NCBI GenBank assembly: GCA_002402995.1 | Contig: DHGX01000001.1 | Location: 85,625 to 149,624, forward strand | Source: Patescibacteria group bacterium UBA4787 | GTDB taxonomy: Bacteria; Patescibacteriota; Patescibacteriia; UBA2591; UBA4787 | Reading direction: 5' to 3' | DNA length: 64,000 nucleotides | Shown: positions 1 through 64,000 of the stretch, one piece after another | How the letters are laid out: each line of letters starts with the position of its first letter | Numbering within the stretch: position 1 is the first letter of the stretch | The notes under the pieces: generated by a model | Seen by the model: only the letters and a program-made list of their open reading frames with translations | Database searches by the model: none | Told to the model about the DNA's origin: nothing | Program-made: the position numbers and the translations under genes

Positions 1-644
1 ATTTTAAAGAAGAAAACGGGTGTTTCGTAAAGAATAAAGTTATTTTTTATCGCCACAACGGAAAAGAGAATAAAGTTATTAGTCTTAAAGATATCAAAAT
101 ATTGGGTCAACATAATTTAGAAAATATTTTAGCAGCCACAACAACATCTTTAGTGGACGGTATTAAAAGCAAAGACATTAAAGAAGCGATTAAAAATTTT
201 TCCGGCGTGCCAGATCGTTTTGAGTTAACCAGAACGTGGCATGGTGTTAAATTCATCAATGACACAACCGCTACAACACCGGAAGCTTCAATCAATGCTA
301 TTAAAATTTGTCGATCATTTTCGTATAAAAATATATTTTTGATCGCTGGCGGCGCGGACAAAAAATTGAATTATACTTCCTGGGCGGGCGCGGTTAAAAA
401 ATATTCCGCTCAACCCTTTTTATTAGAAGGAACAGCTACTCCTAAGATTTATCAATCTCTTGGCAAGAGAGGCATAAAAGCGGTTATTTTCGATGACCTC
501 AAAAAATGCTTTAATCAAATTATTAGTTTGGTTAAAAGGGGCGACACCGTTCTTTTGTCTCCAGCCGCGGCTAGTTTCGGGATGTTCAAAAATGAATTTG
601 ATCGCGGCCGCCAGTTTACTCAATTAGCGAAATTGTTAAAATAG
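1..644 (+). CDS. murD: UDP-N-acetylmuramoylalanine--D-glutamate ligase (MurD), C-terminal part. The frame is open from the window edge, so the N-terminus lies upstream.
   Basis: The frame carrying ORF 102..644 has no stop back to base 3. It contains the Mur-ligase motif GQHNLENILAA and a C-terminal Mur ligase domain, followed by ftsW (dcw order). Confidence 0.7.
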   Translation, partial: FKEENGCFVKNKVIFYRHNGKENKVISLKDIKILGQHNLENILAATTTSLVDGIKSKDIKEAIKNFSGVPDRFELTRTWHGVKFINDTTATTPEASINAIKICRSFSYKNIFLIAGGADKKLNYTSWAGAVKKYSAQPFLLEGTATPKIYQSLGKRGIKAVIFDDLKKCFNQIISLVKRGDTVLLSPAAASFGMFKNEFDRGRQFTQLAKLLK

Positions 645-756
645 AATAGAACAGAACCATAGAAAATAGAAAGTAGAATTATCAACGAATTTACTCCGCC
701 AACTGGCGGAACAAATTTACGAATTATGAGTTTAGAAATTAGAATTTTTTAATATT

Positions 757-1857
757 ATGTTCAAATCAGAGCATCAGCCGGATTATATTCTTATCGTCAT
801 TACTGTAATTATTTTATTTTTAGGTTTAGTGGTTTTGTCTTCAGCTTCTTCGGTGGTTGGTTTCCAAAAATTCGGCGACAGCTATTATTTTTTAAAACAT
901 CAATTATTAGTCGGAGTTCTGCCAGGACTTATTTTATTTTATTTAGCCAGTAAACTAGACTATCAAATTTTAAAAAAGATCGCTTTGCCATTTTTAATAA
1001 TAAGCGTTATTTTAAATTTTTTGGTTTTTGCTCCGGTAATTGGTTTCTCAAGCGGTGGAGCCCATCGTTGGATTAGAATATTCGGTTTTATTTTTCAGCC
1101 CAGTGAATTATTAAAATTAAGTTTCTTATTATATTTGGCCAGCTGGCTTGATGCCAGACCCAACAGGGTAAAATCATTATATGAAGGGTTTTTGCCCTTT
1201 GTCGCGGTTCTGGTTCTGGTTTCTATCCCGGTTGTTTTACAACCAGATCTGGGAAGCTTGATTATTATTTTTATTATTGCCGTGTCAGTCTATTTTATGG
1301 CCGGCGCAAAAGCCAGTCATTTTTTGATTTTAATTAGCGCTATTTTGGCTATAGTTTTTTTGGCTATTTTATTAGAGCCTTATCGTTTGACTAGATTAAC
1401 CACTTTTCTTCATCCGAGTCTAGATCCGCAGGGAATCGGTTATCACATCAAACAATCTTTGATAGCTGTTGGCTCGGGCGGATTTTTCGGTTTGGGTCTC
1501 GGGCATTCACGCCAAAAATATCTTTATTTGCCGGAGGCTCATAGTGATTCCATTTTCGCGGTGATGGCCGAAGAATTGGGCTTTTTTATGATTCTGGCTT
1601 TTCTCGGGATAATTTTACTTTTAGCCTATCGTTGTCTTAAGATTGCCAGAAAAGCGCCGGATCACTTTGGTAAAATTTTGGTTAGCGGGGTTATGGTTTG
1701 GTTCATCTTGCAAGCTTTTATAAATATCGGAGCAATGATCAATCTTTTTCCTTTGACTGGTATTCCTCTACCCCTGATTAGTTCTGGAGGAACGGCGATG
1801 ATTGTTTTTTTGGCTGCCTTGGGTATAGTAGTTAATATTTCAAAAGAGACAATCTAA
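757..1857 (+). CDS. ftsW: SEDS-family peptidoglycan glycosyltransferase FtsW/RodA
   Basis: Ten-TM-type hydrophobic profile with SEDS motifs (e.g. GGAHRWI, PEAHSDSIFAV and LPLTGIPLPLISSGGT). It sits directly after murD. Confidence 0.8.
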   Translation: MFKSEHQPDYILIVITVIILFLGLVVLSSASSVVGFQKFGDSYYFLKHQLLVGVLPGLILFYLASKLDYQILKKIALPFLIISVILNFLVFAPVIGFSSGGAHRWIRIFGFIFQPSELLKLSFLLYLASWLDARPNRVKSLYEGFLPFVAVLVLVSIPVVLQPDLGSLIIIFIIAVSVYFMAGAKASHFLILISAILAIVFLAILLEPYRLTRLTTFLHPSLDPQGIGYHIKQSLIAVGSGGFFGLGLGHSRQKYLYLPEAHSDSIFAVMAEELGFFMILAFLGIILLLAYRCLKIARKAPDHFGKILVSGVMVWFILQAFINIGAMINLFPLTGIPLPLISSGGTAMIVFLAALGIVVNISKETI

Positions 1858-1866
1858 AATAGACAT

Positions 1867-2277
1867 ATGAGTGGTTCGCGCCTCAAACAAAAATTGCCGT
1901 TCATTCATTCGCCGGCTTTTACTCTGGTTTTGTTATTTCTTTTTTTGTTTTTGACAATCGCTTTGATCAAAGAGACTGCAAAATTTATTAATATTTCCCG
2001 TCAACTTTCTTCGGCCAGAAAAGGCATCGTAAAATTAGAAGAAAAAAATCAGAATATGGCAAGCGAGCTGAATTATTTACAGGATGATTTTTCTAAAGAA
2101 AAGGAGGCGCGCGAAAAATTAAATATGCTTAAACCTGGCGAAAAGAAAATTATTATTCAAGCGTCTGGCAAAAATTTTAAAAATAATGACTGGGTTGCCG
2201 GATTGACGCTGAAAAAAGAATCTCTATGGCAAAAAATTTATCAGTGGGTAAGTTCCTTGTTTCATCTTTATAATTGA
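1867..2277 (+). CDS. Septum-formation initiator (FtsB/DivIC/FtsL-like) bitopic coiled-coil protein
   Basis: Single N-terminal TM followed by a leucine-zipper-like coiled coil (LEEKNQNMASELNYLQDDFSKEKEAREKLNMLKP). Position in the dcw cluster supports the call. Confidence 0.5.
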   Translation: MSGSRLKQKLPFIHSPAFTLVLLFLFLFLTIALIKETAKFINISRQLSSARKGIVKLEEKNQNMASELNYLQDDFSKEKEAREKLNMLKPGEKKIIIQASGKNFKNNDWVAGLTLKKESLWQKIYQWVSSLFHLYN

Positions 2278-2640
2278 TTGTTTATCCAGGTTTCAATATC
2301 GTTGCGCCATACCGGTTCTAATATTATCTTCGCTAAATTTTATATCAAATTAAATACTCTACATTTCCTCAAACAGGTTTTAATATCGTCCTATCCGGAG
2401 AGCCAAGCGGGATTTGCAGAGCCGAAAGCTCCGCTTTTCTCTTTGTTAGAGCCTATCTGGGCAGGTTCTAACCGTCCAATCTTTTGTTTTATTGTAAGAA
2501 AAATTGAAAGCCACTCCGCTGTTTTTTATACCGCCACCGGACGCGACGAGATATTCAATTTATTTATAAACGTAAATATTACTGATAAAGATGTGCGTAA
2601 ATTACATAATAAAGAAGTTAAAGAATTAAAAAAATTATGA
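2278..2640 (+). CDS. Hypothetical protein (weak call)
   Basis: ORF only; no recognisable motifs and no clear RBS. Confidence 0.2.
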   Translation: MFIQVSISLRHTGSNIIFAKFYIKLNTLHFLKQVLISSYPESQAGFAEPKAPLFSLLEPIWAGSNRPIFCFIVRKIESHSAVFYTATGRDEIFNLFINVNITDKDVRKLHNKEVKELKKL

Positions 2641-3107
2641 ATAATACACTCAAACTCATCGTCGCCATCGTAGTTTCTGAGCTGGCCGGTATTATCGGCT
2701 CGGTATTTACGACTCCGTCCATTGCCGGCTGGTACGCAGGACTGGTTAAGCCTGCCCTAAATCCGCCGGCATGGGTGTTTGGTCCGGTCTGGACGACGTT
2801 ATTCGTTCTTATGGGCATCGCGGCATTCCTGATCTGGAAGAAAGGATTGGATCGTAGGGATATTAAGATAGCTCTCGGTATATTTCTCGGTCAGCTAGTT
2901 TTAAACACGCTTTGGTCGATTATCTTTTTCGGCTTGCATTCTCCGGGCGGTGCGTTCATTGAGATTATATTCCTCTGGCTTGCCATCCTCGCTACGATCG
3001 CTACTTTCGCAAGAATTTCTAAACCGGCTGCATGGCTTTTGGTGCCCTACGTTCTTTGGGTGAGTTTCGCCTCGTATTTAAACTTTGCCATCTGGTCGTT
3101 GAATTAA
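2637..3107 (+). CDS. tspO: TspO/MBR family tryptophan-rich sensory protein
   Basis: Five-TM protein with W-rich TspO signature stretches (WYAGLVKPALNPPAWVFGPVWTTLF and LWSIIFFG). Confidence 0.8.
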   Translation: MNNTLKLIVAIVVSELAGIIGSVFTTPSIAGWYAGLVKPALNPPAWVFGPVWTTLFVLMGIAAFLIWKKGLDRRDIKIALGIFLGQLVLNTLWSIIFFGLHSPGGAFIEIIFLWLAILATIATFARISKPAAWLLVPYVLWVSFASYLNFAIWSLN

Positions 3108-3493
3108 ATCCATTAAGCAAATATGACTCGCTGTAATTTGCTTAATATCGCGTAAGTTAAGCAAATCGTCCCGTCCCAAGCTCGCAATTTTGGGCAACGC
3201 GCCGGGTCAGATTCTCAATCGGTATCCAACTACCCCGGGGACAAAGCTCGCCTCCGGGGCAAACAGGTGGCAAATTCGAATCAATCCTCTTTGTATTCGG
3301 CCAGCAGTTGATTCATTTGGGAGAGAACGACGGTCAGATGCTTGTATTCATCCGCCCAATCAAACGTTCGGAAATCGTTGAGCAGGGCGAGCTCACAAGA
3401 GAGTCAACTTTGGCTGGTTTTTATTCGTGATTATTTTCAGATTCGCATTGCTCTAGCTGGCGAATATTTATAAAGATGCTAAACTGAATATAT

Positions 3494-4072
3494 ATGTGGT
3501 GGGATTATTTCATTTTCCAAAAACTGAATTATTTGATTAATCATAAAACCATGACCGGTTTTTATTTTGATACAGCTACAATCTTTTTGGCTGATATTTT
3601 GATATTTTTTATTCCAGCTTTAATTTTAATCTTTTATTTTTTAGCCCCCAAAATAAAGAAAATAATTTATCAACAAGCTATAATAGTGGCCGCTTTATCG
3701 GCCGCATTTGCTTTTTCAGTAAGCCAGATTATTGGAAAGATTTATTTTCGCCCCAGACCATTCGTATCGCATCAGGAAACGATTCGTTTAATCAAGGCAT
3801 TAGAGACTATATCCGACAAATCTTTCCCTTCGGACCATACTACTGTGTCCTTTGCTATTGCTTTTGCCGTATTTTTTTATAATCGTTATTTGGGGTGGAT
3901 CTTATTGATTATGAGTCTTTTGATCGGCGCGGCGAGAATTATCGCCGGGGTTCATTATCCTTTAGATGTTTTAGGCGGTATAGTTCTTGGTTTATTAAGC
4001 GCGCTATTGGTTAAATTTCTTTTTGAGACTAAAATAAAGAATAAAATATGGCCGACCTCGTCGAACAATTAA
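3494..4072 (+). CDS. PAP2-family phosphatase (undecaprenyl-diphosphatase-like)
   Basis: PAP2 motifs KIYFRPRP, PSDH and ARIIAGVHYPLDVLGG in a polytopic membrane protein. The true start may be the internal Met at about 3551. Confidence 0.7.
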   Translation: MWWDYFIFQKLNYLINHKTMTGFYFDTATIFLADILIFFIPALILIFYFLAPKIKKIIYQQAIIVAALSAAFAFSVSQIIGKIYFRPRPFVSHQETIRLIKALETISDKSFPSDHTTVSFAIAFAVFFYNRYLGWILLIMSLLIGAARIIAGVHYPLDVLGGIVLGLLSALLVKFLFETKIKNKIWPTSSNN

Positions 4073-4686
4073 TCGCCAGCAAATATCTTAAAGCACCTCA
4101 CTTGATTAAAGCGTTTAAAAAAATTAAACGCGAAGATTTCGTTTTACCTGGAGCGAAAGAAGAAGCAGGGCTAAACGTTCCTTTAAATATAGGATTCGGC
4201 CAAACAATTTCTCAACCCTTAACCGTGGCCTTTATGTTAGAACTATTAGAACCAAGAAAAACCGAAAAAGTCTTAGATATTGGTTCGGGATCGGGTTGGG
4301 TGTCGGCTTTATTGACAGAGATAGTCGGCGAAAGTGGCAGAGTCTACGCCATTGAACGAATCGAGGAATTAAAAAGTTTCGGTGAACAAAATACGGAAAA
4401 ATATAGATTTGTTTCCGACGGGCGGTTGAAATTTTTTGTAGGCGATGGCGCAAAAGGACTGCCGGAATACGCGCCTTTTGACGTGATTCACGTGGCTGCT
4501 AGCGCTGCGACAATTCCGTCAGCCTTATTGGATCAACTGGCAATTGGCGGGCGCTTGATCATACCTGAGGGTGTGGACACCCAAGAATTAGTTTTAATTG
4601 AACGTAAAAGCGAAAATGAATATACTCAGCGCCGTTTTAGTGGTTTTGTCTTCGTACCCCTAATCTCCAAAACAATAAATAGATAG
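4048..4686 (+). CDS. pcm: Protein-L-isoaspartate O-methyltransferase
   Basis: GQTISQP motif, LDIGSGSGW SAM-binding motif, and the expected overall length. Confidence 0.85.
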   Translation: MADLVEQLIASKYLKAPHLIKAFKKIKREDFVLPGAKEEAGLNVPLNIGFGQTISQPLTVAFMLELLEPRKTEKVLDIGSGSGWVSALLTEIVGESGRVYAIERIEELKSFGEQNTEKYRFVSDGRLKFFVGDGAKGLPEYAPFDVIHVAASAATIPSALLDQLAIGGRLIIPEGVDTQELVLIERKSENEYTQRRFSGFVFVPLISKTINR

Positions 4687-4719
4687 GTTCGTAAAATTAA
4701 ATTATAAATTTTTAAAATT

Positions 4720-5118
4720 ATGGCCGAACCAAAATTAAGCCCTAAATGGTTAAGGCTTGTTATTTTCTGGATAGGTATTATCGCGACTGTAACATATAGG
4801 GCGATTATTATTTTTAATCATTATAAAATTTATTTTTGGTCGGATGTTCTATGGTATGTCGGCACCATAGGTTTCGTGATTTATTTCTGGCATCGCTCCC
4901 AAATTTCTGAACGCCGCATCAAAGTTATTCAAGAACAAAATCTGGGAGAAAAAATCAGACAGTCGTCCCTCGATTCCGAAACTAAAGAATCGGTTAATTA
5001 TGTGATTGGGGGCTTGTCTTCTTCTATGGAAAAATGGAATTATACCGCAATTTTTATTACTTCTGGACTAGCCTTGTTTTTTATGGTCGCTTTGAATTTA
5101 TTCAAATTAAGTAAATAG
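4720..5118 (+). CDS. Hypothetical membrane protein
   Basis: Two to three predicted TM helices; no recognised domain. Confidence 0.35.
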   Translation: MAEPKLSPKWLRLVIFWIGIIATVTYRAIIIFNHYKIYFWSDVLWYVGTIGFVIYFWHRSQISERRIKVIQEQNLGEKIRQSSLDSETKESVNYVIGGLSSSMEKWNYTAIFITSGLALFFMVALNLFKLSK

Positions 5119-5252
5119 AAGGTGCTTTACTTAAATTTCACCGGCTTTATAATAGAGGGTGTTAATCCTGTGTTTCCGCCGGTCGGCGGATCGTTCGCTT
5201 GATAATAAATTATTGAACCAAATGAATCTAAAATTATTTATTTTATAAAATT

Positions 5253-5819
5253 ATGCCACTTAATATTGATACAATTCCCGGGGGTAAGGAATTAATTGAT
5301 GCTCAAAAAACTCTCGAGACCGCTGGTATTATTGAAGGTATGCGCGTAGGAGATTTAGGCTGTGGCGCTCGCGGACTTTTTGCTCTACAAACAGCCAAAT
5401 TGGTTGGTCGCAAAGGATTGGTTTATGCTATAGATATTTTAAAAAATATTTTACATGGCATTGAAATAAACGCCAAAGAATATGGACTGAGTAACATCAA
5501 AACCGTTTGGTCGGATTTAGAAATTTATGGCGCTACAAAAATTCAGGAAAATTCTTTGGATATGTGTTTGTTGATCAATGTGCTTTTTCAAACCAAAGAC
5601 GATAAAACCGTAATTAGAGAGGCGGCGCGATTATTAAAAAACGGCGGCCGATTGTTGGTGGTTGATTGGGAAAAAACCGGCGCTCCTTTTGGTCCGAAAG
5701 TTGAAGAGAGGGTTAATGTTGATGCTCTGAAGAAATTCGCGCAAGAAATTGATATGATATTGGAAAAAGAATTTGAGCCAGGGCCTTATCACTTTGCGAC
5801 AGTTTTTATTAAAAAATAG
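5253..5819 (+). CDS. Class I SAM-dependent methyltransferase
   Basis: Motif I (VGDLGCGARG) and a post-I acidic residue; LLKNGGRLLVVDWE is motif IV-like. Confidence 0.65.
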   Translation: MPLNIDTIPGGKELIDAQKTLETAGIIEGMRVGDLGCGARGLFALQTAKLVGRKGLVYAIDILKNILHGIEINAKEYGLSNIKTVWSDLEIYGATKIQENSLDMCLLINVLFQTKDDKTVIREAARLLKNGGRLLVVDWEKTGAPFGPKVEERVNVDALKKFAQEIDMILEKEFEPGPYHFATVFIKK

Positions 5820-5876
5820 AAGGTGTTAAACCTTTTGTTGTTGCGTTCGCTCGCTTAATAATAAATTATTCATATA

Positions 5877-6236
5877 ATGGGACTAACCCAAGAAATCGGC
5901 CGTCGTGGGGAAAACGAGGCGGTTGATTTTTTAAAAAAGAAAAAATATAAAATAATTGGACGCAACTTCCGCACGTCTAAATTTGGCGAAATTGATATTA
6001 TTGCCGAAAACAATAACCAGCTGATTTTCGTGGAAGTTAAAGCGAAAACAAATTATAACTTCGGGGCCCCAGAAGAAGAATTCACGCGATATAAAAAGAA
6101 AAAAATGCGACGCGCTATTCAAGATTATTTTTGGGCCAAAAAGTTAGAAACCGAAAATTGGCGTATTGATTTGGTTGCCGTCGATTTTCTACGAGATAGA
6201 ACGGAAATTCGCCAACATACTATTTATCAAGATTAA
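5877..6236 (+). CDS. yraN: YraN-family (UPF0102) PD-(D/E)xK endonuclease-like protein
   Basis: GRRGENEAVDFL...GEIDIIAE...VEVKAK pattern typical of YraN. Confidence 0.75.
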   Translation: MGLTQEIGRRGENEAVDFLKKKKYKIIGRNFRTSKFGEIDIIAENNNQLIFVEVKAKTNYNFGAPEEEFTRYKKKKMRRAIQDYFWAKKLETENWRIDLVAVDFLRDRTEIRQHTIYQD

Positions 6237-6257
6237 GATTTTATTTTCCATCGCCAC

Positions 6258-6287
6258 TTGACAAAAAGCCTTAATTTTAAGTAAAAT
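6258..6287 (+). promoter_or_regulatory. Sigma70-like promoter (TTGACA, about 18 nt spacer, TAAAAT) upstream of the ARC ATPase gene
   Basis: cTTGACAaaaagccttaattttaagTAAAAT; followed by the GTTCTTTAAA leader motif at about 6333. Confidence 0.5.
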
Positions 6288-6369
6288 TAGATTGTCTTCT
6301 ATTTTAAGACAGAATAAAAATAAAATAGTTCTTTAAATAAAAAATCAAAATGGGAAAGGAGGGTGTAAA

Positions 6370-8094
6370 ATGCCCGAAACCTTGAAACAGCGTCTGCAGA
6401 AGTGGATTCGCGACGAGGGTAGTTCAATCGATAAACTGGTCGAGTTTATTCAGCAGGAAATCAACGCGGTTATCCAGGAAAAGATCAAGCAGGTCGGAGC
6501 TTTAGTCGAGAAACTAAAGAATAGCGAAAATGCGCGACTCGATTTATTTGAGAAGTTCCAGGAACTAGTGAAGCGCTACAAGAATCTGAAAGAGCCGCCT
6601 TCAAGCTATGGCCGTGTTTTAGACAAACAGAGCGAACACGATCGTCTATTAAATCAAGACACTAAAACCGTAACCATTATCACTGCCGAAGGACGGATTA
6701 TGAAGGTTTTAGCCGAATCCGATGAGCTGTATAACAGGTTAAAATTCGGCGACAGCGTAGTAATAAACGCTAACGGCAACATTACGGCCTGCGGCTCGTT
6801 CCTCGGTAATGGTAGAACTGCGACCATCGAAATTGTCCTTGATGCGCGCCGGGCCCTGATCAATACGGGTACGGATCACAAAGAGGAGGTTTATTTGGTC
6901 CCTGGTTTCGCCAGTTTGAAATCTGGTGACGTGGTGGTTTACGATCCGTATTCGCACTTCGTTCTGGAGAAGATTCCGAAGGACGCCAATTTGAGCGAAC
7001 TGGAGCTGGAAAAGGTTCCGAACATTTCTTTGGACGACATCGGCGGTTTGCCGGAACAGAAAAGCACTATTGCTTTTAATATCTTGTCGCCGTTGGTTTA
7101 TCCCGAGATTTTCCAGAAACAGAAGCTCGAAATGTCCAAGGGCGCGATTTTGATCGGCCCTCCGGGCTGCGGCAAGACCATGATGGCCAAAGCGATCGCT
7201 CACGAACTGACGATGCATATGCGGGAAAAGCTCAAGAACCCAACGGCTATGGGCTGCTTCCTTTATGTGCGCGGTCCGGAACTTTCCGCCTGGTTGGTCG
7301 GTATGACCGAGTACAAGCTGCGCGAATTGTTCAAGAAAGCGGTGGAGAAAGCCAAGGAAACTGGTATTCCAACCGTCATTTACATTGACGAGGTGGAATC
7401 TTTTTTGAGGACGCGTGGAACAGGGATCTCTTCTGATGTGAAGGACGATTACGTGACCCAATTTAACTCTTTGGTTGACGGCCTTGACGAGACCGGCGGT
7501 CTGGTGTTTGTGCTGGCAGCCTCTAATCGTCCGGACATGATCGACCCGGCTGTGATGCGCGAAGGCCGACTTGACCTGAAGGTGATGGTCAGCCGTCCGA
7601 CACGCACAGAGCATGCCGAGGACATCCTGCGCAAGTATTTGACTTCGGATCTTTATTTCGACAAGTGTCACGAGAATGACGATAAGACGGTCTTGGTCAA
7701 CGAGTGGATCAAGAAAATCGCCAACTTCATTTTCGCGGACACGGAAGAGACGGAGTTCATGCGAGTGGACTATGTTGACGGCACAAACGAGGTTCTGTAT
7801 TTCCGGCATTTCGTTTCCGGCGCATTACTGAAAGCAATCGTCGATGAGGCGAAGCGCAAAGCTATCCGGCGGGAAATGGAAAAGCGCGGTGACTGTGGCT
7901 TAACGATAGACGACTTCTTGTCGGCTACAACGGAAAAGTTCTGCCAGAATAAACATCTGATTGACAAAGATGCTCTGCGGCAGGAATTCATTCTGCGGCC
8001 GGGCAAGACCGTTGAGAAGGTCATCAGCCTCGTGGAAACCAAGGAGGTGGAGAAGGAGCGCGGTGGTCTGAATGTTGACAGTGATGCTGTGTAA
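6370..8094 (+). CDS. arc: Proteasome-associated AAA+ ATPase (ARC/Mpa-type)
   Basis: N-terminal coiled coil, a middle OB-like region, and a AAA module with Walker A GPPGCGKT, Walker B IYIDEVE and a second region of homology. It lies adjacent to pup, dop and prcBA genes. The C-terminus ends ...DSDAV and has no GQYL/HbYX motif. Confidence 0.8.
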   Translation: MPETLKQRLQKWIRDEGSSIDKLVEFIQQEINAVIQEKIKQVGALVEKLKNSENARLDLFEKFQELVKRYKNLKEPPSSYGRVLDKQSEHDRLLNQDTKTVTIITAEGRIMKVLAESDELYNRLKFGDSVVINANGNITACGSFLGNGRTATIEIVLDARRALINTGTDHKEEVYLVPGFASLKSGDVVVYDPYSHFVLEKIPKDANLSELELEKVPNISLDDIGGLPEQKSTIAFNILSPLVYPEIFQKQKLEMSKGAILIGPPGCGKTMMAKAIAHELTMHMREKLKNPTAMGCFLYVRGPELSAWLVGMTEYKLRELFKKAVEKAKETGIPTVIYIDEVESFLRTRGTGISSDVKDDYVTQFNSLVDGLDETGGLVFVLAASNRPDMIDPAVMREGRLDLKVMVSRPTRTEHAEDILRKYLTSDLYFDKCHENDDKTVLVNEWIKKIANFIFADTEETEFMRVDYVDGTNEVLYFRHFVSGALLKAIVDEAKRKAIRREMEKRGDCGLTIDDFLSATTEKFCQNKHLIDKDALRQEFILRPGKTVEKVISLVETKEVEKERGGLNVDSDAV

Positions 8095-8102
8095 ATCAAT
8101 CC

Positions 8103-8136
8103 AGAGGGGAGCTCAAGCTTCCCTCTTTTATTTATT
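8103..8136 (+). terminator. Rho-independent terminator after arc
   Basis: agaggggagctcaagcttccctc hairpin followed by TTTTATTTATTT. Confidence 0.6.
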
Positions 8137-8216
8137 TAATTAATTTTTTATTGACCAATGCACCTCGGCTTATTTTATCAAAAATAACGACTGTTGATAA
8201 AAACTTCTAAATGGGG

Positions 8217-8246
8217 TTGACAAATTGGGTTTTTTACAACTATAAT
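8217..8246 (+). promoter_or_regulatory. Promoter (TTGACA, 18 nt spacer, TATAAT) upstream of the dop-like gene
   Basis: gTTGACAaattgggttttttacaacTATAAT; leader motif CGTTCTTTAAA at 8269-8279; strong SD AAAGGGGG before the ATG at 8298. Confidence 0.6.
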
Positions 8247-8297
8247 TAAGTATTAAAAAATTAAATATCGTTCTTTAAAAAGAAAGGGGGTAACTCA

Positions 8298-9869
8298 ATG
8301 AGAATCCCAAAAGTTTTTGGCATAGAAACCGAATGGTCTGTTCGTGTTCGAACGCGCAATAGCGTCAGGTTAGCTAACGCCAAAGAATTCGGCGTATTAA
8401 TAAAATTTATACGCGAATTTTTTACTTTGACCAACACCAGACAAGATTCCCAATGGGAGGCTTGTTCGGTTGATGCTGACCGCGAGTTAGAGCAAGAAAT
8501 AGATCTGCGGCATATCGAGAGTGTTGGTTATCTACCGAACGGCGCTCGTTTATATGTCGACTGGCCGCATTTGGAATATTCAACGCCCGAATGTCAGACG
8601 ATTCGTGATTTAATCGCCGCTGACCAAGCTGGCAATTGGCTGCTTAATATGGCCGCCAAAAAAGCCAGTCAACTCTTGAAAAGAGAGATTATAATTATCA
8701 AAGATAATTCCGATCGCAAAGGCGTTTCTTATGCCAGCCACGAGAATTATTCTTTGCAGCCCAGAACATTTAAGGCCATGATCGACCGACAGAACAGCGA
8801 AGCTCGCGATTTGATTTTGCCGTTTTTGGTAACGCGTCAAATTTTGGCCGGAGCCGGCAAAGTTGGTTCCGAAGCTAATAATTTGAGATCTGCAGATTAC
8901 GGCGAAACAAATTTTCAGATTTCGCAACGCGCAGATTTTATCAATGAAATTATCGGTATCGCCACTACGTCGCCGCGCAATCTGATCAACAGGCGCGATG
9001 AACCACATGCTGATTCTGATCTCTGCCGGCGATTGCATGTTATTATTGGTGATGCCAATTTCTGCGATTGGTCTTATTTTTTGCGCGTTGGAACCTACGC
9101 TCTGGTTTTGCGCATGCTGGAAGATTGCTTTATCGGCAATTCGCCAGTTTGTGTCGACAACCACTGGCTCGAAGCGCTTTATCAGACCTCGCGAGATTTG
9201 ACATGCAAGAAGAAGTTGCAGATTGGCACGGCTAGTCAATCACAGATGAATCCGATCGAGATTCAGCGTTGGTATCTTGGCTTAGTCAAGGAATATCTTG
9301 CCGAGTTTAAAGGCAGCGCCGAAGATCATGAGGTTTGTGAAAAATGGGAATATGTTTTAAACGCTCTGGACAACGACCCGAACCAATTGTTCGGCGTCTT
9401 GGACTGGGTAACAAAGAAATGTATTCTTGATCAATATCTTCAACACCAAGGCTTGCTTTGGCAGGATTCTCGGCTCCGTGTAATCGACATAGCTTACCAC
9501 AATATTAGCGATGAGGCTGGTCTTTATTATCAATTTTTAAAAAAAGGGAAAATCCAGAAATTGATTAATAACGAGTTGTTAATGGATAGGGTTCATAATC
9601 CTCCCGTTGACACACGCGCCTATTTGCGCGGAAAGATCGCTCGGCTTTATCCTGAGTTTGTGGAAGATTGGGAGATAATTTCCAATCGCATGCCAAGTAG
9701 ATTTCGTAAGGAACAGTTGGATTCGTTAAGGGTTATCCTAGAAGAAAAACACATTATTACTTTGGGTAACCCGGTTTTAACGCGAGAAGAGAGCGAAGAA
9801 ATTTTCAAACAAATTATTAATCTTTTGAAATCATGGAAAGGAGGAAGCGAAGATGTTAACACGACTTGA
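8298..9869 (+). CDS. dop: Pup ligase/deamidase family protein, Dop-like (candidate Pup deamidase/depupylase)
   Basis: FGIETEW start motif and NGARLYVD.P..EYSTPEC. SHENYS, LPFLVTRQILAGAGKV, INRRDEPHAD, RRLHVIIGDAN and NPPVDTRAYLRG are all PafA/Dop signatures. It has the longest insertion of the three paralogs between GIETE and NGARLY and a C-terminal extension, which is Dop-like. Confidence 0.75.
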   Translation: MRIPKVFGIETEWSVRVRTRNSVRLANAKEFGVLIKFIREFFTLTNTRQDSQWEACSVDADRELEQEIDLRHIESVGYLPNGARLYVDWPHLEYSTPECQTIRDLIAADQAGNWLLNMAAKKASQLLKREIIIIKDNSDRKGVSYASHENYSLQPRTFKAMIDRQNSEARDLILPFLVTRQILAGAGKVGSEANNLRSADYGETNFQISQRADFINEIIGIATTSPRNLINRRDEPHADSDLCRRLHVIIGDANFCDWSYFLRVGTYALVLRMLEDCFIGNSPVCVDNHWLEALYQTSRDLTCKKKLQIGTASQSQMNPIEIQRWYLGLVKEYLAEFKGSAEDHEVCEKWEYVLNALDNDPNQLFGVLDWVTKKCILDQYLQHQGLLWQDSRLRVIDIAYHNISDEAGLYYQFLKKGKIQKLINNELLMDRVHNPPVDTRAYLRGKIARLYPEFVEDWEIISNRMPSRFRKEQLDSLRVILEEKHIITLGNPVLTREESEEIFKQIINLLKSWKGGSEDVNTT

Positions 9870-10602
9870 GTTGACTTGGCGATTAATGGATGAGCTAATC
9901 GCTCAATTCCTGAAATTGCCGAGCGCGATAGGACAGAGCGACTTTAAACTGGAAGAGTATTTACAGCAATCCCATCTTCACGGTACCACCGTCCTCGCTC
10001 TGAAATATCAGGGTGGAGTGCTGTTAGGTGGAGACGGTCGGGCTTCCGGCATGGATTTCCGTATTTTTACGGACAAAACTCCGAAGGTTTATCCGGTTTC
10101 CGAGTCGACTGCTTACGGTCTTTCTGGGGACGCTCATCTGGGTATTGAGGTGGGAAAGATCTTGGCTTTGACGCTTAAGAATTACGAGAAGAAAGAGTTT
10201 CGAGCCATGAGTTTTGTCGCTCAAACCAAGATGTTGGCTAAAATGATCGAGCGTTTACTGCCAATGGCTATGCAGGGCCGTATCGTGATGCCGATTTTCG
10301 TGTCATGTCAGGAAATCTGCACGATTTATCCGAATGGCATGGTGGTAAGGGGAGATGAAGGTTATGGTGGAATTGGTTCGGGTAGTCCTCACGCCATTCA
10401 TCGCATCAAGGCTCGTTTGGCTGATAACCCCAATCCAGATAAAACCAGGGCGATAGAAATTATACTCGAAGCTTTTGCGGAAGCTCATAAGAGTGATGCC
10501 GCAACCGGCTCTAATTTGCTGATTTATAGTCTGGAAGAGTCGGGAATCGCTATCGTTCGCAACGATGTCGGAAACGGACCGTTTTCGATGAACCTGTTGT
10601 AA
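9853..10602 (+). CDS. prcB: 20S proteasome beta subunit (PrcB) with propeptide
   Basis: The propeptide is followed by the active-site HG/TTVLALKYQGGVLLGGDGR, which matches the mycobacterial TTIVALKYPGGVVMAGDRR. The GIGSGS and AATGS motifs are present. The start overlaps the dop end by 17 nt and is preceded by GGAAAGGAGG. Confidence 0.85.
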   Translation: MLTRLELTWRLMDELIAQFLKLPSAIGQSDFKLEEYLQQSHLHGTTVLALKYQGGVLLGGDGRASGMDFRIFTDKTPKVYPVSESTAYGLSGDAHLGIEVGKILALTLKNYEKKEFRAMSFVAQTKMLAKMIERLLPMAMQGRIVMPIFVSCQEICTIYPNGMVVRGDEGYGGIGSGSPHAIHRIKARLADNPNPDKTRAIEIILEAFAEAHKSDAATGSNLLIYSLEESGIAIVRNDVGNGPFSMNLL

Positions 10603-10617
10603 TCGTGAGGTGAAATA

Positions 10618-11322
10618 ATGGCTGATAAATTGGATCTCATTGCCAACGACAAAGATAATGCCTTGCCGGTTATCGCAGTCAGCACCAAAGACGGCATACT
10701 TCTTGTCGCAATTAATTTTTCCATTAGTCCGGAGGATTCCGATACCTACATCCACAAACTTTCAGAGATCCATGACAATATCGGCATGGGCGCTTGTGGC
10801 AATAGCAGCGAGTATGATCCGCTGCGCAGGCAGTTTATCGACGTCGTTGATAGGCTTGCCTACGAGTTGTCCAAGGACGATATTGTCTTGAAGAGTCTGG
10901 CCAATAGTTTGGCCGGAGAGTTGCGCGATGTATATCGCAATCCCCGTCTGGTTCCTCGTGTGGTCTTCTTCGTCTTGGTGGAATGTCAGGAAGATTCGAA
11001 GCGGGATCGTTTCGTCCGGATCGGTCTCGACGGCAAGTTCAAGATCTTTAATAATTTCACGGTGATCGGCGGCAACGACAAAGAGGTTGGCGCTCTAATG
11101 GATAACCTCAGGTCCGTCGAATTTTTGGAGATGGACTGGCCGACCGCTTTAACCGCGATCAAGGAAGCGATAAAGAAAACCAACATCGCCCGGATCGCTG
11201 GCGCAAAGAAATCGGACAAGACCGTCGAACCGTTCCCATCCCTGGAGCTGGCAATTCTCTGGCGTGGAAGAACTGGCAGAAAATGGCAGCTTTTGCCGCA
11301 TCAAATTAAGGAGGTGAAATAA
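10618..11322 (+). CDS. prcA: 20S proteasome alpha subunit (PrcA)
   Basis: VIAVSTKDGILLVA, KLSEIHDNIGMGACGNSSEYDPLRR and VIGGNDKE align with PrcA segments. It follows prcB. Confidence 0.75.
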   Translation: MADKLDLIANDKDNALPVIAVSTKDGILLVAINFSISPEDSDTYIHKLSEIHDNIGMGACGNSSEYDPLRRQFIDVVDRLAYELSKDDIVLKSLANSLAGELRDVYRNPRLVPRVVFFVLVECQEDSKRDRFVRIGLDGKFKIFNNFTVIGGNDKEVGALMDNLRSVEFLEMDWPTALTAIKEAIKKTNIARIAGAKKSDKTVEPFPSLELAILWRGRTGRKWQLLPHQIKEVK

Positions 11323-11323
11323 A

Positions 11324-11527
11324 ATGCTTAAAAAGCAGTTTCTATTCTTAACCCCAGACGAGCAAGAAAAAAAGGAGACTGAAAAACATCCTCTGGGGCC
11401 CAAGCCCGGCGGACCTGGCTCCGGTAAGAAGGCAGACAAAAATGATGATAACATCGATGACATCCTTGATGACATCATCGAACGGAATAAGCGGGTTAAT
11501 GAAACTGACGAGCGAGAGGGTCAGTAA
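11324..11527 (+). CDS. pup: Prokaryotic ubiquitin-like protein Pup (67 aa, C-terminal -EGQ)
   Basis: Small acidic, disordered protein whose C-terminal half DDNIDDILDDIIERNKRVNETDEREGQ resembles the Pup helix plus the terminal G-Q. Strong SD AAGGAGGTG. Located between prcA and a pafA-like gene. Confidence 0.6.
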   Translation: MLKKQFLFLTPDEQEKKETEKHPLGPKPGGPGSGKKADKNDDNIDDILDDIIERNKRVNETDEREGQ

Positions 11528-11535
11528 TATTTAAT

Positions 11536-11568
11536 CCCCGCACTTTAAAATAGTGCGGGGATTTTTTT
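11536..11568 (+). terminator. Rho-independent terminator after pup
   Basis: ccccgcactttaaaatagtgcgggg hairpin followed by ATTTTTTTAT. Confidence 0.7.
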
Positions 11569-11673
11569 ATAATCGCAATGAGCGAGGCAGCAGAAATTTT
11601 ATTTTTAGATTGCCGGACAGGTCAGATTATATATTGAAGAGAGGCATAGTTCTCCTCTTCTTCTATTTTAATT

Positions 11674-11708
11674 TGACAAATCATCAAAAAAAGATAAGAT
11701 TTATATAA
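11674..11708 (+). promoter_or_regulatory. Promoter (TTGACAAAT-type) upstream of pafA-like paralog 2
   Basis: tTTGACAaatcatcaaaaaaagaTAAGATttatataag; GTTCCTTAAAA leader variant at about 11725. Confidence 0.45.
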
Positions 11709-11755
11709 GAAAAATAATAATGTTGTTCCTTAAAATTATTCAAGGAGAGAATAAA

Positions 11756-13285
11756 ATGAAGAAGAGAATTATTGGGATAGAGAATGAATATCGGATTCAG
11801 GCTCTGCCCGGATTCGATAAAAGCAGATACAAGGTTTATTTTCGGGGATTGAAAATAAGCTTGAATCAGTTTCTATCCAACGGAGCGAGGTTTTATTTGG
11901 ATTTTCCGAGCGAACTGCCGGAGTATTGCACGCCGGAAGTTACGACCATCCGTGAAGTTCTGGCGCATGAACGCGCCGGAGATTATATTGTCTGGGAGAG
12001 CCTGAAAGACATGATGGAAATTTTTAGGCGGAATACCAGTCAGCCAGGTCTCTTTTACAAATATCTGGCAAGTGGTTGTCATGAGAACTATCTTTTTTAT
12101 CTTGATGAAGCTATCAAGTCAACTGCGAATATCTACCCGCAGATGAGCGGCCACATCTTGGCAAGATTGGTGGCTTTTTTGGGGCCCTTCTTGGTCTCTC
12201 GACAGATTTTTTGCGGCGCTGGTTGGTGGTTAACAAATGAAGATGGGCGAAGTTATTTTAATATTTCGCAGCGCGCCCATTTTATGAAGCGTGATTACGG
12301 CGGAGACACGATGCAGAATAGGGCGATTATCAATTCTCGGAATGAATCATTGTGTTCGTCGAGCAATTATTCTCGTCTTCATCTCATTGTTGGCGACTCC
12401 AATATGAGCGATCTCTCTGGTTTTCTCAAGCTCGGCACCACGTCTATCGTTTTAAGGATGATCGAAGCAGGCTTCTTTGATCCACAAGACATTGTTCTAG
12501 TTGATCCGGTTGCGGCTATCGCTGTCATTTCCGATGATTTGAGCTGTAAGGCGACTGTCCAGGCCGGCGGTTTGCATCGTTCGCTTTCAGCCATTGACAT
12601 CCAAGAGTGGTATCTTAATAAAGCTCGTGAATTTTTTGAATGTCGAGAAGTATCCGAAGAGGAGAAGGAGGTTATAAAATATTGGCAGGAAGTTTTGGAC
12701 AAACTGCGCCGAGACCCCATGCTTCTCAAAGAGGAGATCGACTGGGTGATCAAATATAATTTGATTTGCCGTTATGCTGAAAAACACGGTGTTGATCTCG
12801 ATCATTGTTCGGACGAGGAGAGTGAAGCGCTGAGAGTCATTGACACTCATTATCATTCTCTAAATCCGGAGAGAGGTTTGTACCACAAGCTTCTCGGCGC
12901 TGGGAAGATCGCCAAGCTTATTAGTGATAAAGAGGTGGCTTTGGCAATAAAATCTCCACCGACTGATACGCGAGCCAAAGTCCGTGGTGACTTCATTTCT
13001 TTCATCCTGAAAAATCATGCGGATTTGGTTAGGTATTTCATCGTCAATTGGGACGCTATTCGTTATAATTATCGTGCTAATGGATTTTCTAGGCTGATCC
13101 ACGAATTTCAACCTAATCAAGACGATGAATCGGTGAAAGCCTGTGTTTTCAATCTCGGCGATCCGTTTCTTTCAACAGAAACTTGCAACAACTTCCAAGT
13201 ATTGGTTGAAGAGATTGAGTCTCACCAAGAATTTTTCAAATCTATGATACCAACTCCGTCTCCTGACCATCGCGATTATGAATAG
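11756..13285 (+). CDS. pafA: Pup ligase family protein, PafA-like (paralog 2)
   Basis: IGIENEY, NGARFYLDFP.ELPEYCTPE, GCHENYL, RLHLIVGDSNMSD, LKLGTTSIVLRMIE, EIDWVIKYNL, PPTDTRAKVRG. Start chosen at MKKRII with SD AAGGAGAG. The GIENE-to-NGARFY spacing is short, which is PafA-like. Confidence 0.8.
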   Translation: MKKRIIGIENEYRIQALPGFDKSRYKVYFRGLKISLNQFLSNGARFYLDFPSELPEYCTPEVTTIREVLAHERAGDYIVWESLKDMMEIFRRNTSQPGLFYKYLASGCHENYLFYLDEAIKSTANIYPQMSGHILARLVAFLGPFLVSRQIFCGAGWWLTNEDGRSYFNISQRAHFMKRDYGGDTMQNRAIINSRNESLCSSSNYSRLHLIVGDSNMSDLSGFLKLGTTSIVLRMIEAGFFDPQDIVLVDPVAAIAVISDDLSCKATVQAGGLHRSLSAIDIQEWYLNKAREFFECREVSEEEKEVIKYWQEVLDKLRRDPMLLKEEIDWVIKYNLICRYAEKHGVDLDHCSDEESEALRVIDTHYHSLNPERGLYHKLLGAGKIAKLISDKEVALAIKSPPTDTRAKVRGDFISFILKNHADLVRYFIVNWDAIRYNYRANGFSRLIHEFQPNQDDESVKACVFNLGDPFLSTETCNNFQVLVEEIESHQEFFKSMIPTPSPDHRDYE

Positions 13286-13326
13286 TCCCGTTCTGGCTGA
13301 TTGAAATCCCCATTTTATTTTTATTA

Positions 13327-13356
13327 ACGCTCCTAAATAATTAGGAGCGTTTTAAA
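13327..13356 (+). terminator. Terminator after pafA-like paralog 2
   Basis: gctcctaaataattaggagcg hairpin followed by TTTTAAATTT. Confidence 0.55.
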
Positions 13357-13357
13357 T

Positions 13358-13386
13358 TTGACAAATTATCAAAAAACGCTAAGCTT
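13358..13386 (+). promoter_or_regulatory. Promoter (TTGACAAAT-type) upstream of pafA-like paralog 3
   Basis: tTTGACAaattatcaaaaaacgcTAAGCT; CGTTCTTTACAAAGAAGGG leader nearly identical to the dop leader. Confidence 0.45.
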
Positions 13387-13430
13387 TAAATAATAAAATT
13401 AAAATCGTTCTTTACAAAGAAGGGAATAAA

Positions 13431-14900
13431 ATGCAAAAACGCATTTATGGTTTGGAGACTGAGTATAGGTGGTGGAGTTCCTTGCCGGAGAAAAACCCCG
13501 ATAATCCGAGTCAGGTTTTTTCCGGATATCATTTGAATACTATAGTCAATTACTATCCGGGTAATTATTCTGGCTTTTTGCCAAACGGCGCTAGGTTTTA
13601 TGTGGACATGGTTCGGTTTCCAGAGTTCTCAACTCCGGAATGTGCGAGTGTTAGAGATGCCGTGATTTGGGATAAGGCAGGGGAAAAAATAGTTTTCGAT
13701 TGTTTGGGCGGCGCTGTTGTCATCCGAAAAAGAAATTTAGGCAGCAACGGAAAAGTACAGGGTTGCCACGAGAATTATTTGATCGATCGCCAGGTCTTAT
13801 TGAAAGATCGCGACATCTCTCTCGGTCATGTCCATTTGGTCGAACGAGACTTTAATTATTTGGCCGATCGTCTAATTCCTTTTTTGGTGACGCGCCAGGT
13901 TTTCTGCGGCACCGGCGCCATTATGGAGTTCCCACAAATTCAGATAGGGGAAAATCCTTCAACTCAGTGTTTATATCGCTATGTCATTTCACAGCGAGCT
14001 TTCAGAATCGAGCATTTAATCCACGCCGAGACTACTAATAATCGGCCGATCATTAACATGCGCAATGAGCCTCTGTGCGGTGGCGACGAGAGATATTTCC
14101 GCCTGCATCTGATTCTGGGTGATTCTAATCTTTCAGAGTTTTCGACTTTCTTGAAATTGGGTACTACTGGCATAATCTTGCGGATGATTGAGGCTGATTT
14201 TTTAGACACAACCAGTATTGCTCTGCTTGATCCATTAGCAGCTCTTCGGCAAGTCGCGATAGATCCGACTTGCAAAAAAAGGCTAGACTTGGTTGATCAA
14301 CGTCAGTTTTCAGCTATCGACATTCAACAGTGGTATCTCGACAAAGCCAATAAGTTCTTCCAGCGCAACGAAGCTTCAGAAGAGGAAAAAGAAGTGATTG
14401 AGCGTTGGCAAGAAACGTTGGACAAACTGCGCCGAGACCCCATGCTTCTCAAAGAGGAGATCGACTGGGTGATCAAGCTCAACGCTTTGATAAGATATTG
14501 CGAATCTCGCAATTTATCTTTTGACAGCGAAGAAGCAAGGCGTCTTGACGTGGCTTATCATGATCTTGATCCGGATAATTCTCTCTACTTAAAACTTCTT
14601 AAACGTGGTCGCGTCAAGAGGTTAGTTGCCGAGGAAGAGATCGAGAACGCCATTGTTAATCCGCCCGATACGCGCGCCAAAATTAGAGGTTCTGTTATAC
14701 TGGCAATCAACGATTATATTAATCGTTCGTCTATTGGCCGTGATCGCGGCATCTTAATAAACTGGGATTTGGTTTCTGTGTATGCTTCTACGATTCCTCC
14801 TACCACTACTTCTGATAAGATAATAACACTAAGCGATCCTTTCGCGGTGGAAAATTCGGAAATCCAGGCTCTAGTCAACCAATTAAATGCTACACTTTAA
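13431..14900 (+). CDS. pafA: Pup ligase family protein, PafA-like (paralog 3)
   Basis: YGLETEY, NGARFYVD...FPEFSTPEC, GCHENYL, LIPFLVTRQVFCGTGA, RLHLILGDSNLSE, LKLGTTGIILRMIE, EIDWVIKLNAL and PPDTRAKIRG. Confidence 0.8.
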   Translation: MQKRIYGLETEYRWWSSLPEKNPDNPSQVFSGYHLNTIVNYYPGNYSGFLPNGARFYVDMVRFPEFSTPECASVRDAVIWDKAGEKIVFDCLGGAVVIRKRNLGSNGKVQGCHENYLIDRQVLLKDRDISLGHVHLVERDFNYLADRLIPFLVTRQVFCGTGAIMEFPQIQIGENPSTQCLYRYVISQRAFRIEHLIHAETTNNRPIINMRNEPLCGGDERYFRLHLILGDSNLSEFSTFLKLGTTGIILRMIEADFLDTTSIALLDPLAALRQVAIDPTCKKRLDLVDQRQFSAIDIQQWYLDKANKFFQRNEASEEEKEVIERWQETLDKLRRDPMLLKEEIDWVIKLNALIRYCESRNLSFDSEEARRLDVAYHDLDPDNSLYLKLLKRGRVKRLVAEEEIENAIVNPPDTRAKIRGSVILAINDYINRSSIGRDRGILINWDLVSVYASTIPPTTTSDKIITLSDPFAVENSEIQALVNQLNATL

Positions 14901-14934
14901 CCCCTACTATAAAACAGTAGGGGTTTTTATTTTA
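14901..14934 (+). terminator. Rho-independent terminator after paralog 3
   Basis: cccctactataaaacagtagggg followed by TTTTTATTTT. Confidence 0.7.
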
Positions 14935-14953
14935 ATTATCCCCACTTACAACT

Positions 14954-14982
14954 TGATTTTTTCGCCATTTTATATTATAATG
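14954..14982 (+). promoter_or_regulatory. Candidate promoter for nusA (TTGATT ... TATTATAAT)
   Basis: cTTGATTttttcgccattttaTATTATAAT, followed by the palindrome GACTAATtagtgatgATTAGTC (14993-15014). Confidence 0.4.
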
Positions 14983-15041
14983 TATTTAACGTGACTAATT
15001 AGTGATGATTAGTCATTTTTAATTTTCTAAATTTTTGAGAT

Positions 15042-16415
15042 ATGGAAATGTCAATTATTGAGGCGATTGAGCAAATTTGCTTAGAGAAAAGTCTTTCCAA
15101 AGAAAAAGTTTTAGAAGCAATTGAACAGGCTTTAGCTGCTGCTTATCGCAAAGACTTTGGAGAAAAAAACCAAAATATAAAAGTTGAGTTCAATCCGGTG
15201 AACGGAGCGATGAAAATCTTCGACATAAAAACGGTTGTCGAAGATTCTTTATTGGAAGAATTTCAGAAAGAGATGGAAGAAGGCGAATCTGAAGAAGCGC
15301 CCAGTTCGGAAATTGCATCTGAAGGAGAAAAAGAGAAGAAGCGTTTTAATCCTAGAACAGACATCGCCTTAACTGAAGCGCGCAGAATTAAAAAAAGCAT
15401 GAAACAGGGAGATGAAATAAAAATAGAGCTGTCTTTACCTGAGGATTTCGGACGCGTGGCTGCGCAAACCGCCAAGCAAGTTATTATTCAGAGATTGCGA
15501 GAAGCCGAGCGGCAGAATATTTTTGACACATTTAAAGATCAGGAAGGTAAGGTTCTTAACGGGGTTATCCAGCGTCGAGAAAACAATAATTTATTTGTCG
15601 TTGACTTGAACGGTACGGCAGCGGTTTTGCCTCCGTCTGAACAGGTGCGCGAAGAGAAATATTATCCTGGGCAGAAATTAAGATTTTATATCGCAACGGT
15701 AAATATGACGCCACGCGGTCCGGAGATTATAACATCTCGTCGACACAGCGAAATCGTGAAAGAACTTTTCCGTTTGGAAATACCGGAAATTAACAGTGGC
15801 GTCGTAGAGATAAAAGGCATCGCCCGCGAGGCTGGTTTACGTAGTAAGGTGGCAGTTATTAGCAATGACGAAAATATTGACCCGATTGGTTCTTGTATTG
15901 GGCAAAAAGGCGTTCGCATTCAAACAATTATTAACGAATTAAACGGCGAAAAAATAGATATTATCGAATACTCGGAAGACGCAGCTAAATTTATCGGCAA
16001 TGCTCTATCTCCGGCCAAGGTTACCTCGGTTGTTTTAAATGAACAAGAAAAAAAGACTATTGTTTCTGTTAAAGAAAATCAATTTTCTTTAGCTATCGGT
16101 CGTGATGGCCAGAATGTCCGCTTGGCAGCCCGTTTAACTGGTTGGGCTATTGAAGTTGTTAAAGATGGCGAAACGTTTGGCGAAGGCGTAAGCGCCAATC
16201 AAGAAGGAGAATTACAGGGTGGAGAAACCGGCGAACCGATAACAGAAATTGAAGCTGAACAACTCGGTGAAGAGGAAAAAACCAAAGAAGAATCTGTTCC
16301 GGAATTAGTCGAAGAATTAAAAGAAGAAATGTCTTCAGAAACGATAGGCGGAGAAATAGTGGCCGGCGCTGGCGAAGAGGTTGTTGAAGAAACCCCCGGA
16401 AAATTAGAAGAATAA
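15042..16415 (+). CDS. nusA: Transcription termination/antitermination factor NusA with acidic C-terminal tail
   Basis: N-terminal NusA domain (EAIEQICLEKSLSKEKVLEAIEQAL), S1 (GKVLNGVIQRRENNNLFVVDL), tandem KH (IGSCIGQKGVRIQ and AIGRDGQNVRLAARLTGW) and a Glu-rich tail. Confidence 0.85.
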   Translation: MEMSIIEAIEQICLEKSLSKEKVLEAIEQALAAAYRKDFGEKNQNIKVEFNPVNGAMKIFDIKTVVEDSLLEEFQKEMEEGESEEAPSSEIASEGEKEKKRFNPRTDIALTEARRIKKSMKQGDEIKIELSLPEDFGRVAAQTAKQVIIQRLREAERQNIFDTFKDQEGKVLNGVIQRRENNNLFVVDLNGTAAVLPPSEQVREEKYYPGQKLRFYIATVNMTPRGPEIITSRRHSEIVKELFRLEIPEINSGVVEIKGIAREAGLRSKVAVISNDENIDPIGSCIGQKGVRIQTIINELNGEKIDIIEYSEDAAKFIGNALSPAKVTSVVLNEQEKKTIVSVKENQFSLAIGRDGQNVRLAARLTGWAIEVVKDGETFGEGVSANQEGELQGGETGEPITEIEAEQLGEEEKTKEESVPELVEELKEEMSSETIGGEIVAGAGEEVVEETPGKLEE

Positions 16416-16542
16416 TCGTTTTTTATTTATAGACATATTTAAAAGCCGAAAATAATATCTCGGTTTTTTAATATAATTAGTTGGAATTGATTTTTTTCTC
16501 AAAAATACTAAGATTAGAACAATAATACAATAAAATAAATAT

Positions 16543-17769
16543 ATGCCTCAGGAAAAGAAAATAGAAAAATTTTCCAAAGACAATGAAGCTTTAATTAAGC
16601 TAGAAGTTTTTGATCCCGTCGTAGAATTGCAGAATATCAAAAAATTGTCCAAGGATGAACGACTAAAAGTTTTTCAAGAATACAAAGAAAAACTCATCGA
16701 GCAAAAAGAAAATTTAGCCAAAACGCAAGAAGCGCTTACGGCTTTAGTTCGATTCAATCCGGACAGGCCGCTGGAGGAATTGATAGAAAAAGCGCAACAA
16801 TTGGGCGACAAATTCGGTTTTTCTGAAGAACAAATGGAAACGATTAAATCAAATTTAAGACAATATTCTAAAAGACATAGTTTGGTCAAAGAGTTAAGAC
16901 AAAAATTTCCCAAAGACAACGAATTATTCAAGGCTTTATTTGGCCGTGAACCAAAAGGACGAATTGAAGTAATCGCCGGGCCGATAACTTTATATTTCCG
17001 TTGCCATGACATTAATGATTACGCCTATCTTTATATATATGGCTTTCTTAGAAAAGAAGAACCAACCATTGAACAAATAAATTTAGTTCAAAAAACCGGT
17101 GGTGCTAAATTAACTTTTGTTATCGGGATAAAAGATGAAATTAAGCAGCAACTTGCTTCTACAGATTTAATTGGCATTGAAAATGCTTCGATAAGACACG
17201 AATTTACTGATAAACAGAAAGGAATATTAGCTCACGAAGAGCAACACGCCATAAATTCTTTATTGTTCCCGTCAGAATATAATACTTATTATGTTTATTT
17301 GGATCTATTGGAAGCAAAAACCAAAACAGAGAAAGAGCTGGCGCTTAAAAGATATTTTAGGTTTTTGCGGGAAACCTACGACACTAGAGCCAAAAGCGAG
17401 ATTGTTGCTTATTTTAAAGAGGGCCGTCCCGTGGACCACGTATATGATTCATTAATTCGTCCGATTGAGGACGATGGTTTTTATGACTATTTTCCAAAAA
17501 ATCAACAAAAAGAATTAGTAGAACAAATTTTTAAAGGTTCGGTGGAACAAACCCCGGAGCTGAAACAAATGATCAATGATATGGTCCAAGAAATTTTCGC
17601 GAGAGAATATCACCAGACTATTAAAAGTGGTCTTAATGCTTTTGCGTCTTTACGCGATATGGGATATTCTTTGGAACAAACTATCGCTTTGTTCCAACAA
17701 GAGCCATTAACTAAGTGGCCCAAATTAGCTAAACGATTTATGGATCAATATGGTGGACAAAATAAATAA
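16543..17769 (+). CDS. Hypothetical protein with HExxH motif (tandem paralog 1)
   Basis: About 400 aa; AHEEQHAINS motif; paralogous to the next gene (shared FDPV.EL.NIK, NPD.PL.EL and PL.KWPK). Confidence 0.5.
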   Translation: MPQEKKIEKFSKDNEALIKLEVFDPVVELQNIKKLSKDERLKVFQEYKEKLIEQKENLAKTQEALTALVRFNPDRPLEELIEKAQQLGDKFGFSEEQMETIKSNLRQYSKRHSLVKELRQKFPKDNELFKALFGREPKGRIEVIAGPITLYFRCHDINDYAYLYIYGFLRKEEPTIEQINLVQKTGGAKLTFVIGIKDEIKQQLASTDLIGIENASIRHEFTDKQKGILAHEEQHAINSLLFPSEYNTYYVYLDLLEAKTKTEKELALKRYFRFLRETYDTRAKSEIVAYFKEGRPVDHVYDSLIRPIEDDGFYDYFPKNQQKELVEQIFKGSVEQTPELKQMINDMVQEIFAREYHQTIKSGLNAFASLRDMGYSLEQTIALFQQEPLTKWPKLAKRFMDQYGGQNK

Positions 17770-18955
17770 AAATTTCGAGACATCGGGAAAAGAGAAAAAT
17801 GAATCAAAAATCTTTGATCCGGTTTTAGAGTTGGAAAATATTAAACAAATCGAGGATCACGCTGAACGCCATGAGAAAATTAAAGAATACAAAGCAAAAT
17901 TAACGGAGCAAAAAGAGAGAATAGCCACCATGCAAGATTTGTTAATTAATTTTATTCGCCAAAACCCCGATATTCCACTCGACGAATTGTTGCAAAAATT
18001 AGAAAAAATGGGCAAAAATCTTAATTTAGCGGATTGGCAGACTGAGATCGGCAGAAAAATTTTGACTGAATACAATCGCCGTCATAATTTAATCAAAGAA
18101 TTGAAAGGGCAATATCCGGACGAACAAGAATTATTTTATTTTCTATTCGGCTGGAAACCGGAAGGAAAAATTGAATTTGTTGAAGGCCCCATAACCTTAA
18201 GTATTATTTGCCACGGATCTCGTGATTACGATAAGCTTCATTTCACTAACGGCGAATACCAAATAGGAGAAATTGAAATTACGAAGGAAGGATTAAAAGA
18301 AAGCACGAAGTCAGGGGGCTGTCATCTACACGGCTTAAAAGAACCATATAATGACTTAGTAAACATATTGAGGACAGATGTCGATAATTTTGACAACCTT
18401 CTAAATCACGAGGAACGGCATGCTATTTATAGTTTGTTCTCAGAAGTTTTCATAAAAGAAATAAACTGTTTATTCTTTGAGAAAGATTCTTCGCTTGAAG
18501 AAAATTTCGGTATCATAAGGAAATATGTGCGCGAACGCTGTTCTTTAGAAGAGGATGGGGCGGCAGACGAGATATTGGCATTTTTAAATGAGAGCGGGTG
18601 GTTCCCGCCAGAAGAAATTTTTGAATTATTAATTGAACCAGACGGTTTATATAATTTCACTGATTTAAGCAATATAGATCTGGTTAAGGAATGTTATGAT
18701 GAACTTAGAGGGAGTCTTAAATTGCCGCCGTCAGAAGATTTAAAAAGGAAGATTGAGAATATAGTTACAGAAATTTGGGTAAATGATTTTCAGAAACATA
18801 TTCAGGAGGGTATAAGGGCCTTTATGCTTTTAAAAGATTTGAATTTTTCTAACGAAGAAACGATGGCTTTTTTGTCAATCGAACCATTAGCCAAATGGCC
18901 CAAGGCGGTTAATCGTTTAATTGAACAGCGTCAGCTTAAGGGTAAATTAAATTAA
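17750..18955 (+). CDS. Hypothetical protein with HExxH motif (tandem paralog 2)
   Basis: About 400 aa; NHEERHAIYS motif; collinear similarity to 16543..17769. Confidence 0.5.
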   Translation: MVDKINKNFETSGKEKNESKIFDPVLELENIKQIEDHAERHEKIKEYKAKLTEQKERIATMQDLLINFIRQNPDIPLDELLQKLEKMGKNLNLADWQTEIGRKILTEYNRRHNLIKELKGQYPDEQELFYFLFGWKPEGKIEFVEGPITLSIICHGSRDYDKLHFTNGEYQIGEIEITKEGLKESTKSGGCHLHGLKEPYNDLVNILRTDVDNFDNLLNHEERHAIYSLFSEVFIKEINCLFFEKDSSLEENFGIIRKYVRERCSLEEDGAADEILAFLNESGWFPPEEIFELLIEPDGLYNFTDLSNIDLVKECYDELRGSLKLPPSEDLKRKIENIVTEIWVNDFQKHIQEGIRAFMLLKDLNFSNEETMAFLSIEPLAKWPKAVNRLIEQRQLKGKLN

Positions 18956-18978
18956 AATTAATTAATGATAATTTAATC

Positions 18979-20271
18979 ATGAAAAAAGAGAGCAAAAAAT
19001 TACCGCAAGGCTTACTTGAATACACAGTCGAGCTTTCAGCTGAAGAAATGAAGCCATATTTTGATCATGTTTTTGAAGAGATGGCAGTTAATCTTAAAAT
19101 TGACGGATTTCGGCCGGGCAAAGTTCCTACGGAAACAGCCAAACGCCATATTAACGAGGCCAAAATTTTGGAAGAGACAGCCGAGCGAGCGATTAACGAA
19201 AAATATCAAGAAATAATGTTGGCTGATAAGATTGTCCCCGCGGGTTTGCCGGAAGTTCACATTCAGAAAATTGCTAAAGATAACCCTTTTATATTTAAAT
19301 TTACCGTCCCTCTTCTTCCTAAAGTTAAACTCGGCGATCATAGGAAAATCAAAATTAAAAAAGAGAAGGTTGAAGTAATGGATGGACAGGTTGAAAAAGT
19401 TCTAAATGATTTGCAGAAAATGCGTCGAACGGAAGTCGTTGTTGATAGGGCTATTGGTCCGACAGACAAAGCCGAAGTGGACATTGAGATGTCTTTAAAC
19501 AAGGTTGTGCTGGAAAATGGTGTAGCTAAAAATACCGCGGTAGTAATGGACGAACCTTTTTATATTCCCGGCTTTGCCGAGAAAATATTAGGAGTTAAAA
19601 AAGGAGAAATTAAGGAATTTTCTCTAAAATATCCGGAGGATCATTACGATAAAAAATTGGCCGGCAGGGAAATTGACTTTAAGGTGAAAATTAACAATGT
19701 TTATGAAATTAAACTACCCGAATTAAATGACGAATTCGTTAAAACTTTGGGGAATTTCCCAGATCTTAGCGCCCTCAAAGAGCAAATTAAGAAAAATTTA
19801 ATCGAAGAGCAAGAATTAAAAGCGGACGAAAAAGCCGAATTAGAAATTCTAAAGCAATTAATAGAGGTTTCTGAATTTGAAGAAGTGCCGGAAATTCTTG
19901 TAAAAAGAGAGACCGAGATAATGCTTAATGAAATAGAATCATTTTTATCCCAGCAAAATTTGCGCTTGAACGATTATCTGGAACATCTCAAGAAAACCAA
20001 AGAATCTATGGGCCAAGAGCTGGCGCCTAAGGCGCTTGAGCGCGTTAAAACATCTTTGGCTTTAAGGGAATTAGCTCAAGCGCAAGAAGTCGTGGTTACC
20101 GACGAAGAGGCTGCTAAAGAAATTGAAAAAAGCGTGGTAATGTATGCCAATGATCCAAAAACATTAGAAAAACTTAATAGCGAATCGTACAAGAATTATG
20201 TTAGACAGATGATGACCACCAGAAAAGTCATAGAAAATCTAAAAAAGGACACCCTTAAAGAGAATAAATAA
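18979..20271 (+). CDS. tig: Trigger factor
   Basis: GFRPGKVP ribosome-binding signature, a PPIase-like middle region and a C-terminal helical arm; 430 aa. Confidence 0.85.
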   Translation: MKKESKKLPQGLLEYTVELSAEEMKPYFDHVFEEMAVNLKIDGFRPGKVPTETAKRHINEAKILEETAERAINEKYQEIMLADKIVPAGLPEVHIQKIAKDNPFIFKFTVPLLPKVKLGDHRKIKIKKEKVEVMDGQVEKVLNDLQKMRRTEVVVDRAIGPTDKAEVDIEMSLNKVVLENGVAKNTAVVMDEPFYIPGFAEKILGVKKGEIKEFSLKYPEDHYDKKLAGREIDFKVKINNVYEIKLPELNDEFVKTLGNFPDLSALKEQIKKNLIEEQELKADEKAELEILKQLIEVSEFEEVPEILVKRETEIMLNEIESFLSQQNLRLNDYLEHLKKTKESMGQELAPKALERVKTSLALRELAQAQEVVVTDEEAAKEIEKSVVMYANDPKTLEKLNSESYKNYVRQMMTTRKVIENLKKDTLKENK

Positions 20272-20298
20272 TCTTGGTTCTAATTTTAATTATCATTT

Positions 20299-20820
20299 AT
20301 GTTAGTGGCAGTTTTTTCTGATACGCACAACAATTTAACTAATCTCGAGAGAGCTATCAACATTCTCAAAGAATATCCGACGATTAAAGATTTAATCCAT
20401 TGCGGTGATATAGCGAACAAAGAGAGTTTGTTTTACCTCAGTAATAAATTTAAAGGAAATATCTTTATTGTATTTGGCAATATAGATAAAGAATTTGGTT
20501 TAGATGAATTTCTAGATAAACACCCCATAAAAAAAATAAAAATATTTAAAAATTTGGGATCGATAGAATTGAGCGGACGAAAAATATTCTTTATTCATAA
20601 AAAGCAAGATTTACCGCCAGGTTGTCAATTGGCGGATAAAGACGCCGATATAATCTTTTATGGCCATACGCATCGTCCGTGGGAGGAAAATTATGGCGGA
20701 ATTAGATTGATTAACCCCGGTAATCTAGAAGGAACTTTTTGTCGTCCGACTTTCGCTATTTATGATACTGCGAGCCAGGAAGTTAAATTAATCGACTTGG
20801 ACTTTTTTAAGAAATCTTAA
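20299..20820 (+). CDS. Metallophosphoesterase (YfcE/MJ0936-like)
   Basis: Motifs FSDTHNN, GDIAN and GHTHRPW. Confidence 0.7.
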   Translation: MLVAVFSDTHNNLTNLERAINILKEYPTIKDLIHCGDIANKESLFYLSNKFKGNIFIVFGNIDKEFGLDEFLDKHPIKKIKIFKNLGSIELSGRKIFFIHKKQDLPPGCQLADKDADIIFYGHTHRPWEENYGGIRLINPGNLEGTFCRPTFAIYDTASQEVKLIDLDFFKKS

Positions 20821-20979
20821 TTTTATGCGGGGTCTTGCCATTTTTTATATTTGTGTTAGTATTTATATACCTCTAATCGAACGAACATTATATCGATCAG
20901 AGGGCTAATAATAAAATTTTAAGCATTGAATTGTGTTAGTTCGTAAACCCAGTTGTGCTTAAAATGTTAAGGTTTTAAG

Positions 20980-21264
20980 ATGGCAAAGAATTTATTCGTA
21001 GGGAATCTTCCTTACAAAACCACCGGCGACGATTTAAAAAATATGTTCGCCCAAGCTGGAGAAGTCGAATCAGCTAGCGTTATCTCCGACAAATTTTCCG
21101 GTCGTTCACGAGGTTTCGGCTTCGTAGAAATGGCCGACGAAGATGCGGCCCAAGCAGCCATTAAGATGTTTAATGACTATGATATCGAAGGTCGTAAGTT
21201 GTTAGTTAACGAAGCTCGACCCAGGCAAGAAGGTGGTCGACGCAGCAATTTTGACAGAAATTAA
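20980..21264 (+). CDS. RRM-domain RNA-binding protein
   Basis: RNP2 LFVGNL and RNP1 RGFGFVEM; Gly/Arg-rich tail. Confidence 0.8.
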   Translation: MAKNLFVGNLPYKTTGDDLKNMFAQAGEVESASVISDKFSGRSRGFGFVEMADEDAAQAAIKMFNDYDIEGRKLLVNEARPRQEGGRRSNFDRN

Positions 21265-21290
21265 TTATTTCATATCAAATAACATCTGCG

Positions 21291-21323
21291 AAAAAGCAGC
21301 CCCGTCAGGGGCTGCTTTTATTG
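21291..21323 (+). terminator. Rho-independent terminator after the RRM gene
   Basis: aaaagcagccccgtcaggggctgctttt followed by ATTG. Confidence 0.65.
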
Positions 21324-21400
21324 TGGAGATAGTATTTATTTGGCAAGCAAGGGGAGTTGAACCCCTGTTATCAACTTACTCGTCCTCCGCAGCAGCAGAA

Positions 21401-21471
21401 AGCGAGTGAGGGGAATCGAACCCCTGTCATCAGCTTGGAAAGCTGAGGTAATGCCATTATACGACACTCGC
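21401..21471 (-). tRNA. tRNA-Gly (anticodon TCC)
   Basis: The reverse complement GCGAGTGTCGTATAATGGCATTACCTCAGCTTTCCAAGCTGATGACAGGGGTTCGATTCCCCTCACTCGCT folds as a cloverleaf with anticodon loop TTTCCAA and T-loop GGTTCGATTCC. Confidence 0.8.
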
Positions 21472-21571
21472 ACGAACTGTTACGGAGGATGGAGAAAGCT
21501 TCCACCGTCGTTGAAACAACTATGGCGGACAAGGAGGTAATACCGATACCTGCCCGTCCAAACTAGAATTC

Positions 21572-21602
21572 AGAATAAGGAGTTTAACGCTCCTTATTCT
21601 TA
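21572..21602. terminator. Bidirectional hairpin at the 3' end of the minus-strand gene
   Basis: aataaggagtttaacgctccttatt perfect 9-bp stem. Confidence 0.45.
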
Positions 21603-22375
21603 TCAATAATCGATTTATAGTATTTTTCTATATCGAGATCAATTTCATCAATTAAATACGGGCCGCCCACTCCAGCGAGTTTGGGTGCGCGCATCCAATT
21701 ACGAACCCTATCGTCAATACGATATTCACGCAAACCAGAAACCAGATATAAATAGCGTGGATTTTTTTCTCGATAAAGATTTTTATAGGTAGCGGCATAA
21801 AAAGCCATAGGTATATCTTGGTCTCGTTCATCCATTTCTGTACCTATGATATTAAATAGAGAGCCGCCGCCCGCCAAATTCTTTTTAGAAATTTCTTGAT
21901 TAGACGTATGATAACCTAAATATCGTCCGAGTTCTTGCGATATTTCGGCGATGCCCCAAAATATTGCTTCGGCAAATGCCGTTGGATTATTTTTTATTTC
22001 TGGTTTGTTTTCCACGTTTTCTTCAATAACCACTCTGATTACCTTCAAACGATTCTCGATTGGTGTAGCCAGAACAGCATCAACTACATCTCTGTTTTTT
22101 TGTTTTTTGACTAAACTAACAAATTCGTTTACAACTTTTTCTTCTAGGCCGACTTTTTTTAAGTCGTTGATAAAATCTAGCAGGATTTTCGAAAAAGCAA
22201 TTTCTCGAAAAATAATTTCTCTAATTTTTTCGCCCTCTTTCTCACTACCGGGTTCGTGGAATTCGGCCGTCTCCCTGAAAATCGTTTCTTTCTGGTCAAA
22301 GATTTCTGTAATCGGTTTTTCGGATTTTTTACCGACGATTTCTTGTTTGAATGTTGGTTTTTCAAAGGGAGTCAT
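21584..22375 (-). CDS. Hypothetical protein
   Basis: 263-aa ORF with balanced composition; the antisense ORF 21951..22385 is low-complexity. No recognised domain. Confidence 0.45.
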   Translation of the reverse strand: MTPFEKPTFKQEIVGKKSEKPITEIFDQKETIFRETAEFHEPGSEKEGEKIREIIFREIAFSKILLDFINDLKKVGLEEKVVNEFVSLVKKQKNRDVVDAVLATPIENRLKVIRVVIEENVENKPEIKNNPTAFAEAIFWGIAEISQELGRYLGYHTSNQEISKKNLAGGGSLFNIIGTEMDERDQDIPMAFYAATYKNLYREKNPRYLYLVSGLREYRIDDRVRNWMRAPKLAGVGGPYLIDEIDLDIEKYYKSIIDKNKER

Positions 22376-22634
22376 AGTTTTGTGATTATTTATTTAAAAT
22401 AATCCTACTTTAATTATATATCCGAATTAGATAATTAGCAAGATTTTGATTTAAATTGTGACGTATTTGTGGGTTATTTCCGAGCGAACGAAAAAAACGC
22501 ATAGTTAATACCTTTTATTTGACTGTCTTAATAATTATACAATCATCAAAAACGATTTGCTTAAAAATCTAATGACATTTATAATAATATCGTAAGTTGA
22601 TTATTCTAAATAATTTTAATTTTAATTTAAATTT

Positions 22635-23735
22635 ATGCGTAAAAGATTTTTTTATTTTGGACTATTGAGTCTAGCGATAGTTTTGACAGTATTTAGTTCT
22701 GCGGCAAAGGCTCAAGCTGCGCCAGTCAGCGCTCCGACAAAGATTGAATCAACGGTTAACACCGAAGCCCCAGCATTTTTGTCCTTTCTAAAAAATTTAG
22801 TTCAGAATATTAGATTAATTTTGACTACAGACCAAGTTAAAAAAGCTGAAATACAATTAAGATCAGCCGACCAGAACATTGCCGCGCTTAAAAGTTTATG
22901 CGATGAGCAAAAATGCGATTCAATTGAAAAACCCCAAAAATATTTAAATCGATTCGAAGAAAAGTTTCAAAAAAGCATTGATCAACTAGAGAAAGCCGAG
23001 CAGCAAGGAAAAGACGTGGCTAGTATGGTCGAGCAGTTGAAAGAAAATCATTTGCGCCAACAAGATGTTTTAGGCAAGGTTTTAGAAAAAGCTCCGGCAT
23101 TGGCCCAGCCGGCCATTCTTAATGCGATTGAAAAATCCAGCGCCAGTTTAGAAAATGCCATTGGCAAGATTGAAGGCCAGGAGAAAGCCAGCGAATTTAG
23201 GGTAAAATTAAATTTACAATTAAATAATCTAGGAGAAGCGGCGAGAAATAAGATTAAAGAGAAGATTCAATCAAAAATTCAAGAGAAAGCCAATTTAATT
23301 GAACAGGGGTTAAATCAGCCTGACGCCGCGCCGATCAAAGAACTGCGGAATGCCATCAAAAAACAGGGTGAACCGTTGTATCAGCAGGGCGCTCCTATGC
23401 TTAAAGAGCTGGAAAAGCAAGTAGATACCTTAAACAGCCAAGATTCTAAGAGAATAGTTCCCTCAACGTTAATTTTCTTTTACGGCTCAAGTTGTCCCCA
23501 TTGCCAAAATGTGGAAAAATATTTTACGGACAATAAAATCGCGGAGAAAATTAAATTTGATCAAAAAGAGGTATACGCCAATCCTAAAAATTCGGCTTTG
23601 TTGGTCCAATATGCCAAAAAATGCGGTATTAACGAAAACGAAATCGGCGTTCCTTTGCTTTGGGATGGATCAAAATGTTTTGTCGGCGATCAGGCGATTA
23701 TTGTTTATTTTCAAAGTATATTGGGCTTGAAATAG
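22635..23735 (+). CDS. Secreted coiled-coil protein with C-terminal thioredoxin-fold (CPHC) domain
   Basis: Signal peptide (LLSLAIVLTVFSSAAKAQA), a long helical region, and a C-terminal FFYGSSCPHCQNVEKYF...GVPLLWDG glutaredoxin/DsbA-like CxxC domain. Confidence 0.55.
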   Translation: MRKRFFYFGLLSLAIVLTVFSSAAKAQAAPVSAPTKIESTVNTEAPAFLSFLKNLVQNIRLILTTDQVKKAEIQLRSADQNIAALKSLCDEQKCDSIEKPQKYLNRFEEKFQKSIDQLEKAEQQGKDVASMVEQLKENHLRQQDVLGKVLEKAPALAQPAILNAIEKSSASLENAIGKIEGQEKASEFRVKLNLQLNNLGEAARNKIKEKIQSKIQEKANLIEQGLNQPDAAPIKELRNAIKKQGEPLYQQGAPMLKELEKQVDTLNSQDSKRIVPSTLIFFYGSSCPHCQNVEKYFTDNKIAEKIKFDQKEVYANPKNSALLVQYAKKCGINENEIGVPLLWDGSKCFVGDQAIIVYFQSILGLK

Positions 23736-23796
23736 GCTTTAATTTGAGAAGTAAGGGTCATTGACGAAAAAATTATCATTGGTAAAATATTAATGC

Positions 23797-23838
23797 AAAT
23801 AAAATCACGCAGCTTTGATCGAGCCGCGTGATTTTTTA
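23797..23838. terminator. Bidirectional terminator hairpin between convergent genes
   Basis: aatcacgcagctttgatcgagccgcgtgatttttta. Confidence 0.5.
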
Positions 23839-23849
23839 TTGAACAAATT

Positions 23850-24797
23850 TTATTTAATGCCGAGCATCTTGTCTATTTCTTTTTTTGATCTAGGCACCTC
23901 GATGCCGCGGCTTCGCAATCCTTCTGTAATTTTCGATTTGGAATTTTTTCCAGAATTTTCGGATATCTGTCGTATATCTGAAATATTTAATTGCGAAGAT
24001 AGTTTTCTGATTAAACGGTCTATTTTATTGCTGTCATCGGTTAAGTCTGCCAAATAATCATACAGAAAATCTTCAACAAAGATTTTAGCCAAAAGTTCGT
24101 CGTTATATTCTTTATCAAAGATTATTCTTCTTATAGTTTCATCGGCTGAGGAATAAATTTGGGGATATTGATTAAAAGAGTGAGAAAGGTTGATGTTGCC
24201 CGCTTTAAGGTCTTTATAAAGATGAGTATGAAGAGAGCCTAAAGAAATTAAGATTTTTAATTCTTTCCTGTTCTTATAATTCGGATTGTTGTCTAAAAAT
24301 TTTTTAATCTCATTTTTTATATTCTCTTTTATTTTTTCCTCTCTGGTAATGTTGGCCTCGGCTTCACCACGAACATATAAACGAATTTTTTCTATAGCCT
24401 CATCAAATTTTCCTTCTGCGAAGAAGCCCAAAGATTTTTCGAATATTTTCCGAGAGCTTCTGAACAATTTTCTTATTTCGGTGGCCTCTTTAGAAATATC
24501 AACAATAATAATGGGTTTTTTTGAATTATAGATTAAGCCATCTAAATAATTTAGAGCGGGATTTTGACAGGCGCTGGGTTTAATTGTGCCTTGGCTTAGA
24601 TCTTCTAAATATTTTTTTTCTTGTTCTCCCCACACATAATTTTCGGGTGCGTAAATGTCTGTTTCTTCAAAGAGCGATTTGATTTCTTTCACGTCTTCTC
24701 TGGTGCCATGTGGACTATAAAAAAAATGATAAGAAATTTTCGGTTCTTTTTCTTGTTGTTCGTCGCCGAGCTCTATCTTGTCGAACGATTTTTCCAT
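23850..24797 (-). CDS. Hypothetical protein, tandem paralog family member C
   Basis: Shares I.F..G.H.S...V, DIY.PE, IISLG..H...Y..LK and FEP segments with 24911..25741 and 25756..27003. The start was moved to MEKSFDK to avoid overlap with tRNA-Pro. Confidence 0.5.
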   Translation of the reverse strand: MEKSFDKIELGDEQQEKEPKISYHFFYSPHGTREDVKEIKSLFEETDIYAPENYVWGEQEKKYLEDLSQGTIKPSACQNPALNYLDGLIYNSKKPIIIVDISKEATEIRKLFRSSRKIFEKSLGFFAEGKFDEAIEKIRLYVRGEAEANITREEKIKENIKNEIKKFLDNNPNYKNRKELKILISLGSLHTHLYKDLKAGNINLSHSFNQYPQIYSSADETIRRIIFDKEYNDELLAKIFVEDFLYDYLADLTDDSNKIDRLIRKLSSQLNISDIRQISENSGKNSKSKITEGLRSRGIEVPRSKKEIDKMLGIK

Positions 24798-24825
24798 AGA
24801 GATATGGTTAGAACTAAGATATTTT

Positions 24826-24902
24826 TGGTCGGGGTGCGCGGATTCGAACCGCGGACCTTCTGCTCCCAAAGCAGACGCGCTAGCCAGCTGCGCTACACCC
24901 CG
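24826..24902 (-). tRNA. tRNA-Pro (anticodon TGG), CCA encoded
   Basis: The reverse complement CGGGGTGTAGCGCAGCTGGCTAGCGCGTCTGCTTTGGGAGCAGAAGGTCCGCGGTTCGAATCCGCGCACCCCGACCA gives a canonical cloverleaf. Confidence 0.9.
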
Positions 24903-24910
24903 TCTTGAAT

Positions 24911-25900
24911 TTATCTATTATAATCTTGTTTTTCTAATTTTTCAACCAATCTTTTAATACTGTCTTCGTTAGCTTCGTCAACTTCGTCATCAAAAATAAG
25001 TCCTTTTGATTCCAGAAATTTTCCAACTACGAAGATATTATTTGCTCTGATTTGATCTGACATTTTCTTCTCGCCTCTTAAATTTTCTTTTAATTCCACG
25101 GATAGTTTTTTTATCTCATCAAGAGAAATTCTTTTAGAGGCTTGTATAATCAGGCGGCTTATTAACCTTTCGTCTTTTGTTTCTTTGTCGATATGAGTTC
25201 TTATAAATCTTTCTATAAGAGCCTTGGCTAAAATATCTTGGTTAAATTTTTCCGGGCTTATTAATTCTTTTTCTCGTAAGGCAGTGCGATAAGGCTCAAA
25301 AATTATCGGTTTTTCTTGGGGATATTCTCGTTCTACGTTCTGTCCGAATTTTTTAAGATTTATATATGGCAGAGAATGAGATTCGCCCAGAGAAATGAGA
25401 ATATTGATTGCTTCTTTATTTTTTAGGCTGGGCCTATTATTAATAAATCTGGGAAGATATTTTTTCAGAGAATTAATAATATGATGGTCGCGCTTATTCT
25501 GAATATACGCGAAAAGATTCATTTCTTCGTTGATTAATTCTATCGCTTTAGCGAAATTGCCTTTAATGAAATTGTCGAAAACTTTTTGATTATAATTTTG
25601 AAATTTTTCTTCCATTTTTTCTATCTCTTTGTCGCCGCTTGATATATCAGCTAAAAATATTTCTTTGTTTGAGCCAAAAATAAGCTTTACCTCTTCTTTT
25701 TCAAAGTCTTCATAAATAGAGTCGCACCCCCATGTTTCCATAAATTTTTCAGGCGTTAATTCTCCGGCGGAAAGTTTTTTGAGGTCGTTTTTAAAATCCT
25801 CGCTATAGAAAGCAAATTCCGGAATATAAACATCGCAACCTCCAAAGTTTTTTGTAGTGGCGCCACGTTTTCTTTCGAGGTGTGAGGACCTAAGACAAAT
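24911..25900 (-). pseudogene. Paralog family member B, disrupted by a frameshift near 25850 (5' part in another frame, fused to the end of the upstream ORF)
   Basis: The minus-strand reading MKIKFVLGPHTSKENVAPLQKTLEV continues after a 1-nt shift as CDVYIPEFAFYSEDFKNDL...METWGCDSIY. Together these are collinear with the N-terminus of paralog A (MKIEFAFGWHASAKDVKFIQQKFESCDIYIPEMAFYSPEV). Confidence 0.45.
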
Positions 25901-27003
25901 TTAATTTTCATTTTTTCTCTAATCTTCTCTAATTCGTGAGTATCTTCAAGTTCTAAAACTTCAACTAATTCGCGAACCGTTTCGTCGTTAAGTTCGACTC
26001 CTTCTTCGAAAAGCACGCCCTTTGTTTCCAGTAAATCAAAGATTATTTTTATATTTTCTTTCCTGGCTTTTTCGTCTTTTTTATCCTCATAACGAGCCAT
26101 ATTTTCTTTTAATTTTCGGCTCAGGTTCTCAATTTCTTTAATATTTATTCTTTTGTTTATTTCAGAAAGTAGTTTATCTTTAACGCTTTGGTCCTTGATA
26201 AAACCGAACAGGGTGGATAAAAATTCAGTCATTAACGCCCGAGGCAGAAGATCTTTTGATATTTCTTTTTCTGGCATAAATTCTCTTTGCCGTAGCCCTT
26301 GTATTTGCGGTTCAAAGATAAACGGTTTTACCGGAAAGGATCGGCCAACATCATGACTATTTTTTAGTTGAATATAGGCCGGCGTATGGACTGCCCCCAA
26401 AGAAACCAAAACATTGATTTTTGGTTTTTTCTGCAATTTTTTATTTTTGCCAATAATTGCCGGCAAGTCATTTTTTATTTTTTCAGCGATATGTTCGTCT
26501 CGTTTCTTTTCTAAGTCGCTATAAAGATTAATTTCTTGGCTAATTGATTTTATGCCTTCTTCTAAGTCGCCCTCAAGAAATTTATCAAAATTTACCTCTC
26601 GTATTTTTCGGATATTTAGGTATTGATCTAACTCATGTCCATCGTCCGAAACATCAGCTAAGAATATTTCTTTATGCGAGTTGTAGATCATTTTAAGAAT
26701 AGCAAATAAGAAATCAGGAAAATTGCCTCCATGTTTTTCATAAAATTGGCTTGGTGAAAGTTTACCCGCAGAGATATTTTTTAAGTCTTTTTTAACTTCT
26801 GGGCTATAGAAGGCCATTTCCGGAATATAAATATCGCAACTCTCAAATTTTTGTTGAATAAATTTAACGTCTTTGGCAGAGGCATGCCATCCAAATGCAA
26901 ATTCAATTTTCATTTTTTCCCTGATTTCTCGTAAATCTTTTTCCGATAATTCTTTTTTTTTGTTTTGCGGGCGTATTTTCTTTTCTGACGGGGTAGAATT
27001 CAC
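25756..27003 (-). CDS. Hypothetical protein, tandem paralog family member A. The ORF runs without a stop into the start of member B.
   Basis: 415-aa ORF. Its C-terminal 40 aa restart the family N-terminal motif (L.EIREKMKI.F..G.H). Confidence 0.45.
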   Translation of the reverse strand: MNSTPSEKKIRPQNKKKELSEKDLREIREKMKIEFAFGWHASAKDVKFIQQKFESCDIYIPEMAFYSPEVKKDLKNISAGKLSPSQFYEKHGGNFPDFLFAILKMIYNSHKEIFLADVSDDGHELDQYLNIRKIREVNFDKFLEGDLEEGIKSISQEINLYSDLEKKRDEHIAEKIKNDLPAIIGKNKKLQKKPKINVLVSLGAVHTPAYIQLKNSHDVGRSFPVKPFIFEPQIQGLRQREFMPEKEISKDLLPRALMTEFLSTLFGFIKDQSVKDKLLSEINKRINIKEIENLSRKLKENMARYEDKKDEKARKENIKIIFDLLETKGVLFEEGVELNDETVRELVEVLELEDTHELEKIREKMKIKFVLGPHTSKENVAPLQKTLEVAMFIFRNLLSIARILKTTSKNFPPEN

Positions 27004-27063
27004 GATCAGCCATATTAAAGTTGGTCATAATTATGGATTTGTTTCGTTAAATTTATTTCGCAA

Positions 27064-28668
27064 TTATTTAACGGGGTAAACTTTTTTAATATCCACACCT
27101 GTATAATAATATTTTAAAATTTGCAGATAATTAGCGCCTTGTTGGGCGGCGACAATCGCGCTTCTTTGCGGCATGCCTACGCCGTGTCCTAATAATTTTT
27201 TGCCTACGCCCGGCGGATCATTTTTAGCGATTAAATACGGCACTGGAGCCGTGGTCATCCTGACGTCGTAAGAGCTGCGAGTGCGGCCATCGCTTTGCGC
27301 GAAATAATAAGCGACAATCGGGTCGTTATTGTATAGAATGACTTGTCCGCGAGTTTCTTCCGCTGCCCGGCCGATATTCGGCGCGCGTTTTTCAAAATTA
27401 TAGCCGCGGTAAACCTGGTCGGCCTGCGTAGCTTTTAAGGTGAAAATTGGTTCTTCGTCCGGCGTATCGGTGTATTTTGGATTTAGATATCTGAATATCG
27501 CATAGGTGCGAGCCGCGATTTTTTGCGCTTTTAATAGTTCGTAGGGCGATGAATCTGAAACCTCAGACACACTTTTGAGATATTTCTCCATAGGCAATTC
27601 GTTAATTAACCAACATCTTTCGGTATTCGGGTTATATTGAACTTCTATAAGACCGCGAAATTCATTGTCGTTAACTGGCATACCCCAAAAAGGTCCGTTA
27701 TTCCAACTGACAATTTTGAAAATTGTGTTTTCGTCTCTTGGTAAGAATCTTAATAGTTGGTCGGTCATTAATAATCGTTGGCCGTTAGAATTGATAAAAT
27801 ATCTTTTAAGATTAAAATCAAAATTAATTTCTAACAGGTCGCCACTCGTCGCATTTACGAGAAGGTTGTTATTTTTATCTCTGATTTCATAGGGCGCATT
27901 ATCCAAAGTTTGAATTTTAATAGGAAGATATTTTTCTTGATCTTTGGTGTCAGCGAAAAATAAGGCCACTCTAAGAGTTGGTTCGGTGAAACGAAGATCT
28001 TCAGGAATACTTTGATCCGAAGAAATCACCTGCCAGAAATAAGGAGTTGGAGAATTATTAATCTGTTCGTTGGCTATGGGTGGAGGAGGCGGCGACGGAT
28101 TTTTACCGCCATATACATTCATTATAATTTCAATTGTGCCACCGGGAATCGGGTCTTTGCCTGCGAATAGGCTGAGTTTATTGGAATAAGGGCCGTTGAT
28201 GTCAGGCGCTTTAACTTTGAATTTAAAAGTGCCGACGACATTCGGGTCAACATAATACTTAACGCGATAGGCTTCGTTTTGAGACAGCCACTCTTTGGCG
28301 TAAAAATCACTATTCTCGCCATTAATCATTTTCAAACTGACAGGCTTGTCGATATTTTTGCCGAGCCATTTTTGGGCGCCGATATTTTTAAATTTAACGA
28401 TAAAAGTCGCTTCTTCGCCAGCTTTTAATTTGAGCGGTTCAATCGGATTCTGCTCTACGCGCAAGGCCTTATAGGCTGGTTTGGCGACTTGTTCGGTTGT
28501 AGCGGTTGCCGCGTATGCATAATTCACCCCGAATTTATTTTGCAAAAAATTTCCCAATAAACTAAGCAACATAGAAACGATCACCACAATAATTATGGCG
28601 ATAAATAAGGCGAGCCAAACTTCTTTACTGGAATGACTTTTCTTGTTTTTTAATTCTTTTTCTTCCAT
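27064..28668 (-). CDS. SpoIID/LytB-domain protein (membrane anchored)
   Basis: N-terminal TM and a C-terminal SpoIID/LytB signature (YYFAQSDGRTRS and GHGVGMPQRSA). Confidence 0.8.
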   Translation of the reverse strand: MEEKELKNKKSHSSKEVWLALFIAIIIVVIVSMLLSLLGNFLQNKFGVNYAYAATATTEQVAKPAYKALRVEQNPIEPLKLKAGEEATFIVKFKNIGAQKWLGKNIDKPVSLKMINGENSDFYAKEWLSQNEAYRVKYYVDPNVVGTFKFKVKAPDINGPYSNKLSLFAGKDPIPGGTIEIIMNVYGGKNPSPPPPPIANEQINNSPTPYFWQVISSDQSIPEDLRFTEPTLRVALFFADTKDQEKYLPIKIQTLDNAPYEIRDKNNNLLVNATSGDLLEINFDFNLKRYFINSNGQRLLMTDQLLRFLPRDENTIFKIVSWNNGPFWGMPVNDNEFRGLIEVQYNPNTERCWLINELPMEKYLKSVSEVSDSSPYELLKAQKIAARTYAIFRYLNPKYTDTPDEEPIFTLKATQADQVYRGYNFEKRAPNIGRAAEETRGQVILYNNDPIVAYYFAQSDGRTRSSYDVRMTTAPVPYLIAKNDPPGVGKKLLGHGVGMPQRSAIVAAQQGANYLQILKYYYTGVDIKKVYPVK

Positions 28669-28695
28669 GTTTAAAATTATTTTAGCTGAAAATTA

Positions 28696-28841
28696 TGACT
28701 CAGTCAACCCCTCACATGGGAACGATATGTTTTGTCTTAGTTAGGGAAAGACATTTTTATTTTAAATAGATTTTTGGTTCTCGTTTCATGTATTAAAAGA
28801 AAAATATATTAAATTCCTTGATTGTTCCCATGTGAGGGGTT
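28696..28841. repeat. Perfect 20-bp inverted repeat pair (TCAACCCCTCACATGGGAAC / GTTCCCATGTGAGGGGTTGA) separated by about 106 bp
   Basis: Arms at 28696-28715 and 28822-28841. The second arm abuts the TTGACA of the downstream promoter. Confidence 0.7.
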
Positions 28842-28844
28842 GAT

Positions 28845-28874
28845 TTGACAAAAGGCGATTTTTGTGACTAAATA
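28845..28874 (+). promoter_or_regulatory. Promoter (TTGACAAAAG...TAAATA) for the 28935 gene
   Basis: tTTGACAaaaggcgatttttgtgacTAAATA; AAGTTCTTTAAAA leader at about 28885. Confidence 0.45.
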
Positions 28875-28934
28875 ATTTTAGTCAGAAAAAAGTTCTTTAA
28901 AATAAATTTTCAATCAATAAATAGGAGCCTGGTA

Positions 28935-29654
28935 ATGAGCAAGACAATCTTCTCGGTCGGCTTTGTACTGGTGTTTTTGGTAGGCCTTAGTTTCGCCCAA
29001 GCCGACCTTGATTCTACTACAACGGTTATCTCAGATCCTTCTTTAATTATGGACGACACAGAGAAGGAAATAGCCCATCGGAAATATCAGAGCTGGGACG
29101 AGATCTTTCGTTTAGGAAAGGCCCAGAAATCCTGTCGCGATTCTGGCGTTAATATCCCCGAGGAATATATTGCCTATACTCGCTACAAGATTGAGCAACT
29201 TTTCAGCGACTCAAGCAACTTTGTTTTCAACGAGAAGGAACTCAATTATATTGTTCAGCAAAAGTTGAGTGAGAAAGCAGGCAATCCGTCAGCCGAAAGC
29301 GTGAAAGTTTTTCTAAGAGACGGCCTAATCAAGGCGAGCGGGACGTTGCTGTCGCCTTTTCGCGCTTCAGTAGTTGTTATGATCAAATCAACGATCGATG
29401 ACAGCACCCACGACGCGAGACTAAAGGTAGTTTCTATGAAAATAAAACGCAAGAGCTTCTTCTCTAAATTCCTTCCTGTACCTCGTCCCATCGTCAATAA
29501 TTTAGCCAACCGCGACCTGAAGAAAATACTTGCTTTTATGCGCGAATATGGCTATCAGATGAAAATCGTCATAACGCCATCAGCTATTCGATTGCTCGGC
29601 CACAAGATAGAGCCGACAATATCGACAACGGCTAGTTTCAAAAACAAGAGGTGA
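28935..29654 (+). CDS. Hypothetical secreted protein
   Basis: Signal peptide MSKTIFSVGFVLVFLVGLSFAQA and SD AGGAGCC; no recognised domain. Confidence 0.4.
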   Translation: MSKTIFSVGFVLVFLVGLSFAQADLDSTTTVISDPSLIMDDTEKEIAHRKYQSWDEIFRLGKAQKSCRDSGVNIPEEYIAYTRYKIEQLFSDSSNFVFNEKELNYIVQQKLSEKAGNPSAESVKVFLRDGLIKASGTLLSPFRASVVVMIKSTIDDSTHDARLKVVSMKIKRKSFFSKFLPVPRPIVNNLANRDLKKILAFMREYGYQMKIVITPSAIRLLGHKIEPTISTTASFKNKR

Positions 29655-29677
29655 ATTAAATTCACCTCTTTTATTTA
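29646..29677 (+). terminator. Rho-independent terminator
   Basis: agaggtgaattaaattcacctct followed by TTTATTT. Confidence 0.65.
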
Positions 29678-29927
29678 GAATATTTAGAAAAAATATGGTA
29701 TACTAATGGAATAAAGGATATTAAGCCCTGTGTTTGTTTCACTCGCTCCAAAAAGCAAATGAATCTGTTTTCCCGCCTGCCAATGCCTTGAGCCGACCTA
29801 AATAAAAACTTTTTATTAAAGATGTCATATTGCTGCCATAAACAAAATAGTTCACGACAACACGGCATAAGGCGAATGGCGGGCAGGTCTCTCGCTTGTC
29901 CACAAATAAAATAACGAATTCTACAAA

Positions 29928-30524
29928 ATGACTTTATTAAAAAATAAACCTATCTTTTCTTGGATAATTGTAGTTGCCTTGCTCGCTCTGGTTATAGGGA
30001 TATTCACGCCCTTGTTATTTAATGATGAATTTTTTGAAAAAGAGCCCGCGTCTCAAAATAAAAAAATTGCAATTTATTTTAATAATAATCAGCTCAATCC
30101 GAACCTTAGCGACTGTAGTAAGACTTATCCAGTTTTTAGAACCATAAACGATGAAATTAATCTGTCGGAAGCGGCACTGAAAGAATTGTTCAAGGGTCCG
30201 ACCGAACAAGAAAAAGAGCAGGGCTATATTTCCTGGTTCTCTCCTCAAACAAAATTTATCTTAAAAAATCTTAAAATAGAAAATAATACAGCCTATGTTG
30301 ATTTAATAGACATTCGGTCTATTATCCCTAATGCTTCTAGTAGCTGTGGTAGCGCGGAATTTTTATCTGAAATAGAAAATACGCTTAAACAATTCCCCGA
30401 AATAGAAAAAATTATCTTTGCTATTAATGAAAAGCCGTCCGATTTTTACGAATGGATACAGATCGGCTGTGATAAGCAGTTGAATAATTGCGACGAAGGG
30501 CCCTTCGCTAATTTTAAAAAATAA
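29928..30524 (+). CDS. Membrane-anchored GerMN-like domain protein
   Basis: N-terminal TM; LKELFKGPTEQEKEQGYISWFSPQTKF...NNTAYVDL resembles the GerM N-terminal/GerMN fold. Weak. Confidence 0.4.
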   Translation: MTLLKNKPIFSWIIVVALLALVIGIFTPLLFNDEFFEKEPASQNKKIAIYFNNNQLNPNLSDCSKTYPVFRTINDEINLSEAALKELFKGPTEQEKEQGYISWFSPQTKFILKNLKIENNTAYVDLIDIRSIIPNASSSCGSAEFLSEIENTLKQFPEIEKIIFAINEKPSDFYEWIQIGCDKQLNNCDEGPFANFKK

Positions 30525-30717
30525 TTTATTTTTTACAATTATGAATGTTTATTTCAAAAACATTGGTGTAATGTTGCCGAAAATACTTTTGTCAAACAAA
30601 AAAGTCGACTTAAGGAAGTGGTCGGTAGTGGCCTGCGACCAATATGCTTCAGGGCCGGCCTATTGGCAAAAAGTTTCTATTTAGAGCGTCGGAAGATTAA
30701 ATAAGCCGTTCTAGCAA

Positions 30718-31281
30718 ATGAGCGTTTATACTCCAAAAATTCAAGAAGCATTGGAATTTGCCGCCAAAGTCCATCAGAATCAAAAAAGAAAGATCGGCGG
30801 TTTGCCATATTTAATACATTCTGTGGGTGTAGCCTTGATTTTGACAGGAATAAACACAGAAGAAGATTTGATCGCCGCCGCCTTACTCCATGACACCATA
30901 GAAGACGGCGAAGGAATTAACAAAGAAGTTTTAGCTAAAAAATTTGGTGATAGAGTAGCCGAAATTGTTTATGGGGTTAGTGAAAAAAGTAAATCATTGT
31001 CATGGCAAGAAAGAAAAGTTGAGGCACTTGATCATGTTGTCAGGGCGGGTTATGACGAGATTTTGGTTAAATCGGCCGACGTGGTTTATAATATGAATGA
31101 TGTCGCCACCAGTTATCAGAATGAGGGCGAGGCGATATTTGAGCACTTTAAGGCTGGCAAAGAACAGCAACTAGAGCGTTATCAAAAATTAGTTAAAACT
31201 ATAAAAAACAAATGGCCGCAGAACCCATTAATGCAGGAGTTAGAGGAAAAGCTGAGCAAGCTGGAGAATCTTTGGCAATAA
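30718..31281 (+). CDS. HD-domain phosphohydrolase, RelA/SpoT-type (p)ppGpp hydrolase-like
   Basis: HD motif (LIHSVGVA...AALLHDTIEDG) typical of the SpoT/RelA N-terminal hydrolase domain; 187 aa with no synthetase domain. Confidence 0.65.
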   Translation: MSVYTPKIQEALEFAAKVHQNQKRKIGGLPYLIHSVGVALILTGINTEEDLIAAALLHDTIEDGEGINKEVLAKKFGDRVAEIVYGVSEKSKSLSWQERKVEALDHVVRAGYDEILVKSADVVYNMNDVATSYQNEGEAIFEHFKAGKEQQLERYQKLVKTIKNKWPQNPLMQELEEKLSKLENLWQ

Positions 31282-31339
31282 ATTTTAATAATTAATAGAA
31301 CATAATTAATTTCTGGCGCAACGATTTATTTGATATTTG

Positions 31340-31588
31340 CCCCGTAATACAACTTCGATGAGACCGACTCTGGTCGGCCCAAAAATCATGGAAAATTTTG
31401 TTAGTTAGATTGATAAACCCCGTTAGAGATTTAAAATTAAATATATTTAGGAGATTGACAAGAGCCGTGAGGCGGCTTCGCCTTAGTTGGGCGACAAAAG
31501 ATAGTCTCGGCTGAATCTCTAACGGGGTAAACATAAATATTTATTAGGACATAAAAATTATTAAAAATATCGAAGATGATATACGGGG
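31340..31588 (+). mobile_element. Miniature inverted-repeat element, family B copy 1 (about 249 bp, includes a nested hairpin module)
   Basis: Imperfect TIRs CCCCGTAATACAACTTCGAT ... ATCGAAGATGATATACGGGG. A second copy lies at 35835-35975. The internal arms AACCCCGTTAGAGATT / AATCTCTAACGGGGT (31416-31431 and 31514-31527) enclose a TTGACA box. Confidence 0.55.
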
Positions 31589-31652
31589 TTTGCCAAAATC
31601 ATTTTATTTCTATAGAATAATTGAGTATTTTAAAATTAAAAGTCTTTTTAAT

Positions 31653-33050
31653 ATGCTTAAGAGAACTATTGTTTCGGACGCAGTGAATAAAGTAGGGCAA
31701 GAAGTCCGGCTTTGCGGTTGGGTTAATACGCGCCGTAATATGGGCAAAATTGTTTTTATTGATTTCCGCGATCGCAGCGGATTGGTTCAGGTTATTTTGG
31801 CGCCTAAAGAATTAGACGATGATTCACGGGAAGTCATTAAAATCATTCGCCCAGAATTCGTGTTAGAAATTATTGGTATGGTTAATGCGCGACCAGTTGG
31901 TCAAATAAAAGAAGAACAATTAACCGGCGCCGTGGAGATTATGGTCAGGTCGGTGAAAATATTGAATGAATCGGAGACTCCGCCCTTTGAAATTGATAAT
32001 GAAACTTTGCAGGCCAACGAGGAGCTTCGTTTGAAATATCGTTATTTGGATCTTCGTCATGAAAGGATGAAAAATAATATTATTATTCGAGACAAGATTT
32101 TTAAATATTTCCGCGATTATCTTTCTCAAAAAGATTTTTTGGAAATTGAAACCCCGATTTTATGTAAGGGCACACCGGAGGGGGCGCGTGAATATTTGGT
32201 GCCTTCGCGCGTTTATCCCGGCAAATTTTATGTTTTGGCGCAGTCGCCCCAGCAATTTAAGCAGCTGCTTATGGTTAGCGGCATGGAAAGATATTTTCAA
32301 ATCGCCAGGTGTTTCCGTGATGAAGACAGCCGCGGTGATCGCCAGCCTGAATTTACCCAATTAGACTTAGAAATTAGCTTTGTTGAGCGCGAAGACGTAA
32401 TGAATTTGATCGAAGACATGCAGATAGAAACCATTAAAGATTTATTTCCGTATAAGCATATAACCCAAACGCCATTTCCGCGATTTACTTGGAAAGAGGT
32501 GATGGAAAAATACGGCACGGATAAACCCGACATTCGCAAAGACAAAAACGATAAAGATGAACTGGGTTTCTGTTGGGTAGTTGATTTTCATTTCTTCGAG
32601 AAAACAGATGGCGGTAAATGGATTTTCACGCATAATCCTTTTTCCGCGCCAAAGACGGAATTTATGGAAAACCTGATGAAAAAAGAAAATATCGAAGAGA
32701 TCATAACCACCCAATACGATTTAGTTTTGAATGGCGTTGAGGTCGCTGGGGGTAGTATCCGTAATCATCAACCCGAGGCTTTAAGAAGGGTTTTCGAAAT
32801 TATGGATTTGAGCGAGGAACAGATTGAAAGTAACTTCGGTCATATGTTTGAAGCACTTAAATATGGAGCTCCGCCACATGGCGGCATTGCCATAGGGCTT
32901 GATCGTTTGGTTATGATTTTACAAAACGAACCCAGTATTCGCGAAGTTATAGCTTTCCCCAAAACCAGCGATGGCCGCGATCCGATGATGGGCGCGCCCT
33001 CAGAGATACCATCGGAAAAAATTAAAGAAGCCAACATTAATATTTTATAA
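31653..33050 (+). CDS. aspS: Aspartyl-tRNA synthetase (compact type without GAD insertion)
   Basis: N-terminal OB fold (VRLCGWVNTRRNMGKIVFIDFRDRSG), class II motif 2 FRDEDSRGDRQPEFTQLDLE, and motif 3 GGIAIGLDRLVM. Start set at MLKRTIV. Confidence 0.85.
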   Translation: MLKRTIVSDAVNKVGQEVRLCGWVNTRRNMGKIVFIDFRDRSGLVQVILAPKELDDDSREVIKIIRPEFVLEIIGMVNARPVGQIKEEQLTGAVEIMVRSVKILNESETPPFEIDNETLQANEELRLKYRYLDLRHERMKNNIIIRDKIFKYFRDYLSQKDFLEIETPILCKGTPEGAREYLVPSRVYPGKFYVLAQSPQQFKQLLMVSGMERYFQIARCFRDEDSRGDRQPEFTQLDLEISFVEREDVMNLIEDMQIETIKDLFPYKHITQTPFPRFTWKEVMEKYGTDKPDIRKDKNDKDELGFCWVVDFHFFEKTDGGKWIFTHNPFSAPKTEFMENLMKKENIEEIITTQYDLVLNGVEVAGGSIRNHQPEALRRVFEIMDLSEEQIESNFGHMFEALKYGAPPHGGIAIGLDRLVMILQNEPSIREVIAFPKTSDGRDPMMGAPSEIPSEKIKEANINIL

Positions 33051-33061
33051 TATTAGACTCA

Positions 33062-33961
33062 ATGGCCCGCATTTTTAAATTAGCTTGGCAAAATTTTGTC
33101 CGCAATATTTGGTTGTCGTGCACATTAATTATCATTTTGATATTAATGTTTTTTTCGTTTAGTATCGTCAGCGGCATAAATTTGATAATACGCGAAACAG
33201 TCAATAGCTTACGCAATCGAGTTGATTTGAGCCTTTATTTTAAGCCGAATGCAGGGGAAGAGAAAATAAATGTTTTAAAAAATCAGCTTCAAAAGATGCC
33301 GGAAATTCAAGAGATTAATTATGTATCACCAGAAGAAGCTTTAGTTAAATTTAAAGATCTTCACGTACAGGACAACCTAATCAATAAGTCACTGGAAGAA
33401 TTAGATAAGAATCCTTTTGGCGGCACGATTTTAATTAAAGTGAAATCAATTGAAGATTACGAAGCGGTTCGGGAATTATTAAAGGGCGATGCCTACCAAC
33501 AAATTATTCAAGAAATGAATTTTTATAATTATGAACAAGTAGTTACGCAAATCGATCAATGGGGGACAAAAATTAAATTTACCGGATTTTTGGTCAGCAG
33601 TATCTTTGTTCTAATCGTTGCCTTGGTCGTTTTTAACGCCATTCGATTGAGTATTTATGCTCGCCAGGAAGAAATTAAAATTATGCGACTAGTCGGGGCG
33701 TCAGCTGGATTTATTCGTTGGCCGTTTATTTTGGAAATAACATTTAGTATTTTATTGAGCTGGATTATCGCGGGCGGATGTTTTATTTCTTCTCTGTATT
33801 TTATTCAACCCAAGATTTTTGAATTTTTAAACTTTAATTTCCCGATTTCCACATATGTTTTGAATAATCTCCCGATATTTTTTGGGCCGCAATTAATTTT
33901 TGCTTTTCTGATTTGTATCTTGAGCTCCTCTTTGGCTATGCGCAAATATTTGGAGATTTAA
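33062..33961 (+). CDS. ftsX: FtsX-like permease
   Basis: N-terminal TM, a periplasmic domain and a C-terminal three-TM bundle with LRLVGAS..FIRWPF typical of FtsX. Confidence 0.7.
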   Translation: MARIFKLAWQNFVRNIWLSCTLIIILILMFFSFSIVSGINLIIRETVNSLRNRVDLSLYFKPNAGEEKINVLKNQLQKMPEIQEINYVSPEEALVKFKDLHVQDNLINKSLEELDKNPFGGTILIKVKSIEDYEAVRELLKGDAYQQIIQEMNFYNYEQVVTQIDQWGTKIKFTGFLVSSIFVLIVALVVFNAIRLSIYARQEEIKIMRLVGASAGFIRWPFILEITFSILLSWIIAGGCFISSLYFIQPKIFEFLNFNFPISTYVLNNLPIFFGPQLIFAFLICILSSSLAMRKYLEI

Positions 33962-33966
33962 TTTTT

Positions 33967-35355
33967 ATGTTAGCTTATTTTAAAACCAAGAGATTTAAAA
34001 TTTATTTGGGTTTAGCCCTGTCTATATTTATTGTTCTGCCGGTTTTGGCAGGGTTTTTTTATTTAGCTACTCCCATAGATAATTTGCGTGATTTAACACC
34101 CAAAGATCAGACGATCTTTTATGCTCATTTTAACGTCAATACGCGTCATCTGATTGGCAATCGCGCCTATCATTTTCTTAAAGATCATTGGCCAGAGAAG
34201 GAATTGACGCAATTATACGCGAGATACCCAATTTATGAGCTTTTTAAGTACAATTTTAATGTCGCAATTTTGGACGCTCTCGATGACTTTTCGTTGGTTC
34301 TTTTAAAAGACGAGAAAGACGGAACCATAAATCCGATTGTGATGTATCATTTTAAATCATCTTTTTCGTCGCCAACAATTGTAACTGGCGAAAAAAGAGA
34401 CAATCAAGTTTATAGTCGGCTACTTGATAATCGAATCGCAGTCATTGGCTTAAAAGAGAATTTATTGAATGAATTCTTGTCGCCGGCCCATTCGCCATTT
34501 TCTAAGATTATTTCGCCGCTTCAATATGTCAGCAATGATTTTTTGAACGGCTACGCGACTAATAATATTCTGCCGAGCAATAATTATTTTTCTTTTTTGG
34601 GGAAAGAAAGCGTACAAAAGATTGGCCAGATAAAATTTAGGGCCCGCAATCTTAAAAATTTAATTTTTTTTGAGGCTAGGGTTTTTGATGTAGGGAATGA
34701 AGAGGTTCGTCTTTTTGAAGATCATTTTTCAAATTTTGTTAACTTTTTATCGCCCCGGCCCGGGCTGGCTAGTTTTTTTAATATTGAAATCGATTCGAGT
34801 ATTAGAATTTTTCTCGGACTCAATAATGCTTCTTTAATTGATGGAGACAACGGGGCGCAAATTTATTTACGTGGTCCGCAATTTTCGCCAAATTTATTTT
34901 GGGAAGATTTTAAAAATAATTTAGCTCGAGCTTTTCCAGAAGAAAAAACGATACTTCTGCCCGATAAAACCAAGACGATCGAATATATTATGAACCTTGA
35001 TCGTTTTTCCGCCGAGAAAGAGCAAGTTGAAGATTTTACTTTAAATAAAATTATTATTAATCGTCCTGACTTATCATCGAAAAATCGAGAGCGCGCATGG
35101 GCTTTTAATGACCATTTCGTAATTTTAGGCAACAATATTAATTTTGTAAAAAATATTATCAACAATTATTATCTTAATTCCCAAGACAAGCGTTTCGTAA
35201 AAGATTTATTAATTCTAAAAACGAGATGTGTTCCTTTAGATAGCAAAAAAATAATTTTTTATAATTTTCCAGCACAAGGATGGTTTAAAAAATTAATTGC
35301 AGGCATGGTTCTTTCCGATAATTCTCTTCTCTGGGGCGGTTGTTTTTCGTACTAG
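33967..35355 (+). CDS. Hypothetical membrane-anchored protein
   Basis: Start at MLAYFKT directly after the ftsX stop; one N-terminal TM; no recognised domain. Confidence 0.4.
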   Translation: MLAYFKTKRFKIYLGLALSIFIVLPVLAGFFYLATPIDNLRDLTPKDQTIFYAHFNVNTRHLIGNRAYHFLKDHWPEKELTQLYARYPIYELFKYNFNVAILDALDDFSLVLLKDEKDGTINPIVMYHFKSSFSSPTIVTGEKRDNQVYSRLLDNRIAVIGLKENLLNEFLSPAHSPFSKIISPLQYVSNDFLNGYATNNILPSNNYFSFLGKESVQKIGQIKFRARNLKNLIFFEARVFDVGNEEVRLFEDHFSNFVNFLSPRPGLASFFNIEIDSSIRIFLGLNNASLIDGDNGAQIYLRGPQFSPNLFWEDFKNNLARAFPEEKTILLPDKTKTIEYIMNLDRFSAEKEQVEDFTLNKIIINRPDLSSKNRERAWAFNDHFVILGNNINFVKNIINNYYLNSQDKRFVKDLLILKTRCVPLDSKKIIFYNFPAQGWFKKLIAGMVLSDNSLLWGGCFSY

Positions 35356-35460
35356 CTTATTTGTGGGGATAAGTTGTGGATAAGGCTCTTGCCAGAAACG
35401 GCGATAAGCATAATATATTGTAATTATCTTAATAAATGACTAATCTTTATTTTTTATCTT

Positions 35461-35826
35461 ATGAACAAAAAAGACATGGAATTATTTAAAAATCGTCTGG
35501 AGGAGATGAAAAAGAGCGTAGAGGGCCAGCTAAGCGAAGTGGCTGAAAAAAGCTCGCATGGCGAGAACGTTTACGAAGCTAAATTCCCCGAATTTGGAGA
35601 CACGGAAGATGAAAATATTGACGAGGTAACCACTTTCGTTGATCGTCTCTCCATCGAAGAAAATTTAGAAAATCAATTACAAGAAATTAATTTGGCATTG
35701 GAAAAAATAAAAAAGAATAAATATGGTTTTTGCGAGTCTTGTGATAAAGAAATTCAAGAAAAAAGGCTAGAGGCCATACCAACCGCTCGTTGGTGTTTAG
35801 AATGTAAGGCAAAGATAAGCAAATAA
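35461..35826 (+). CDS. DksA/TraR-family C4 zinc-finger protein
   Basis: Coiled-coil N-terminus and C-terminal CESCDKEI...ARWCLEC four-Cys finger. Confidence 0.7.
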   Translation: MNKKDMELFKNRLEEMKKSVEGQLSEVAEKSSHGENVYEAKFPEFGDTEDENIDEVTTFVDRLSIEENLENQLQEINLALEKIKKNKYGFCESCDKEIQEKRLEAIPTARWCLECKAKISK

Positions 35827-35834
35827 TCATTATG

Positions 35835-35975
35835 CCCCGTAATACAACTTCGATGGGGCCGACGATAGTCGGCCCAGAACCCCCCCAGGAGAATTTTATT
35901 AGTTAGATTTATAAATATAAATAATATTTACCAAGATCCAAAAAATTATTAAAAATATCGAAGATGATATACGGG
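35835..35975 (+). mobile_element. Miniature inverted-repeat element, family B copy 2 (about 141 bp)
   Basis: Same termini as 31340-31588 (CCCCGTAATACAACTTCGATGGGGCCGAC...ATCGAAGATGATATACGGGG), lacking the nested module. Confidence 0.55.
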
Positions 35976-35977
35976 GT

Positions 35978-36427
35978 ATGTCAATTATTTATTTTAGGAT
36001 TAAAAGATGGTCTGCCATCTTATTAGTTCTTATTTTTTTTATTTTTGACCGCGCGCTAAAAGAAATTTATTTTTATTTCAACCATCATAAAAATTTATTT
36101 TATTTTTTTGATAGCGGATTATTTTTAAATAGAAATTTTGTTTTTGGAATGATCGAACCATCCTGTTTGATGATGATCGTCCTTGCTGTATTTTTTATTT
36201 TTTTAATTTGGCAGGCGATTAATTTTTGGCAGAAAAATTCTTGGGTTAACTTTTTTGCTTTTAGTTTAATTATCGCCGGAGCCTTCTCAAATATTTTGGA
36301 CAGATTTTTTTACGAAGCCGTGGTAGATTATTGGCAGATGCGGAATTTAAATATTTTTAATTTTTCCGATATAATGATTATCGGCGGTTTAATTATTTTT
36401 ATAATTAATTTTTTAAAGAAAAAATAA
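35978..36427 (+). CDS. lspA: Lipoprotein signal peptidase II
   Basis: LspA motifs (IIAGAFSNILDRFFYEAVVDY and FNFSDIMIIGG). The start is uncertain because the annotated ATG lies at the edge of the family-B element. Confidence 0.65.
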   Translation: MSIIYFRIKRWSAILLVLIFFIFDRALKEIYFYFNHHKNLFYFFDSGLFLNRNFVFGMIEPSCLMMIVLAVFFIFLIWQAINFWQKNSWVNFFAFSLIIAGAFSNILDRFFYEAVVDYWQMRNLNIFNFSDIMIIGGLIIFIINFLKKK

Positions 36428-36536
36428 GAGGTATTAAACCCTGTGTTATCTGCGCTCGCCCCGCCTTAACTCGCGTCGGCGAGGCAGCCGGGAAAAGAAA
36501 ATTCATTTGCTTTTCACTCACTCGCTTAATAATAAT
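36428..36536 (+). repeat. Intergenic repeat family 1 copy (AGGTATTAAACCCTGTGTT ... CACTCGCTTAATAATAA)
   Basis: Shares both end modules and the internal GAAAAG.AAAT.CATTTGCTTTTC palindrome with copies at 5157, 5821, 22471, 29714, 39861, 40434 and 58147. Confidence 0.6.
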
Positions 36537-36545
36537 CAAAATAAA

Positions 36546-38081
36546 ATGATTGCTAAACTTTTATCATCGGTTACCATTGGTTTGGATGCCAAAGCTGTAG
36601 AAATTGAAGTGGATGCCAGTCATGGCTTTCCGTGTTTTAATATTGTCGGCTTAGGCGACAAAGCCGTAGAGGAATCAAAAGAGCGGGTGCGATCCGCTAT
36701 TCATAATTCAGGATTTAAATTTCCTTCTCAAAAAAGATTGGTGATTAATCTGGCGCCAGCGGACATTAAAAAAGAAGGCACGATTTATGACTTGCCAATC
36801 GCGCTGGGCATTTTGATGGCTTCCGGACAGATTGACGAAAAATTATTGCCTAAAAATTCCATTTTCTTGGGAGAATTGGCTTTAAGCGGCGATTTGCGCC
36901 ATACGCGATCTGTTTTACCGATAATTCTTTTTGCTAAACAGCGTAAGATTAAGAACGTTTTTTTGCCCGAAGCCAATTTGAATGAAGCCCGGCTTGTTGA
37001 GGGCTTGAATGTTTATCCTCTAGAATCCCTTAATCATTTATTGGGTCATATTTCAAAAAGCCGATTAATCGAAGTGATCGAAAGCAAGGGGGCAGAAATT
37101 TCTCCGCGAACCGATTTTGAATTTGACTTCGCCTTTATCAAAGGACAAGAACATGTAAAACGAGCCATGGAGATTGCTGCCGCGGGTGGACATAATATTT
37201 TGATGACTGGCGCGCCAGGTTCCGGTAAAACTTTGTTGGCGCGCGCTATACCCTCCATTCTTCCGCTCTTGACCAAAGAAGAAATTCTAGAAATTACAAA
37301 AATTTACAGCATCTCCGGGTTATTGTCTGATGACCAGCCGCTAATTTTGGAGCGCCCGTTTCGCGCTCCGCATCATACGATTTCTGATGTAGCGATGGTG
37401 GGTGGCGGAACAAGTCCGCGTCCTGGTGAAGTGAGTTTGGCGCACCGCGGCGTTTTATTTCTGGACGAATTTCCTGAATTTTCTCGAGCCACGCTAGAAA
37501 GTTTGCGCCAGCCGTTAGAGGACGGTATAATCTCTGTTTCGCGCATTAAATTTAACATCAATTATCCGGCCAGATTTATTTTGGTCGCGGCTCAAAATCC
37601 TTGCCCCTGCGGTTATTTCGGCGATAAAAAGAAAAATTGCATTTGTTCTCCGGCGCAAATTATGCGTTATCGCCAAAAAATTTCCGGACCGCTACTGGAT
37701 CGCATTGATTTGCACGTGGAAGTGCCGCGCTTAGAATACAAAGAAATCGCCCAAGAAGCCGCGACAGAAGGTTCGGTCAGCGTTAGGGAAAGAGCGCAAA
37801 AAGCGCGCGATTTACAGCAAAATCGTTTTGATAAGCTTAATATTTTAACTAACGCGGAGATTAAAGCCGCGCAGATAGAGAAGTTTTGTTCTTTGAGCGC
37901 TGAAGCCAGGGAAATTTTGAAACGGGCGGTCGAAAGTTATGGTTTATCCGGTCGGGCTATTCATCGTTTGATGAAAGTTGGCCGCACTATTGCTGATTTG
38001 GCGCAAAGCGAAGAAATTTTGCCTCAACATTTGGCCGAAGCCATACAATATCGAGCCAAAACAGAAGAAAATAATCTCTAA
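36546..38081 (+). CDS. YifB/ComM-family Mg-chelatase-like AAA+ ATPase
   Basis: N-terminal Lon-like domain; Walker A GAPGSGKT; sensor and C-terminal ChlI-like segments (RAIHRLMKVGRTIADL). Confidence 0.85.
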   Translation: MIAKLLSSVTIGLDAKAVEIEVDASHGFPCFNIVGLGDKAVEESKERVRSAIHNSGFKFPSQKRLVINLAPADIKKEGTIYDLPIALGILMASGQIDEKLLPKNSIFLGELALSGDLRHTRSVLPIILFAKQRKIKNVFLPEANLNEARLVEGLNVYPLESLNHLLGHISKSRLIEVIESKGAEISPRTDFEFDFAFIKGQEHVKRAMEIAAAGGHNILMTGAPGSGKTLLARAIPSILPLLTKEEILEITKIYSISGLLSDDQPLILERPFRAPHHTISDVAMVGGGTSPRPGEVSLAHRGVLFLDEFPEFSRATLESLRQPLEDGIISVSRIKFNINYPARFILVAAQNPCPCGYFGDKKKNCICSPAQIMRYRQKISGPLLDRIDLHVEVPRLEYKEIAQEAATEGSVSVRERAQKARDLQQNRFDKLNILTNAEIKAAQIEKFCSLSAEAREILKRAVESYGLSGRAIHRLMKVGRTIADLAQSEEILPQHLAEAIQYRAKTEENNL

Positions 38082-38113
38082 TTCTATATTCTATATTCTA
38101 AATTCTAACTACT

Positions 38114-38695
38114 ATGATTCGAGAAGAAGCTTTAAAAATTTTAAACGAAAAAGTAAAAACGTCTAATTTAATAAAACATTGTTTAGCGGTGGAAGCCGTG
38201 ATGGTGGAATTGGCGAATTATTTTTCCACCCAAAGCGGATTCGTCACAGACGGAAAGGAAGACAGAGATAAATGGGCCTTGGCTGGTTTGTTGCACGATA
38301 TTGATTATGAAGAAACCAAGGATGAACCGGAACAGCATAGTTTGAAAGGCGCGCAATTTTTAGAATCATTGGGCCTAGAACCAGAAATCGTTTCCGCGGT
38401 GAAAAAACATAATAACGTCCACGGTTTGACGCGTGAAACAAAAATGGAAAAAGCTTTATTCTGCGCGGATCCCATCACAGGTTTGATCGTGGCCGCTACA
38501 TTAGTATTGACGGATAAGAAAATTAGCGTTTTAACCCCGGATAATGTTTTAAATCGTTTTAAGGAAAAGGGTTTTGCCAAAGGCGCGAATCGCGAACATA
38601 TTGCGGCTTGCAGTGAATTGGATTTAAACTTGGAGCAGTTTATCACTCTGTCGCTTTCAGCTATGCAAAAGATTTCCGGCGAAATTGGGTTGTAG
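38114..38695 (+). CDS. HD/HDIG-domain phosphohydrolase
   Basis: H...HD pair (KHCLAVEAV ... LLHDIDYE). Confidence 0.65.
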   Translation: MIREEALKILNEKVKTSNLIKHCLAVEAVMVELANYFSTQSGFVTDGKEDRDKWALAGLLHDIDYEETKDEPEQHSLKGAQFLESLGLEPEIVSAVKKHNNVHGLTRETKMEKALFCADPITGLIVAATLVLTDKKISVLTPDNVLNRFKEKGFAKGANREHIAACSELDLNLEQFITLSLSAMQKISGEIGL

Positions 38696-38732
38696 GCATA
38701 TATAATATCAAATAAATTTTAGAACTTAGGCT

Positions 38733-38760
38733 TGACAAAAGTCAAAAAATCCGCTACAAT
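38733..38760 (+). promoter_or_regulatory. Strong sigma70-like promoter (TTGACA, 16 nt spacer, TACAAT)
   Basis: cTTGACAaaagtcaaaaaatccgcTACAAT. It is followed by the leader hairpin CCTGTTGAATCTGTCGC/GCGACGGATTTTTAACAGG (38782-38822) and SD AAAGGAG. Confidence 0.6.
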
Positions 38761-38850
38761 CCAATTTAGATCATTAACATTCCTGTTGAATCTGTCGCAA
38801 AAAGCGACGGATTTTTAACAGGGTAAATAAAAACCAAAAGGAGAAAAACG

Positions 38851-39660
38851 ATGAGTAAAGTCATCGGCGCAGACGCGGCCAAATTGGCTGGTTTGCAGAT
38901 CGACACGCTCCAGAAAGCGCGTGACGGCCAGATCACCCTCGAACACTGGGAATGGTTTAATAAGTTAACGAAAACAGAGCGCGATCGGCTTTGCAGAGAC
39001 GGCCATGTCGATACCAGAAGTCAGGCCAGACAAACTATCGAAGCCGTAAATAAAGTGGTATCATCTGCCCAAGAAAGATGGGCCGCTTTTGATGACCTCT
39101 TCGATCGCCAGATTCAAACCCTGCGCGACCGGGGCTGTCCCAGCCAGGTATTGGCCATGCTCATCAGTCAGAAACCCCAGGTGCTGGCCAAAGCTTCGAC
39201 CATGACCTTCAAGGAAGGTCGCATCCCGTTCCTGTCAATCATCCCGTTCTCTGCACTCAATCTCTCGACCCAGATGTCCATGGTCAGAAATGGAAACCAG
39301 TCCGGCATCAGCTGTCTCGACACCAACGAGATCAAGGACATCGTCTCCACGCCTGTCCAGCCCTATTTCATCTTTGACGTGGAAGACGGCGAAGGCATGT
39401 TGGGCCGGTCCGTTCTGAAAGCCACTGAACTCATCAAGAGCCAGAACCGTTCCCCCTTAACCGCTGCCGAGGTCATCAGTCTCGGCATCCAGGCCAAGGC
39501 GCTGTCCAAGCGCTACGTGGACGCCGCTGGCTCCCGCTACAGGAACGACGACCGCGCCCCGTTTCTGTGCCTCGACGTCAGTCGGCCGGGACTCGGCTGG
39601 AACGGCGTCGACAGCTCGTTCAGCGAGTGTGGCTCGGCATCGTGCGGTAGTCGGTCCTAG
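38851..39660 (+). CDS. Hypothetical protein (GC-rich, probably horizontally acquired)
   Basis: 269-aa ORF with clearly higher GC than flanking genes, a good SD and its own terminator; no recognised domain. Confidence 0.5.
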   Translation: MSKVIGADAAKLAGLQIDTLQKARDGQITLEHWEWFNKLTKTERDRLCRDGHVDTRSQARQTIEAVNKVVSSAQERWAAFDDLFDRQIQTLRDRGCPSQVLAMLISQKPQVLAKASTMTFKEGRIPFLSIIPFSALNLSTQMSMVRNGNQSGISCLDTNEIKDIVSTPVQPYFIFDVEDGEGMLGRSVLKATELIKSQNRSPLTAAEVISLGIQAKALSKRYVDAAGSRYRNDDRAPFLCLDVSRPGLGWNGVDSSFSECGSASCGSRS

Positions 39661-39717
39661 GGTTTTGGAGCCTTGGGCCTTTCGGTCTTCTTGGTCTTTG
39701 GTTTTTTGGAAATTCAG

Positions 39718-39757
39718 AAAGCCCCAACACAAAAAAGTGTTGGGGCTTCTTTTTTTG
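39718..39757 (+). terminator. Rho-independent terminator
   Basis: gccccaacacaaaaaagtgttggggc followed by TTCTTTTTTT. Confidence 0.75.
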
Positions 39758-39793
39758 GCTTCGCCCCGCAGAGAAAATGAATATTTTCAGATA

Positions 39794-39860
39794 AGCCAAT
39801 CGACTGATTGGCTGATTCATTTTCTTCGGGGTTGACAAAAATATTTTATTTTGTTATTAT
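39794..39860 (+). promoter_or_regulatory. Palindromic operator-like site plus promoter
   Basis: AGCCAATCGACTGATTGGCT (39794-39813), a perfect 8-3-8 palindrome, lies 18 bp upstream of TTGACA (39832-39837), a 17-nt spacer and TATTAT. Confidence 0.5.
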
Positions 39861-39950
39861 TTTATTATCAAGCGAGTGAGAGAAGAACAAATCTGTTTGT
39901 TCTTCCGAGCGAGCACGGATAACACAGGGTTAATACCCTTTATTTGCCTT
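39861..39950 (-). repeat. Intergenic repeat family 1 copy (reverse orientation)
   Basis: TTATTATCAAGCGAGTGAG ... AACACAGGGTTAATACCC. Confidence 0.6.
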
Positions 39951-39999
39951 TTTGTTCTTTGCAAAAACTAAAGCCATAAACCCAAAACAGGAGAAAGAG

Positions 40000-40422
40000 A
40001 TGGTGTTTAAAAGCTATCAACAAATCTTGAAAGCCAAAAGTTTTATTCAAAAAATGCGGCTTGAAACAAGATCCGCCTGTTTGCAATATCGCCGCGTTAT
40101 GAAAAAGAAGGCGATTAATGTCTTGTCCTCGCTCAACAACCTAGAGCGCGATTTAATAGCCCGTAGCCAGCACCTGATTCATCAGGAACAGAAATCTCTC
40201 GAACGCATTATCGGACAAACGACAAAAGACAGCGAGGCGCTCAAGAGTAAAAATTGTCCTGATTTCGCGGCTATAGAAAATCGACTGATTAGTCAGGTCG
40301 GTGAATTAACAGTTAAGACCAAGGAACAGCTGTTGCCCATCCAGCGACAAATCGAGGAAATCGAAAGCCTTAAAAGGCAAATCGGGTTTTTAACCGGATT
40401 GAAAAGAATGCGACGCGCTTAA
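40000..40422 (+). CDS. Hypothetical coiled-coil protein
   Basis: Start at MVFKSY with SD ACAGGAGAAAGAG; helical heptad-rich; no domain recognised. Confidence 0.35.
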   Translation: MVFKSYQQILKAKSFIQKMRLETRSACLQYRRVMKKKAINVLSSLNNLERDLIARSQHLIHQEQKSLERIIGQTTKDSEALKSKNCPDFAAIENRLISQVGELTVKTKEQLLPIQRQIEEIESLKRQIGFLTGLKRMRRA

Positions 40423-40433
40423 TCAGCGCGTTT

Positions 40434-40632
40434 TATTATCAAGCGAGCGAGAGAAACGAGAAACGAAGTTTTTTATTTCCGACCACGCCCGACTTCGCCT
40501 TGAGTGATTTTTAAAAACAGTCTTTCTAAACTAATATTTGCGGGGGGGTTCGGTACTTCGCTATTACTGCGCGGAACGGCGAACTCAAGGCGGGCGGGGC
40601 GAGCGCAGATAACACAGGGTTAATATCCTTTA
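40434..40632 (-). repeat. Intergenic repeat family 1 copy (long variant, reverse orientation)
   Basis: TTATTATCAAGCGAGCGAG ... GGCGGGCGGGGCGAGCGCAGATAACACAGGGTTAATATCC. The GC-rich core matches the 36440-36480 copy in reverse complement. Confidence 0.6.
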
Positions 40633-40782
40633 TGCCGCGTCAGAATTTATATTTTGGCGCGGTTTTCATTTAAATTAAATCAGTCCTGGTTTGCGAGATT
40701 TATAATCTTGTTTTTATCATTTAAATCGGCTAAAATATAAGTCTAAGATGTTCAGCTTATCTAACAGTGTAAATATGAATTT

Positions 40783-41034
40783 ATGCAAGATTTTTTGGTT
40801 CAATATTACAACTGGATTATCTTTTTGGTCGGTGTTTGGGTTTTGCCCTGGAAGGGTATGGCTTTATGGAAAGCGGCTCACCGCAACGAAAAGATTTGGT
40901 TCATCATTCTTTTAATTGTTAATACGGTTGGTTTGCTGGAAATTTTTTACATCTTTGTTTGGATTAAATTTTTGGCCAAAGAAGAAAGCGCCTGGCAAAG
41001 ATTTTGGCATAAGGTTTTTCCTAAGAAGTCATAA
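40783..41034 (+). CDS. Small membrane protein (two TM helices)
   Basis: ORF with two hydrophobic helices. Confidence 0.3.
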   Translation: MQDFLVQYYNWIIFLVGVWVLPWKGMALWKAAHRNEKIWFIILLIVNTVGLLEIFYIFVWIKFLAKEESAWQRFWHKVFPKKS

Positions 41035-41047
41035 AGCGACGAGTATG

Positions 41048-41186
41048 CCAGGTAGTGAAAATTCGATAGTGCTTTTCGCTTCAGCTTACTATCTGGTTCT
41101 ATCATCAATAAAATATTGATTTTTACTACTAGTGCATTTATATTAATAACTGCACTTTTAAGAAACATCGAATTTCTACTACCTGG
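41048..41186 (+). mobile_element. 139-bp miniature inverted-repeat element, family C copy 1
   Basis: The TIRs ATGCCAGGTAGTGAAAATTCGATAG ... CATCGAATTTCTACTACCTGGTAT nearly match the second copy at 46587-46725 (same 139 bp length). The element ends 1 nt before the ATG at 41188. Confidence 0.65.
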
Positions 41187-41187
41187 T

Positions 41188-42333
41188 ATGAAAACTTCGC
41201 GCCCCAAAATTTATAGTTTTTTCACCTCGAAACTTACGATCAGTGTTTTTTTTATTATCGTCGTTGTCCTTAATATTTTGGTGGCAGTGTCTATCCGTTA
41301 TTCGATTAAAGCGCAAAAATCAAGCGAAGGAGAAAATGAATTTCTTAAACGAAAAATTAATTTCGATCAACCTTTTTATGTTAAAGGAATTTATCTGTCT
41401 TCCTGGACCGCCAGCGAACCTGTTTTGTTAAATAGGCTAATTGATTTAGCAAAAAAGAATAAACTTAACGCTGTAATTATTGATTTAAAAGACTCGCACG
41501 GAATAGTGGCTTATGAAAGTTCGGTGGAAACGGTAAAAAATTTAAAAACCAGCGAACCGCGTATAAAAAATCTAAAGAGCATATTAGAGAATCTGCATAA
41601 AGAAAATTTATATGCTATCGCGCGTTTGTCGGTTTTTCAGGATCCGACTTTAGCTTCCAGTAATCCTTCGGTGGCTTTGAAAAACAAAAATACAGGAAAG
41701 ATTTGGGCCGATAATAAAGGCTTGTTTTGGGTTGATCCGGCCTCTTTAGAGGTTTGGGATTATAATATAGCTCTGGCGAAAGAAGCTTGGCTGATGGGTT
41801 TTGATGAAATTAATTTTGATTACATTCGTTTTCCCTCAGACGGCAATATTTCCAATATTAGTTATCCTATTTGGGATGGCCTGGCGCCCAAAGAGGAGAT
41901 TATTCGGCGTTTTGCCGAGTACCAAAATATCGTTCTAAGTCCGCTTAACATCACGCGTTCCGCAGATTTGTTTGGTTTAACCTTTTGGCGGGATGACGAC
42001 TTGAACATCGGGCAAAATTTATCGTTATTAATTCCTTATTTCAATTATATTTGCCCTATGGTTTATCCTTCTCATTTTCCGCCCGGATTTGAGAATTTCA
42101 CTAATCCGGCCGAACATCCTTACGAGATTGTTTTCCGCAGTTTAGCCAAAGCTAAGGAAAAATTTATTGGCCAAAACGCTTTGCCGAGACCGTGGCTACA
42201 GGCTTTTGATTTGGGCGCGGAATATGACTCGGCTAAATTAGCTAAACAAATTAAGGCTGTGGAAGACGGCAACGGTTACGGTTGGCTATTATGGAACGCC
42301 CAAAATAAATACAATGATATTTTACCCTATTAA
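41188..42333 (+). CDS. TIM-barrel glycoside-hydrolase-like protein (GHL/DUF4015-type), membrane anchored
   Basis: Start moved to MKTSRPKIY immediately after the family-C element. N-terminal TM anchor, then GIYLSSWTA...NAVIIDLKD...AIARLSVFQD...GFDEINFDYIRFP segments typical of the putative glycoside hydrolase TIM-barrel family. Confidence 0.5.
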   Translation: MKTSRPKIYSFFTSKLTISVFFIIVVVLNILVAVSIRYSIKAQKSSEGENEFLKRKINFDQPFYVKGIYLSSWTASEPVLLNRLIDLAKKNKLNAVIIDLKDSHGIVAYESSVETVKNLKTSEPRIKNLKSILENLHKENLYAIARLSVFQDPTLASSNPSVALKNKNTGKIWADNKGLFWVDPASLEVWDYNIALAKEAWLMGFDEINFDYIRFPSDGNISNISYPIWDGLAPKEEIIRRFAEYQNIVLSPLNITRSADLFGLTFWRDDDLNIGQNLSLLIPYFNYICPMVYPSHFPPGFENFTNPAEHPYEIVFRSLAKAKEKFIGQNALPRPWLQAFDLGAEYDSAKLAKQIKAVEDGNGYGWLLWNAQNKYNDILPY

Positions 42334-42349
42334 TTTTTAAACTGAATTT

Positions 42350-42697
42350 ATGTCTCAGCGAAGACAAGAACAACTTAACGAATTGATTCAGCAAGAATTG
42401 TCACAAATTATTTTGCGCGAAGTAGAAATGCCCGAGGACTCTCTTTCAACCATTACCAACGTGGAAGTGGATAAAGATTATTTAACCGCCAAGGTGTTTT
42501 TGAGTGTCTTCCCCTTTAAGTATAGTCAACGCGTTTTAGGTAAACTGAGGAAAAAAGCAGGTTATTTGCAGTTTTTACTTAATAGAAAATTGGGCATGCG
42601 CTTGGTGCCAAAAATATTTTTTGAGCTGGATCAAACAGAAGAAAAAGCTTCAGAAATAGAAGACCTGCTTAATAAAATTTCACACTCGCCATCTTAA
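42350..42697 (+). CDS. rbfA: Ribosome-binding factor A
   Basis: RbfA pattern (R.E.L...I...L...V.DP...ITNVEV..D...AKVFLSV); 115 aa. Confidence 0.75.
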   Translation: MSQRRQEQLNELIQQELSQIILREVEMPEDSLSTITNVEVDKDYLTAKVFLSVFPFKYSQRVLGKLRKKAGYLQFLLNRKLGMRLVPKIFFELDQTEEKASEIEDLLNKISHSPS

Positions 42698-42864
42698 GCG
42701 GAATTTATTTGAATTTGAGGCATTTTCGGGGCTCGCAACTTAAGAATTGAATATTTATAGTTTTCCGCATGGTGTTTTCTGATAGTTTTGTTAGTATGTT
42801 ATAGTATCGACCAGTCAAAAAGTCGAAGCGAATAATAAATAAAATAACAAAATAATAAAAATTT

Positions 42865-44298
42865 ATGCGCCAAAAATGTAAAAAACACTCTAAAAAGGCC
42901 TTTGTTCAGATTCCGATAATCATGCTTGTTGCTTCTGTGGCTGCCTTGGGAGCTCTTCTCGTGGCTCCGGCGATAGTTAAAGTCGGGAATACGCGCTTAG
43001 CGCAAGTTGATTTGACTCAAGTCGTCGCTCCTGCTAATAATACGGAGTCTATCTCACAGGCTCAATCCATGCAGCCGGAAAAATCAATAATAATGAATCA
43101 AGGCCAGTCCGTCCAAATAGATCAGCCAATAATGCAACCAGGCACAGAACAGACTAATAGGCCGGAGATGAATTTACAAGAAATGAGGTCAGACTTTGAT
43201 CAAGAAAAACCAATTGATCCACAAGAAATTAAAAGCGTAACGCAACAATTGAAAGACATGCAGAAGGAGATTAAAAATCTTTTAACTCAACTTAAGAGTT
43301 TGCCGAAACTCGTTGATGAAGCAGCCCAGTTAAATGAAGCCCTTAGCCAGATTAATACTTTCGAACAGAACTTGAAAGATTCCTCAGTTGACACTTCTCA
43401 GAGAGAGGTGATACAGGAATTTTACGATGCTCGTTTCTGGGATACCATCCATGAGGTCAGGAACAGTTTCGTCAATCCGCGGGAAATAAAAAATGTTTTG
43501 AAACAAGCATCCGACTTGAAACAACAGATCAAAACACTTGCTATACAGGCAAAAAAATTGGCTAATTTGAGCGACGAGGTAAGTAAATTAAACGAACTTT
43601 CCGTTACGTTGGATAAATTTAAACAGGACATCAATAACCCGCCGGAGGATATGACACAGAGAGATGTTTTGCAAGAATTTTACGATGCCAGATATTGGGA
43701 CGATATTAATTCCATAAGAATGAAAATCGAATTCCCGAAACAGGTTAAACAGTTTGAGAAAGAATTATTAAGTGTGGAAAAATTATTAAAAAATAAGACG
43801 TATCAGAAAATCGCCATATTGGATATAGCGTCAATTACGAATACGGTTGCGGGTATGCGAACCACAATAAATGACGCAAAAGCTAAATTTAATAGCGGCG
43901 AAGTAGAAGACGCGATGCAATCCTTGCAGGACATTTACGGTGATTACGGTCCGGGCGACATAAATTGTGTGCTCAATTCTTTCCGTGACATTAATACCAA
44001 TTTACCAAAAGTCAAAGACGTTGAAATAAAGGCTTCGTTGCAAGATGTCATCGATCCTATAATTGAAGCAGTGAAAGACGAAGATTATCGCGGGGCTTGT
44101 CAGGGAGTAAATGAAATTAGAAATGAACTTTCTAAGATTATGCAATCAGCTTCCAGGGTTAAGTCTACGCTCGACACGAAAACTAGGCAGAAATTGGATA
44201 ACTTACAGCAATTAATAGATAAAAAGTTTGGCGGACAAGACAATAATGCGCCTCAAGATCAGATGAAATCACAAGAAATGAAACCGCAAGAGCAATAA
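42865..44298 (+). CDS. Secreted repetitive hypothetical protein
   Basis: Signal-peptide/TM N-terminus, a Q/N-rich region and an internal duplicated module QR(E/D)V(I/L)QEFYDAR(F/Y)WD.I. Confidence 0.45.
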   Translation: MRQKCKKHSKKAFVQIPIIMLVASVAALGALLVAPAIVKVGNTRLAQVDLTQVVAPANNTESISQAQSMQPEKSIIMNQGQSVQIDQPIMQPGTEQTNRPEMNLQEMRSDFDQEKPIDPQEIKSVTQQLKDMQKEIKNLLTQLKSLPKLVDEAAQLNEALSQINTFEQNLKDSSVDTSQREVIQEFYDARFWDTIHEVRNSFVNPREIKNVLKQASDLKQQIKTLAIQAKKLANLSDEVSKLNELSVTLDKFKQDINNPPEDMTQRDVLQEFYDARYWDDINSIRMKIEFPKQVKQFEKELLSVEKLLKNKTYQKIAILDIASITNTVAGMRTTINDAKAKFNSGEVEDAMQSLQDIYGDYGPGDINCVLNSFRDINTNLPKVKDVEIKASLQDVIDPIIEAVKDEDYRGACQGVNEIRNELSKIMQSASRVKSTLDTKTRQKLDNLQQLIDKKFGGQDNNAPQDQMKSQEMKPQEQ

Positions 44299-44392
44299 AG
44301 ATGATTAAAAGATATCAAATCCCGGGCACTAAAAATGTCCGGGATTTGTTTTTTGTTGACCTTTTCTCCTTATTTTGTAGAATAAAACAATT

Positions 44393-45778
44393 ATGTCTAA
44401 TGTTATTATTGATAAGCAAAAAATCGAAGAATTATTGACGCGCGGCGTGGAAAATATTTACCCGAACCGTGATTTCTTAGAAAAACTCTTGTATTCCAGA
44501 AAACGTTTAACTCTATATACGGGCTACGATCCAACAGCGCCAACCCTGCATATTGGCCATAGCATTACTATGCTAAAACTACGTCAATTTCAAGGATTGG
44601 GCCATAAAGTAATTATGCTTATTGGAGATTTTACCGGCATGATCGGCGATCCTACGGATAAAACCGCGACTCGCAAGCAGCTCACGCGCAAACAGGTATT
44701 GGAAAATTGTAAGGAATATAAAAAACAAGCGTCTGCAATTTTAGATTTTAAGGGCAAGAATCCGGTTGAATTGAAATATAACAGTAAATGGCTGGCGAAA
44801 ATGAATTTTGCCGAGGTTTTGGAGTTAGCTTCGCATTTTACGGTTCAGCGAATGTTAGAAAGAGATATGTTTGAAAAAAGAATGCTTATAACTTATGCGC
44901 GTTGTCGTAAATGTAATGATTTGTTTAAACCAAAAATTCAATTTAGCACGAAAGAAGCTTTTGATACAGCTCTTCCAATAATTATTTCTACTAATTGTCA
45001 AATTTGCGGAGAAAGAACGGTGGTCGAAAAAAAAGATTTAATTTTAGCGGAGTTGGAGTCGCCAGCCCCAATTTATCTCCATGAATTTTTATATCCTGTC
45101 ATGCAGGCCTACGATTCGGTAATAATGGATGTTGATGGTGAGGTCGGCGGCAACGACCAGACTTTTAATATGTTGGCCGGTCGGACATTAATGAAAGAAT
45201 TAAAAAACAAAGAAAAATTTGTTTTGACTACTAAACTTTTAACTGACACAAGCGGTAAAAAAATGGGCAAAAGCGAAGGCAATATGATTGCTTTGTCTGG
45301 CTCGCCTCAAGAGATGTTCGGTAAGGTAATGAGTTGGTCAGACGATTTGATTGTCAACGGTTTTATTCTATGTACCCGCTTGCCGGAGTCGGAAATTAAA
45401 AAATTAGAACAAGACTTAAAAAGCGGCGTCAATCCAAGAAATCTAAAAATTAAATTAGCCGGAGAAATTGTTAAAATTTACTACGGAGATAAAGCGGCCA
45501 ATTCGGCTGAAGAAAATTTCAATAAAATTTTCAGAGAGCATTTGATACCCGAAGATATAAAAACAGAAAAAATTAATCGAGGTAATCATAAGTTGATTGA
45601 TTTAATCTTTGATTATAGATTGGTTTCCAGCAAAGCAGAAGCGCGAAGATTAATTGAACAGGGAGGTGTGGAAATTAATCAAAATATCATTAAAGATTGG
45701 CAGGCGATTGTAAATATTGAATTACCTCAAATTATAAAGGCGGGGAAAAGAAGGTTTTTAAGACTTGACCCCAAATAA
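44393..45778 (+). CDS. tyrS: Tyrosyl-tRNA synthetase with C-terminal S4 domain and a Cys-containing insertion
   Basis: HIGH (PTLHIGH) and KMGKS motifs, a GYDPTA...GDFTGMIGDP TyrRS core, and a C-terminal S4 region (RRLIEQGGVEINQNII). Confidence 0.85.
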   Translation: MSNVIIDKQKIEELLTRGVENIYPNRDFLEKLLYSRKRLTLYTGYDPTAPTLHIGHSITMLKLRQFQGLGHKVIMLIGDFTGMIGDPTDKTATRKQLTRKQVLENCKEYKKQASAILDFKGKNPVELKYNSKWLAKMNFAEVLELASHFTVQRMLERDMFEKRMLITYARCRKCNDLFKPKIQFSTKEAFDTALPIIISTNCQICGERTVVEKKDLILAELESPAPIYLHEFLYPVMQAYDSVIMDVDGEVGGNDQTFNMLAGRTLMKELKNKEKFVLTTKLLTDTSGKKMGKSEGNMIALSGSPQEMFGKVMSWSDDLIVNGFILCTRLPESEIKKLEQDLKSGVNPRNLKIKLAGEIVKIYYGDKAANSAEENFNKIFREHLIPEDIKTEKINRGNHKLIDLIFDYRLVSSKAEARRLIEQGGVEINQNIIKDWQAIVNIELPQIIKAGKRRFLRLDPK

Positions 45779-45802
45779 ATTTTGTGTTAATATGTTGATA
45801 TT

Positions 45803-46114
45803 ATGTTAGCTATTAGATTTTCAAGACACGGGAAAAAAAATCAACCATTTTTTAGGATCGTTGTATCCGAAAAAGCCAAAGATCCAGTGGGAGATTTTTT
45901 AGAAGACTTAGGTTTTTATAACCCTCGTTCCAAAGAAGTTTCTTTTAAAAAAGAAAGAATTTTGCATTGGATCGGTTGTGGCGCTAAACCGAGCGCGACG
46001 GTTCACAATCTTCTGCTTAAACACGGCGTCACTACAGGTGAAAGAATTAAAGTAATGCGTCGTCACAAAAAAGACCAAGAGGAAAAAGAAGCCGCGCCGG
46101 CGCCAGCTGCTTAA
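45803..46114 (+). CDS. rpsP: 30S ribosomal protein S16
   Basis: MLAIRFSRHGKKNQPFFRIVV...FYNP S16 signature. Confidence 0.9.
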   Translation: MLAIRFSRHGKKNQPFFRIVVSEKAKDPVGDFLEDLGFYNPRSKEVSFKKERILHWIGCGAKPSATVHNLLLKHGVTTGERIKVMRRHKKDQEEKEAAPAPAA

Positions 46115-46206
46115 TATGCTTTATCTTTAAAATAAAGAAAGGTCGGATGAATTAAAAAATTATACTGGCATACTTTTGCGTGTCAGATAATAAACACAAA
46201 AAGAAT

Positions 46207-46512
46207 ATGGCTGCTAAGAATTCAGATCAAGAGTTTCTTGAGAATCTCGTTACTGCGCTTGTTAACAATCCTAAGGATGTTAAAATTGAGCGCCATGTTG
46301 ACGAGATGGGTGTTTTACTCACCATGAAAGTTAATCCCGCGGATATGGGCCAAATTATTGGCCGCGAGGGACAAACTGCTCGTGCCATTCGTACCCTTTT
46401 AAGATTAGTGGGCATGAAGAATAAAGCTCGCGTTAATCTTAAAATTGAGGAGCCGGAAGGCGGGAGAATGATGAAACCATCTACTTCAATTGACGAAGAT
46501 TTAAAAATTTAA
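46207..46512 (+). CDS. KH-domain RNA-binding protein (UPF0109/YlqC-like)
   Basis: The GxxG loop IIGREGQTARAIRTLL sits between rpsP and trmD, the conserved position. Confidence 0.75.
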   Translation: MAAKNSDQEFLENLVTALVNNPKDVKIERHVDEMGVLLTMKVNPADMGQIIGREGQTARAIRTLLRLVGMKNKARVNLKIEEPEGGRMMKPSTSIDEDLKI

Positions 46513-46586
46513 ACCTTGTTATTTATAATTAAAGGTTAGTAAAATCGCTCCATTGGAGCGATTTTACTTTCCGTTTTAAATATATG

Positions 46587-46725
46587 CCAGGTAGTGAAAA
46601 TTCGATAGTGCTTTTTGCTTCGGCTCATTACTTGGTTTCGTTGTTAACAAAATAACTAATCTTTGCTTCCAGCGCACTCCTTAATATAATCGCACTTCAA
46701 GAAGCATCGAATTTCTACTACCTGG
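46587..46725 (+). mobile_element. 139-bp miniature inverted-repeat element, family C copy 2
   Basis: Same TIRs as 41048-41186; ends 1 nt before the trmD ATG. Confidence 0.65.
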
Positions 46726-46726
46726 T

Positions 46727-47455
46727 ATGATTAAGTTCGATATTTTGACCATATTCCCCAAAGTTTTCGAAGGATATTTTTCTACTTCTATCATAAATCG
46801 GGCGAAGACAAAGAGACTCGTTAAAATTAGTATTCATAATCTGCGCGATTATACTTTTGATCGGCGCAAGACCATCGATGACCGGCCTTACGGCGGCGGC
46901 GCGGGTATGATTATGAAAGTCGAGCCGATTTATTTGGTTCTTAAAAAATTAACGCACAATTTTAGGAAAGACTCTAAACGAAAAATTATTCTGTTGCGGC
47001 CGTCTAAAAAGATTTTTAATCAAAATATAGCTCGCTCTTATAAAAACTTGAAACATATTATTTTGATTTGCGGTCACTATGAAGGCGTTGATGAACGGGT
47101 TGAACATTTTATTGACGAGTCTTTATCAGTCGGGAATTTCGTATTAACCGGCGGAGAATTGGCAGCGATGATTGTAGTCGATGCGATTACGAGGTTAGTC
47201 GACGGTTCAATTAAAAAAGAATCGCTGGGTGAAGAGTCATTCGATGATGAGGGTTGTCTCAAAATAGAATATCCTCAGTATACTCGTCCGGGAATTTTGA
47301 CAATTAAAGATAAATTCGGTAAAATAAAAGTATTGAAAGCGCCAAGAGTGTTGCTTTCAGGAAGTCATCAAAAGATCAGAGAATGGCGCCATGGCCAAGT
47401 AGCAGAAAAAGTGGCCAGAGCACTCCAAAAAAACAATAGGGGCAAAGATATTTAA
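46727..47455 (+). CDS. trmD: tRNA (guanine37-N1)-methyltransferase
   Basis: MIKFDILTIFPKVFEGYF N-terminus and the GGGAGM SPOUT-knot motif. Confidence 0.9.
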   Translation: MIKFDILTIFPKVFEGYFSTSIINRAKTKRLVKISIHNLRDYTFDRRKTIDDRPYGGGAGMIMKVEPIYLVLKKLTHNFRKDSKRKIILLRPSKKIFNQNIARSYKNLKHIILICGHYEGVDERVEHFIDESLSVGNFVLTGGELAAMIVVDAITRLVDGSIKKESLGEESFDDEGCLKIEYPQYTRPGILTIKDKFGKIKVLKAPRVLLSGSHQKIREWRHGQVAEKVARALQKNNRGKDI

Positions 47456-47512
47456 ATCGATACTTTTTGAAGAAAAATACTTCAAAACGTTATCGGCTAA
47501 TATATATGAGCT

Positions 47513-47541
47513 TGACAAATCTCAAAAAAATATTTATATTG
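47513..47541 (+). promoter_or_regulatory. Promoter of the 16S rRNA gene
   Basis: cTTGACAaatctcaaaaaaatatttATATTG; AAGTTCTTTAAAAA leader motif at about 47565. Confidence 0.5.
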
Positions 47542-47670
47542 AGTATTGTTAATTTATATAGCCAAGTTCTTTAAAAATTTATTTTTTAGTTCAAACCACT
47601 ACAAAAATTCTTAAATTTTTTGTAGTTGCAAATTTTGAGTTTTGTAAATTTTTAGTATCAAATTTTTGTT

Positions 47671-49193
<1,523 letters not shown>

Positions 49194-49342
49194 AGAGGAT
49201 ATATCCCGACTATATGTCGGGATGGTCGATACTTTTCTTTTCCCTTGGGAATTAAGAGTATTTTCTCAAATATTTGCAACTACAAAAAGCTTAGGAATTT
49301 TTTTATTTAAATTAAAAATTTTAATAATTTTTAACAAAAAAA

Positions 49343-49370
49343 CTGCCGACTCAAGGCAGTATTTTGTATT
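49343..49370 (+). terminator. Rho-independent terminator downstream of the 16S
   Basis: aaaaaaactgccgactcaaggcag followed by TATTTTGTATT. Confidence 0.55.
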
Positions 49371-49496
49371 ATTTGACTTTGATTGACCGTGTTTTAGCTA
49401 CAATCAAAACATAACTATTTATATAAATCACGTTGCGATCATAATAATTTTAAAAAGAATCAGAGAAAATTCAGTATCTTTTAATATAATTACATA

Positions 49497-49524
49497 TTGA
49501 CAAAAGACGGGTTTCTGCTATGTT
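49497..49524 (+). promoter_or_regulatory. Promoter for the 49578 gene
   Basis: TTGACAaaagacgggtttctgcTATGTT; SD AAAGGAGGT before the ATG. Confidence 0.45.
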
Positions 49525-49577
49525 TATATGAACATAATTTGTTCATTAAATAAAAATTAAAAAGGAGGTATCAGGTC

Positions 49578-50111
49578 ATGTACTCCGTGTTGATCGTTGT
49601 TGGTCTTTTTGCAATCATCGGTGTAGCTTCTGCTCTTGCTTCCCGTTCTTTGGAGATGGTTGTCCCTGTGACCATAGCCCTTGCAATCGTCGGTTTATTC
49701 GTCGGCTTGGCCGCCGTTTTGATAATTAGCTTTTTTCTGCCTATTACAACCGACATGATTTTGGTAGATTGTAAGACTTTGGCCGGCGTACAGGATGTTA
49801 ACGGAGTGTATGGTTCTTTTTTTCTCGGTTGTGGCGAAGTGAACGGTGAATTGGTTTATCGATATTTTGAGAAAATCGGAGCCAATTCTTATCGTCCCGC
49901 CGAGATAAGAACGCCATGCGACAGCCGCGTCGAAATCGTGGAAAAAGACGATCTCAAAATCGGCTTCTTAGAAATTTGGCAAACGACTACTTCGCTCCAT
50001 AACCCCAAACTGAAAAATTGGTTTTTTAATCTTGGGGGGGGTTCTAAGTTAGTAAAATTTATCGTGCCCAAGGGCTCAGTCGTCCGCCAATTCCGATTCG
50101 ATTTGCAATAA
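49578..50111 (+). CDS. Hypothetical membrane protein
   Basis: Two N-terminal TM helices and a strong SD; no domain recognised. Confidence 0.4.
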   Translation: MYSVLIVVGLFAIIGVASALASRSLEMVVPVTIALAIVGLFVGLAAVLIISFFLPITTDMILVDCKTLAGVQDVNGVYGSFFLGCGEVNGELVYRYFEKIGANSYRPAEIRTPCDSRVEIVEKDDLKIGFLEIWQTTTSLHNPKLKNWFFNLGGGSKLVKFIVPKGSVVRQFRFDLQ

Positions 50112-50123
50112 ATCGCATCAGTT

Positions 50124-50156
50124 AACCTGCTGTTAATCAACGGCAGGTTTTTATTA
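50124..50156 (+). terminator. Rho-independent terminator
   Basis: aacctgctgttaatcaacggcaggtt followed by TTTATT. Confidence 0.6.
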
Positions 50157-50201
50157 ATGGTTGATAATCTTGATTTATAAATAATTTATGAAATTAAAAA
50201 A

Positions 50202-50273
50202 TGCCGGAGGTCAGAATCGAACTGACAACGCAAGGATTTTCAGTCCTTCGCTCTACCACTGAGCTACTCCGGC
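50202..50273 (-). tRNA. tRNA-Phe (anticodon GAA)
   Basis: The reverse complement GCCGGAGTAGCTCAGTGGTAGAGCGAAGGACTGAAAATCCTTGCGTTGTCAGTTCGATTCTGACCTCCGGCA gives a canonical cloverleaf. Confidence 0.9.
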
Positions 50274-50363
50274 AAATAAATATGTATTTTGTTAATGGGC
50301 ATTTAGTCCACCAGCTGGTGGAGAACCCTAGTCCTCTTCCGCCTGCCCCGTTAAATTTCTGAA

Positions 50364-50434
50364 TGGGCGACCAAGGAATCGAACCCTGTTCTCTTCCGTG
50401 TAAAGGAAATGTTTTACCATTAAACTAGTCGCCC
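50364..50434 (-). tRNA. tRNA-Val (anticodon TAC)
   Basis: The reverse complement GGGCGACTAGTTTAATGGTAAAACATTTCCTTTACACGGAAGAGAACAGGGTTCGATTCCTTGGTCGCCCA. Confidence 0.85.
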
Positions 50435-50501
50435 AAGATTAATTTAACGGGGTGGATAAAGGAAGCTTAATCCCTTTATAATACCCATTATTTTTTTAAA
50501 G

Positions 50502-50574
50502 TGGACCCTAGGGGGCTCGAACCCCTCACCTCTTCCATGCCATGGAAGCGCTCTACCAACTGAGCTAAGGGCCC
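50502..50574 (-). tRNA. tRNA-Ala (anticodon GGC)
   Basis: The reverse complement GGGCCCTTAGCTCAGTTGGTAGAGCGCTTCCATGGCATGGAAGAGGTGAGGGGTTCGAGCCCCCTAGGGTCCA has the G3-T70 pair typical of tRNA-Ala. Confidence 0.85.
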
Positions 50575-50595
50575 ACACGTTTAACAATTTATAGT

Positions 50596-50670
50596 ATATT
50601 CGTCATGCTTCGTGAAATTGGTTCGCTACGGAATCAGACAAAAAGATTTTTGTCTGTCCCCCTGTTTGCC
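50596..50670 (-). repeat. Intergenic repeat family 2 copy
   Basis: The reverse complement ATAATTGGCAAACAGGGGGACAGACAAAAATCTTTTTGTCTGATTCCGTAGCGAACCAATTTCACGAAGCATGACGA matches copies at 55683 and 63536. Confidence 0.6.
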
Positions 50671-50703
50671 AATTATATAACTTTTGAGATAAAAATCAAG
50701 AGC

Positions 50704-51003
50704 TTAATAACCCTTTTGGTGTCTTTTTTGAATTTTTCTTTTGGTTTTTAAAAAAGCTTTTTCCAAATCAACGTGATGCCTGTTGGCGATGCTGGCCAAA
50801 CAAACTAATAAATCGCCAATTTCTTTTTCCAGATCAATTTTAACTTTTTTGCGATTTTTATTCCCGTCAATTTTCCTAATCATTTCCGCTACTTCGCCGA
50901 ATTCTTCTATTAAAAAAAGAATTTCGGTTTTTTCGTCAACTGGTTTGGAATTTTCTTCCCAATCTTCCCTAACCCAATCTTGAGCTTCTTTTAATTTAGT
51001 CAT
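50704..51003 (-). CDS. MazG-like nucleotide pyrophosphohydrolase (small, single domain)
   Basis: EEFGEVAEMIRK ... EIGDLLVCLASIANRHHVDLEKAF (EExxE plus a helical pair). Confidence 0.6.
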   Translation of the reverse strand: MTKLKEAQDWVREDWEENSKPVDEKTEILFLIEEFGEVAEMIRKIDGNKNRKKVKIDLEKEIGDLLVCLASIANRHHVDLEKAFLKTKRKIQKRHQKGY

Positions 51004-51016
51004 AAGAGATAATATT

Positions 51017-53281
51017 TTAATTTTCTAATTTGAGAGATAGAAGCTTGGAAACCTTGTCTTCGCCCATAGTTACGCCGTAGAGTATATTGGCAAAAGACAT
51101 TACGCGGCGATTGTGAGTGATAATCAAGAATTGTGTTTTGTCGTCTAACTCTCGTAAAATTTCGCCAAAACGTTCCGAGTTTTCTTCGTCCAAAGCCGCA
51201 TCCACTTCATCTAAAACAACAAACGGTGGTTTATTAATGGCAATAATTGCACAAATTAAAGCAATGGAGGTTAGGGTTTTCTCTCCACCCGACAAAACTT
51301 CAATGTGTTGGACTTTTTTGCCTGGCGGCGTGGCTAGAATTTCCACGTCATAATTTTGTTTTTTTTCTTTTTCCAGTTCTTCTTCGGCATTAATTTCCCT
51401 TTCTTGGTTATTTTTTTCTTCTCCATCCGCGGCTTCTTTTTGCTCTTCGTTTTCTTTTTCGTCCTCTGATTTTTTAAATATTAATTTCGCTTTGCCACCG
51501 CTAAAAAATATCTTAAAGTATTGATCAAATTTTTCATTAATTTTATTGAACGAAGCATGAAATTGATCTTCTATGATTTTGTCTAATTCGTTGACAATCT
51601 TGTTTAGTGTCTGCATAGCTTGTTTAAGGTCGGATGTTTGATTTGTTAGAAATTCATAACGGTTTTTGCATTCTGGATATTCTTTGGTTATTTCCGGATC
51701 AATTCCACCTATTAACTCCATTTGTCTTTTAAGGTGTTGGATGGTTTCAGTCAGGTCTTGGTTATTCTCAAGATTAATTTTTTCGATGTTAGTTATTTGT
51801 ATAATAGATAAGTCTGAAACACCAGTTTCTCTTTTTATCTCTTCACGTAAAGATTCCATTTTGGTTTCTATGCGCGCGCGTTCAATTTTCATTTCGTTTT
51901 CTTTGGACGATAATTTATCGAGTTCTAATTGTTCGTCATGGAGGATTCTTTGTGTGTCGATTATTTTGCTCATTTTTTCGCTCTCCAGGCGATTTTCTTC
52001 GGCCAGTTTTTTATCTAAGTCGTTCATCTGGTTGTCTAGACCACTGACCAATCCATCCAGCTTATTAAGCTTTTCTTCTAATTTGTTCGGTTCGCTTTCT
52101 ATGTCTTCCTTGTCTTGCGGTTCTTCGATTAAAGCTAAAATTTCTTTAATCTTTTTTATTTTGTCATTCAGGCTGGCTGATAGTTCGTCGCGATCAAATT
52201 TAGTTTTAACTTTCTCGAGTAAATTACAGTGAAGAGATATCAACTCTTTCAAGCGTTCTGCTACTAGCACCAAATTAACATCTGTTTTTATGCGTTGGTT
52301 TGTTTTTTCTCTTAGGGCTATCTTTAAGTCAATTAATTTTTCTTTGATGTCCATTCGTTCTTTAAGGCGCTCGTCTTTTAAGTGTTGGATTTTGCTATAT
52401 TCTTCCCTTAAATTTTTAAAAGTATTTTCTGCGGTTGGGGAGAAGGCATTGGCAAATTGTTTTTGTAGCCCACTAAAATTATATTTAGTTGAATCGTATT
52501 CTTGACTGATTTTTAATAATTCGTTGTTGATGTTTTTGAGCTGGCGGTCCAGATCGTTTAAAAATTCTTCATAATATTTTTTCTGGAAGAAGTGCAGGCG
52601 ATTTTCTATCTCTTGGCGTTGTTCGAGTTTTTTAATTTGGCGCGCCAGCGAACGCATACGCGGTTCAATTTCTTGCAAAACAATTTCTGCCTGGTTTAAG
52701 TTTTCCTGGGTTTTAGCTAATTTTCTTAAAGCCGAGTCTTTTTTTATCTGATGTTGGCGAACGCCAGTTGCTTCGTCAAAGAACAATTTTTTTTCATTAG
52801 CCGAGCTGTGCAGAATGGCATCAATCATGCCTTGTCCGATAATGCTGTAGCTTCTCTGTCCGACGTTGGCTTTAGCTAAGAGCATTACAATGTCTTGCAA
52901 CCTTGTTTGACTATTATTAATAAAATATTCACTCTCGCCGTTGCGATAAACGCGGCGCGTAATGTTAAACTGTTTAAAGTCGATGGGCGCCCAACCGTCT
53001 TCATTGTTGAAGGTTATAGAAACCTCCGCCAAACTAAGGCGCGACTTTTTTTCTGAACCGGAGAAAATAATATCTTCGGATTTTTTTCCGCGCAGAGATT
53101 TCAGACTCTGCTCACCCAAGCCCCAGCGAATAGCTTCTAATATATTAGATTTACCCGAACCGTTCGGACCGACAATAGCGGTAATGCCGCGACTTAAATC
53201 GTCGATCGGTTTGGGGAATTCTAATATAGTTTTATTGGCAAAAGATTTAAAGCCGTTAATTTCCAGTCTTTCTAAATGCAT
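51017..53281 (-). CDS. smc: SMC-family chromosome-segregation ATPase (short, 754 aa)
   Basis: N-terminal Walker A GPNGSGKSN, long coiled coils, and C-terminal signature LSGGEKTLTSIAL with Walker B FVVLDEVDAALD. Confidence 0.75.
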   Translation of the reverse strand: MHLERLEINGFKSFANKTILEFPKPIDDLSRGITAIVGPNGSGKSNILEAIRWGLGEQSLKSLRGKKSEDIIFSGSEKKSRLSLAEVSITFNNEDGWAPIDFKQFNITRRVYRNGESEYFINNSQTRLQDIVMLLAKANVGQRSYSIIGQGMIDAILHSSANEKKLFFDEATGVRQHQIKKDSALRKLAKTQENLNQAEIVLQEIEPRMRSLARQIKKLEQRQEIENRLHFFQKKYYEEFLNDLDRQLKNINNELLKISQEYDSTKYNFSGLQKQFANAFSPTAENTFKNLREEYSKIQHLKDERLKERMDIKEKLIDLKIALREKTNQRIKTDVNLVLVAERLKELISLHCNLLEKVKTKFDRDELSASLNDKIKKIKEILALIEEPQDKEDIESEPNKLEEKLNKLDGLVSGLDNQMNDLDKKLAEENRLESEKMSKIIDTQRILHDEQLELDKLSSKENEMKIERARIETKMESLREEIKRETGVSDLSIIQITNIEKINLENNQDLTETIQHLKRQMELIGGIDPEITKEYPECKNRYEFLTNQTSDLKQAMQTLNKIVNELDKIIEDQFHASFNKINEKFDQYFKIFFSGGKAKLIFKKSEDEKENEEQKEAADGEEKNNQEREINAEEELEKEKKQNYDVEILATPPGKKVQHIEVLSGGEKTLTSIALICAIIAINKPPFVVLDEVDAALDEENSERFGEILRELDDKTQFLIITHNRRVMSFANILYGVTMGEDKVSKLLSLKLEN

Positions 53282-53340
53282 TGATTAAGATTAGATGAAT
53301 TGATAAACGCATCTATTATACTATTTTAAAATAAAAATAA

Positions 53341-53366
53341 AAGAGGCTCTTTTTTGAGAGCCTCTA
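53341..53366. terminator. Hairpin terminator downstream of the 53393 gene
   Basis: agaggctcttttttgagagcctct. Confidence 0.5.
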
Positions 53367-53392
53367 AGGGTTTTTGGGTTGACTAGCAAAGC

Positions 53393-54052
53393 TTAGTCTT
53401 CTTGCTCAAGCGCACCACCTGTGGCGCCGGCGACGATTTGACCGTTTTTGGCTTCTTCGATGACCAGATTATCAATGTTGTCCTTCGGGGTGGTTGGTCC
53501 GGTCGGTCCAGCCGGAGGATGGGGCGACCAGTCAGACTTGATGATTCTGATCACTTCTTGGATGTCGGCATTTTTGAAGATTAGGCGCCAGGCAGCTTCA
53601 TTGGGTTCTCGGTTGACGCAGATAAAAAATTCTTTGCCTCCCCCAAGTCCTATCTTTTCTTCCAGCGCTCTTAAGACCGCGATGATCTCTCTGGGCTTGC
53701 GATTGATAAAGAGACGGTGCCAAGCATCGTGGATTTTGTGGAGTATTTTTTTCTTATTCCATGATTCGCTGGTGCCGCCGCGGGAACGCGGAATTAGATG
53801 ATGGACGGTCAGTTCATTGGGGTTGCGAGGTTGTACGGGGACGCGCGATTTTTTATCTTTTGTTCCCGTGGGGATCGCTGTTTTTTTACTCTTATGCCCG
53901 ATAACGGTTTTTATCTTGTCTACGTTTTTGACGGTGAGCCGGCTTCCGATTCTTTTTTCAAACAAGCGCAGTTGTTTTCTCCGTCTGCGTTTAACCGCGC
54001 TTTGTCTGATGCTAATCAGCTTCTTGCTTTTCTGGATTTTTTTACGTGCCAA
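53393..54052 (-). CDS. Basic protein with HNH-like motif
   Basis: Lys/Arg-rich N-terminus; HHLIPRSRGG...N...HKIHDAWH resembles an HNH nuclease core. GC is elevated at the 3' end. Confidence 0.3.
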   Translation of the reverse strand: MARKKIQKSKKLISIRQSAVKRRRRKQLRLFEKRIGSRLTVKNVDKIKTVIGHKSKKTAIPTGTKDKKSRVPVQPRNPNELTVHHLIPRSRGGTSESWNKKKILHKIHDAWHRLFINRKPREIIAVLRALEEKIGLGGGKEFFICVNREPNEAAWRLIFKNADIQEVIRIIKSDWSPHPPAGPTGPTTPKDNIDNLVIEEAKNGQIVAGATGGALEQED

Positions 54053-54100
54053 CTTATGACACCCCCTTTCTTTCTATTTTTATTTTAAAAGTGCGATTAA

Positions 54101-54826
54101 TTACTTTTTATTGAGATCTTTTTGAAATTTCACAAGAGCTTTCTTGGCTGCTTCGGTTTCGGCTTCTTGTTTATTGGTGCCTCTTCCCCGGGCGATAGGT
54201 TTGCCATCAACGACAGATATGGCTACAAATAATCTTTCGTGGGCTGGTCCGGTCTCGGAAACGATTTCATATCGGGGAGTCTTTTTTAGTTGAGCTTGTA
54301 CAATTTCTTGTAAAAGTGTTTTGGGGTCTTTGTCTTGGATAATTTTTACCGCCGATTTGGGAATACCAGTAATAATAAATTTGTTAACAAATTCTTTAGT
54401 CTTGATAAAACCTTGATCTAAGTAAATAGCGCCGATAAGAGCTTCTGTGGCATCGGCTAAAATTACTTTTTTAGCCTTGGGTTCTCCGATTAATTCGCCG
54501 CGGCCAAGGAATAGAAATTTTTCTAAATTTATTTTTTCAGCCGTATCTGATAGATTATTGGTATTAACAATAGCAGACCTTAAAAGTGTTAATTCGCCCT
54601 CCGGTTTGCGGAACATTTTAAATAGATATTCCGTAACAATCAATTCGAGGACTGCGTCGCCTAGAAATTCTAGTCTTTCGTTATGGTCCCACCTAACGAG
54701 TCGATTCTCATTTTTGAAAGATCGATGAGTAAGCGCTTCTCTGAGCAAATTGAAATGTCTGAATTTAATATTAATAAACTTTTCTAGTTTCTCAAGATTT
54801 TGATTGTTCGTTTTTATTTTCTGCAT
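54101..54826 (-). CDS. rnc: Ribonuclease III
   Basis: [20 protein letters not shown] RNase III signature and a C-terminal dsRBD (GPAHERLF...[10 protein letters not shown]). Confidence 0.9.
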
Positions 54827-55259
54827 CTTCTTTGCCTTTTATTTTTTCATAAATAGCTCCTAGCACGCCATTAACGAATTTACCGGAACTAATGCCACTG
54901 AACGCTTTGGCCACTTCAATAGCTTCATTTATGGCTACTTTAGGCGGCGTATTTTTAGACACGGCCAATTCATAAACGCCAATACGTAAAATATTGCGAT
55001 CAATCGAGGTGATTTGTTCAAGCGGCCATTGGGGCGCATATTCTTTAATATAGTTATCTATTTTGTCTAGATTGTCGATTATGCCAAAGACTAATTCTTC
55101 ACTGAATTTATTATCTCCATCCAGCATGCCGAATTCTTCAGAGTTTCTTTTAACAATTTCTATTAGTTCATTTTTGTCTAATTCTTTTTCCGCGCGCGAA
55201 AAATCCCATTCATAAAGGGTTTGCAGGGCGATAGTTCTACTCAAATGACGCGAGGCCAT
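54792..55259 (-). CDS. nusB: Transcription antitermination factor NusB
   Basis: [21 protein letters not shown] and [10 protein letters not shown]. Confidence 0.8.
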
Positions 55260-55281
55260 ATGATTTTTATTAAAAATCTAA

Positions 55282-55494
55282 TTATTTGCTCTTTTTATCT
55301 TTTTTGTCTTTTTTTGTTTTCTCGAGATTAACAACGATTTTTCCTTTATAGTTTCCGCAATGAATGCAGGCTTTATGCGGTAGGGTTTGTTTTTTGCACT
55401 GCGGACAAGTGGTAAGATTAATTTTTTTGAGTCTATATTGATATTCTCTCCTTTTTTGGCGACTTCTTGATCTTTTTTGAGTTGGTAGAGCCAT
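55282..55494 (-). CDS. rpmF: 50S ribosomal protein L32 with Lys-rich C-terminal extension
   Basis: MALPTQKRSRSRQKRR and the CPQCKK...CIHCGNYKGK zinc ribbon of L32. Confidence 0.8.
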   Translation of the reverse strand: MALPTQKRSRSRQKRREYQYRLKKINLTTCPQCKKQTLPHKACIHCGNYKGKIVVNLEKTKKDKKDKKSK

Positions 55495-55559
55495 AAGATT
55501 AATCTACATTTAAATTTATTAATTATTAAAGCTATAAATAAATATATCATTTTTTATAA

Positions 55560-55890
55560 TTTTTGGCAAGTTGATACCGAGAAGATTTTTAAAATTTAAT
55601 ATTTCGGCGCTATCCACACTTTATCCCCATTTTATCCTCGAAACTCCAAAAAATTTCGTTTCAATTATAAACGATCGATGTTATAATTGGCGAACGGAGG
55701 AACAGACAATTTTTTGTCTAATTCTGTAGCGAGCCAATTTCACAGAGCGAAGCAAGTATAATTGGCAGCAGGGATAAAACAAAAATTTTCCGCCAGCTGG
55801 CGGATTGATTTTATCCGAAGCGCTCAAATTTCAGAAGCGAGGCGACTATATTTTTTTTGTTGATCAAGCTAATAAAAATAAAATAAATTT
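55560..55890. promoter_or_regulatory. Candidate chromosomal origin (oriC) region upstream of dnaA
   Basis: Consecutive DnaA-box-like 9-mers cTATCCACA (55611), TTATCCCCA (55621) and TTATCCTCG (55632), and TTATCCGAA (55810). The flank is AT-rich and dnaA is immediately downstream. The region also contains repeat family 2 copies (55683-55760, and a degenerate one at 55757-55850). Confidence 0.5.
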
Positions 55891-57252
55891 ATGGAGATAA
55901 ATCGGGAACAATTGTGGCAGGCTGTTATGGCAGAATTAGAGTTAATTATTCCCCGAGTAAATTTTTTAACATGGTTCCAGAGCACGCATTTATTGACGGC
56001 TAATTGTGAGAGCGGCGAAGCGGTGGTCGGTGTGCCGAACAATTTTACCAAAGAATGGTTAGAGAAAAAATACCATAAATCTATACTTAATATTTTACAA
56101 AATTTAACTGACAACAAGGTTAAAATAATAATTTATCAAGTAGAGGGAACGCCAATCACTATTTCCAAAACTATCCCCAAGGTTGATTTAGCGCGCCTGG
56201 AAAAAATGATGCCGACAGAAGAGCCGAACATTTCTGAGCTTAATCCACGTTATACTTTCGAAATGTTTGTCGTGGGTAAAGGGAACGAGTTGGCTTATGC
56301 TGCCGCGCAAGCAGCCGCCGAAGCTCCCGGGGAAAAATATAACCCACTTTTTATCTACGGTGGTGTTGGTTTGGGTAAAACTCATCTTTTGCAAGCAATC
56401 GGCGGCGCCGTTTTAAAAAGAAATGGCCGTCTAAAAGTTATGTATACAAATGCCGAGAAATTTACCAATGAATTCGTCAGGGCTATTCGCGACGGCAACG
56501 TGGAAAAGTTTAAAAGAATTTATCGCAACCTGGACGTATTTTTAATCGACGATATACAATTTATCGCCGGCAAAGAAAGCACACAAGAAGAATTTTTCCA
56601 TACCTTTAATGCTTTGCATCAAAAAGACAAACAGATTGTAATAACATCCGATCGCTTGCCCAAAATTATTCCGGCTCTAGAAGAAAGGTTAATGTCCCGT
56701 TTTGAATGGGGCTTGATCGCCGATGTTTCTTCGCCAGACTTAGAAACCAGAATGGCTATTTTGAATAGCAAATGTAAAGAAAGGAATTATGAATTAAGCC
56801 AGGAAATTATCCAATATCTTGCCAGTCATATCCAGAAGAATGTGCGCGAATTAGAGGGCGCTTTAAGTAAAATTATGGCTTATCATGAGATGAATAGAAC
56901 GATTCCGACTATAGATTCAGTGAAACAAATAATGTCTAGTTTAGCCGCACAACCCAAGAAGTCTTTGATTAATTCAAAGCAGCTTATTAACGCAGTGGCA
57001 GAATTTTATGGGATCAAGCTTCCCGACTTGGTCGGCGATTCTCGAAAAAAAGAATTGGTTGGTCCGCGTCAAGTAGCTATGTTTTTATTGCGTGAAGAGT
57101 TAAACGTTTCGTTCCCATTCATCGGCCAAGAATTGGGTAATCGCGATCATACTACGGCTATGCACGCTCACGATAAAATCAAAAAAGAATTGGAGGGTGA
57201 TGGCCGCGTTAAACAAGAGATTGATTATATTAAACAAAGGCTTTATAATTAA
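55891..57252 (+). CDS. dnaA: Chromosomal replication initiator DnaA
   Basis: Walker A GGVGLGKTHLL, box VII, and the C-terminal DNA-binding helix (GNRDHTTAMHAHDKI). Confidence 0.9.
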   Translation: MEINREQLWQAVMAELELIIPRVNFLTWFQSTHLLTANCESGEAVVGVPNNFTKEWLEKKYHKSILNILQNLTDNKVKIIIYQVEGTPITISKTIPKVDLARLEKMMPTEEPNISELNPRYTFEMFVVGKGNELAYAAAQAAAEAPGEKYNPLFIYGGVGLGKTHLLQAIGGAVLKRNGRLKVMYTNAEKFTNEFVRAIRDGNVEKFKRIYRNLDVFLIDDIQFIAGKESTQEEFFHTFNALHQKDKQIVITSDRLPKIIPALEERLMSRFEWGLIADVSSPDLETRMAILNSKCKERNYELSQEIIQYLASHIQKNVRELEGALSKIMAYHEMNRTIPTIDSVKQIMSSLAAQPKKSLINSKQLINAVAEFYGIKLPDLVGDSRKKELVGPRQVAMFLLREELNVSFPFIGQELGNRDHTTAMHAHDKIKKELEGDGRVKQEIDYIKQRLYN

Positions 57253-57293
57253 TATTGTCGTCAATTTCTGATTTTTAGTTTTGAGCCAATTGT

Positions 57294-58130
57294 ATGTATA
57301 TTATTAAGGCCGATGGAAAACGTGAACGTTTTAATGCGAGAAAAATTCTGCGCACTTGTTTGCGTGCCGGCGCTGATCGAATATCGGCCAACGAGGTAAC
57401 GAATCGCATTAACCAAGAGGTGCGTGAAGGAATGACCACGCGCGAGATTTTACAACGCACGCTTTCTTATTTGAACGCAATTAATCCTGCGGTGGCTGCT
57501 AAATATTCTTTAAAAGATTCTATGTTCAAATTGGGTCCGGCTGGTTTCCAGTTCGAACAATTTTTATTAAGGATTTTTCAGGAATACGGATACCGAACAA
57601 AACATTCTCAAATTATTCAAGGCGCTTGCGTTAAACACGAAATAGATATTGTATTATTCTCAAAAAATATTTATTCAACAGTGGAATGCAAATATCATAA
57701 CTCTCCCGGCGTTTATACCGGCATTAAAGATGTACTTTATGTTTGGGCCAGATTTTTAGACCTGCGCGACGGTTACAAGAAAGGACTGTGCGCTAATTTT
57801 AAAGAAGCGTGGCTGGCTTCTAATACCAAGTTTTCCGACTGGACGATTCAATATGCTGAGTGTAAAAAAATGAAGCTTTTGGGTTGGAATTGGCCGGTCG
57901 AAGGAGGCCTGGAGAAATTAATTGAAAACAAAAAACTTTATCCAATCACAATTATCCCTAATTTGGAACCCGATCTTCGGGCAAGGTTCGTTAAAGCAAA
58001 TATTATATTGTGTCGTGACTTGGTTTCTTATGATTCAACTCGCCTATTATCTGTGGCCAAAGTTAAAGCCAGTCGTCTAAAAGATATAATTTCGTTGGCC
58101 GATCAGATATTGAATCATTCTAATTATTAA
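57294..58130 (+). CDS. ATP-cone domain protein with C-terminal PD-(D/E)xK nuclease-like domain
   Basis: N-terminal IIKADGKRERFNARKILRTCLRAG is ATP-cone-like; the C-terminal HEIDIVLF...VECKYH looks like a restriction-endonuclease-like core. Confidence 0.45.
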   Translation: MYIIKADGKRERFNARKILRTCLRAGADRISANEVTNRINQEVREGMTTREILQRTLSYLNAINPAVAAKYSLKDSMFKLGPAGFQFEQFLLRIFQEYGYRTKHSQIIQGACVKHEIDIVLFSKNIYSTVECKYHNSPGVYTGIKDVLYVWARFLDLRDGYKKGLCANFKEAWLASNTKFSDWTIQYAECKKMKLLGWNWPVEGGLEKLIENKKLYPITIIPNLEPDLRARFVKANIILCRDLVSYDSTRLLSVAKVKASRLKDIISLADQILNHSNY

Positions 58131-58146
58131 AAATTTGAATAAATTT

Positions 58147-58222
58147 ATTTGTGAGCAAGCGAGGGAAAAGCAAATGAATTTGCTTTTCCGAGCGAGCGAA
58201 ACAAACACAGGGTTAATAGTTT
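58147..58222 (-). repeat. Intergenic repeat family 1 copy (reverse orientation) with perfect internal palindrome
   Basis: GAGCAAGCGAGGGAAAAGCAAATGAATTTGCTTTTCCGAGCGAGCGAAACAAACACAGGGTTAATAG. Confidence 0.6.
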
Positions 58223-58298
58223 GACGTTTGCATAAGTTGACGCATAGAGCACGCTCTGTGCGGGCATCAAGCTTGCCCCGTGGTAAACACCTTTATAT

Positions 58299-59981
58299 AT
58301 GGATAATTCAACAAGCAAAATTAAATTAACCGAGGAAGAGGGAGCGGCAAAATTACAGGAAAAATTAAAAACAATTAGTAGTAAGGGCGAAGAAGAGGAA
58401 GTAGAAGAAAAAGCCCGTTTTGCCGGTTTAAGTTATGTCAACTTGGTTCGTTTTCCGATTGCGCCGGAAGCCCTATCTCTATTGACCCCAGAAGACGCTT
58501 TAAAATATCACGCCATTTGTTTTTATGCCGGCGAGCGAGACGCCAAGATTGGTTTTGTAAAAGCCGAAGACCAGACTGTCAAAGAAGTTAAAGAAATGAT
58601 TGAATCCATTTACCGCCTTAAATTAGAAGTTTTTTTAATTTCTCAGACAAGTTTCGATTACGGATATAAATTATACGCTTCTTTGCCCAAGGTTAGTAAA
58701 TTTGCTACAGGCGTGGAAATCACCGAAGAGAATTTGAAAAAATACCAAGTTGCCATCAAAACTTTCCGCGACTTGGACCAAAAAATTAAAGAAGTTTCTA
58801 TTTCCGACATTATTATTTTAATAATGGCTGCTTCTTTGCAATCTAGAAGCTCGGATATCCATATTGAGGCTGAAGAAGCAGACATTAAAATTAGATTTCG
58901 CGTAGACGGTGTTTTAATTGACGTAGCTTCTTTGCCGAAATCTTTTTGGAAACAAGTAGTCACTAGAATCAAATTGCTTTCCGGATTGAAAATCAATATT
59001 ATTGATAAACCGCAAGATGGCCGTTTTACGATTCATTTGTCTAACGAGAGTATTGATGTTCGTGTTTCTTGTTTGCCGACTGCTTTCGGGGAAAGCGTGG
59101 TGATGAGAATCTTGCGTTCGTCTTCAACCGGGCTTTCTTTTGACAATTTAGGTCTTCGCGGTACGGTTTACGAAAAATTGAAACAAGAAGTAGAGCGACC
59201 AAACGGCATGGTTATTACTACTGGCCCCACAGGTTCAGGTAAAACTACAACGCTATACGCGATTTTGAATAAAATTAATGATCCGGAGACAAAAATTATC
59301 ACACTAGAAGATCCCGTGGAATATCAACTGAAGGGTATTAATCAAAGTCAGGTTGATCCCAGTCGCAATTATACTTTCGCCGCGGGCTTAAGATCTATTT
59401 TGCGCCAAGATCCGGACGTAGTAATGGTTGGAGAAATTCGCGACCTAGAAACAGCAGAGATTGCTATCCAGGCGGCTCTAACTGGCCACTTAGTAATTTC
59501 GACTTTACATACTAATGATGCGGCTGGCGCTCTTCCGCGTTTTTTGTCTATGGGGGTCAAGCCATATCTATTAGCGCCGGCGATTAACGCGATTATTGGT
59601 CAGCGTTTGGTGCGGCGTATTTGCGAACACTGCAAAGAAGAAATGATTTTGTCGCCAGAAGTTTTAGAAAAAGCTAAAAAAACACTTTCAGACATTCCTT
59701 TTGTGTCCGGCGTGAAAGTTGATTTAAACACTCTTAAATTTTATCATGGTTTGGGTTGCGACGAATGCCAGGGTTTGGGTTATAAAGGACGTATAGGCAT
59801 TTATGAAGTTTTTAATATGAACGCGGAAATCGAAAAAGTGATTGTTGGCGGAGAAGTAAGCGAGTATTTAATACGCGATTTAGCTAAAAAACAGGGTATG
59901 TTGACTATGGCGCAAGACGGTATTCTAAAAGCCATAGAAGGTATCACCACCGTAGAAGAAGTTTTCCGTGTTACCGAGTAA
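58299..59981 (+). CDS. pilB: Type IV pilus / type II secretion ATPase (PilB/GspE)
   Basis: Walker A GPTGSGKTT, the Asp box, His box LVISTLHTND, and a C-terminal tetra-Cys CEHC...CDEC. Confidence 0.85.
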   Translation: MDNSTSKIKLTEEEGAAKLQEKLKTISSKGEEEEVEEKARFAGLSYVNLVRFPIAPEALSLLTPEDALKYHAICFYAGERDAKIGFVKAEDQTVKEVKEMIESIYRLKLEVFLISQTSFDYGYKLYASLPKVSKFATGVEITEENLKKYQVAIKTFRDLDQKIKEVSISDIIILIMAASLQSRSSDIHIEAEEADIKIRFRVDGVLIDVASLPKSFWKQVVTRIKLLSGLKINIIDKPQDGRFTIHLSNESIDVRVSCLPTAFGESVVMRILRSSSTGLSFDNLGLRGTVYEKLKQEVERPNGMVITTGPTGSGKTTTLYAILNKINDPETKIITLEDPVEYQLKGINQSQVDPSRNYTFAAGLRSILRQDPDVVMVGEIRDLETAEIAIQAALTGHLVISTLHTNDAAGALPRFLSMGVKPYLLAPAINAIIGQRLVRRICEHCKEEMILSPEVLEKAKKTLSDIPFVSGVKVDLNTLKFYHGLGCDECQGLGYKGRIGIYEVFNMNAEIEKVIVGGEVSEYLIRDLAKKQGMLTMAQDGILKAIEGITTVEEVFRVTE

Positions 59982-60050
59982 CGCACTTGACTCTTCAATA
60001 AGAAATAGGATAGAATTATCTTATTGATAAATAGCACTTTTAAAAATTCA

Positions 60051-60108
60051 CCCCGTTAAATCCTATAGAGTAGGAATTCCGACTAAAGTCGCAATTATTT
60101 AACAAGGG
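60051..60108 (+). promoter_or_regulatory. Leader hairpin CCCCGTTAAAT...ATTTAACAAGGG followed by GTAAATAAAAA and SD AAGGAGG
   Basis: Same architecture and 3' sequence (TTAACA(A)GGGTAAATAAAAA) as the leader at 38782-38835. Confidence 0.5.
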
Positions 60109-60143
60109 TAAATAAAAATTCTCAAAAAAAGGAGGATTCTAAA

Positions 60144-61008
60144 ATGAGGCGTAAAGACTGTGACAGCAAGAATGGTCTGCTTCTGCCATCAGAAGAGCTT
60201 ATTAAGGATAACATCTATCTGATCCAGGGTGTTTTGGAAATCGACATGTTCGGCTATCCTGATGAAGATGGTAATTATGTTCGCTACGACGAATGCTCGT
60301 TGCATTATGTCCGCGACAAGCTTCTACTCTACTGGATGAAGTTGATGAAAGGTGAGCTCAAGCTCGAGGACGAGGAAAGGCGTCCGCTTGTTATCGTCAT
60401 CGATTCACCTGGTGGTAACGTGGCCAGCATGTTCCAGGTTTACGACATCATGCAGAATTTGATAGGCATGGGTATCAAGATTTATACTGTCGGTTTGAGC
60501 CTGTGTGCTTCCGGCGGCGCTTTTCTTCTGATGTCAGGCACTAAGGGTTGCCGCTTTGTTCTGCCGCATACTCGCGTGATGTTGCATCTGGCCCGTCAGT
60601 CTTCCTCCGCAACGCCCGAAGGGGCCTCTGCCTCTCCCGCCGACCCCGTCCGTATCCCAGGGAGAAGCTTTAGAGGAAGACCAGGAAGATCGACTAAGAT
60701 TGTATGAAGAGCAGAAGCGAGTGTATGAAGAGACACTAAAAATAGCCGCTCGTAAGCGTAAACAGAAGGAAGAAGCGGACAAAGAAGCTTTGGCTGAATT
60801 CAGGCGCGTTCAAGAGAAGCTGGTAGATCTCATCATGAAGCACTGCAAAAACGGCGATCAGTCAAGTCGGTCGATCGTTCGGAGCGAGATGGCCAAAAAG
60901 GATTTTTGGTTCGAAGATCAGAAAACAGTTGACTACGGAATCGTCGACCATATCCTTTCGCCAGAAAACGCTCAAGAAATAACCGGATTGCCTCCGAAGG
61001 CTTCCTAG
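60144..61008 (+). pseudogene. clpP: ClpP-family serine protease homolog, reading frame broken (two overlapping ORFs, 60144..60707 and 60580..61008)
   Basis: The N-terminal part has IDSPGGNVASMFQVYDIMQ, GLSLCASGGAFLLMSG and HTRVMLH. The C-terminal part in a different frame has ...SEMAKKDFWFEDQKTVDYGIVDHIL. A roughly 60-bp, very GC-rich segment (60607-60662) sits at the frame junction. Confidence 0.5.
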
Positions 61009-61102
61009 CCTAAATCTGTTCCTGACCCAACTTTTCCGAAAAAGTAACAAAATAAAATCACCGATTTATAATAAATCGGTGATTTTTCTGTTAAATTTAA
61101 TT

Positions 61103-63523
61103 TTATTCACGGATTTTGATTTTGACATTTTCAATCTCAATTTCTTCTCTGGTTTGCTCTGCTACTTCTGACGAGATATTTACTTTGGCCAATTTATTGA
61201 TAATTTTCGCATATTCTAGGACATCTCTATCTTCGATAGAGATGTTTAATATTTTATTGTTTTCTATCTTATTGGTTGTGCGATAATTTCTGATACCGGC
61301 GATGATATTTTTTAATTTTTCAAATTCCGAAACAATTTTTTCGTTAATAAATCTTTTCTCGATTTTCGGCCACCTATCGATCATCAATAAATTTTCTGAC
61401 TTTTCTAAATTTATTTTATCTTTTAGGTTTTGGTAAATAGTTTCCGTCACAAAAGGCGCGAACGGATGGATTAAGCACAGTATATTTTTTAAAAGATATT
61501 TCAAAATGACCAAAGTATTGGCTTTCATCTCCGGCGTTGCGTCTTCAGCCACCTGAGTTTTGCTGATTTCCAAATACCAATCGGCAAATTCGTGCCAGAC
61601 AAAATCGTAAATTTTATGGCCAGCTTCTCCGAATTCGCAATTGTCTATATTTTTAGTTACTTCGCTAATAATTTCATTTAGGCGAGAGAGTATCCATTCG
61701 TCAACCAAGGTAATGGGTTCTATTTTTGTTTTGGGCAGATTGGCGTTATTGTCAATGTTCATTTCTATGAAGCGGGCGATATTCCAAAGTTTATTGATAA
61801 AATTGCGGCAGGCCAAAATTGTTTGTTCGTCGAATTTAATGGCCTGTTGGTCGCGGTTAGTCATATACATCAAACCAAAACGCGTGGCGTCGGATCCGTA
61901 TTTATTGATTAGTTCCAATGGATCAATGCCCGTACCTAAAGATTTGCTCATTCGCCGGCCCTCAACATTCAAAACAGTGGCATGAATGTAAACAGTTTCA
62001 AAAGGAATTTCTTTCATAAATTCCAAAGAAGAAAAAATCATTCTAGCTACCCACAAGAAAATAATATCCTTGGCCGTGGTTAAAAATGACGTAGGATAAA
62101 ATTCTTTTAGGTTTTTGGTTTTTTCCGGCCAGCCTAAAGCGGCGAACGGCCATAAAGCGGAAGAAAACCAAGTGTCCAACGTGTCTTCGTCTTGAATAAT
62201 ATTATTTGAGTCGCAATGCGGGCACTTATTCGGTTTGGTTTGGGAAACAATAGCTTCGCTTTTACAATCGCTACAATAATAAACTGGAATCCTGTGTCCC
62301 CACCATAATTGACGCGAGATGCACCAATCATCAATATTTTCCATCCAATTAATTAAAATATCGTGATAGCGTTCAGGCACGACTTTAACTTTGCCAGATT
62401 TAACCGCTTTAATGGCCGGTTTGATCAATTCGTCCATGCGCACAAACCATTGCTCGGAAATAATTGGCTCAATCGTCGTGCTGCAGCGGTCGCAATATCC
62501 GATTGAATGTTCGTAGTCTTCTATTTTATCCAACAATCCTTGTTGTTCTAAGAGTTTTACTATTTTTTCGCGCGCTTCTATGGTGGTTAGGCCTTCAAAG
62601 TCTTCGCCCGCTTCCTTGGTCATTTTCGCATCAGTGCCAATCACGTTAATAATGTCCAATTTATTAGTTTTTCCAATCTGCCAATCAACTTTATCGTGAG
62701 CCGGCGTTATTTTTACTGCGCCGGTGCCGAAAGTCATATCAATCTTATGGTCAGCCACAAATTTTATTTTGCGGTTAACGACAGGTAAGATAATGGTTTT
62801 GTCTAATAAATTTTTATATCTTTCGTCGTTGGGATTAATTGCCACGGCTGTATCGCCGAGCATGGTTTCCGGTCGGGTGGTGGCAACTGTCACATAACCA
62901 GAGTCATCTTCATAAGGATATTTGATATACCAAAGTTTAGTTTTTTCGGGTTTATATTTTACTTCTAAGTCGGAAATAGCGCTGTTGCAACGCGGGCACC
63001 AATTAACGATGCGTGGCCCTTTATAGATATAGCCCTTTTTCCAATAATTAACGAAAGCCTCAAAAACTGCTTGCGAATATTTTTCATCAAGCGTGAATCT
63101 CTGGCGCGACCAATCGCAAGAGCAGCCTAAAAGTTTGAGCTGGCTAACAATCAAACCGCCATATTCTTTAACCCATTGCCAAACTCGTTCAATAAATTTC
63201 TCTCGGCCCAACTGATGTCGGTTAGTTCCCTCTTTGACAAGCTGTTTTTCCACTACATTTTGCGTGGCAATACCCGCATGATCGGTGCCGGGCATCCAAA
63301 GCGTTTGGAAGCCCTGCATTCTTTTGAATCTGATTAATAAATCTTGAATCGTGTTATCCAGAGCGTGTCCCATATGCAGAGATCCGGTAACATTTGGCGG
63401 GGGGATCATAACCACATATTTTTTTTTGCAATTTTTTAAATTATCCGGGTTAAAAAATCCACTTTCTTCCCAAAGCTTATAGATTTTTTCTTCATTTTGT
63501 TTCGGCTCGTAAATTTTATCCAT
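61103..63523 (-). CDS. valS: Valyl-tRNA synthetase
   Basis: PPPNVTGSLHMGHA (HIGH), KMSKS (RMSKSLGT), and an editing-domain-sized insertion; 806 aa. Confidence 0.85.
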   Translation of the reverse strand: MDKIYEPKQNEEKIYKLWEESGFFNPDNLKNCKKKYVVMIPPPNVTGSLHMGHALDNTIQDLLIRFKRMQGFQTLWMPGTDHAGIATQNVVEKQLVKEGTNRHQLGREKFIERVWQWVKEYGGLIVSQLKLLGCSCDWSRQRFTLDEKYSQAVFEAFVNYWKKGYIYKGPRIVNWCPRCNSAISDLEVKYKPEKTKLWYIKYPYEDDSGYVTVATTRPETMLGDTAVAINPNDERYKNLLDKTIILPVVNRKIKFVADHKIDMTFGTGAVKITPAHDKVDWQIGKTNKLDIINVIGTDAKMTKEAGEDFEGLTTIEAREKIVKLLEQQGLLDKIEDYEHSIGYCDRCSTTIEPIISEQWFVRMDELIKPAIKAVKSGKVKVVPERYHDILINWMENIDDWCISRQLWWGHRIPVYYCSDCKSEAIVSQTKPNKCPHCDSNNIIQDEDTLDTWFSSALWPFAALGWPEKTKNLKEFYPTSFLTTAKDIIFLWVARMIFSSLEFMKEIPFETVYIHATVLNVEGRRMSKSLGTGIDPLELINKYGSDATRFGLMYMTNRDQQAIKFDEQTILACRNFINKLWNIARFIEMNIDNNANLPKTKIEPITLVDEWILSRLNEIISEVTKNIDNCEFGEAGHKIYDFVWHEFADWYLEISKTQVAEDATPEMKANTLVILKYLLKNILCLIHPFAPFVTETIYQNLKDKINLEKSENLLMIDRWPKIEKRFINEKIVSEFEKLKNIIAGIRNYRTTNKIENNKILNISIEDRDVLEYAKIINKLAKVNISSEVAEQTREEIEIENVKIKIRE

Positions 63524-63535
63524 ATTTATAGATTT

Positions 63536-63620
63536 TATAATTGGCGAGCGGAGGAATAGACAAATTTTTTTGTCTGATTCCGTAGCGAGTCAATTTCACG
63601 CGCAAAGCAAGTATATTCTA
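63536..63620 (+). repeat. Intergenic repeat family 2 copy upstream of valS
   Basis: ATAATTGGCGAGCGGAGGAATAGACAAATTTTTTTGTCTGATTCCGTAGCGAGTCAATTTCACGCGCAAAGCAAGTATA. Confidence 0.6.
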
Positions 63621-63667
63621 TATTACTTTTTTTGGTTTGACAATTCTTCATGTCACTCCTTCAGAGA

Positions 63668-63856
63668 TTGACAAATGGCAAATTTTTTGATTTAATCTTA
63701 TCAGCAAAAAGAAAATTTAAAATTATTTATTGATGTGGCGACCGCGCCCGATACGTATTCGTCAACTTGTGTAATCACCACCCAATAGATTTTGGTGGTT
63801 TGAGCTGTTTGTTTAAAAATAAGACGCCTCTCCAAAAGTGGAGAGATGTTTTTTAT
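63668..63856 (+). ncRNA. Candidate small RNA transcription unit (promoter to terminator, about 150 nt)
   Basis: The promoter TTGACA, 17 nt spacer, TTTAAT (63668-63696) and the terminator ctctccaaaagtggagag followed by ATGTTTTTTATTT (63826-63856) bracket a sequence with an internal hairpin ACCACCcaatagattttGGTGGT. There is no convincing ORF on the plus strand. Confidence 0.3.
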
Positions 63857-63904
63857 TTGATTTAATTCTTTGAAGCTTCGCTTTGTCAGTTGGCGAATCA
63901 AACT

Positions 63905-64000
63905 CCAAGATTTACTTCAGTAATTCCAACGCCTTGTCCAGTTGCGGGTCTTTCTTTTCTTCTAAGTCTTTATCGGTTATTTTAACTTCAATGTCCGGCT
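63905..64000 (-). CDS. 3' end of an unidentified minus-strand gene (partial, runs off the window)
   Basis: Open frame reading ...PDIEVKITDKDLEEKKDPQLDKALELLK* ending at 63905. Confidence 0.3.

What the first reader, a model, noticed from the sequence alone, without database searches (positions are those of the whole stretch)
8298..14900. Three PafA/Dop-family paralogs in one locus (one Dop-like, two PafA-like)
Known systems have one Dop and one PafA. Here 8298..9869 has the longest insertion between the N-terminal GIETE and NGARLY motifs, plus a 50-aa C-terminal tail, so it is Dop-like. 11756..13285 and 13431..14900 have short spacing, so they are PafA-like. The two PafA-like genes share long identical peptide stretches (EEEKEVI.YWQEVLDKLRRDPMLLKEEIDWVIK). 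A duplicated ligase could indicate substrate or Pup-variant specialisation, or a regulatory pseudo-enzyme.
Basis: inference. Interest (0 to 1): 0.7.

Follow-up and report, generated by a model that had tools for sequence, protein, structure and literature searches.

The report
Pup-proteasome locus with extra ligase genes
An uncultured Patescibacteria bacterium carries a protein-tagging (Pup-proteasome-like) gene cluster with one eraser-type enzyme and two intact, separately transcribed ligase-type genes (three in its closest relatives), whereas every studied system is described as having a single ligase.

Summary
Genes at 8298-9869 (A), 11756-13285 (B) and 13431-14900 (C) are all full-length Pup-ligase/deamidase family members. 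They sit in the cluster mpa-like ATPase | A-prcB-prcA-modifier (67 aa, ending EGQ) | B | C.

A is Dop-like. It has a shortened Dop-loop that keeps the key Trp, Dop-type spacing after the catalytic Asp, and the Dop gene position. B and C lack the loop and belong to a well-supported CPR clade of PafA-position genes.

New findings:
- The closest relatives carry a third ligase paralog (M) between B and C. The window's B-C spacer matches their B-M spacer up to the ribosome-binding site, so M appears to have been deleted here.
- Each ligase gene has its own promoter-like site and terminator.
- All copies keep the catalytic motifs and are under purifying selection (dN/dS 0.04-0.16).
- A roughly 180-nt internal tract is homogenised among paralogs by gene conversion. 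It includes a 59-nt exact repeat in the window.
- Segments homologous to PafA's substrate-contact loops are the most divergent.
- The other 78 loci surveyed hold no more than one Dop-type plus one PafA-type gene.

The most likely reading is several Pup ligases with different targets or regulation. Enzyme direction is untested. This is a new variant of a known system.

The parts
6370..8094 (+). Mpa/ARC-like proteasomal AAA+ ATPase. It has its own promoter-like site (6258-6287) and a terminator-like hairpin (8103-8126).
   Evidence: Pfam AAA and Prot_ATP_ID_OB_C. NCBIfam TIGR03689 pup_AAA scores 367 bits, below the 505 cut-off. Promoter and terminator scan.
8217..8246 (+). Promoter-like site (TTGACA-18-TATAAT, 12 of 12 matches) ahead of the A-prcB-prcA-modifier operon.
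8298..9869 (+). Paralog A, a Dop-like (deamidase/depupylase-type) family member of 523 aa. Its 3' end overlaps prcB by 17 nt.
   Evidence: PF03136 E 2e-117. Insertion with a conserved Trp aligned to Dop-loop W47. YVD+2+H.EYSTPE, SQRADF and RDEPHAD motifs match Dop. It lies in the CPR A-type clade with bootstrap 100. dN/dS is 0.11-0.13.
9853..10602 (+). Proteasome beta subunit (PrcB-like), with a propeptide and a Thr after HG|TTV.
   Evidence: Pfam Proteasome and TIGR03690, 107 bits. Sequence.
10618..11322 (+). Proteasome alpha subunit (PrcA-like).
   Evidence: Pfam Proteasome and TIGR03691, 79 bits.
11324..11527 (+). Pup/UBact-like modifier gene of 67 aa, with an acidic C-terminal half ending ...DEREGQ. 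A strong terminator-like hairpin follows at 11533-11563.
   Evidence: It is conserved in relatives (...DDREGQ, and ...DDKEGE in a single-ligase lineage) and always lies directly upstream of the first ligase gene. It is the only plausible ORF in the window that ends in G[EQ]. No Pfam or NCBIfam model matches it. Terminator.
11673..11700 (+). Promoter-like site (TTGACA-16-TAAGAT) for paralog B. It is the first copy of the repeated promoter segment 11666-11727.
   Evidence: (D2)
11756..13285 (+). Paralog B, a PafA-like (loop-less) family member of 509 aa. It is monocistronic, with a terminator-like hairpin at 13326-13351.
   Evidence: PF03136 E 9e-106. No Dop-loop; YLD, EIDWVIK and DPF motifs. 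CPR P-type clade. dN/dS 0.08-0.09. AF2 model mean pLDDT 81, pTM 0.87.
12575..12753 (+). Gene-conversion tract, copy in B. Its core is the 59-nt exact repeat at 12695-12753.
13286..13430 (+). B-C spacer, with a terminator hairpin (13326-13351) and a promoter-like TTGACA-16-TAAGCT (13358-13385). It is collinear with the B-M spacer of relatives as far as the shared 5'UTR at about 13402-13433, which marks the junction left by loss of the middle paralog M.
13431..14900 (+). Paralog C, a PafA-like (loop-less) family member of 489 aa. It is monocistronic, with a terminator-like hairpin at 14899-14925.
   Evidence: PF03136 E 6e-112. It aligns end to end with C. glutamicum PafA, residues 9-471. CPR P-type clade. 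dN/dS 0.14-0.16. AF2 model mean pLDDT 82.5, pTM 0.89.
14298..14476 (+). Gene-conversion tract, copy in C. Its core is the 59-nt exact repeat at 14418-14476.

Best explanation
This is the chromosomal Pup-proteasome-type tagging locus of a Patescibacteria (CPR) bacterium in which the ligase gene has multiplied. What the sequence shows: an Mpa-like ATPase gene; an operon of the Dop-like paralog A, the 20S beta and alpha subunits and a 67-aa modifier ending in Gln; then two loop-less PafA-like genes (B and C), each with its own promoter-like site and terminator. B and C descend from two old, lineage-specific duplications that gave three ligase-type genes (B, M, C). The window's genome has lost M through a deletion between the repeated 5'UTRs. 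All copies keep the catalytic residues and are under purifying selection. Proposed mechanism (inferred): A deamidates the modifier's terminal Gln to Glu and removes the tag from proteins. B and C each use ATP to phosphorylate that Glu and join it to lysines of target proteins, which the ATPase then feeds to the proteasome. The two ligases differ in which proteins they accept and/or when they are expressed, because the segments that contact substrates in actinobacterial PafA are the parts that have diverged. One internal module is kept the same in all copies by gene conversion, presumably because it serves a shared partner.
For: All parts of the locus are present. A is Dop-like: its loop Trp aligns with W47, and its motifs match Dop. 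B, M and C form a clade (bootstrap 93.5) inside a CPR P-type clade (99.5), separate from the A-type clade (100). Relatives L001 and L002/L016 carry A+B+M+C in the same order. The window's B-C spacer matches their B-M spacer up to the ribosome-binding site. GxExE, NGxR, the catalytic Asp, HENY, SQR, RLH and the C-domain Trp are intact in A, B and C. dN/dS between orthologues is 0.04-0.16 for every paralog. Each ligase gene has its own TTGACA-N16-TAAG.T site and a flanking hairpin terminator. Conversion tract: 4-7 differences in 171 nt among B, M and C of L002, against 45-60% identity in the flanks, and a 59-nt exact repeat in the window. Genome-specific RRDP versus RQDP appears in all copies. 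Segments homologous to the PafA substrate contacts (hinge, beta3/4 loop, extended loop, CTD; bioRxiv 10.64898/2026.04.10.717840, PMC10465538) are 12% identical across paralogs against 35% elsewhere (Fisher p 2.5e-7), with more indels and fixed differences. There is only one modifier gene.
Against: No activity is known for any CPR family member. B and C fall below the NCBIfam PafA cut-off and score equally on the Dop model. Their alpha-loop lacks the PafA signature (H188, W190, E191, S194-A196), and the EPHAD motif has become E[SP]LC. Hecht et al. show that loss of the Dop-loop alone does not make a ligase. C has Dop-like V before the catalytic Asp and Glu at two Dop-specific alpha-loop positions, and its AF2 alpha-loop is not helical. 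The divergent segments are surface loops, which also vary more between orthologues (0.51 against 0.69 conserved), so the enrichment could reflect relaxed constraint rather than specialisation. The loss of M rests on a single assembly of this genome. Other assemblies break inside the repeat.
Confidence: 0.55

Rival explanations
1. B and C are redundant isozymes. Both are ordinary ligases with the same target range, kept as separate transcription units only for dosage or for differential expression under different conditions.
For: Each has its own promoter-like site and terminator. The window lineage tolerated the loss of the third copy, M. Loop divergence may simply be relaxed constraint, because ortholog conservation is also lower there.
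Against: B and C are only 42% identical, with paralog-specific indels that are conserved among orthologues in the beta3/4 loop, the hinge and the CTD. dN/dS of 0.08-0.16 shows that each diverged sequence is itself being maintained. The positively charged PafA substrate-site residues (Cglu R218, R442/K444) differ between the paralogs.
Confidence: 0.2
2. The direction of catalysis has split. One loop-less paralog (C is the better candidate) acts as a hydrolase or trans-pupylase, that is, a second depupylase or deamidase, while B is the ligase.
For: Dop without its loop remains a depupylase, and the alpha-loop conformation decides direction (PMC7947786). C has YVD, STPE and Glu at the positions of Dop E210 and E216. 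AF2 predicts a non-helical alpha-loop in C (pLDDT 81-87) but a helix in B (pLDDT 47-74). C's best PDB sequence and fold matches are Dop entries.
Against: A and B are also closer to Acidothermus Dop than to C. glutamicum PafA by sequence, so that measure does not discriminate. C nests inside the P-type clade and shares EIDWVIK, TRAK and DPF with PafAs. The Foldseek TM-scores to Dop and PafA are almost equal, 0.79-0.80 against 0.74-0.79. The AF2 secondary structure was not calibrated on a known PafA.
Confidence: 0.13
3. The paralogs work together as hetero-oligomers, in a mixed ligase complex or with one copy acting as adaptor or regulator. The homogenised tract would be the shared interface.
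For: M. smegmatis PafA forms active dimers, and HDX shows that residues 303-324 of C. glutamicum PafA change on the dimer-monomer transition (PMC12053664). That stretch lies inside the conversion tract, which maps to Cglu 285-353. Iyer et al. 2008 proposed heterodimers of family paralogs.
Against: The genes are separate transcription units rather than co-translated partners. The array works with either two or three copies. All copies keep full catalytic sets, which a pure adaptor would not need. There is no direct evidence on where the interface lies.
Confidence: 0.08
4. The array is an assembly or binning artefact: collapsed or chimeric paralogs from mixed strains, not a real gene array.
For: Independent short-read assemblies break exactly inside the 59-nt repeat. 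The B-C junction of this genome is seen in only one assembly.
Against: Collinear arrays (A..B-M-C-nusA) occur in at least three separately assembled contigs from different samples (L001/L015, L002, L016). In the window, both halves of B are B-type and both halves of C are C-type. The paralogs are only 42-56% identical, far too different to be strain variants.
Confidence: 0.04

Closest known systems
Actinobacterial Pup-proteasome system (Mpa, Dop, Pup, PrcB, PrcA, PafA) of Mycobacterium, Corynebacterium and Acidothermus
   Same: The same set of parts is present: an Mpa-like AAA ATPase, 20S beta and alpha subunits, a small acidic modifier ending in G-Q, one loop-bearing Dop-type enzyme and loop-less PafA-type enzymes of the PF03136 fold with the same catalytic motifs. 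A terminal Gln implies a deamidation step, as in mycobacteria.
   Different: There are two ligase-type genes here and three in the relatives, whereas PafA is described as the sole ligase (PMC10465538, PMC12053664). The modifier gene lies after prcA and directly before the ligases, not between dop and prcB (compare L100). The modifier is not recognised by the Pup HMM. The Dop-loop is about 15 aa shorter and lacks the SPLRDARGF stretch. The PafA-specific alpha-loop and the Arg substrate sites are not conserved. All components score below the curated equivalog cut-offs.
UBact-type systems of Gram-negative and candidate phyla (Lehmann et al. 2017, BBRC; recalled from memory, the paper is not in the searchable library)
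   Same: Both are non-actinobacterial loci with Mpa, Dop, PrcB/A and PafA homologues plus a short modifier that ends in G-[EQ] preceded by a basic residue (here R-E-G-Q and K-E-G-E). As I recall, CPR phyla were among the reported hosts.
   Different: No UBact or Pup model in NCBIfam or Pfam matches this modifier, even at E<=10. As far as I know, no UBact description mentions more than one PafA homologue per locus. I could not check that paper's text.
Single-ligase CPR loci (L003, L006/L099, L007, L095)
   Same: They share the synteny A-type - prcB - prcA - small G[EQ] ORF - P-type - nusA, and the A-type and P-type clades are shared with the window.
   Different: They have exactly one P-type gene between the modifier gene and nusA, whereas the window lineage has two or three. 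A second, independent tandem P-type pair is seen only on L012.
Eukaryotic E3 ubiquitin-ligase diversification (analogy only)
   Same: The idea is shared: one modifier and one degradation machine are served by several ligases that differ on their substrate-facing surfaces.
   Different: The folds and the chemistry are unrelated. PafA-type enzymes activate and ligate in a single polypeptide. Only two or three paralogs are involved, and specialisation is not demonstrated.

Membership tests
Pup-ligase/deamidase family (Pfam PF03136, carboxylate-amine ligase fold) | Full-length, significant match to the family profile and fold | tested here: met
   A, B and C match at E 2e-117, 9e-106 and 6e-112, well above the 25-bit cut-off. 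The AF2 model of C matches Dop and PafA crystal structures at TM 0.74-0.80.
Pup-ligase/deamidase family (Pfam PF03136, carboxylate-amine ligase fold) | GhExE nucleotide motif, NGxR, catalytic Asp in YxD, HENY, SQR, NxR, RLH and the C-domain Trp | tested here: met
   All are present in A, B and C. The relatives' paralog M has Lys in place of the Arg equivalent to Cglu R207.
Dop (depupylase/deamidase, NCBIfam TIGR03688) | Dop-loop insertion before strand beta2, with the highly conserved Trp (Acel W47) | tested here: met
   A meets this. Its 67-residue spacing compares with 65-82 in Dop-type and 37-48 in PafA-type genes, and Trp53 aligns with the Dop-loop Trp. The loop is shorter and lacks SPLRDARGF. 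B and C have no such insertion.
Dop (depupylase/deamidase, NCBIfam TIGR03688) | Dop-specific residues flanking the catalytic Asp (V-D-x-x-H with no extra residue; S-x-P) | tested here: met
   A reads YVD-WP-HLEYSTPE, against YVD-HA-HPEYS[AT]PE in Dop (Table 1 of PMC7947786).
Dop (depupylase/deamidase, NCBIfam TIGR03688) | Dop alpha-loop signature (F208, E210, G214, L215, E216, L219, K220) | tested here: inconclusive
   A has SQRADF and the Gly, but Asn, Ala, Ser and Pro at the positions of E210, E216, L219 and K220.
Dop (depupylase/deamidase, NCBIfam TIGR03688) | Score above the curated equivalog cut-off | tested here: not met
   A scores 335 bits against a cut-off of 492. Its score on the PafA model is 315.
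Dop (depupylase/deamidase, NCBIfam TIGR03688) | Deamidase and depupylase activity | not testable with these tools
   This needs biochemistry. A terminal Gln on the modifier makes a deamidase necessary if the chemistry is Pup-like.
PafA (Pup-protein ligase, NCBIfam TIGR03686) | No Dop-loop, and end-to-end colinearity with PafA | tested here: met
   C aligns with Cglu PafA residues 9-471, and B with model positions 1-446. The spacing is 29 and 40 residues.
PafA (Pup-protein ligase, NCBIfam TIGR03686) | PafA-specific alpha-loop residues and helix (H188, W190, E191, S194, S195, A196, R199, S200) | tested here: not met
   B reads HFMKRDYGGDTMQN and C reads FRIEHLIHAETTNN, so neither carries the signature. 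AF2 predicts a helix in B at low confidence and no helix in C.
PafA (Pup-protein ligase, NCBIfam TIGR03686) | L-D-V-G-S (one-residue insertion after the catalytic Asp) and A-T-A | tested here: inconclusive
   B has YLD with two extra residues (FPSEL). C has YVD with one extra residue (MVRF). Both have [CS]TP.
PafA (Pup-protein ligase, NCBIfam TIGR03686) | Score above the curated equivalog cut-off | tested here: not met
   B scores 277 bits and C 315 bits against a cut-off of 551. Their Dop-model scores are 288 and 311.
PafA (Pup-protein ligase, NCBIfam TIGR03686) | Motifs seen in this data set in PafAs but not in Dops (EIDWVIK; C-terminal DPF) | tested here: met
   B and C carry EEIDWVIK and LGDPF/LSDPF. 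Dops have LDWVAK and EPL/DPR, and A has LDWVTK and GNPV. These discriminators are empirical, taken from my own alignment.
PafA (Pup-protein ligase, NCBIfam TIGR03686) | ATP-dependent ligation of Pup-Glu to lysine | not testable with these tools
   This needs biochemistry.
Pup / UBact modifier | A small protein of 50-90 aa ending in G-[EQ], encoded next to a PafA homologue | tested here: met
   The protein is 67 aa and ends ...EREGQ, directly upstream of B. It is conserved in relatives, matching the criteria of Iyer et al. 2008.
Pup / UBact modifier | Match to the Pup (PF05639) or an NCBIfam modifier model | tested here: not met
   No hit at E<=10 in Pfam or NCBIfam.

The most novel reading that the evidence does not exclude
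Within a single clade of loop-less PafA-type enzymes, the direction of catalysis has diverged naturally. B (and M) would write the tag, while C has reverted to, or acquired, amidase or transfer activity. The locus would then encode paired, substrate-specific writers and erasers of a ubiquitin-like tag, and the gene-conversion tract would keep their common modifier-handling module identical. That would be a natural counterpart of the laboratory Dop-to-PafA conversion.
Probability: 0.12. Interest if true: 0.85.

Novelty: new variant of a known kind. Interest (0 to 1): 0.62.

Why it matters
The pupylation field treats PafA as the only ligase and asks how one enzyme can select hundreds of substrates (PMC10465538; bioRxiv 10.64898/2026.04.10.717840). 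A natural system with two or three maintained ligase paralogs would matter for three reasons if the ligase assignment holds:
- The paralogs differ mainly in the loops that contact substrates in PafA. That gives a ready-made comparative set for mapping specificity determinants.
- It would show that bacterial ubiquitin-like tagging can diversify at the ligase level, as eukaryotic E3s do.
- The paralogs could supply new enzymes for pupylation-based proximity labelling.

The locus also documents a Pup-proteasome system with a divergent modifier in Patescibacteria, organisms with very small genomes where keeping three or four paralogs of one enzyme is notable.

Tried and rejected
- NCBIfam equivalog models could not assign Dop versus PafA. 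All three proteins score about equally on both models and fall below both cut-offs.
- PDB sequence and fold searches also fail to discriminate. All three are nearer to Acidothermus Dop by sequence, and the TM-scores to Dop and PafA are nearly equal.
- The deep branching between the CPR clades and the actinobacterial Dop and PafA clades is unsupported (bootstrap 31-45), so orthology to Dop and PafA rests on motifs and synteny, not on the tree.
- The GTDB genome scan returned only 10 loci because the automatic patterns were narrow.
- Literature searches for UBact, Patescibacteria+proteasome+Pup, and multiple PafA found no description of multi-ligase loci. 'PafA2' in annotations is an old name for Dop. 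The UBact paper itself is not in the library.
- Pup-variant specialisation is rejected, because only one G[EQ]-ended small ORF exists in the 64 kb.
- The pseudo-enzyme idea is rejected for B and C.
- I could not establish whether the conversion tract forms the Pup-binding groove.
- The AF2 alpha-loop secondary structure was not calibrated against a known PafA, so I treat it as weak evidence.

Full report
**Observation.** The window holds three complete ORFs at the reported coordinates, and each matches Pfam PF03136 (Pup_ligase) over its whole length: A 8298-9869, B 11756-13285 and C 13431-14900. B and C are 42% identical, A-C 35% and A-B 32%.

**Locus anatomy.** All genes are on the + strand and form four apparent transcription units.
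- Unit 1 is an Mpa/ARC-like AAA ATPase (6370-8094), with a promoter-like site at 6258 and a terminator-like hairpin at 8103.
- Unit 2 follows a perfect TTGACA-18-TATAAT at 8217. It contains A, then prcB (overlapping A by 17 nt), prcA, and a 67-aa ORF ending ...DEREGQ (11324-11527), followed by a 12-bp-stem terminator at 11533.
- Unit 3 is B, between a TTGACA-16-TAAGAT site at 11673 and a hairpin at 13326.
- Unit 4 is C, between a TTGACA-16-TAAGCT site at 13358 and a hairpin at 14899.

nusA, two unknown paralogous genes and trigger factor follow. Upstream lie ftsW, divIC, tspO, PAP2 and PCMT genes, so this is core chromosome and not a mobile element. Database names for near-identical proteins, and the record title of L005, place the organism in the Patescibacteria group. 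The small ORF is the only credible G[EQ]-terminated ORF in the 64 kb. It is conserved in relatives (...DDREGQ, and ...DDKEGE in a single-ligase lineage), but no Pfam or NCBIfam model recognises it.

**Which paralog is which.** In a neighbour-joining tree with 200 bootstraps, A groups with the genes that occupy the same position in other CPR loci (A-type clade, bootstrap 100). B and C, together with a third paralog M from relatives, form a clade (93.5) inside a CPR clade of genes that follow the modifier gene (P-type, 99.5). The links of these clades to actinobacterial Dop and PafA are unsupported (bootstrap 31-45). The curated NCBIfam models do not decide either. I therefore used the discriminators established experimentally by Hecht et al. 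(PMC7947786) and Cui et al. (PMC8599861).

A is Dop-like on these features:
- It has an insertion whose conserved Trp aligns with Dop-loop W47.
- It has the Dop spacing and residues around the catalytic Asp (YVD-xx-H.EYSTPE).
- It has SQRADF and an intact RDEPHAD motif.

B and C are PafA-like on these features:
- They lack the Dop-loop insertion.
- They align end to end with PafA.
- They share EIDWVIK, TRAK and a C-terminal DPF with PafAs rather than with Dops.

However, B and C lack the PafA alpha-loop signature. Their spacing after the catalytic Asp is two residues (B) and one residue (C) longer than in Dop. In both, EPHAD has become E[SP]LC. So 'Dop-like' for A is well supported, while 'PafA-like' for B and C is supported for architecture and clade but not for the residues that determine catalytic direction.

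**Relatives and history.** Two related Patescibacteria contigs, L001/L005/L015 and L002 (collinear with L016), carry four family genes in the order A ... B (509 aa), M (497-498 aa), C (489 aa), nusA. M is sister to B (bootstrap 100). It separated from B before the window lineage split from these relatives, so the window has lost M. The window's B-C spacer aligns along its whole length with the relatives' B-M spacer, including its terminator and promoter-like element. It switches to C only at the 31-nt 5'UTR (AATCGTTCTTTACAAAGGAGGAAATAAAATG) that is repeated in front of M and C. That is the signature of a deletion by recombination between direct repeats. It leaves C behind what was M's promoter.

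A second, independent tandem pair of P-type genes occurs on L012. Its record is labelled Gammaproteobacteria, but its proteins nest in the CPR clades.

The arrangement is rare:
- Of 80 metagenome loci, only L015 and L016 have more than two family genes. All 27 two-gene loci where spacing could be measured pair one long-spacing with one short-spacing gene.
- A profile search of 1.84 billion representative proteins returned the B, C and M clusters at 751-796 bits. The next hit scored 497 bits.
- The neighbours checked had single ligases.
- The literature repeatedly calls PafA the sole ligase.

**Are all copies functional?** GxExE, NGxR, the catalytic Asp, HENY, SQR, the essential Arg of NxR, RLH and the C-domain Trp are intact in A, B and C. 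Nei-Gojobori dN/dS between orthologues is 0.11-0.13 for A, 0.04-0.09 for B, 0.10 for M and 0.14-0.16 for C. These values are similar to mpa and nusA at about 0.09. AF2 models of B and C are confident overall (pTM 0.87 and 0.89) and match Dop and PafA crystal structures. Nothing suggests a degraded gene or a pseudo-enzyme.

**Concerted evolution of one module.** Codon-aligned paralogs are 45-60% identical in DNA over most of their length. Over about 60 codons they are far more similar: in L002 there are only 4-7 differences in 171 nt among B, M and C, and 14-18 in L001. In the window, the 59-nt exact repeat sits within a 179-nt tract that is 77% identical. This tract is 12575-12753 in window B and 14298-14476 in C, and it maps to Cglu PafA residues 285-353. 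Variants are genome-specific rather than paralog-specific (RRDP in both window copies, RQDP in all copies of the relatives). This is gene conversion. Independent short-read assemblies end exactly inside the repeat. The function of this module is unknown. It overlaps a PafA segment (303-324) that changes on dimer-monomer transition, and I could not test whether it lines the modifier-binding groove.

**Where the paralogs differ.** I used the published substrate contacts of C. glutamicum PafA: the hinge and helix alpha1 (site 1), the beta3/4 loop, R137, the extended loop to R218, and CTD R442/K444. The homologous segments are identical across B, M and C at 12% of columns, against 35% elsewhere (Fisher p 2.5e-7). 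They also hold more indels (p 0.004) and more positions that are fixed within orthologues but different in all three paralogs (odds ratio 2.9, p 0.002). These are surface loops that are also less conserved between orthologues, so the result is consistent with substrate specialisation but does not prove it.

**Mechanism and rivals.** Best-supported model (0.55): A deamidates the modifier and removes it from proteins. B and C are both ATP-dependent ligases for the same modifier. They have different target ranges and/or regulation, and they feed the Mpa-like ATPase and the 20S core.
- Rival 1 (0.20): B and C are redundant isozymes that differ only in expression.
- Rival 2 (0.13): a split in catalytic direction, with C as a loop-less amidase or transferase. 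This is suggested by its Dop-like YVD, by two Dop-type Glu residues in the alpha-loop and by a non-helical AF2 alpha-loop, against a low-confidence helix in B.
- Rival 3 (0.08): the paralogs act as hetero-oligomers.
- Rival 4 (0.04): the array is an assembly artefact.

**Comparison and novelty.** The system works like the actinobacterial Pup-proteasome pathway and resembles the UBact-type loci of other phyla (the latter from memory). It differs in five ways:
- the number of ligases;
- the position of the modifier gene, after prcA;
- a modifier that is invisible to current profile models;
- a shortened Dop-loop;
- non-conservation of PafA's alpha-loop and of its Arg substrate sites.

I found no description of a multi-ligase Pup locus in the searchable literature. 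I rate it a new variant of a known kind, with interest 0.62.

**Caveats.** No biochemistry exists for any CPR member. The expanded clade is known from only three or four uncultured genomes. The deep phylogeny is unresolved. The loss of M rests on a single assembly.

Noticed in passing
window 16543-17769 and 17750-18955 (+): Two tandem paralogous genes (34% identical, 408 and 401 aa) have no Pfam family. Both contain an HExxH motif (HEEQH, HEERH), so they may be an undescribed metalloprotease-like pair. They are conserved between nusA and tig in relatives L001 and L002 too.
   Followed up: partly
L001 4743-6236; L002 9986-11497: The third ligase paralog M, absent from the window, has Lys in place of the Arg equivalent to Cglu PafA R207 / Msm R193, whose Ala mutant is inactive. 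It also has a long insertion before GCHENY. It is still under purifying selection (dN/dS 0.10).
   Followed up: partly
L012 3-932 and 1098-1895 (with L008 from the same MAG): A 1.9-kb contig carries the end of one P-type gene and the start of another in tandem (68% identical where they overlap). This is an independent duplication of the ligase gene in a different lineage. The MAG is labelled Gammaproteobacteria, but these proteins nest in the CPR clades.
   Followed up: partly
window 11756-13285 compared with L001/L002 orthologues: Silent-site divergence is uneven along the locus. dS is 1.3-1.4 for B, but 0.32 for A, 0.51 for C and 0.45 for nusA. This suggests recombination with a more distant strain, or faster silent change, in B.
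   Followed up: no
window 6000-16000: The Pup-proteasome cluster has a higher G+C content (0.41-0.47) than most of the flanking chromosome (0.35-0.40). This could reflect horizontal origin or composition constraints.
   Followed up: no
window 6370-8094: The Mpa-like ATPase ends ...GGLNVDSDAV and lacks a GQYL/HbYX-type C-terminal proteasome-docking motif. It is transcribed from its own promoter-like site, apart from the proteasome genes.
   Followed up: no
window 47666-49193 (+) and 50201-50574 (-): A complete 16S rRNA gene stands alone with no adjacent 23S gene. Three tRNA genes (Phe, Val, Ala) follow on the opposite strand.
   Followed up: no
L101 1921-4976: A metagenome contig has two adjacent family genes (491 and 521 aa) followed by a 71-aa ORF, with no proteasome genes nearby. 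It is a proteasome-less PafA/Dop-type pair.
   Followed up: no
window 4048-4686: A protein-L-isoaspartate O-methyltransferase gene (protein repair) lies a few genes upstream of the degradation cluster. The same neighbourhood is conserved in L002 and L096.
   Followed up: no

What the first reader, a model, noticed from the sequence alone, without database searches (positions are those of the whole stretch)
11324..11527. Pup-like protein ending in -EGQ rather than the canonical -GGQ/-GGE
The 67-aa product has the expected disordered acidic N-terminal half and a C-terminal helix-like segment (NIDDILDDIIERNKRVNETDE) similar to the Mpa-binding region of Pup. A C-terminal Gln implies that deamidation by a Dop enzyme is needed before ligation, which is consistent with a Dop-like paralog in the locus. 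The penultimate residue is Glu instead of Gly, which is unusual.
Basis: partly seen in the sequence, partly recalled or inferred. Interest (0 to 1): 0.7.

Follow-up and report, generated by a model that had tools for sequence, protein, structure and literature searches.

The report
Divergent Pup-like tag in a Patescibacterium
A real, conserved 67-residue gene sits inside a proteasome and Pup-ligase locus of a Patescibacteria (CPR) genome and is very probably that system's protein-degradation tag, but it matches neither known tag family (Pup, UBact) and ends in Glu-Gly-Gln instead of Gly-Gly-Gln.

Summary
The ORF at 11324-11527 (+) is real. It has a strong ribosome-binding site and starts 1 nt after the prcA stop. 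It is the last gene of a dop-like/prcB/prcA operon, closed by a strong terminator. It is under purifying selection (dN/dS 0.06-0.27).

The penultimate residue is Gly (R-E-G-Q), so Glu is antepenultimate. The N-terminal half is Pro/Gly/Lys-rich and net basic, and the acidic, helix-prone part is the C-terminal half.

The curated Pup and UBact HMMs do not detect it, although positive controls hit. A profile-profile comparison with Pup gives 14% probability. An exhaustive profile search of 1.84 billion proteins finds only two 50%-identity clusters. Residual similarity to Pup (DDILDDI against DDLLDEI) beats shuffles at p about 0.001.

Context carries the case:
- The locus has an Mpa-like ATPase, one Dop-type enzyme, a 20S proteasome and two PafA-type paralogs, but no canonical pup.
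- Two or three lineages keep a small ORF at the same place.
- These ORFs end in [DE][DE][KR]-E-G-[QE], with the Q/E alternation typical of Pup.

Best reading: a third sequence type of Pup-like modifier, deamidated by the Dop-type enzyme and ligated through its C-terminal residue. This is a new variant of a known kind, of moderate interest.

The parts
6370..8094 (+). Mpa/ARC-like proteasomal AAA ATPase (574 aa). It has an N-terminal coiled-coil-like region followed by the PPSSYG motif. It lacks the C-terminal GQYL docking motif.
   Evidence: TIGR03689 pup_AAA scores 367 bits, below the 505 cutoff. Best PDB hits are Mtb Mpa 5kwa and 7px9. The sequence ends ...NVDSDAV, whereas canonical loci end GQYL.
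8217..8246 (+). Promoter-like site (TTGACA-18-TATAAT, 12 of 12) ahead of the dop-like/prcB/prcA/modifier operon
   Evidence: This is a consensus match only.
8298..9869 (+). Dop-type deamidase/depupylase homologue (paralog L1, 523 aa)
   Evidence: Pup_ligase Pfam E=2e-117. NCBIfam Dop scores 335 against PafA 315, both below cutoff. A roughly 36-aa insertion sits at the Dop-loop position and carries a conserved W-E. There is no extra residue after the catalytic Asp, and the motif is TRAYLRG. It groups with canonical Dop at 100% bootstrap.
9853..10602 (+). 20S proteasome beta subunit (PrcB) with propeptide and the HG|TT processing and active site
   Evidence: PF00227 and TIGR03690; sequence.
10618..11322 (+). 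20S proteasome alpha subunit (PrcA). Its last codons contain the modifier's Shine-Dalgarno sequence.
   Evidence: PF00227 and TIGR03691; sequence.
11310..11317 (+). Shine-Dalgarno sequence GGAGGTGA, 6 nt upstream of the ATG (9 nt from the GGAGG core)
   Evidence: Read directly from the sequence.
11324..11527 (+). The finding: a 67-aa Pup-like modifier candidate. Residues 1-36 are a Pro/Gly/Lys-rich disordered half. Residues 41-65 are an acidic amphipathic helix-prone segment. The C-terminus is D-E-R-E-G-Q.
11533..11570 (+). Intrinsic terminator (12-bp stem with 7 G-C pairs, then a T-run) that closes the operon just after the modifier gene
11720..13285 (+). PafA-type ligase paralog L2 (521 aa) with its own promoter-like site (11673-11700) and terminator (13326-13351). 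Its C-terminal tail ends DHRDYE.
   Evidence: Pup_ligase Pfam. It has no Dop-loop, a 1-residue insertion after the catalytic Asp, and TRAKVRG. It falls on the PafA side of the tree. Tail sequence.
13431..14900 (+). PafA-type ligase paralog L3 (489 aa)
   Evidence: Pup_ligase Pfam. NCBIfam PafA scores 315 against Dop 311. It has no Dop-loop and carries TRAKIRG. It falls on the PafA side of the tree.

Best explanation
The 67-aa protein is the conjugatable degradation tag of a deep-branching Pup-proteasome system in a Patescibacteria (CPR) bacterium.

Inferred mechanism, by analogy with mycobacterial pupylation:
1. The tag is made with a C-terminal Gln, as the last gene of the dop-like/prcB/prcA operon.
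2. The Dop-type enzyme L1 deamidates Gln67 to Glu.
3. One or both PafA-type paralogs (L2, L3) phosphorylate the gamma-carboxylate and ligate it to lysines of target proteins.
4. The acidic amphipathic segment at about residues 41-65 folds on binding, both in the ligase/Dop groove and on the coiled coil of the Mpa-like ATPase.
5. The disordered Pro/Gly/Lys-rich N-terminal half is threaded first into the ATPase, and the substrate is delivered to the 20S core.
6. L1 also removes the tag.

By sequence the tag is a third type beside Pup ([KR]GG[QE]) and UBact (R[ST]G[EQ]). Its C-terminus is [KR]-E-G-[QE], so only the basic residue at -3, the Gly at -1 and the terminal Q/E are shared.

Shown here: the gene is real and conserved, the locus content, the enzyme types, and the absence of a canonical pup in the window. 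Inferred: conjugation, deamidation, ATPase binding and degradation.
For: A real gene:
- Ribosome-binding site, translational coupling and a terminator.
- dN/dS of 0.06-0.27.

Locus content:
- An Mpa-like ATPase, a Dop-type enzyme, PrcB with HG|TT, PrcA and two PafA-type enzymes.
- All three ligase-family paralogs keep the GhExE motif and the catalytic Asp of NGARxYxD.

No alternative tag in the window:
- dop-like and prcB overlap, so nothing lies at the canonical pup position.
- This ORF is the only plausible G[QE]-ending ORF in 64 kb, and it ranks first of 1360 segments against a Pup HMM.
- All 20 more distant Dop-containing loci carry a canonical pup ending [KR]GG[QE] directly after dop.

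Conservation of position and terminus:
- L004, L005 and L006 orthologues end ...NETDDREGQ.
- L008 and L009 carry a 55-aa ORF ending ...ERDDKEGE, between prcA and a PafA-type gene whose enzymes are the closest relatives of the window's.
- The L040 fragment ends ...KRDEKEGE*, just upstream of another PafA-type gene.
- No other segment among 8075 ends in EG[QE].

Functional signature:
- The Q/E alternation at the last residue is the Pup signature, described as a G[EQ] motif by Iyer et al. 2008 (PMC2588565).

Residual similarity to Pup:
- It falls in the Mpa/PafA-binding region. BLASTP against Mtb Pup gives a pairwise E of 0.001.
- The local Pup HMM scores 9.4 bits, reached by 2 of 2000 shuffles, in a collinear alignment.

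Structure:
- AlphaFold2 predicts a disordered N-terminal half and one helix at 44-65, with a heptad-like hydrophobic spacing.
Against: - No curated Pup or UBact HMM detects it, or its relatives, at the loosest thresholds tried, while positive controls score 61-82 bits.
- hhalign against Pup gives only 13.8% probability.
- No PDB Pup chain is hit.
- Pairwise similarity between the window protein and the L008 protein is itself weak: 5.5 bits, reached by 77 of 2000 shuffles. The family link therefore rests on synteny and the C-terminal motif. The strong E-values for P0123 are circular, because that sequence was in the profile.
- The gene is not at the canonical position between dop and prcB, which is described as rigidly conserved (PMC3511204).
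- A Glu side chain at -2 replaces a Gly that lies near the active-site entrance in the PafA and Dop complexes.
- The ATPase lacks the GQYL docking motif.
- Only 64 kb of the genome was examined, so a canonical pup elsewhere cannot be excluded.
- There is no expression or conjugation evidence.
Confidence: 0.74

Rival explanations
1. The protein is a highly diverged orthologue of UBact, the Pup-like tag of Nitrospirota, Verrucomicrobiota and some candidate phyla. On this reading it is not a separate sequence type. The mechanism is the same as in the best explanation, and only the family assignment differs.
For: - The terminus R-E-G-Q fits the UBact pattern R-x-G-[EQ] except at -2. That pattern is recalled from Lehmann et al. 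2017 and was not readable here.
- The L008 relative aligns collinearly with a UBact proxy sequence. BLASTP gives a pairwise E of 1e-4, and phmmer gives 11.7 bits, reached by 0 of 2000 shuffles.
- The proxy scores 82 bits on both curated UBact models.
- The window protein against the proxy gives 7.3 bits, reached by 20 of 2000 shuffles.
Against: - The UBact models NF033388 and PF20513 give no hit for the window, L005 or L008 proteins at the loosest thresholds tried.
- BLASTP finds no alignment between the window protein and the proxy.
- The UBact comparator is one sequence written from memory, not a database record.
- The window lineage looks slightly more Pup-like than UBact-like.
- From memory, UBact loci keep the tag between dop and prcB.
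Confidence: 0.25
2. The small protein is not conjugated. It is a non-covalent accessory of the proteasome or ATPase, such as an adaptor, gate regulator or assembly factor. On this reading its G-Q end is incidental, and the real tag is encoded elsewhere or the ligase-family enzymes have another substrate.
For: - It is translationally coupled to prcA rather than to dop.
- There is no significant match to Pup or UBact models.
- The ATPase lacks GQYL, so some other docking element may be needed.
- The protein evolves faster than all six enzymes of the locus, at 69% against 81-96% identity, unlike the extremely conserved canonical Pup.
Against: - The invariant part across lineages is exactly the extreme C-terminus [DE][DE][KR]EG[QE], with Q/E alternation. 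That makes chemical sense for gamma-carboxylate ligation and deamidation and none for a docking tail.
- A Dop-type and PafA-type enzyme pair without any tag gene would be unexplained.
- The gene lies directly upstream of the PafA-type gene in all lineages.
Confidence: 0.12
3. It is a spurious ORF in the prcA-pafA intergenic region.
For: The protein has low-complexity composition, no database name and no family hit.
Against: - It has a strong ribosome-binding site, and the terminator is placed after it.
- Differences from the orthologues concentrate at third codon positions, 24-25 of 45-46, with dN/dS of 0.06-0.27.
- The frame, length and terminus are conserved in relatives at 78% nucleotide identity, and in a relative whose enzymes are only about 41-48% identical.
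Confidence: 0.02

Closest known systems
Pup, the prokaryotic ubiquitin-like protein (Pfam PF05639, NCBIfam TIGR03687), e.g. M. tuberculosis Rv2111c
   Same: - Size: 67 aa, against 60-70 aa for Pup.
- A disordered N-terminal half and a helix-prone acidic C-terminal half of about 27 residues with coiled-coil-like spacing.
- A terminal Gly-Gln/Glu preceded by a basic residue at -3.
- It is encoded with the Mpa, Dop, PrcB, PrcA and PafA homologues.
- Q/E alternation between lineages.
- A weak collinear match of DDILDDI to DDLLDEI.
   Different: - It is not detected by the Pup HMMs.
- It has E instead of G at -2, so there is no di-glycine.
- The highly conserved VLEENAEEFVxxYVQ core is absent, and the tail after the DDxLDxI motif is about 5 residues shorter.
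- The N-terminal half is net basic and Pro/Gly-rich.
- The gene lies after prcA, not between dop and prcB.
- It evolves fast, at 69% identity where the neighbouring enzymes are 81-96%.
UBact (Pfam PF20513, NCBIfam NF033388)
   Same: - It is a non-actinobacterial Pup-like tag without the GG motif.
- It shares the basic-x-Gly-[EQ] terminus.
- The L008 relative shows weak collinear similarity to a UBact-like sequence (MPE..P.P.RP... D..F/L.KK... AK.Y..R..GE).
   Different: - It is not detected by the UBact HMMs.
- It has E rather than S/T at -2.
- The C-terminal half is acidic rather than basic.
- The gene position differs.
- Canonical UBact is reported to be highly conserved across phyla (own knowledge), whereas this family is tiny and fast-evolving.
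Second ('L2') pupylation locus of Leptospirillum ferrooxidans, whose Pup 'even lacks the terminal GGE' (Barandun et al. 2012, PMC3511204)
   Same: It is a precedent for a complete, sequence-divergent pupylation and proteasome locus outside Actinobacteria with a non-GGE tag.
   Different: That locus keeps the canonical gene order.

Membership tests
Pup (PF05639 / TIGR03687) | Match to the curated family HMM | tested here: not met
   There is no hit for the window protein (Pfam at E<=10, NCBIfam at E<=1) or for its L005 and L008 relatives at E<=10. Control Pups from L007 and L012 score 61-76 bits. hhalign against a 5-sequence Pup alignment gives 13.8% probability. A local 20-sequence Pup HMM run with filters off gives 9.4 bits, reached by 2 of 2000 shuffles.
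Pup (PF05639 / TIGR03687) | Small protein of 50-90 aa with a C-terminal G[EQ] signature (Iyer et al. 2008) | tested here: met
   It is 67 aa and ends G-Q. Relatives end G-Q or G-E.
Pup (PF05639 / TIGR03687) | Di-glycine before the terminal Q/E (GGQ or GGE) | tested here: not met
   The terminus is E-G-Q. All 20 canonical Pups collected here end [KR]GG[QE].
Pup (PF05639 / TIGR03687) | Gene located between dop and prcB (order mpa, dop, pup, prcB, prcA, pafA) | tested here: not met
   The order here is mpa-like, dop-like, prcB, prcA, tag, pafA-like x2. The same order is found in L005 and L008. Canonical loci L007, L010, L012, L013 and L016-L033 have pup directly after dop.
Pup (PF05639 / TIGR03687) | Intrinsically disordered, with a helix-forming C-terminal half that binds the Mpa coiled coil and the PafA/Dop groove | tested here: inconclusive
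   The AlphaFold2 model has mean pLDDT 62, a single helix at 44-65 and is otherwise unstructured. The hydrophobic spacing is heptad-like. Binding itself was not testable.
Pup (PF05639 / TIGR03687) | Covalent attachment through the terminal Glu gamma-carboxylate to substrate lysines | not testable with these tools
   This needs biochemistry or proteomics.
UBact (PF20513 / NF033388) | Match to the curated family HMM | tested here: not met
   There is no hit for the window protein (Pfam at E<=10, NCBIfam at E<=1) or for the L005 and L008 proteins at E<=10. A UBact-like control sequence scores 82 bits on both models.
UBact (PF20513 / NF033388) | C-terminal R-[ST]-G-[EQ] (recalled from Lehmann et al. 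2017; the paper was not readable here) | tested here: not met
   The terminus is R-E-G-Q in the window and K-E-G-E in L008 and L040. The basic residue, Gly and Q/E agree, but position -2 does not.
Dop (TIGR03688), for paralog L1 at 8298-9869 | Dop-loop insertion before strand beta2, present in all Dop and absent in all PafA (Cui et al. 2021, PMC8599861) | tested here: met
   A roughly 36-aa insertion sits at that position in L1 and in L008_A, with a conserved Trp followed by an acidic residue (QWEAC / IWEFC). It is absent from L2, L3 and L008_B. The loop sequence is otherwise not conserved with canonical Dop.
Dop (TIGR03688), for paralog L1 at 8298-9869 | Falls in the Dop clade and reaches the equivalog score | tested here: inconclusive
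   The NJ bipartition {L1-type + canonical Dop} against {L2/L3-type + canonical PafA} has 100% bootstrap. However, the TIGR03688 score is 335, below the 492 cutoff.
PafA (TIGR03686), for paralogs L2 and L3 | No Dop-loop, an extra residue after the catalytic Asp, and PafA-clade placement (positions from Hecht et al. 2020, PMC7947786) | tested here: met
   Alignment, table of positions, tree. Caveats:
- The alpha-loop residues match neither the PafA nor the Dop consensus.
- NTRDEPHA is changed to NSRNESLC in L2 and NMRNEPLC in L3.
- The scores of 277 and 315 are below the 551 cutoff.
- All three paralogs score higher on the A. cellulolyticus Dop chain than on the divergent C. glutamicum PafA chain.

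The most novel reading that the evidence does not exclude
Patescibacteria of this lineage run a third, previously undescribed class of Pup-like tagging.
- The tag has an E-G-[QE] terminus and is invisible to the Pup and UBact models.
- Its gene has moved to the prcA-pafA junction.
- The ligase has multiplied to two to three PafA-type paralogs.
- The ATPase has lost the GQYL docking tail.

The paralogous ligases would then act as substrate-specialised 'E3-like' enzymes. That would contrast with the single-ligase rule of all studied pupylation systems.
Probability: 0.3. Interest if true: 0.75.

Novelty: new variant of a known kind. Interest (0 to 1): 0.55.

Why it matters
- It would show that the Pup-type chemistry, gamma-carboxylate ligation of a disordered tag, needs only a [KR]-x-Gly-Gln/Glu end. 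It would not need the di-glycine or the conserved Pup core.
- HMM-based annotation misses such tags, so pupylation-like systems may be under-counted outside Actinobacteria.
- It places a complete tag, ligase, deligase, unfoldase and 20S proteasome set in an ultra-small CPR genome, where regulated proteolysis is largely unexplored.
- It offers natural variants for dissecting tag recognition and ligase specificity. These are Glu at -2, duplicated PafA paralogs and an ATPase without GQYL.
- The variants may also be useful for orthogonal pupylation-based proximity-labelling tools.

Tried and rejected
1. Curated family scans (Pfam and NCBIfam) of the small protein and its relatives found nothing at the loosest thresholds.
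2. phmmer against PDB sequences gave only chance hits to ribosomal protein S4 through the PGPG stretch, and no Pup chain.
3. The word-indexed search of 5.8 billion proteins with the single sequence found only itself. With a 4-sequence alignment it found only the three input types.
4. The exhaustive HMMER profile search of 1.84 billion representatives found only the two clusters already in the profile. The good E-value for P0123 is circular.
5. The genome-contig scan with paralog L2 found only one related genome, a Patescibacteria MAG.
6. The metagenome scan with the Dop-type alignment recovered the two known contigs of the L004/L005 relatives, one short fragment (L038) and 22 Dop-related loci. 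The 20 of these with enough flanking sequence carry a canonical pup.
7. hhalign of the family against Pup gave 13.8% probability, which is not usable as homology evidence.
8. Literature: the UBact paper is not held. Reviews that cite UBact give no motif. No paper links pupylation to Patescibacteria or CPR.
9. Classifying the paralogs by raw score against PDB chains was rejected as misleading. All three score higher on Dop, because the only PafA structure comes from the divergent Corynebacterium clade. Indel signatures and a tree were used instead.
10. L039 and L041 contributed no additional tag sequence.
Full report
**1. What is at the coordinates**

Window 11324-11527 (+) is an ATG-to-TAA ORF of 67 codons. 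It encodes MLKKQFLFLTPDEQEKKETEKHPLGPKPGGPGSGKKADKNDDNIDDILDDIIERNKRVNETDEREGQ.
- A Shine-Dalgarno sequence, GGAGGTGA, lies at 11310-11317 inside the last codons of the upstream gene.
- The ATG starts 1 nt after that gene's stop codon.
- A 12-bp G+C-rich hairpin with a T-run at 11533-11563 is the strongest terminator-like site in the region.
- A perfect-consensus promoter-like site lies at 8217-8246.
- The gene therefore reads as the last cistron of a four-gene operon running 8298-11527.

- The last four residues are R-E-G-Q. The penultimate residue is Gly, as in Pup, and it is the antepenultimate residue that is Glu.
- The N-terminal half (1-36) is Pro/Gly/Lys-rich and net basic, with 8 K/R against 5 D/E.
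- The acidic part is the C-terminal half (37-67), with 12 D/E against 5 K/R.

**2. Is it a real gene?**

Yes. Orthologues of identical length occur in related contigs.
- L004 is from a MAG titled Patescibacteria group bacterium. L005 and L006 also carry the orthologue.
- These orthologues are 69-70% identical in protein and about 78% identical in DNA.
- Differences concentrate at third codon positions.
- Nei-Gojobori dN/dS is 0.22-0.27 against the window and 0.06 between L005 and L004.
- The overlapping minus-strand ORF (11149-11478) is therefore not the coding frame.

**3. The locus**

All genes are on the + strand.
- **Mpa/ARC-like AAA ATPase, 6370-8094.** TIGR03689 scores 367 bits, and the best PDB hits are Mtb Mpa.
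- **Pup_ligase-family paralog L1, 8298-9869.**
- **PrcB, 9853-10602.** It has the HG|TT processing and active site.
- **PrcA, 10618-11322.**
- **The small ORF, 11324-11527.**
- **Pup_ligase paralogs L2 (11720-13285) and L3 (13431-14900).**
- **nusA** follows.

All NCBIfam scores are well below the equivalog cutoffs, so the whole system is divergent.

Alignment with canonical Dop/PafA pairs from fetched loci classifies the three paralogs.
- L1, and the L008 'A' enzyme, carry a roughly 36-aa insertion at the Dop-loop position with a conserved Trp followed by an acidic residue. They have no extra residue after the catalytic Asp, and they carry TRAYLRG.
- L2, L3 and L008 'B' lack the insertion, have the extra residue after the catalytic Asp, and carry TRAK[VI]RG.
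- The discriminating positions come from Hecht et al. 2020 (PMC7947786). The rule that the Dop-loop occurs in all Dop and in no PafA comes from Cui et al. 2021 (PMC8599861).

A neighbour-joining tree of 31 sequences agrees.
- The bipartition {L1-type + canonical Dop} against {L2/L3-type + canonical PafA} has 100% bootstrap.
- The CPR clades are sisters to all the canonical enzymes.

All three paralogs keep the GhExE motif and the catalytic Asp. The locus therefore holds one Dop-type enzyme and two PafA-type enzymes. The relatives L004, L005 and L006 have three PafA-type enzymes.

**4. Is the small protein a Pup by sequence?**

Not detectably.
- Pfam Pup (PF05639), Pfam UBact (PF20513), NCBIfam Pup (TIGR03687) and NCBIfam UBact (NF033388) give no hit for the window protein at E up to 10 (Pfam) or 1 (NCBIfam). 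They give none for the L005 and L008 relatives at E up to 10.
- In the same control scans, canonical Pups and a UBact-like control score 61-82 bits.
- phmmer against PDB sequences finds no Pup chain.
- hhalign of the family alignment against a Pup alignment gives 13.8% probability over 7 columns.
- An exhaustive HMMER profile search of 1.84 billion representative proteins returns only the two clusters that were already in the profile. The word-indexed searches return nothing else either.
- The family is therefore tiny, and it is not connected to Pup or UBact at database scale.

A residual signal does exist.
- BLASTP against M. tuberculosis Pup aligns ...DDNIDDILDDIIERN with ...DDLLDEIDDVLEEN, at a pairwise E of 0.001.
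- A 20-sequence Pup HMM built here, run with filters off, scores the window protein at 9.4 bits. Only 2 of 2000 composition-preserving shuffles reach that score. For L005 and L004 the counts are 8 and 7 of 2000.
- That alignment is collinear.
- Against all 1360 stop-to-stop segments of the window, this ORF ranks first (E=0.12).
- The same HMM does not distinguish a UBact-like sequence from its shuffles. Failure to match Pup models therefore does not argue against a Pup-like function.

**5. Context and conservation carry the case**

- **No canonical pup.** L1 and prcB overlap, so nothing lies at the canonical pup position. Only 5 of the 1360 segments end in G[QE], and the other four are 25-31-aa junk.
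- **Contrast with ordinary loci.** Canonical pup follows dop directly in the loci found through paralog L2's homologues (L007, L010-L013). The same holds in the 20 Dop-containing loci from the metagenome scan that had enough flanking sequence. All 20 distinct Pup sequences collected here end [KR]GG[QE].
- **Conserved position.** The closest relatives of the window's enzymes outside its own clade are in L008 and L009. There the order is again Dop-type, prcB, prcA, small ORF, PafA-type.
- **The L008 small ORF.** It is 55 aa: MPEKKQSPRPIRPTKKPKEEEEKKFPIDEDEFFKKVEESIDKAKEYMERDDKEGE.
- **A probable third lineage.** The contig L040 is cut inside a reading frame that ends ...KRDEKEGE*, just upstream of another PafA-type gene.
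- **The shared terminus.** It is [DE][DE][KR]-E-G-[QE]. In 8075 segments from 414 kb of window and loci, nothing else ends in EG[QE].
- **The Q/E alternation.** It is exactly what is known for Pup (PupQ and PupE; PMC3511204). It matches the G[EQ] signature that Iyer et al. used to define Pup (PMC2588565).

One caveat applies. Whole-sequence similarity between the window protein and the L008 protein is weak, at 5.5 bits, reached by 77 of 2000 shuffles. The link rests on synteny, on the orthology of the flanking enzymes and on the C-terminal motif.

**6. Shape**

- AlphaFold2 on the 3-sequence alignment gives mean pLDDT 62, no structure in residues 1-43 and a single helix at 44-65.
- Hydrophobic residues at 44, 47, 48, 51, 52 and 58 give an amphipathic, heptad-like face.
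- This corresponds to the last 27 residues of Pup. Those fold into helices on PafA and Dop and form a shared coiled coil with Mpa.
- The ATPase here keeps an N-terminal coiled-coil-like region followed by PPSSYG, as in canonical Mpa.

**7. Relation to UBact**

- From my own knowledge, UBact ends in R-[ST]-G-[EQ]. The paper (Lehmann et al. 2017) could not be read here.
- I wrote a UBact-like sequence from memory. It scores 82 bits on both curated UBact models, so I used it as a proxy.
- The L008 protein aligns with the proxy end to end. BLASTP gives a pairwise E of 1e-4, and phmmer gives 11.7 bits, reached by 0 of 2000 shuffles.
- The window protein is weaker against the proxy, at 20 of 2000 shuffles, and BLASTP finds no alignment.
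- The family may therefore be a fast-evolving offshoot related to both Pup and UBact. Membership of either family is not established.
- The shared minimal pattern across all three is a basic residue at -3, any residue at -2 (G in Pup, S/T in UBact, E here), Gly at -1 and a terminal Q or E.

**8. Most likely mechanism (inferred by analogy, not shown)**

1. The Dop-type L1 deamidates Gln67.
2. The PafA-type L2 and/or L3 ligate the gamma-carboxylate of the resulting Glu to lysines.
3. The Mpa-like ATPase recognises the tag's helix.
4. The ATPase threads the disordered N-terminus and feeds the 20S core.
5. L1 also removes the tag.

Open points:
- How a Glu side chain at -2 is accommodated.
- Whether both PafA-type paralogs are active, since their NTRDEPHA motif is altered.
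- How an ATPase without GQYL docks on the 20S core.

**9. Novelty and verdict**

- The held literature has nothing on pupylation in Patescibacteria or CPR.
- Divergent non-GGE tags outside Actinobacteria are known in principle: UBact, and the second Leptospirillum locus.
- This is therefore a new variant of a known kind, not a new category.
- The distinguishing features are four. The tag is invisible to both family models and has an E-G-[QE] end. The gene sits at the prcA-pafA junction. The PafA paralogs are multiplied. The ATPase lacks GQYL.
- Confidence that this is the conjugated tag of the system is about 0.74.
- Interest is moderate, at 0.55.

Noticed in passing
window 6370-8094 (also L005:4708-6432): The Mpa-like ATPase ends ...GGLNVDSDAV (L005: ...ELPADSEAV). 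It lacks the C-terminal GQYL proteasome-docking motif seen in the canonical loci L007 and L010, although prcB and prcA are adjacent. In Actinobacteria, loss of this motif is reported only for species without proteasome genes (PMC3511204).
   Followed up: partly
window 11720-13285 (C-terminus), L004:3035-4597, L005:10001-11530: The PafA-type paralog L2 has a C-terminal extension ending ...DHRDYE, with a conserved penultimate Tyr. This faintly recalls HbYX/GQYL-type 20S-docking tails. L3 and L008_B lack it.
   Followed up: no
window 11720-13285 and 13431-14900: Both PafA-type paralogs have changed the motif NTRDEPHA, which is otherwise invariant in Dop, PafA, L1 and L008_A. L2 has NSRNESLC and L3 has NMRNEPLC. 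The GhExE motif and the catalytic Asp are kept. Whether both paralogs are active ligases is open.
   Followed up: partly
L005:11730-13226, L004:4743-6236, L006:7089-8600: The closest relatives carry one more PafA-type paralog (L2b, about 50% identical to L2) than the window. The ligase gene is therefore undergoing lineage-specific duplication or loss.
   Followed up: partly
window 11324-11527 versus the rest of the locus: The tag is the fastest-evolving gene of the locus. Between the window and L005 it is 69% identical, against 92% for the ATPase, 93% for L1, 96% for PrcB, 84% for PrcA, 81% for L2 and 87% for L3. Yet the stretch PLGPKPGGPG(S/P)GKK in its disordered half is nearly invariant between the two lineages.
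   Followed up: partly
L039:1-1528: Another PafA-type gene (P0009, 40% identical to L2) lies directly upstream of nusA, as L3 does in the window. The preceding partial ORF ends ...AAKFYRD, not G[QE]. It is probably another ligase paralog rather than a tag.
   Followed up: no
window 47666-49193 and 50202-50574: A complete 16S rRNA gene is followed by three tRNA genes on the opposite strand rather than by a 23S gene, so the rRNA genes are unlinked. Window G+C content is 39%.
   Followed up: no
window 16543-18955: Two overlapping ORFs of 408 and 401 aa lie between nusA and the trigger-factor gene. The counterpart genes in L005 and L006 have no Pfam hit on record, and the pair is conserved there.
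   Followed up: no

What the first reader, a model, noticed from the sequence alone, without database searches (positions are those of the whole stretch)
28696..28874. Perfect 20-bp inverted repeat with a 106-bp spacer overlapping the promoter of a secreted-protein gene
TCAACCCCTCACATGGGAAC (28696-28715) and its exact reverse complement (28822-28841) flank an AT-rich 106-bp segment. The distal arm runs straight into tgatTTGACA of the downstream promoter. A 20/20 match is very unlikely by chance in an intergenic region of 260 bp. It could form a large cruciform or RNA stem, bind an invertase/recombinase site pair, or be the remains of a small element's TIRs.
Basis: seen in the sequence. Interest (0 to 1): 0.5.

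Follow-up and report, generated by a model that had tools for sequence, protein, structure and literature searches.

The report
Small mobile-element hairpin between two promoters
The perfect 20-base inverted repeat is real and most likely marks the two ends of a roughly 140-base non-coding mobile-element insertion (a MITE) sitting between two back-to-back promoters in a Patescibacteria genome that holds several such elements, so it is a fairly ordinary feature rather than a proven genetic switch.

Summary
The repeat exists, but the coordinates are shifted. TCAACCCCTCACATGGGAAC lies at 28704-28723 and its exact reverse complement at 28824-28843, with a 100-nt spacer of 22% GC. About 6e-5 such pairs are expected by chance in the window.

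It is a discrete ~140-bp unit between the divergent promoters of a SpoIID-domain gene and a signal-peptide gene.
- One sister species (88% SpoIID identity, same gene order) has only TCAA-8 nt-TTGA at this site and keeps both promoters.
- Another sister species has the unit with three arm substitutions, all compensated. Its spacer fits better in the opposite orientation.
- An unrelated metagenome locus carries a unit with the same 12-nt termini, whose TTGA end forms a 12/12 consensus promoter.

The window also holds other ~110-250-nt elements with CC/CCCC termini and 4-bp target duplications. Their empty sites are verified in the sister genome.

Best reading: the arms are terminal inverted repeats of a MITE-like element, kept perfect by DNA-level concerted evolution. 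Its TTGA end supplies part of the SpoIID -35 box. No recombinase, no internal promoter and no mixed orientation were seen, so a phase switch is unlikely. F1 itself shows no clean target duplication, and its copy number could not be measured.

The parts
28704..28723 (+). Left arm (terminal inverted repeat) TCAACCCCTCACATGGGAAC. The outer 12 nt are shared with all family members found.
28824..28843 (+). Right arm GTTCCCATGTGAGGGGTTGA, the exact reverse complement of the left arm
28724..28823 (.). 100-nt AT-rich interior (22% GC). It has no ORF over 33 aa, no Rfam match and no promoter-like site. Its subterminal motifs GATATGTT and CCTTGATT are the only parts recognisably shared with the sister-species copy.
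28704..28843 (.). The whole 140-bp MITE-like unit, called F1 here. Its core CCCC...GGGG is 28708-28839 (132 bp), and that core is what the sister genome L052 lacks.
28679..28707 (-). Promoter-like site of the SpoIID-domain gene, TTGACT-17-TAAAAT. The first four bases of the -35 box (TTGA) are the outer end of the left arm.
   Evidence: the same arrangement in L055 and TTGACG-17-TAAAAT in L052, which lacks the element
28845..28874 (+). Promoter-like site of the 239-aa signal-peptide gene, TTGACA-18-TAAATA, starting 1 nt after the right arm. It is conserved in the genome without the element as TTGACA-17-TAAAAT.
27064..28668 (-). Flanking gene: a 534-aa membrane-anchored SpoIID-domain protein
28935..29654 (+). 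Flanking gene: a 239-aa protein with an N-terminal signal-peptide-like segment and no Pfam family. Homologues were found only in the two sister species.

Best explanation
The two arms are the terminal inverted repeats of a ~140-bp non-coding, non-autonomous transposable element (a MITE-like element, here called F1). It lies between the back-to-back divergent promoters of the SpoIID-domain gene and the 239-aa signal-peptide gene. Shown: it is a discrete unit that is present, absent or differently oriented in sister genomes, and the same termini recur at an unrelated locus. Shown: the same genome contains other small elements with CC/CCCC termini and 4-bp target-site duplications, with verified empty sites. 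Inferred: F1 was inserted by, or descends from an element moved by, a transposase encoded elsewhere. The CCC-type termini and 4-bp AT-rich duplications of the sister families resemble the IS1380/piggyBac superfamily. Inferred: the arms stay perfectly complementary through a DNA-level process. That could be hairpin-templated (quasipalindrome) correction, gene conversion between arms or between copies, or recent transposition. Selection on an RNA is less likely, because all 20-23 bp are Watson-Crick in every copy while the inner arm sequence differs between copies. Inferred effect: the outer TTGA of the element supplies the first four bases of the SpoIID -35 box. The insertion also moves the two -35 boxes from 13 nt apart to 137 nt apart. 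This probably uncouples two promoters that would otherwise compete, and does not act as a switch.
For: 1. Discrete unit. Sister species L052/L053 (SpoIID 88% aa, same gene order) has a 146-nt intergenic region reading ...TTTTGTCAAA-TCAA-AAAACATC-TTGA-CGAAGTCATAATTTTCAGCTAAAAT. The window has the 132-bp CCCC...GGGG where L052 has 8 nt, and the flanks are 77-80% identical.
2. Both promoters exist without the element: TTGACA-17-TAAAAT and TTGACG-17-TAAAAT.
3. The same 12-nt termini bound a 139-bp unit with a perfect 23-nt IR at a non-orthologous locus, L051 9284-9422. Its TTGA end plus CA forms TTGACA-16-TATAAT, a 12/12 match.
4. Hainich sister species (L007, L050, L055): same site, arms TCAACCCCTCACTTGGAAAT, three substitutions all mirrored in the other arm. 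Across the three copies, 8 of the 20 arm pairs carry two-sided changes and none is broken.
5. Other elements in the window: F2 at 41048-41186 and 46587-46725 (flanks TATG/TATG); F3 at 31340-31588 (TTTG) and 35835-35976 (TATG); F6 at 31418-31527 (TAAA), nested inside F3.
6. Empty sites in L052 for both F3 copies. Conversely, L052 has an F6 copy at 14908-15017 with duplication TTGA, and the window has the empty site CATTGACGAA.
7. Indirect sign of more than one copy. L007 continues past the arm into sequence unrelated to L055, L050 stops exactly at the branch point 2 nt past the arm, and Logan contigs from several runs end inside F1 and inside another repeat at 29739.
8. No ORF over 33 aa, no Rfam match and no plasmid or phage match.
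9. piggyBac TIRs begin with CCC and make 4-bp duplications of TTAA, with variants TAAA, TCAA and TATG. IS1380 is the prokaryotic relative (PMC10813416).
Against: - F1 has no clean target-site duplication. Its immediate flanks TCAA/TTGA are inverted rather than direct and appear to belong to the element. The next four bases are TCAG|TTTG in the window, TTAG|TTTG in L055 and GGGG|CAAA in L051.
- Only one F1 copy occurs in the 64-kb window. The whole genome could not be searched.
- No transposase was found in the window.
- The L052 site keeps TCAA and TTGA plus 8 nt resembling the window's subterminal GATATGTTTT. It may therefore be an internal-deletion remnant rather than a true empty site.
- If the element is old and vertically inherited, a selfish-element model alone does not explain why the arms stay perfect. 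That needs the inferred correction or conversion process.
- The outer 12 nt are invariant, where about 3.7 changes are expected at the neutral divergence of 31%. This shows constraint, which could also reflect a host function.
Confidence: 0.68

Rival explanations
1. Invertible DNA switch (inverton). A site-specific recombinase acts on the two arms and flips the 100-bp segment, changing expression of one or both flanking genes (phase variation).
For: The spacer of the Hainich sister species aligns with the window's spacer better when inverted relative to the flanking genes. Global score is 20.5 (z 3.2-3.4, p 0.001-0.003) inverted, against 10.0 (z 1.2-1.4, p about 0.1) in the same orientation. 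The subterminal motifs GATATGTT and CCTTGATT swap sides. Perfect arms with mirrored substitutions fit recurrent recombination between arms. Assemblies tend to break at the element.
Against: None of about 50 ORFs across the 64-kb window hits a recombinase or invertase family. Both promoter-like sites lie outside the arms, and the scan finds none inside the spacer on either strand. Flipping would therefore not change what faces either gene out to about -57. All junction-bearing contigs of the window species from four sequencing runs show one orientation. All three assemblies of the Hainich species, from two wells, show the other. The Logan break points (28737 and 28709) are not at the arm-spacer junction, where an inversion mixture would branch a k=31 graph. 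The orientation signal is weak once 20 nt are trimmed from each end.
Confidence: 0.08
2. Host-selected DNA or RNA hairpin. The long stem itself is functional, for example as a structured RNA or as a cruciform/insulator between divergent promoters, and selection for pairing explains the compensatory changes.
For: The stem is very stable on either strand: -53.7 and -46.0 kcal/mol, z about -7. Eight stem positions show two-sided changes with no broken pair across three copies. The outer 12 nt are invariant.
Against: The two mapped promoter-like sites point away from the element, so no identified transcript contains both arms. In L051 a terminator lies just upstream. There are no G-U pairs in any of the 20-bp core stems, and stability is equal on both strands, which fits DNA-level identity better than RNA selection. 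No Rfam match even at E<=10 apart from chance miRNA hits. A sister species does without the element and keeps both promoters. From general knowledge, cruciform extrusion with a 100-nt loop is very unfavourable in duplex DNA.
Confidence: 0.1
3. Paired operator sites. Each arm is a binding site for a regulator placed at about -36 to -55 of each divergent promoter, so the inverted repeat simply reflects two promoters sharing one upstream motif.
For: Each arm abuts or overlaps a -35 hexamer in the same register on its own strand. In L051 the arm end is part of a perfect consensus promoter. Arm centres are 116-120 bp apart, about 11 helical turns.
Against: The 12-mer GTGAGGGGTTGA is not found at other promoters in the window; only the two copies match within 1 mismatch. 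In L051 the second arm faces a terminator and has no -10 box. The sister species L052 has both promoters and no arms. The inner 8-11 nt of the arms differ completely between copies yet always match within a copy, which a shared protein site would not predict.
Confidence: 0.05

Closest known systems
Bacterial MITEs with outward promoter elements, e.g. Correia elements of Neisseria (from my own knowledge, not tested here)
   Same: About 100-160 bp, non-coding, with terminal inverted repeats of about 20-26 bp. They are intergenic, often next to promoters, and their ends can contribute -35/-10 boxes to neighbouring genes. They show presence/absence differences between related genomes.
   Different: Correia elements are present in hundreds of copies and duplicate a TA target. 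F1 shows one copy in 64 kb and no clean duplication. Its termini and interior are unrelated in sequence, and its arms are perfect and co-vary between species.
IS1380/piggyBac superfamily transposons and their MITE derivatives
   Same: piggyBac TIRs begin with CCC (motifs such as CCCTC) and make 4-bp duplications of TTAA or variants TAAA, TCAA and TATG (PMC10813416). The window's F2, F3 and F6 elements begin with CC/CCCC and are flanked by TATG, TTTG, TAAA and TTGA. The F1 core begins CCCCTCAC.
   Different: No transposase of this or any other family was found in the window, so the link rests on end and target features only. F1's own 4-nt flanks (TCAA/TTGA) are inverted rather than direct.
Invertons (invertible promoters flanked by inverted repeats, as in Bacteroides or the E. 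coli fim switch) (from my own knowledge)
   Same: Short inverted repeats flank a roughly 100-300-bp segment in a promoter region. The orientation appears to differ between two sister species.
   Different: There is no promoter inside the segment, no recombinase nearby, and no mixed orientation in any assembly.
Quasipalindrome template-switch correction (a mutational mechanism described in E. coli and phage T4; from my own knowledge)
   Same: It would turn a change in one arm into the complementary change in the other and could extend the palindrome outward. This matches the mirrored substitutions and the inverted TCAA/TTGA flanks.
   Different: It is a mechanism, not an element family. Its operation here is inferred from the pattern only.

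Membership tests
MITE (miniature inverted-repeat transposable element) | Small size (tens to a few hundred bp) and no coding capacity | tested here: met
   140 bp. The only ORFs are 21-33 aa and run across the element borders.
MITE | Terminal inverted repeats | tested here: met
   20/20 perfect arms (23 nt at 96%) in the window, 20-23 nt perfect in the Hainich copies and 23 nt perfect in L051.
MITE | Direct target-site duplication flanking the TIRs | tested here: inconclusive
   The immediate flanks TCAA/TTGA are inverted rather than direct. The next 4 nt are TCAG|TTTG (window), TTAG|TTTG (L055) and GGGG|CAAA (L051). The sister families F2, F3 and F6 do show perfect 4-bp duplications.
MITE | Presence/absence at orthologous sites in related genomes | tested here: met
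   L052/L053 lack the 132-bp core in an otherwise syntenic region with 77-80% identical flanks. Caveat: the site retains TCAA-8 nt-TTGA and may be a deletion remnant.
MITE | Several dispersed copies per genome | tested here: inconclusive
   One copy in the 64-kb window. A second junction in the Hainich MAG and a copy at an unrelated locus in another metagenome suggest dispersal. The whole genome was not available, and the 20-mer was absent from the three public collections.
MITE | A cognate autonomous element or transposase with matching ends | not testable with these tools
   None of the roughly 50 window ORFs scanned against Pfam hits a transposase family.
Inverton / phase-variable invertible segment | Both orientations co-exist within a population | tested here: not met
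   This was tested at contig level only. Five Logan contigs from four runs plus the window all show one orientation. Three Hainich assemblies all show the other. Reads could not be examined.
Inverton / phase-variable invertible segment | A site-specific recombinase (invertase) gene nearby | tested here: not met
   No recombinase or integrase domain in any ORF scanned across the window.
Inverton / phase-variable invertible segment | An orientation-dependent promoter or other regulatory element inside the segment | tested here: not met
   The consensus scan finds no promoter-like site inside 28724-28823 on either strand. Both promoter-like sites are outside the arms.
Described structured RNA family (Rfam) | A match to a covariance model at or near the gathering score | tested here: not met
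   No hit at gathering thresholds. At E<=10 there are only chance hits to plant miRNA models, far below threshold.
IS1380/piggyBac-type element (as the source of the MITE) | Ends beginning with CC(C) plus a 4-bp AT-rich target duplication | tested here: inconclusive
   Met for F2, F3 and F6. For F1 the CCCC is preceded by TCAA, which behaves as part of the element, and no duplication is seen. The family features are taken from PMC10813416.

The most novel reading that the evidence does not exclude
F1 is not just a dead insertion. It would be a hairpin element kept perfect by ongoing arm-to-arm recombination or template switching, whose loop flips without a dedicated nearby invertase. It would belong to a Patescibacteria-specific set of piggyBac/IS1380-like MITEs that preferentially land in -35 hexamers (TTGA, TTTG) and start codons (TATG) and regenerate them through their 4-bp duplication, so rewiring promoters in a minimal genome.
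Probability: 0.12. Interest if true: 0.6.

Novelty: new member of a known kind. Interest (0 to 1): 0.33.

Why it matters
Patescibacteria (CPR) genomes are small and are usually described as poor in mobile DNA. My literature searches found nothing on MITEs or invertons in this group. This window shows that one such genome carries several families of small TIR elements that have moved since the split from sister species at about 87% nucleotide identity. Several sit exactly at -35 boxes or start codons, so they must influence how neighbouring genes are expressed. For the finding itself the practical message is modest. The striking perfect repeat is explained by an insertion element and need not be treated as a regulatory switch. 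It is still a clean natural example of concerted evolution of hairpin arms.

Tried and rejected
- The exact 20-mer was searched in genome contigs, viral contigs and metagenome contigs with no match, so the source species is not in those collections.
- The two-terminus pattern found nothing in viral contigs.
- blastn of the element against plasmids and phages found no match.
- Rfam at gathering and permissive thresholds gave nothing meaningful.
- General promoter motif hypothesis: rejected, because the 12-mer occurs nowhere else in the window.
- tRNA or tmRNA: none at this site.
- Integron attC site: the ends GTCAAC...GTTGA loosely resemble the R''/R' cores. I rejected this from general knowledge because the stem is perfect (no extrahelical bases), there is no cassette array and no integrase.
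- ECF-sigma -35 box (GGAAC in the window's arm): rejected because that part of the arm is not conserved in the other copies.
- Homology of the F1 interior to the F2, F3 or F6 interiors: not significant.
- Interior similarity between the window and Hainich copies: weak. It is significant only for the whole spacer in inverted orientation. A simulation shows it corresponds to about 40% divergence, slightly beyond the neutral 31%. I could not separate in-situ inversion from independent insertion or copy replacement.
- More distant SpoIID loci (L008-L010, L054): no such repeat upstream.
- The source record's long contigs were not returned by the look-up of encoding contigs, so the genome-wide copy number could not be measured.

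Full report
**1. The observation**

The 20-mer TCAACCCCTCACATGGGAAC is at 28704-28723 and its exact reverse complement at 28824-28843. The spacer is 100 nt, not 106. With one mismatch the arms extend to 23 nt. The arms are 55% GC and the spacer 22%. No other copy exists in the window even with three mismatches, and no shuffle produced one. About 6e-5 such pairs are expected by chance in 64 kb. Independent Logan contigs contain the same sequence, so it is not an assembly artefact.

**2. Setting**

The repeat lies in the 266-nt region between two divergent genes. One is a 534-aa SpoIID-domain protein (27064-28668, minus strand). The other is a 239-aa protein with a signal-peptide-like N-terminus and no Pfam family (28935-29654, plus strand).

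Each arm ends at a -35-like hexamer.
- On the minus strand, the arm's TTGA plus CT gives TTGACT-17-TAAAAT.
- On the plus strand, TTGACA-18-TAAATA begins one base after the arm.

Both promoters point away from the repeat. The organism is a Patescibacteria (CPR) bacterium, judged from the titles of the closest public relatives.

**3. Comparative evidence at the same locus**

Only two close relatives exist in the collections, and all three genomes are about equidistant: about 88% aa and 86-87% nt identity in SpoIID, with 31-34% differences at four-fold sites.

(a) L052/L053 are two independent assemblies with the same gene order on both sides. Their intergenic region is only 146 nt and reads TTTTGTCAAA-TCAA-AAAACATC-TTGA-CGAAGTCATAATTTTCAGCTAAAAT. 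The flanks align at 77-80% identity. The window has the 132-bp CCCC...GGGG where L052 has 8 nt. Both promoters are present there, with -35 boxes 13 nt apart, against 137 nt in the window.

(b) The Hainich species (L007, L050, L055) comes from three assemblies and two wells. It has the unit at the same site with arms TCAACCCCTCACTTGGAAAT. That is three substitutions relative to the window, each mirrored in the other arm. L055 shows that the gene order is the same as in the window.

**4. The same termini elsewhere**

I scanned the metagenome collection for TCAACCCCTCAC-N(100-130)-GTGAGGGGTTGA. Besides a Hainich contig, this found L051 9284-9422. This is a 139-bp unit with perfect 23-nt arms, TCAACCCCTCACCTTTTAGACAG, in an unrelated context. 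An intrinsic terminator lies on one side. On the other, TTGA+CA forms TTGACA-16-TATAAT, a 12/12 consensus match.

Aligning the three versions gives 20 stem pairs. Twelve are invariant, eight carry two-sided changes and none is broken.

**5. The genome carries other small TIR elements that have clearly moved**

A repeat scan of the window and a targeted scan for CC...GG-bounded inverted repeats (shuffles gave 0-3 hits) found several elements.
- F2: 41048-41186 and 46587-46725, flanked by TATG/TATG.
- F3: 31340-31588 flanked by TTTG/TTTG, and 35835-35976 flanked by TATG/TATG.
- F6: 31418-31527 flanked by TAAA/TAAA, nested inside the first F3 copy.

The sister genome L052 has uninterrupted sequence at both F3 sites: AATCATTATGTCAATT and GGCATTTGCCAAAATC. 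Conversely, L052 has an F6 copy (14908-15017, flanked by TTGA/TTGA) where the window reads CATTGACGAA. These are therefore real insertions with 4-bp target duplications, and they have been active since the species split.

Ends starting with CCC plus 4-bp duplications (TTAA and variants TAAA, TCAA, TATG) are features of piggyBac, whose prokaryotic relative is IS1380 (PMC10813416). This is a lead for the mobilising enzyme, not a test. None of the roughly 50 window ORFs scanned hits a transposase or recombinase family.

**6. What F1 most likely is**

F1 has the size, the lack of coding capacity, perfect TIRs, a CCCC-type core and a presence/absence pattern. It also sits among verified MITEs. All of this points to a MITE-like element.

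Three features do not fit cleanly.
- There is no clean duplication. TCAA/TTGA are inverted and are shared by every junction seen, including L007's alternative one, so they behave as part of the element. The next four bases are only similar: TCAG|TTTG and TTAG|TTTG.
- Only one copy is seen in 64 kb.
- The L052 site keeps TCAA and TTGA plus GATGTTTT (in window orientation), which resembles the window's subterminal GATATGTTTT. L052 may therefore be an internal-deletion remnant rather than an empty site.

Indirect signs of further copies also exist. L007 runs from the arm into 54 nt unrelated to the L055 flank or anything else fetched. L050 stops exactly at that branch point. Logan contigs from three or four runs end at 28737/28709 inside F1, and at 29739 inside another dispersed repeat.

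**7. Orientation and concerted evolution**

The Hainich spacer aligns to the window's spacer better when inverted relative to the flanking genes. Global score is 20.5 (z 3.2-3.4, p 0.001-0.003) inverted, against 10.0 (z 1.2-1.4) in the same orientation.

This signal comes largely from the subterminal motifs and fades when 20 nt are trimmed from each end. A simulation shows the score corresponds to about 40% divergence. That is a little beyond the neutral 31%, for which z of 3.6-10.8 is expected. Three scenarios remain open: an in-situ inversion, replacement by another copy, or an independent insertion.

In every scenario the arms are perfect within each copy while their inner 8-11 nt differ between copies. 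There is not a single G-T pair in the 20-bp cores. This points to a DNA-level cause: recent transposition, conversion between arms or copies, or hairpin-templated correction. An RNA under selection is less likely. The outer 12 nt are invariant where about 3.7 changes would be expected, so they are constrained, as a transposase-binding end would be.

**8. Rivals**

- Inverton. Unlikely, because there is no recombinase, no promoter inside the segment, and a single orientation in all assemblies of each species. Read-level data could still overturn this.
- Functional RNA. Unlikely, because no identified promoter transcribes both arms and no Rfam family matches.
- Shared operator. Unlikely, because the motif is absent from other promoters and the sister species keeps both promoters without it.

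**9. Likely consequence**

The element's TTGA end stands in for the first four bases of the SpoIID -35 box: TTGACT in the window, against TTGACG in the genome without the element. The insertion also separates two promoters whose -35 boxes were 13 nt apart. This is inference, and expression was not measured.

**10. Verdict**

It is best explained as the terminal inverted repeats of a small insertion element, which is a new member of a known kind. Interest is modest. The broader pattern deserves a separate look: several young MITE families in a CPR genome, landing in -35 boxes and start codons.

Noticed in passing
window 35835-35976, 41048-41186, 46587-46725: Three small TIR elements (F3 copy 2 and F2 copies 1 and 2) are flanked by the duplication TATG. 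The right-hand ATG of that duplication is the start codon of the downstream gene (signal peptidase II at 35978, a DUF4015 protein in frame at 41188, trmD at 46727). The insertions therefore sit exactly at start codons and displace the original upstream region by about 140 nt. In L052 the dksA-like gene and the signal peptidase gene are only 5 nt apart. How these genes are now transcribed and translated is open. The 37-nt right end of F3 is 100% identical between its two copies and contains a -10-like TAAAAAT.
   Followed up: partly
window 31340-31588 and 31418-31527: An F6 element (110 bp, perfect 14-15-nt TIR CCCCGTTAGAGATT, duplication TAAA) is nested inside an F3 element. The TTTG duplication of that F3 overlaps the -35 box of the AspRS promoter-like site TTGCCA-17-TAGAAT (31590-31618).
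   Followed up: yes
window 29700-29915: A ~190-nt insertion lies between the promoter-like region and the start of the Germane-domain gene, relative to L052 and L055. It belongs to a dispersed repeat family (core TATTAACCCTGTGTT...GCGAGCG) with further copies near 22484, 36437-36530, 39860-39943, 40431-40633 and 58124-58218. The copy at 36437 is conserved at the same site in L052. Logan contigs end at 29739 inside it. There is no Rfam match.
   Followed up: partly
window 55674-55745, 63528-63600, 50611-50649, and also 39866-39925, 58160-58200: A recurrent ~60-70-nt motif sits just downstream of TATAAT-like boxes. It is a hairpin flanked on both sides by GCGAGCG-like words, for example GGCGAGCGGAGGAATAGACAAATTTTTTTGTCTGATTCCGTAGCGAG. 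One copy is upstream of dnaA. It could be a leader RNA or a protein-binding motif, and no Rfam family matched.
   Followed up: no
window 50346-50452: A perfect 12-nt inverted repeat, CCCCGTTAAATT / AATTTAACGGGG, brackets the tRNA-Val gene (50363-50435, minus strand). It has the same first 8 nt as the F6 TIR. It is either a leader-trailer pairing of the pre-tRNA or a MITE-like unit carrying a tRNA.
   Followed up: no
window 23757-23840: The target of the L052 F6 insertion is the TTGA of TTGACG-16-TAAAAT. About 25 nt downstream lies a terminator-like hairpin (AAAATCACGCAGCTTTGATCGAGCCGCGTGATTTTTT), in a convergent intergenic region. This may be a very small transcription unit.
   Followed up: no
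window 25735-25851 vs 26736-26852, and 12575-12753 vs 14298-14476: There are internal or paralogous duplications. The 415-aa ORF 25756-27003 contains a ~1-kb tandem duplication at 70% identity. The genes at 11720-13285 and 13431-14900 (the latter a Pup-ligase family protein) share a segment at 77% identity. Pup-ligase and proteasome-ATPase-like genes in a Patescibacteria genome are unusual.
   Followed up: no
L007 1-54: The MAG contig JBBTUI010000032.1 continues past the element into 54 nt that match neither the syntenic flank seen in L055 nor anything else fetched. This is either a chimeric join across a repeated element or a second genomic copy of F1.
   Followed up: partly
L051 9160-9283 and 9423-9650: Next to the L051 copy there is a perfect 19-bp-stem hairpin (GTTGTATCCTAAATACTAC-AATT-GTAGTATTTAGGATACAAC) and an intrinsic terminator on one side. 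On the other side a GC-rich leader of about 200 nt follows the consensus promoter. The last ~1.4 kb of the contig is much more GC-rich than the rest.
   Followed up: no
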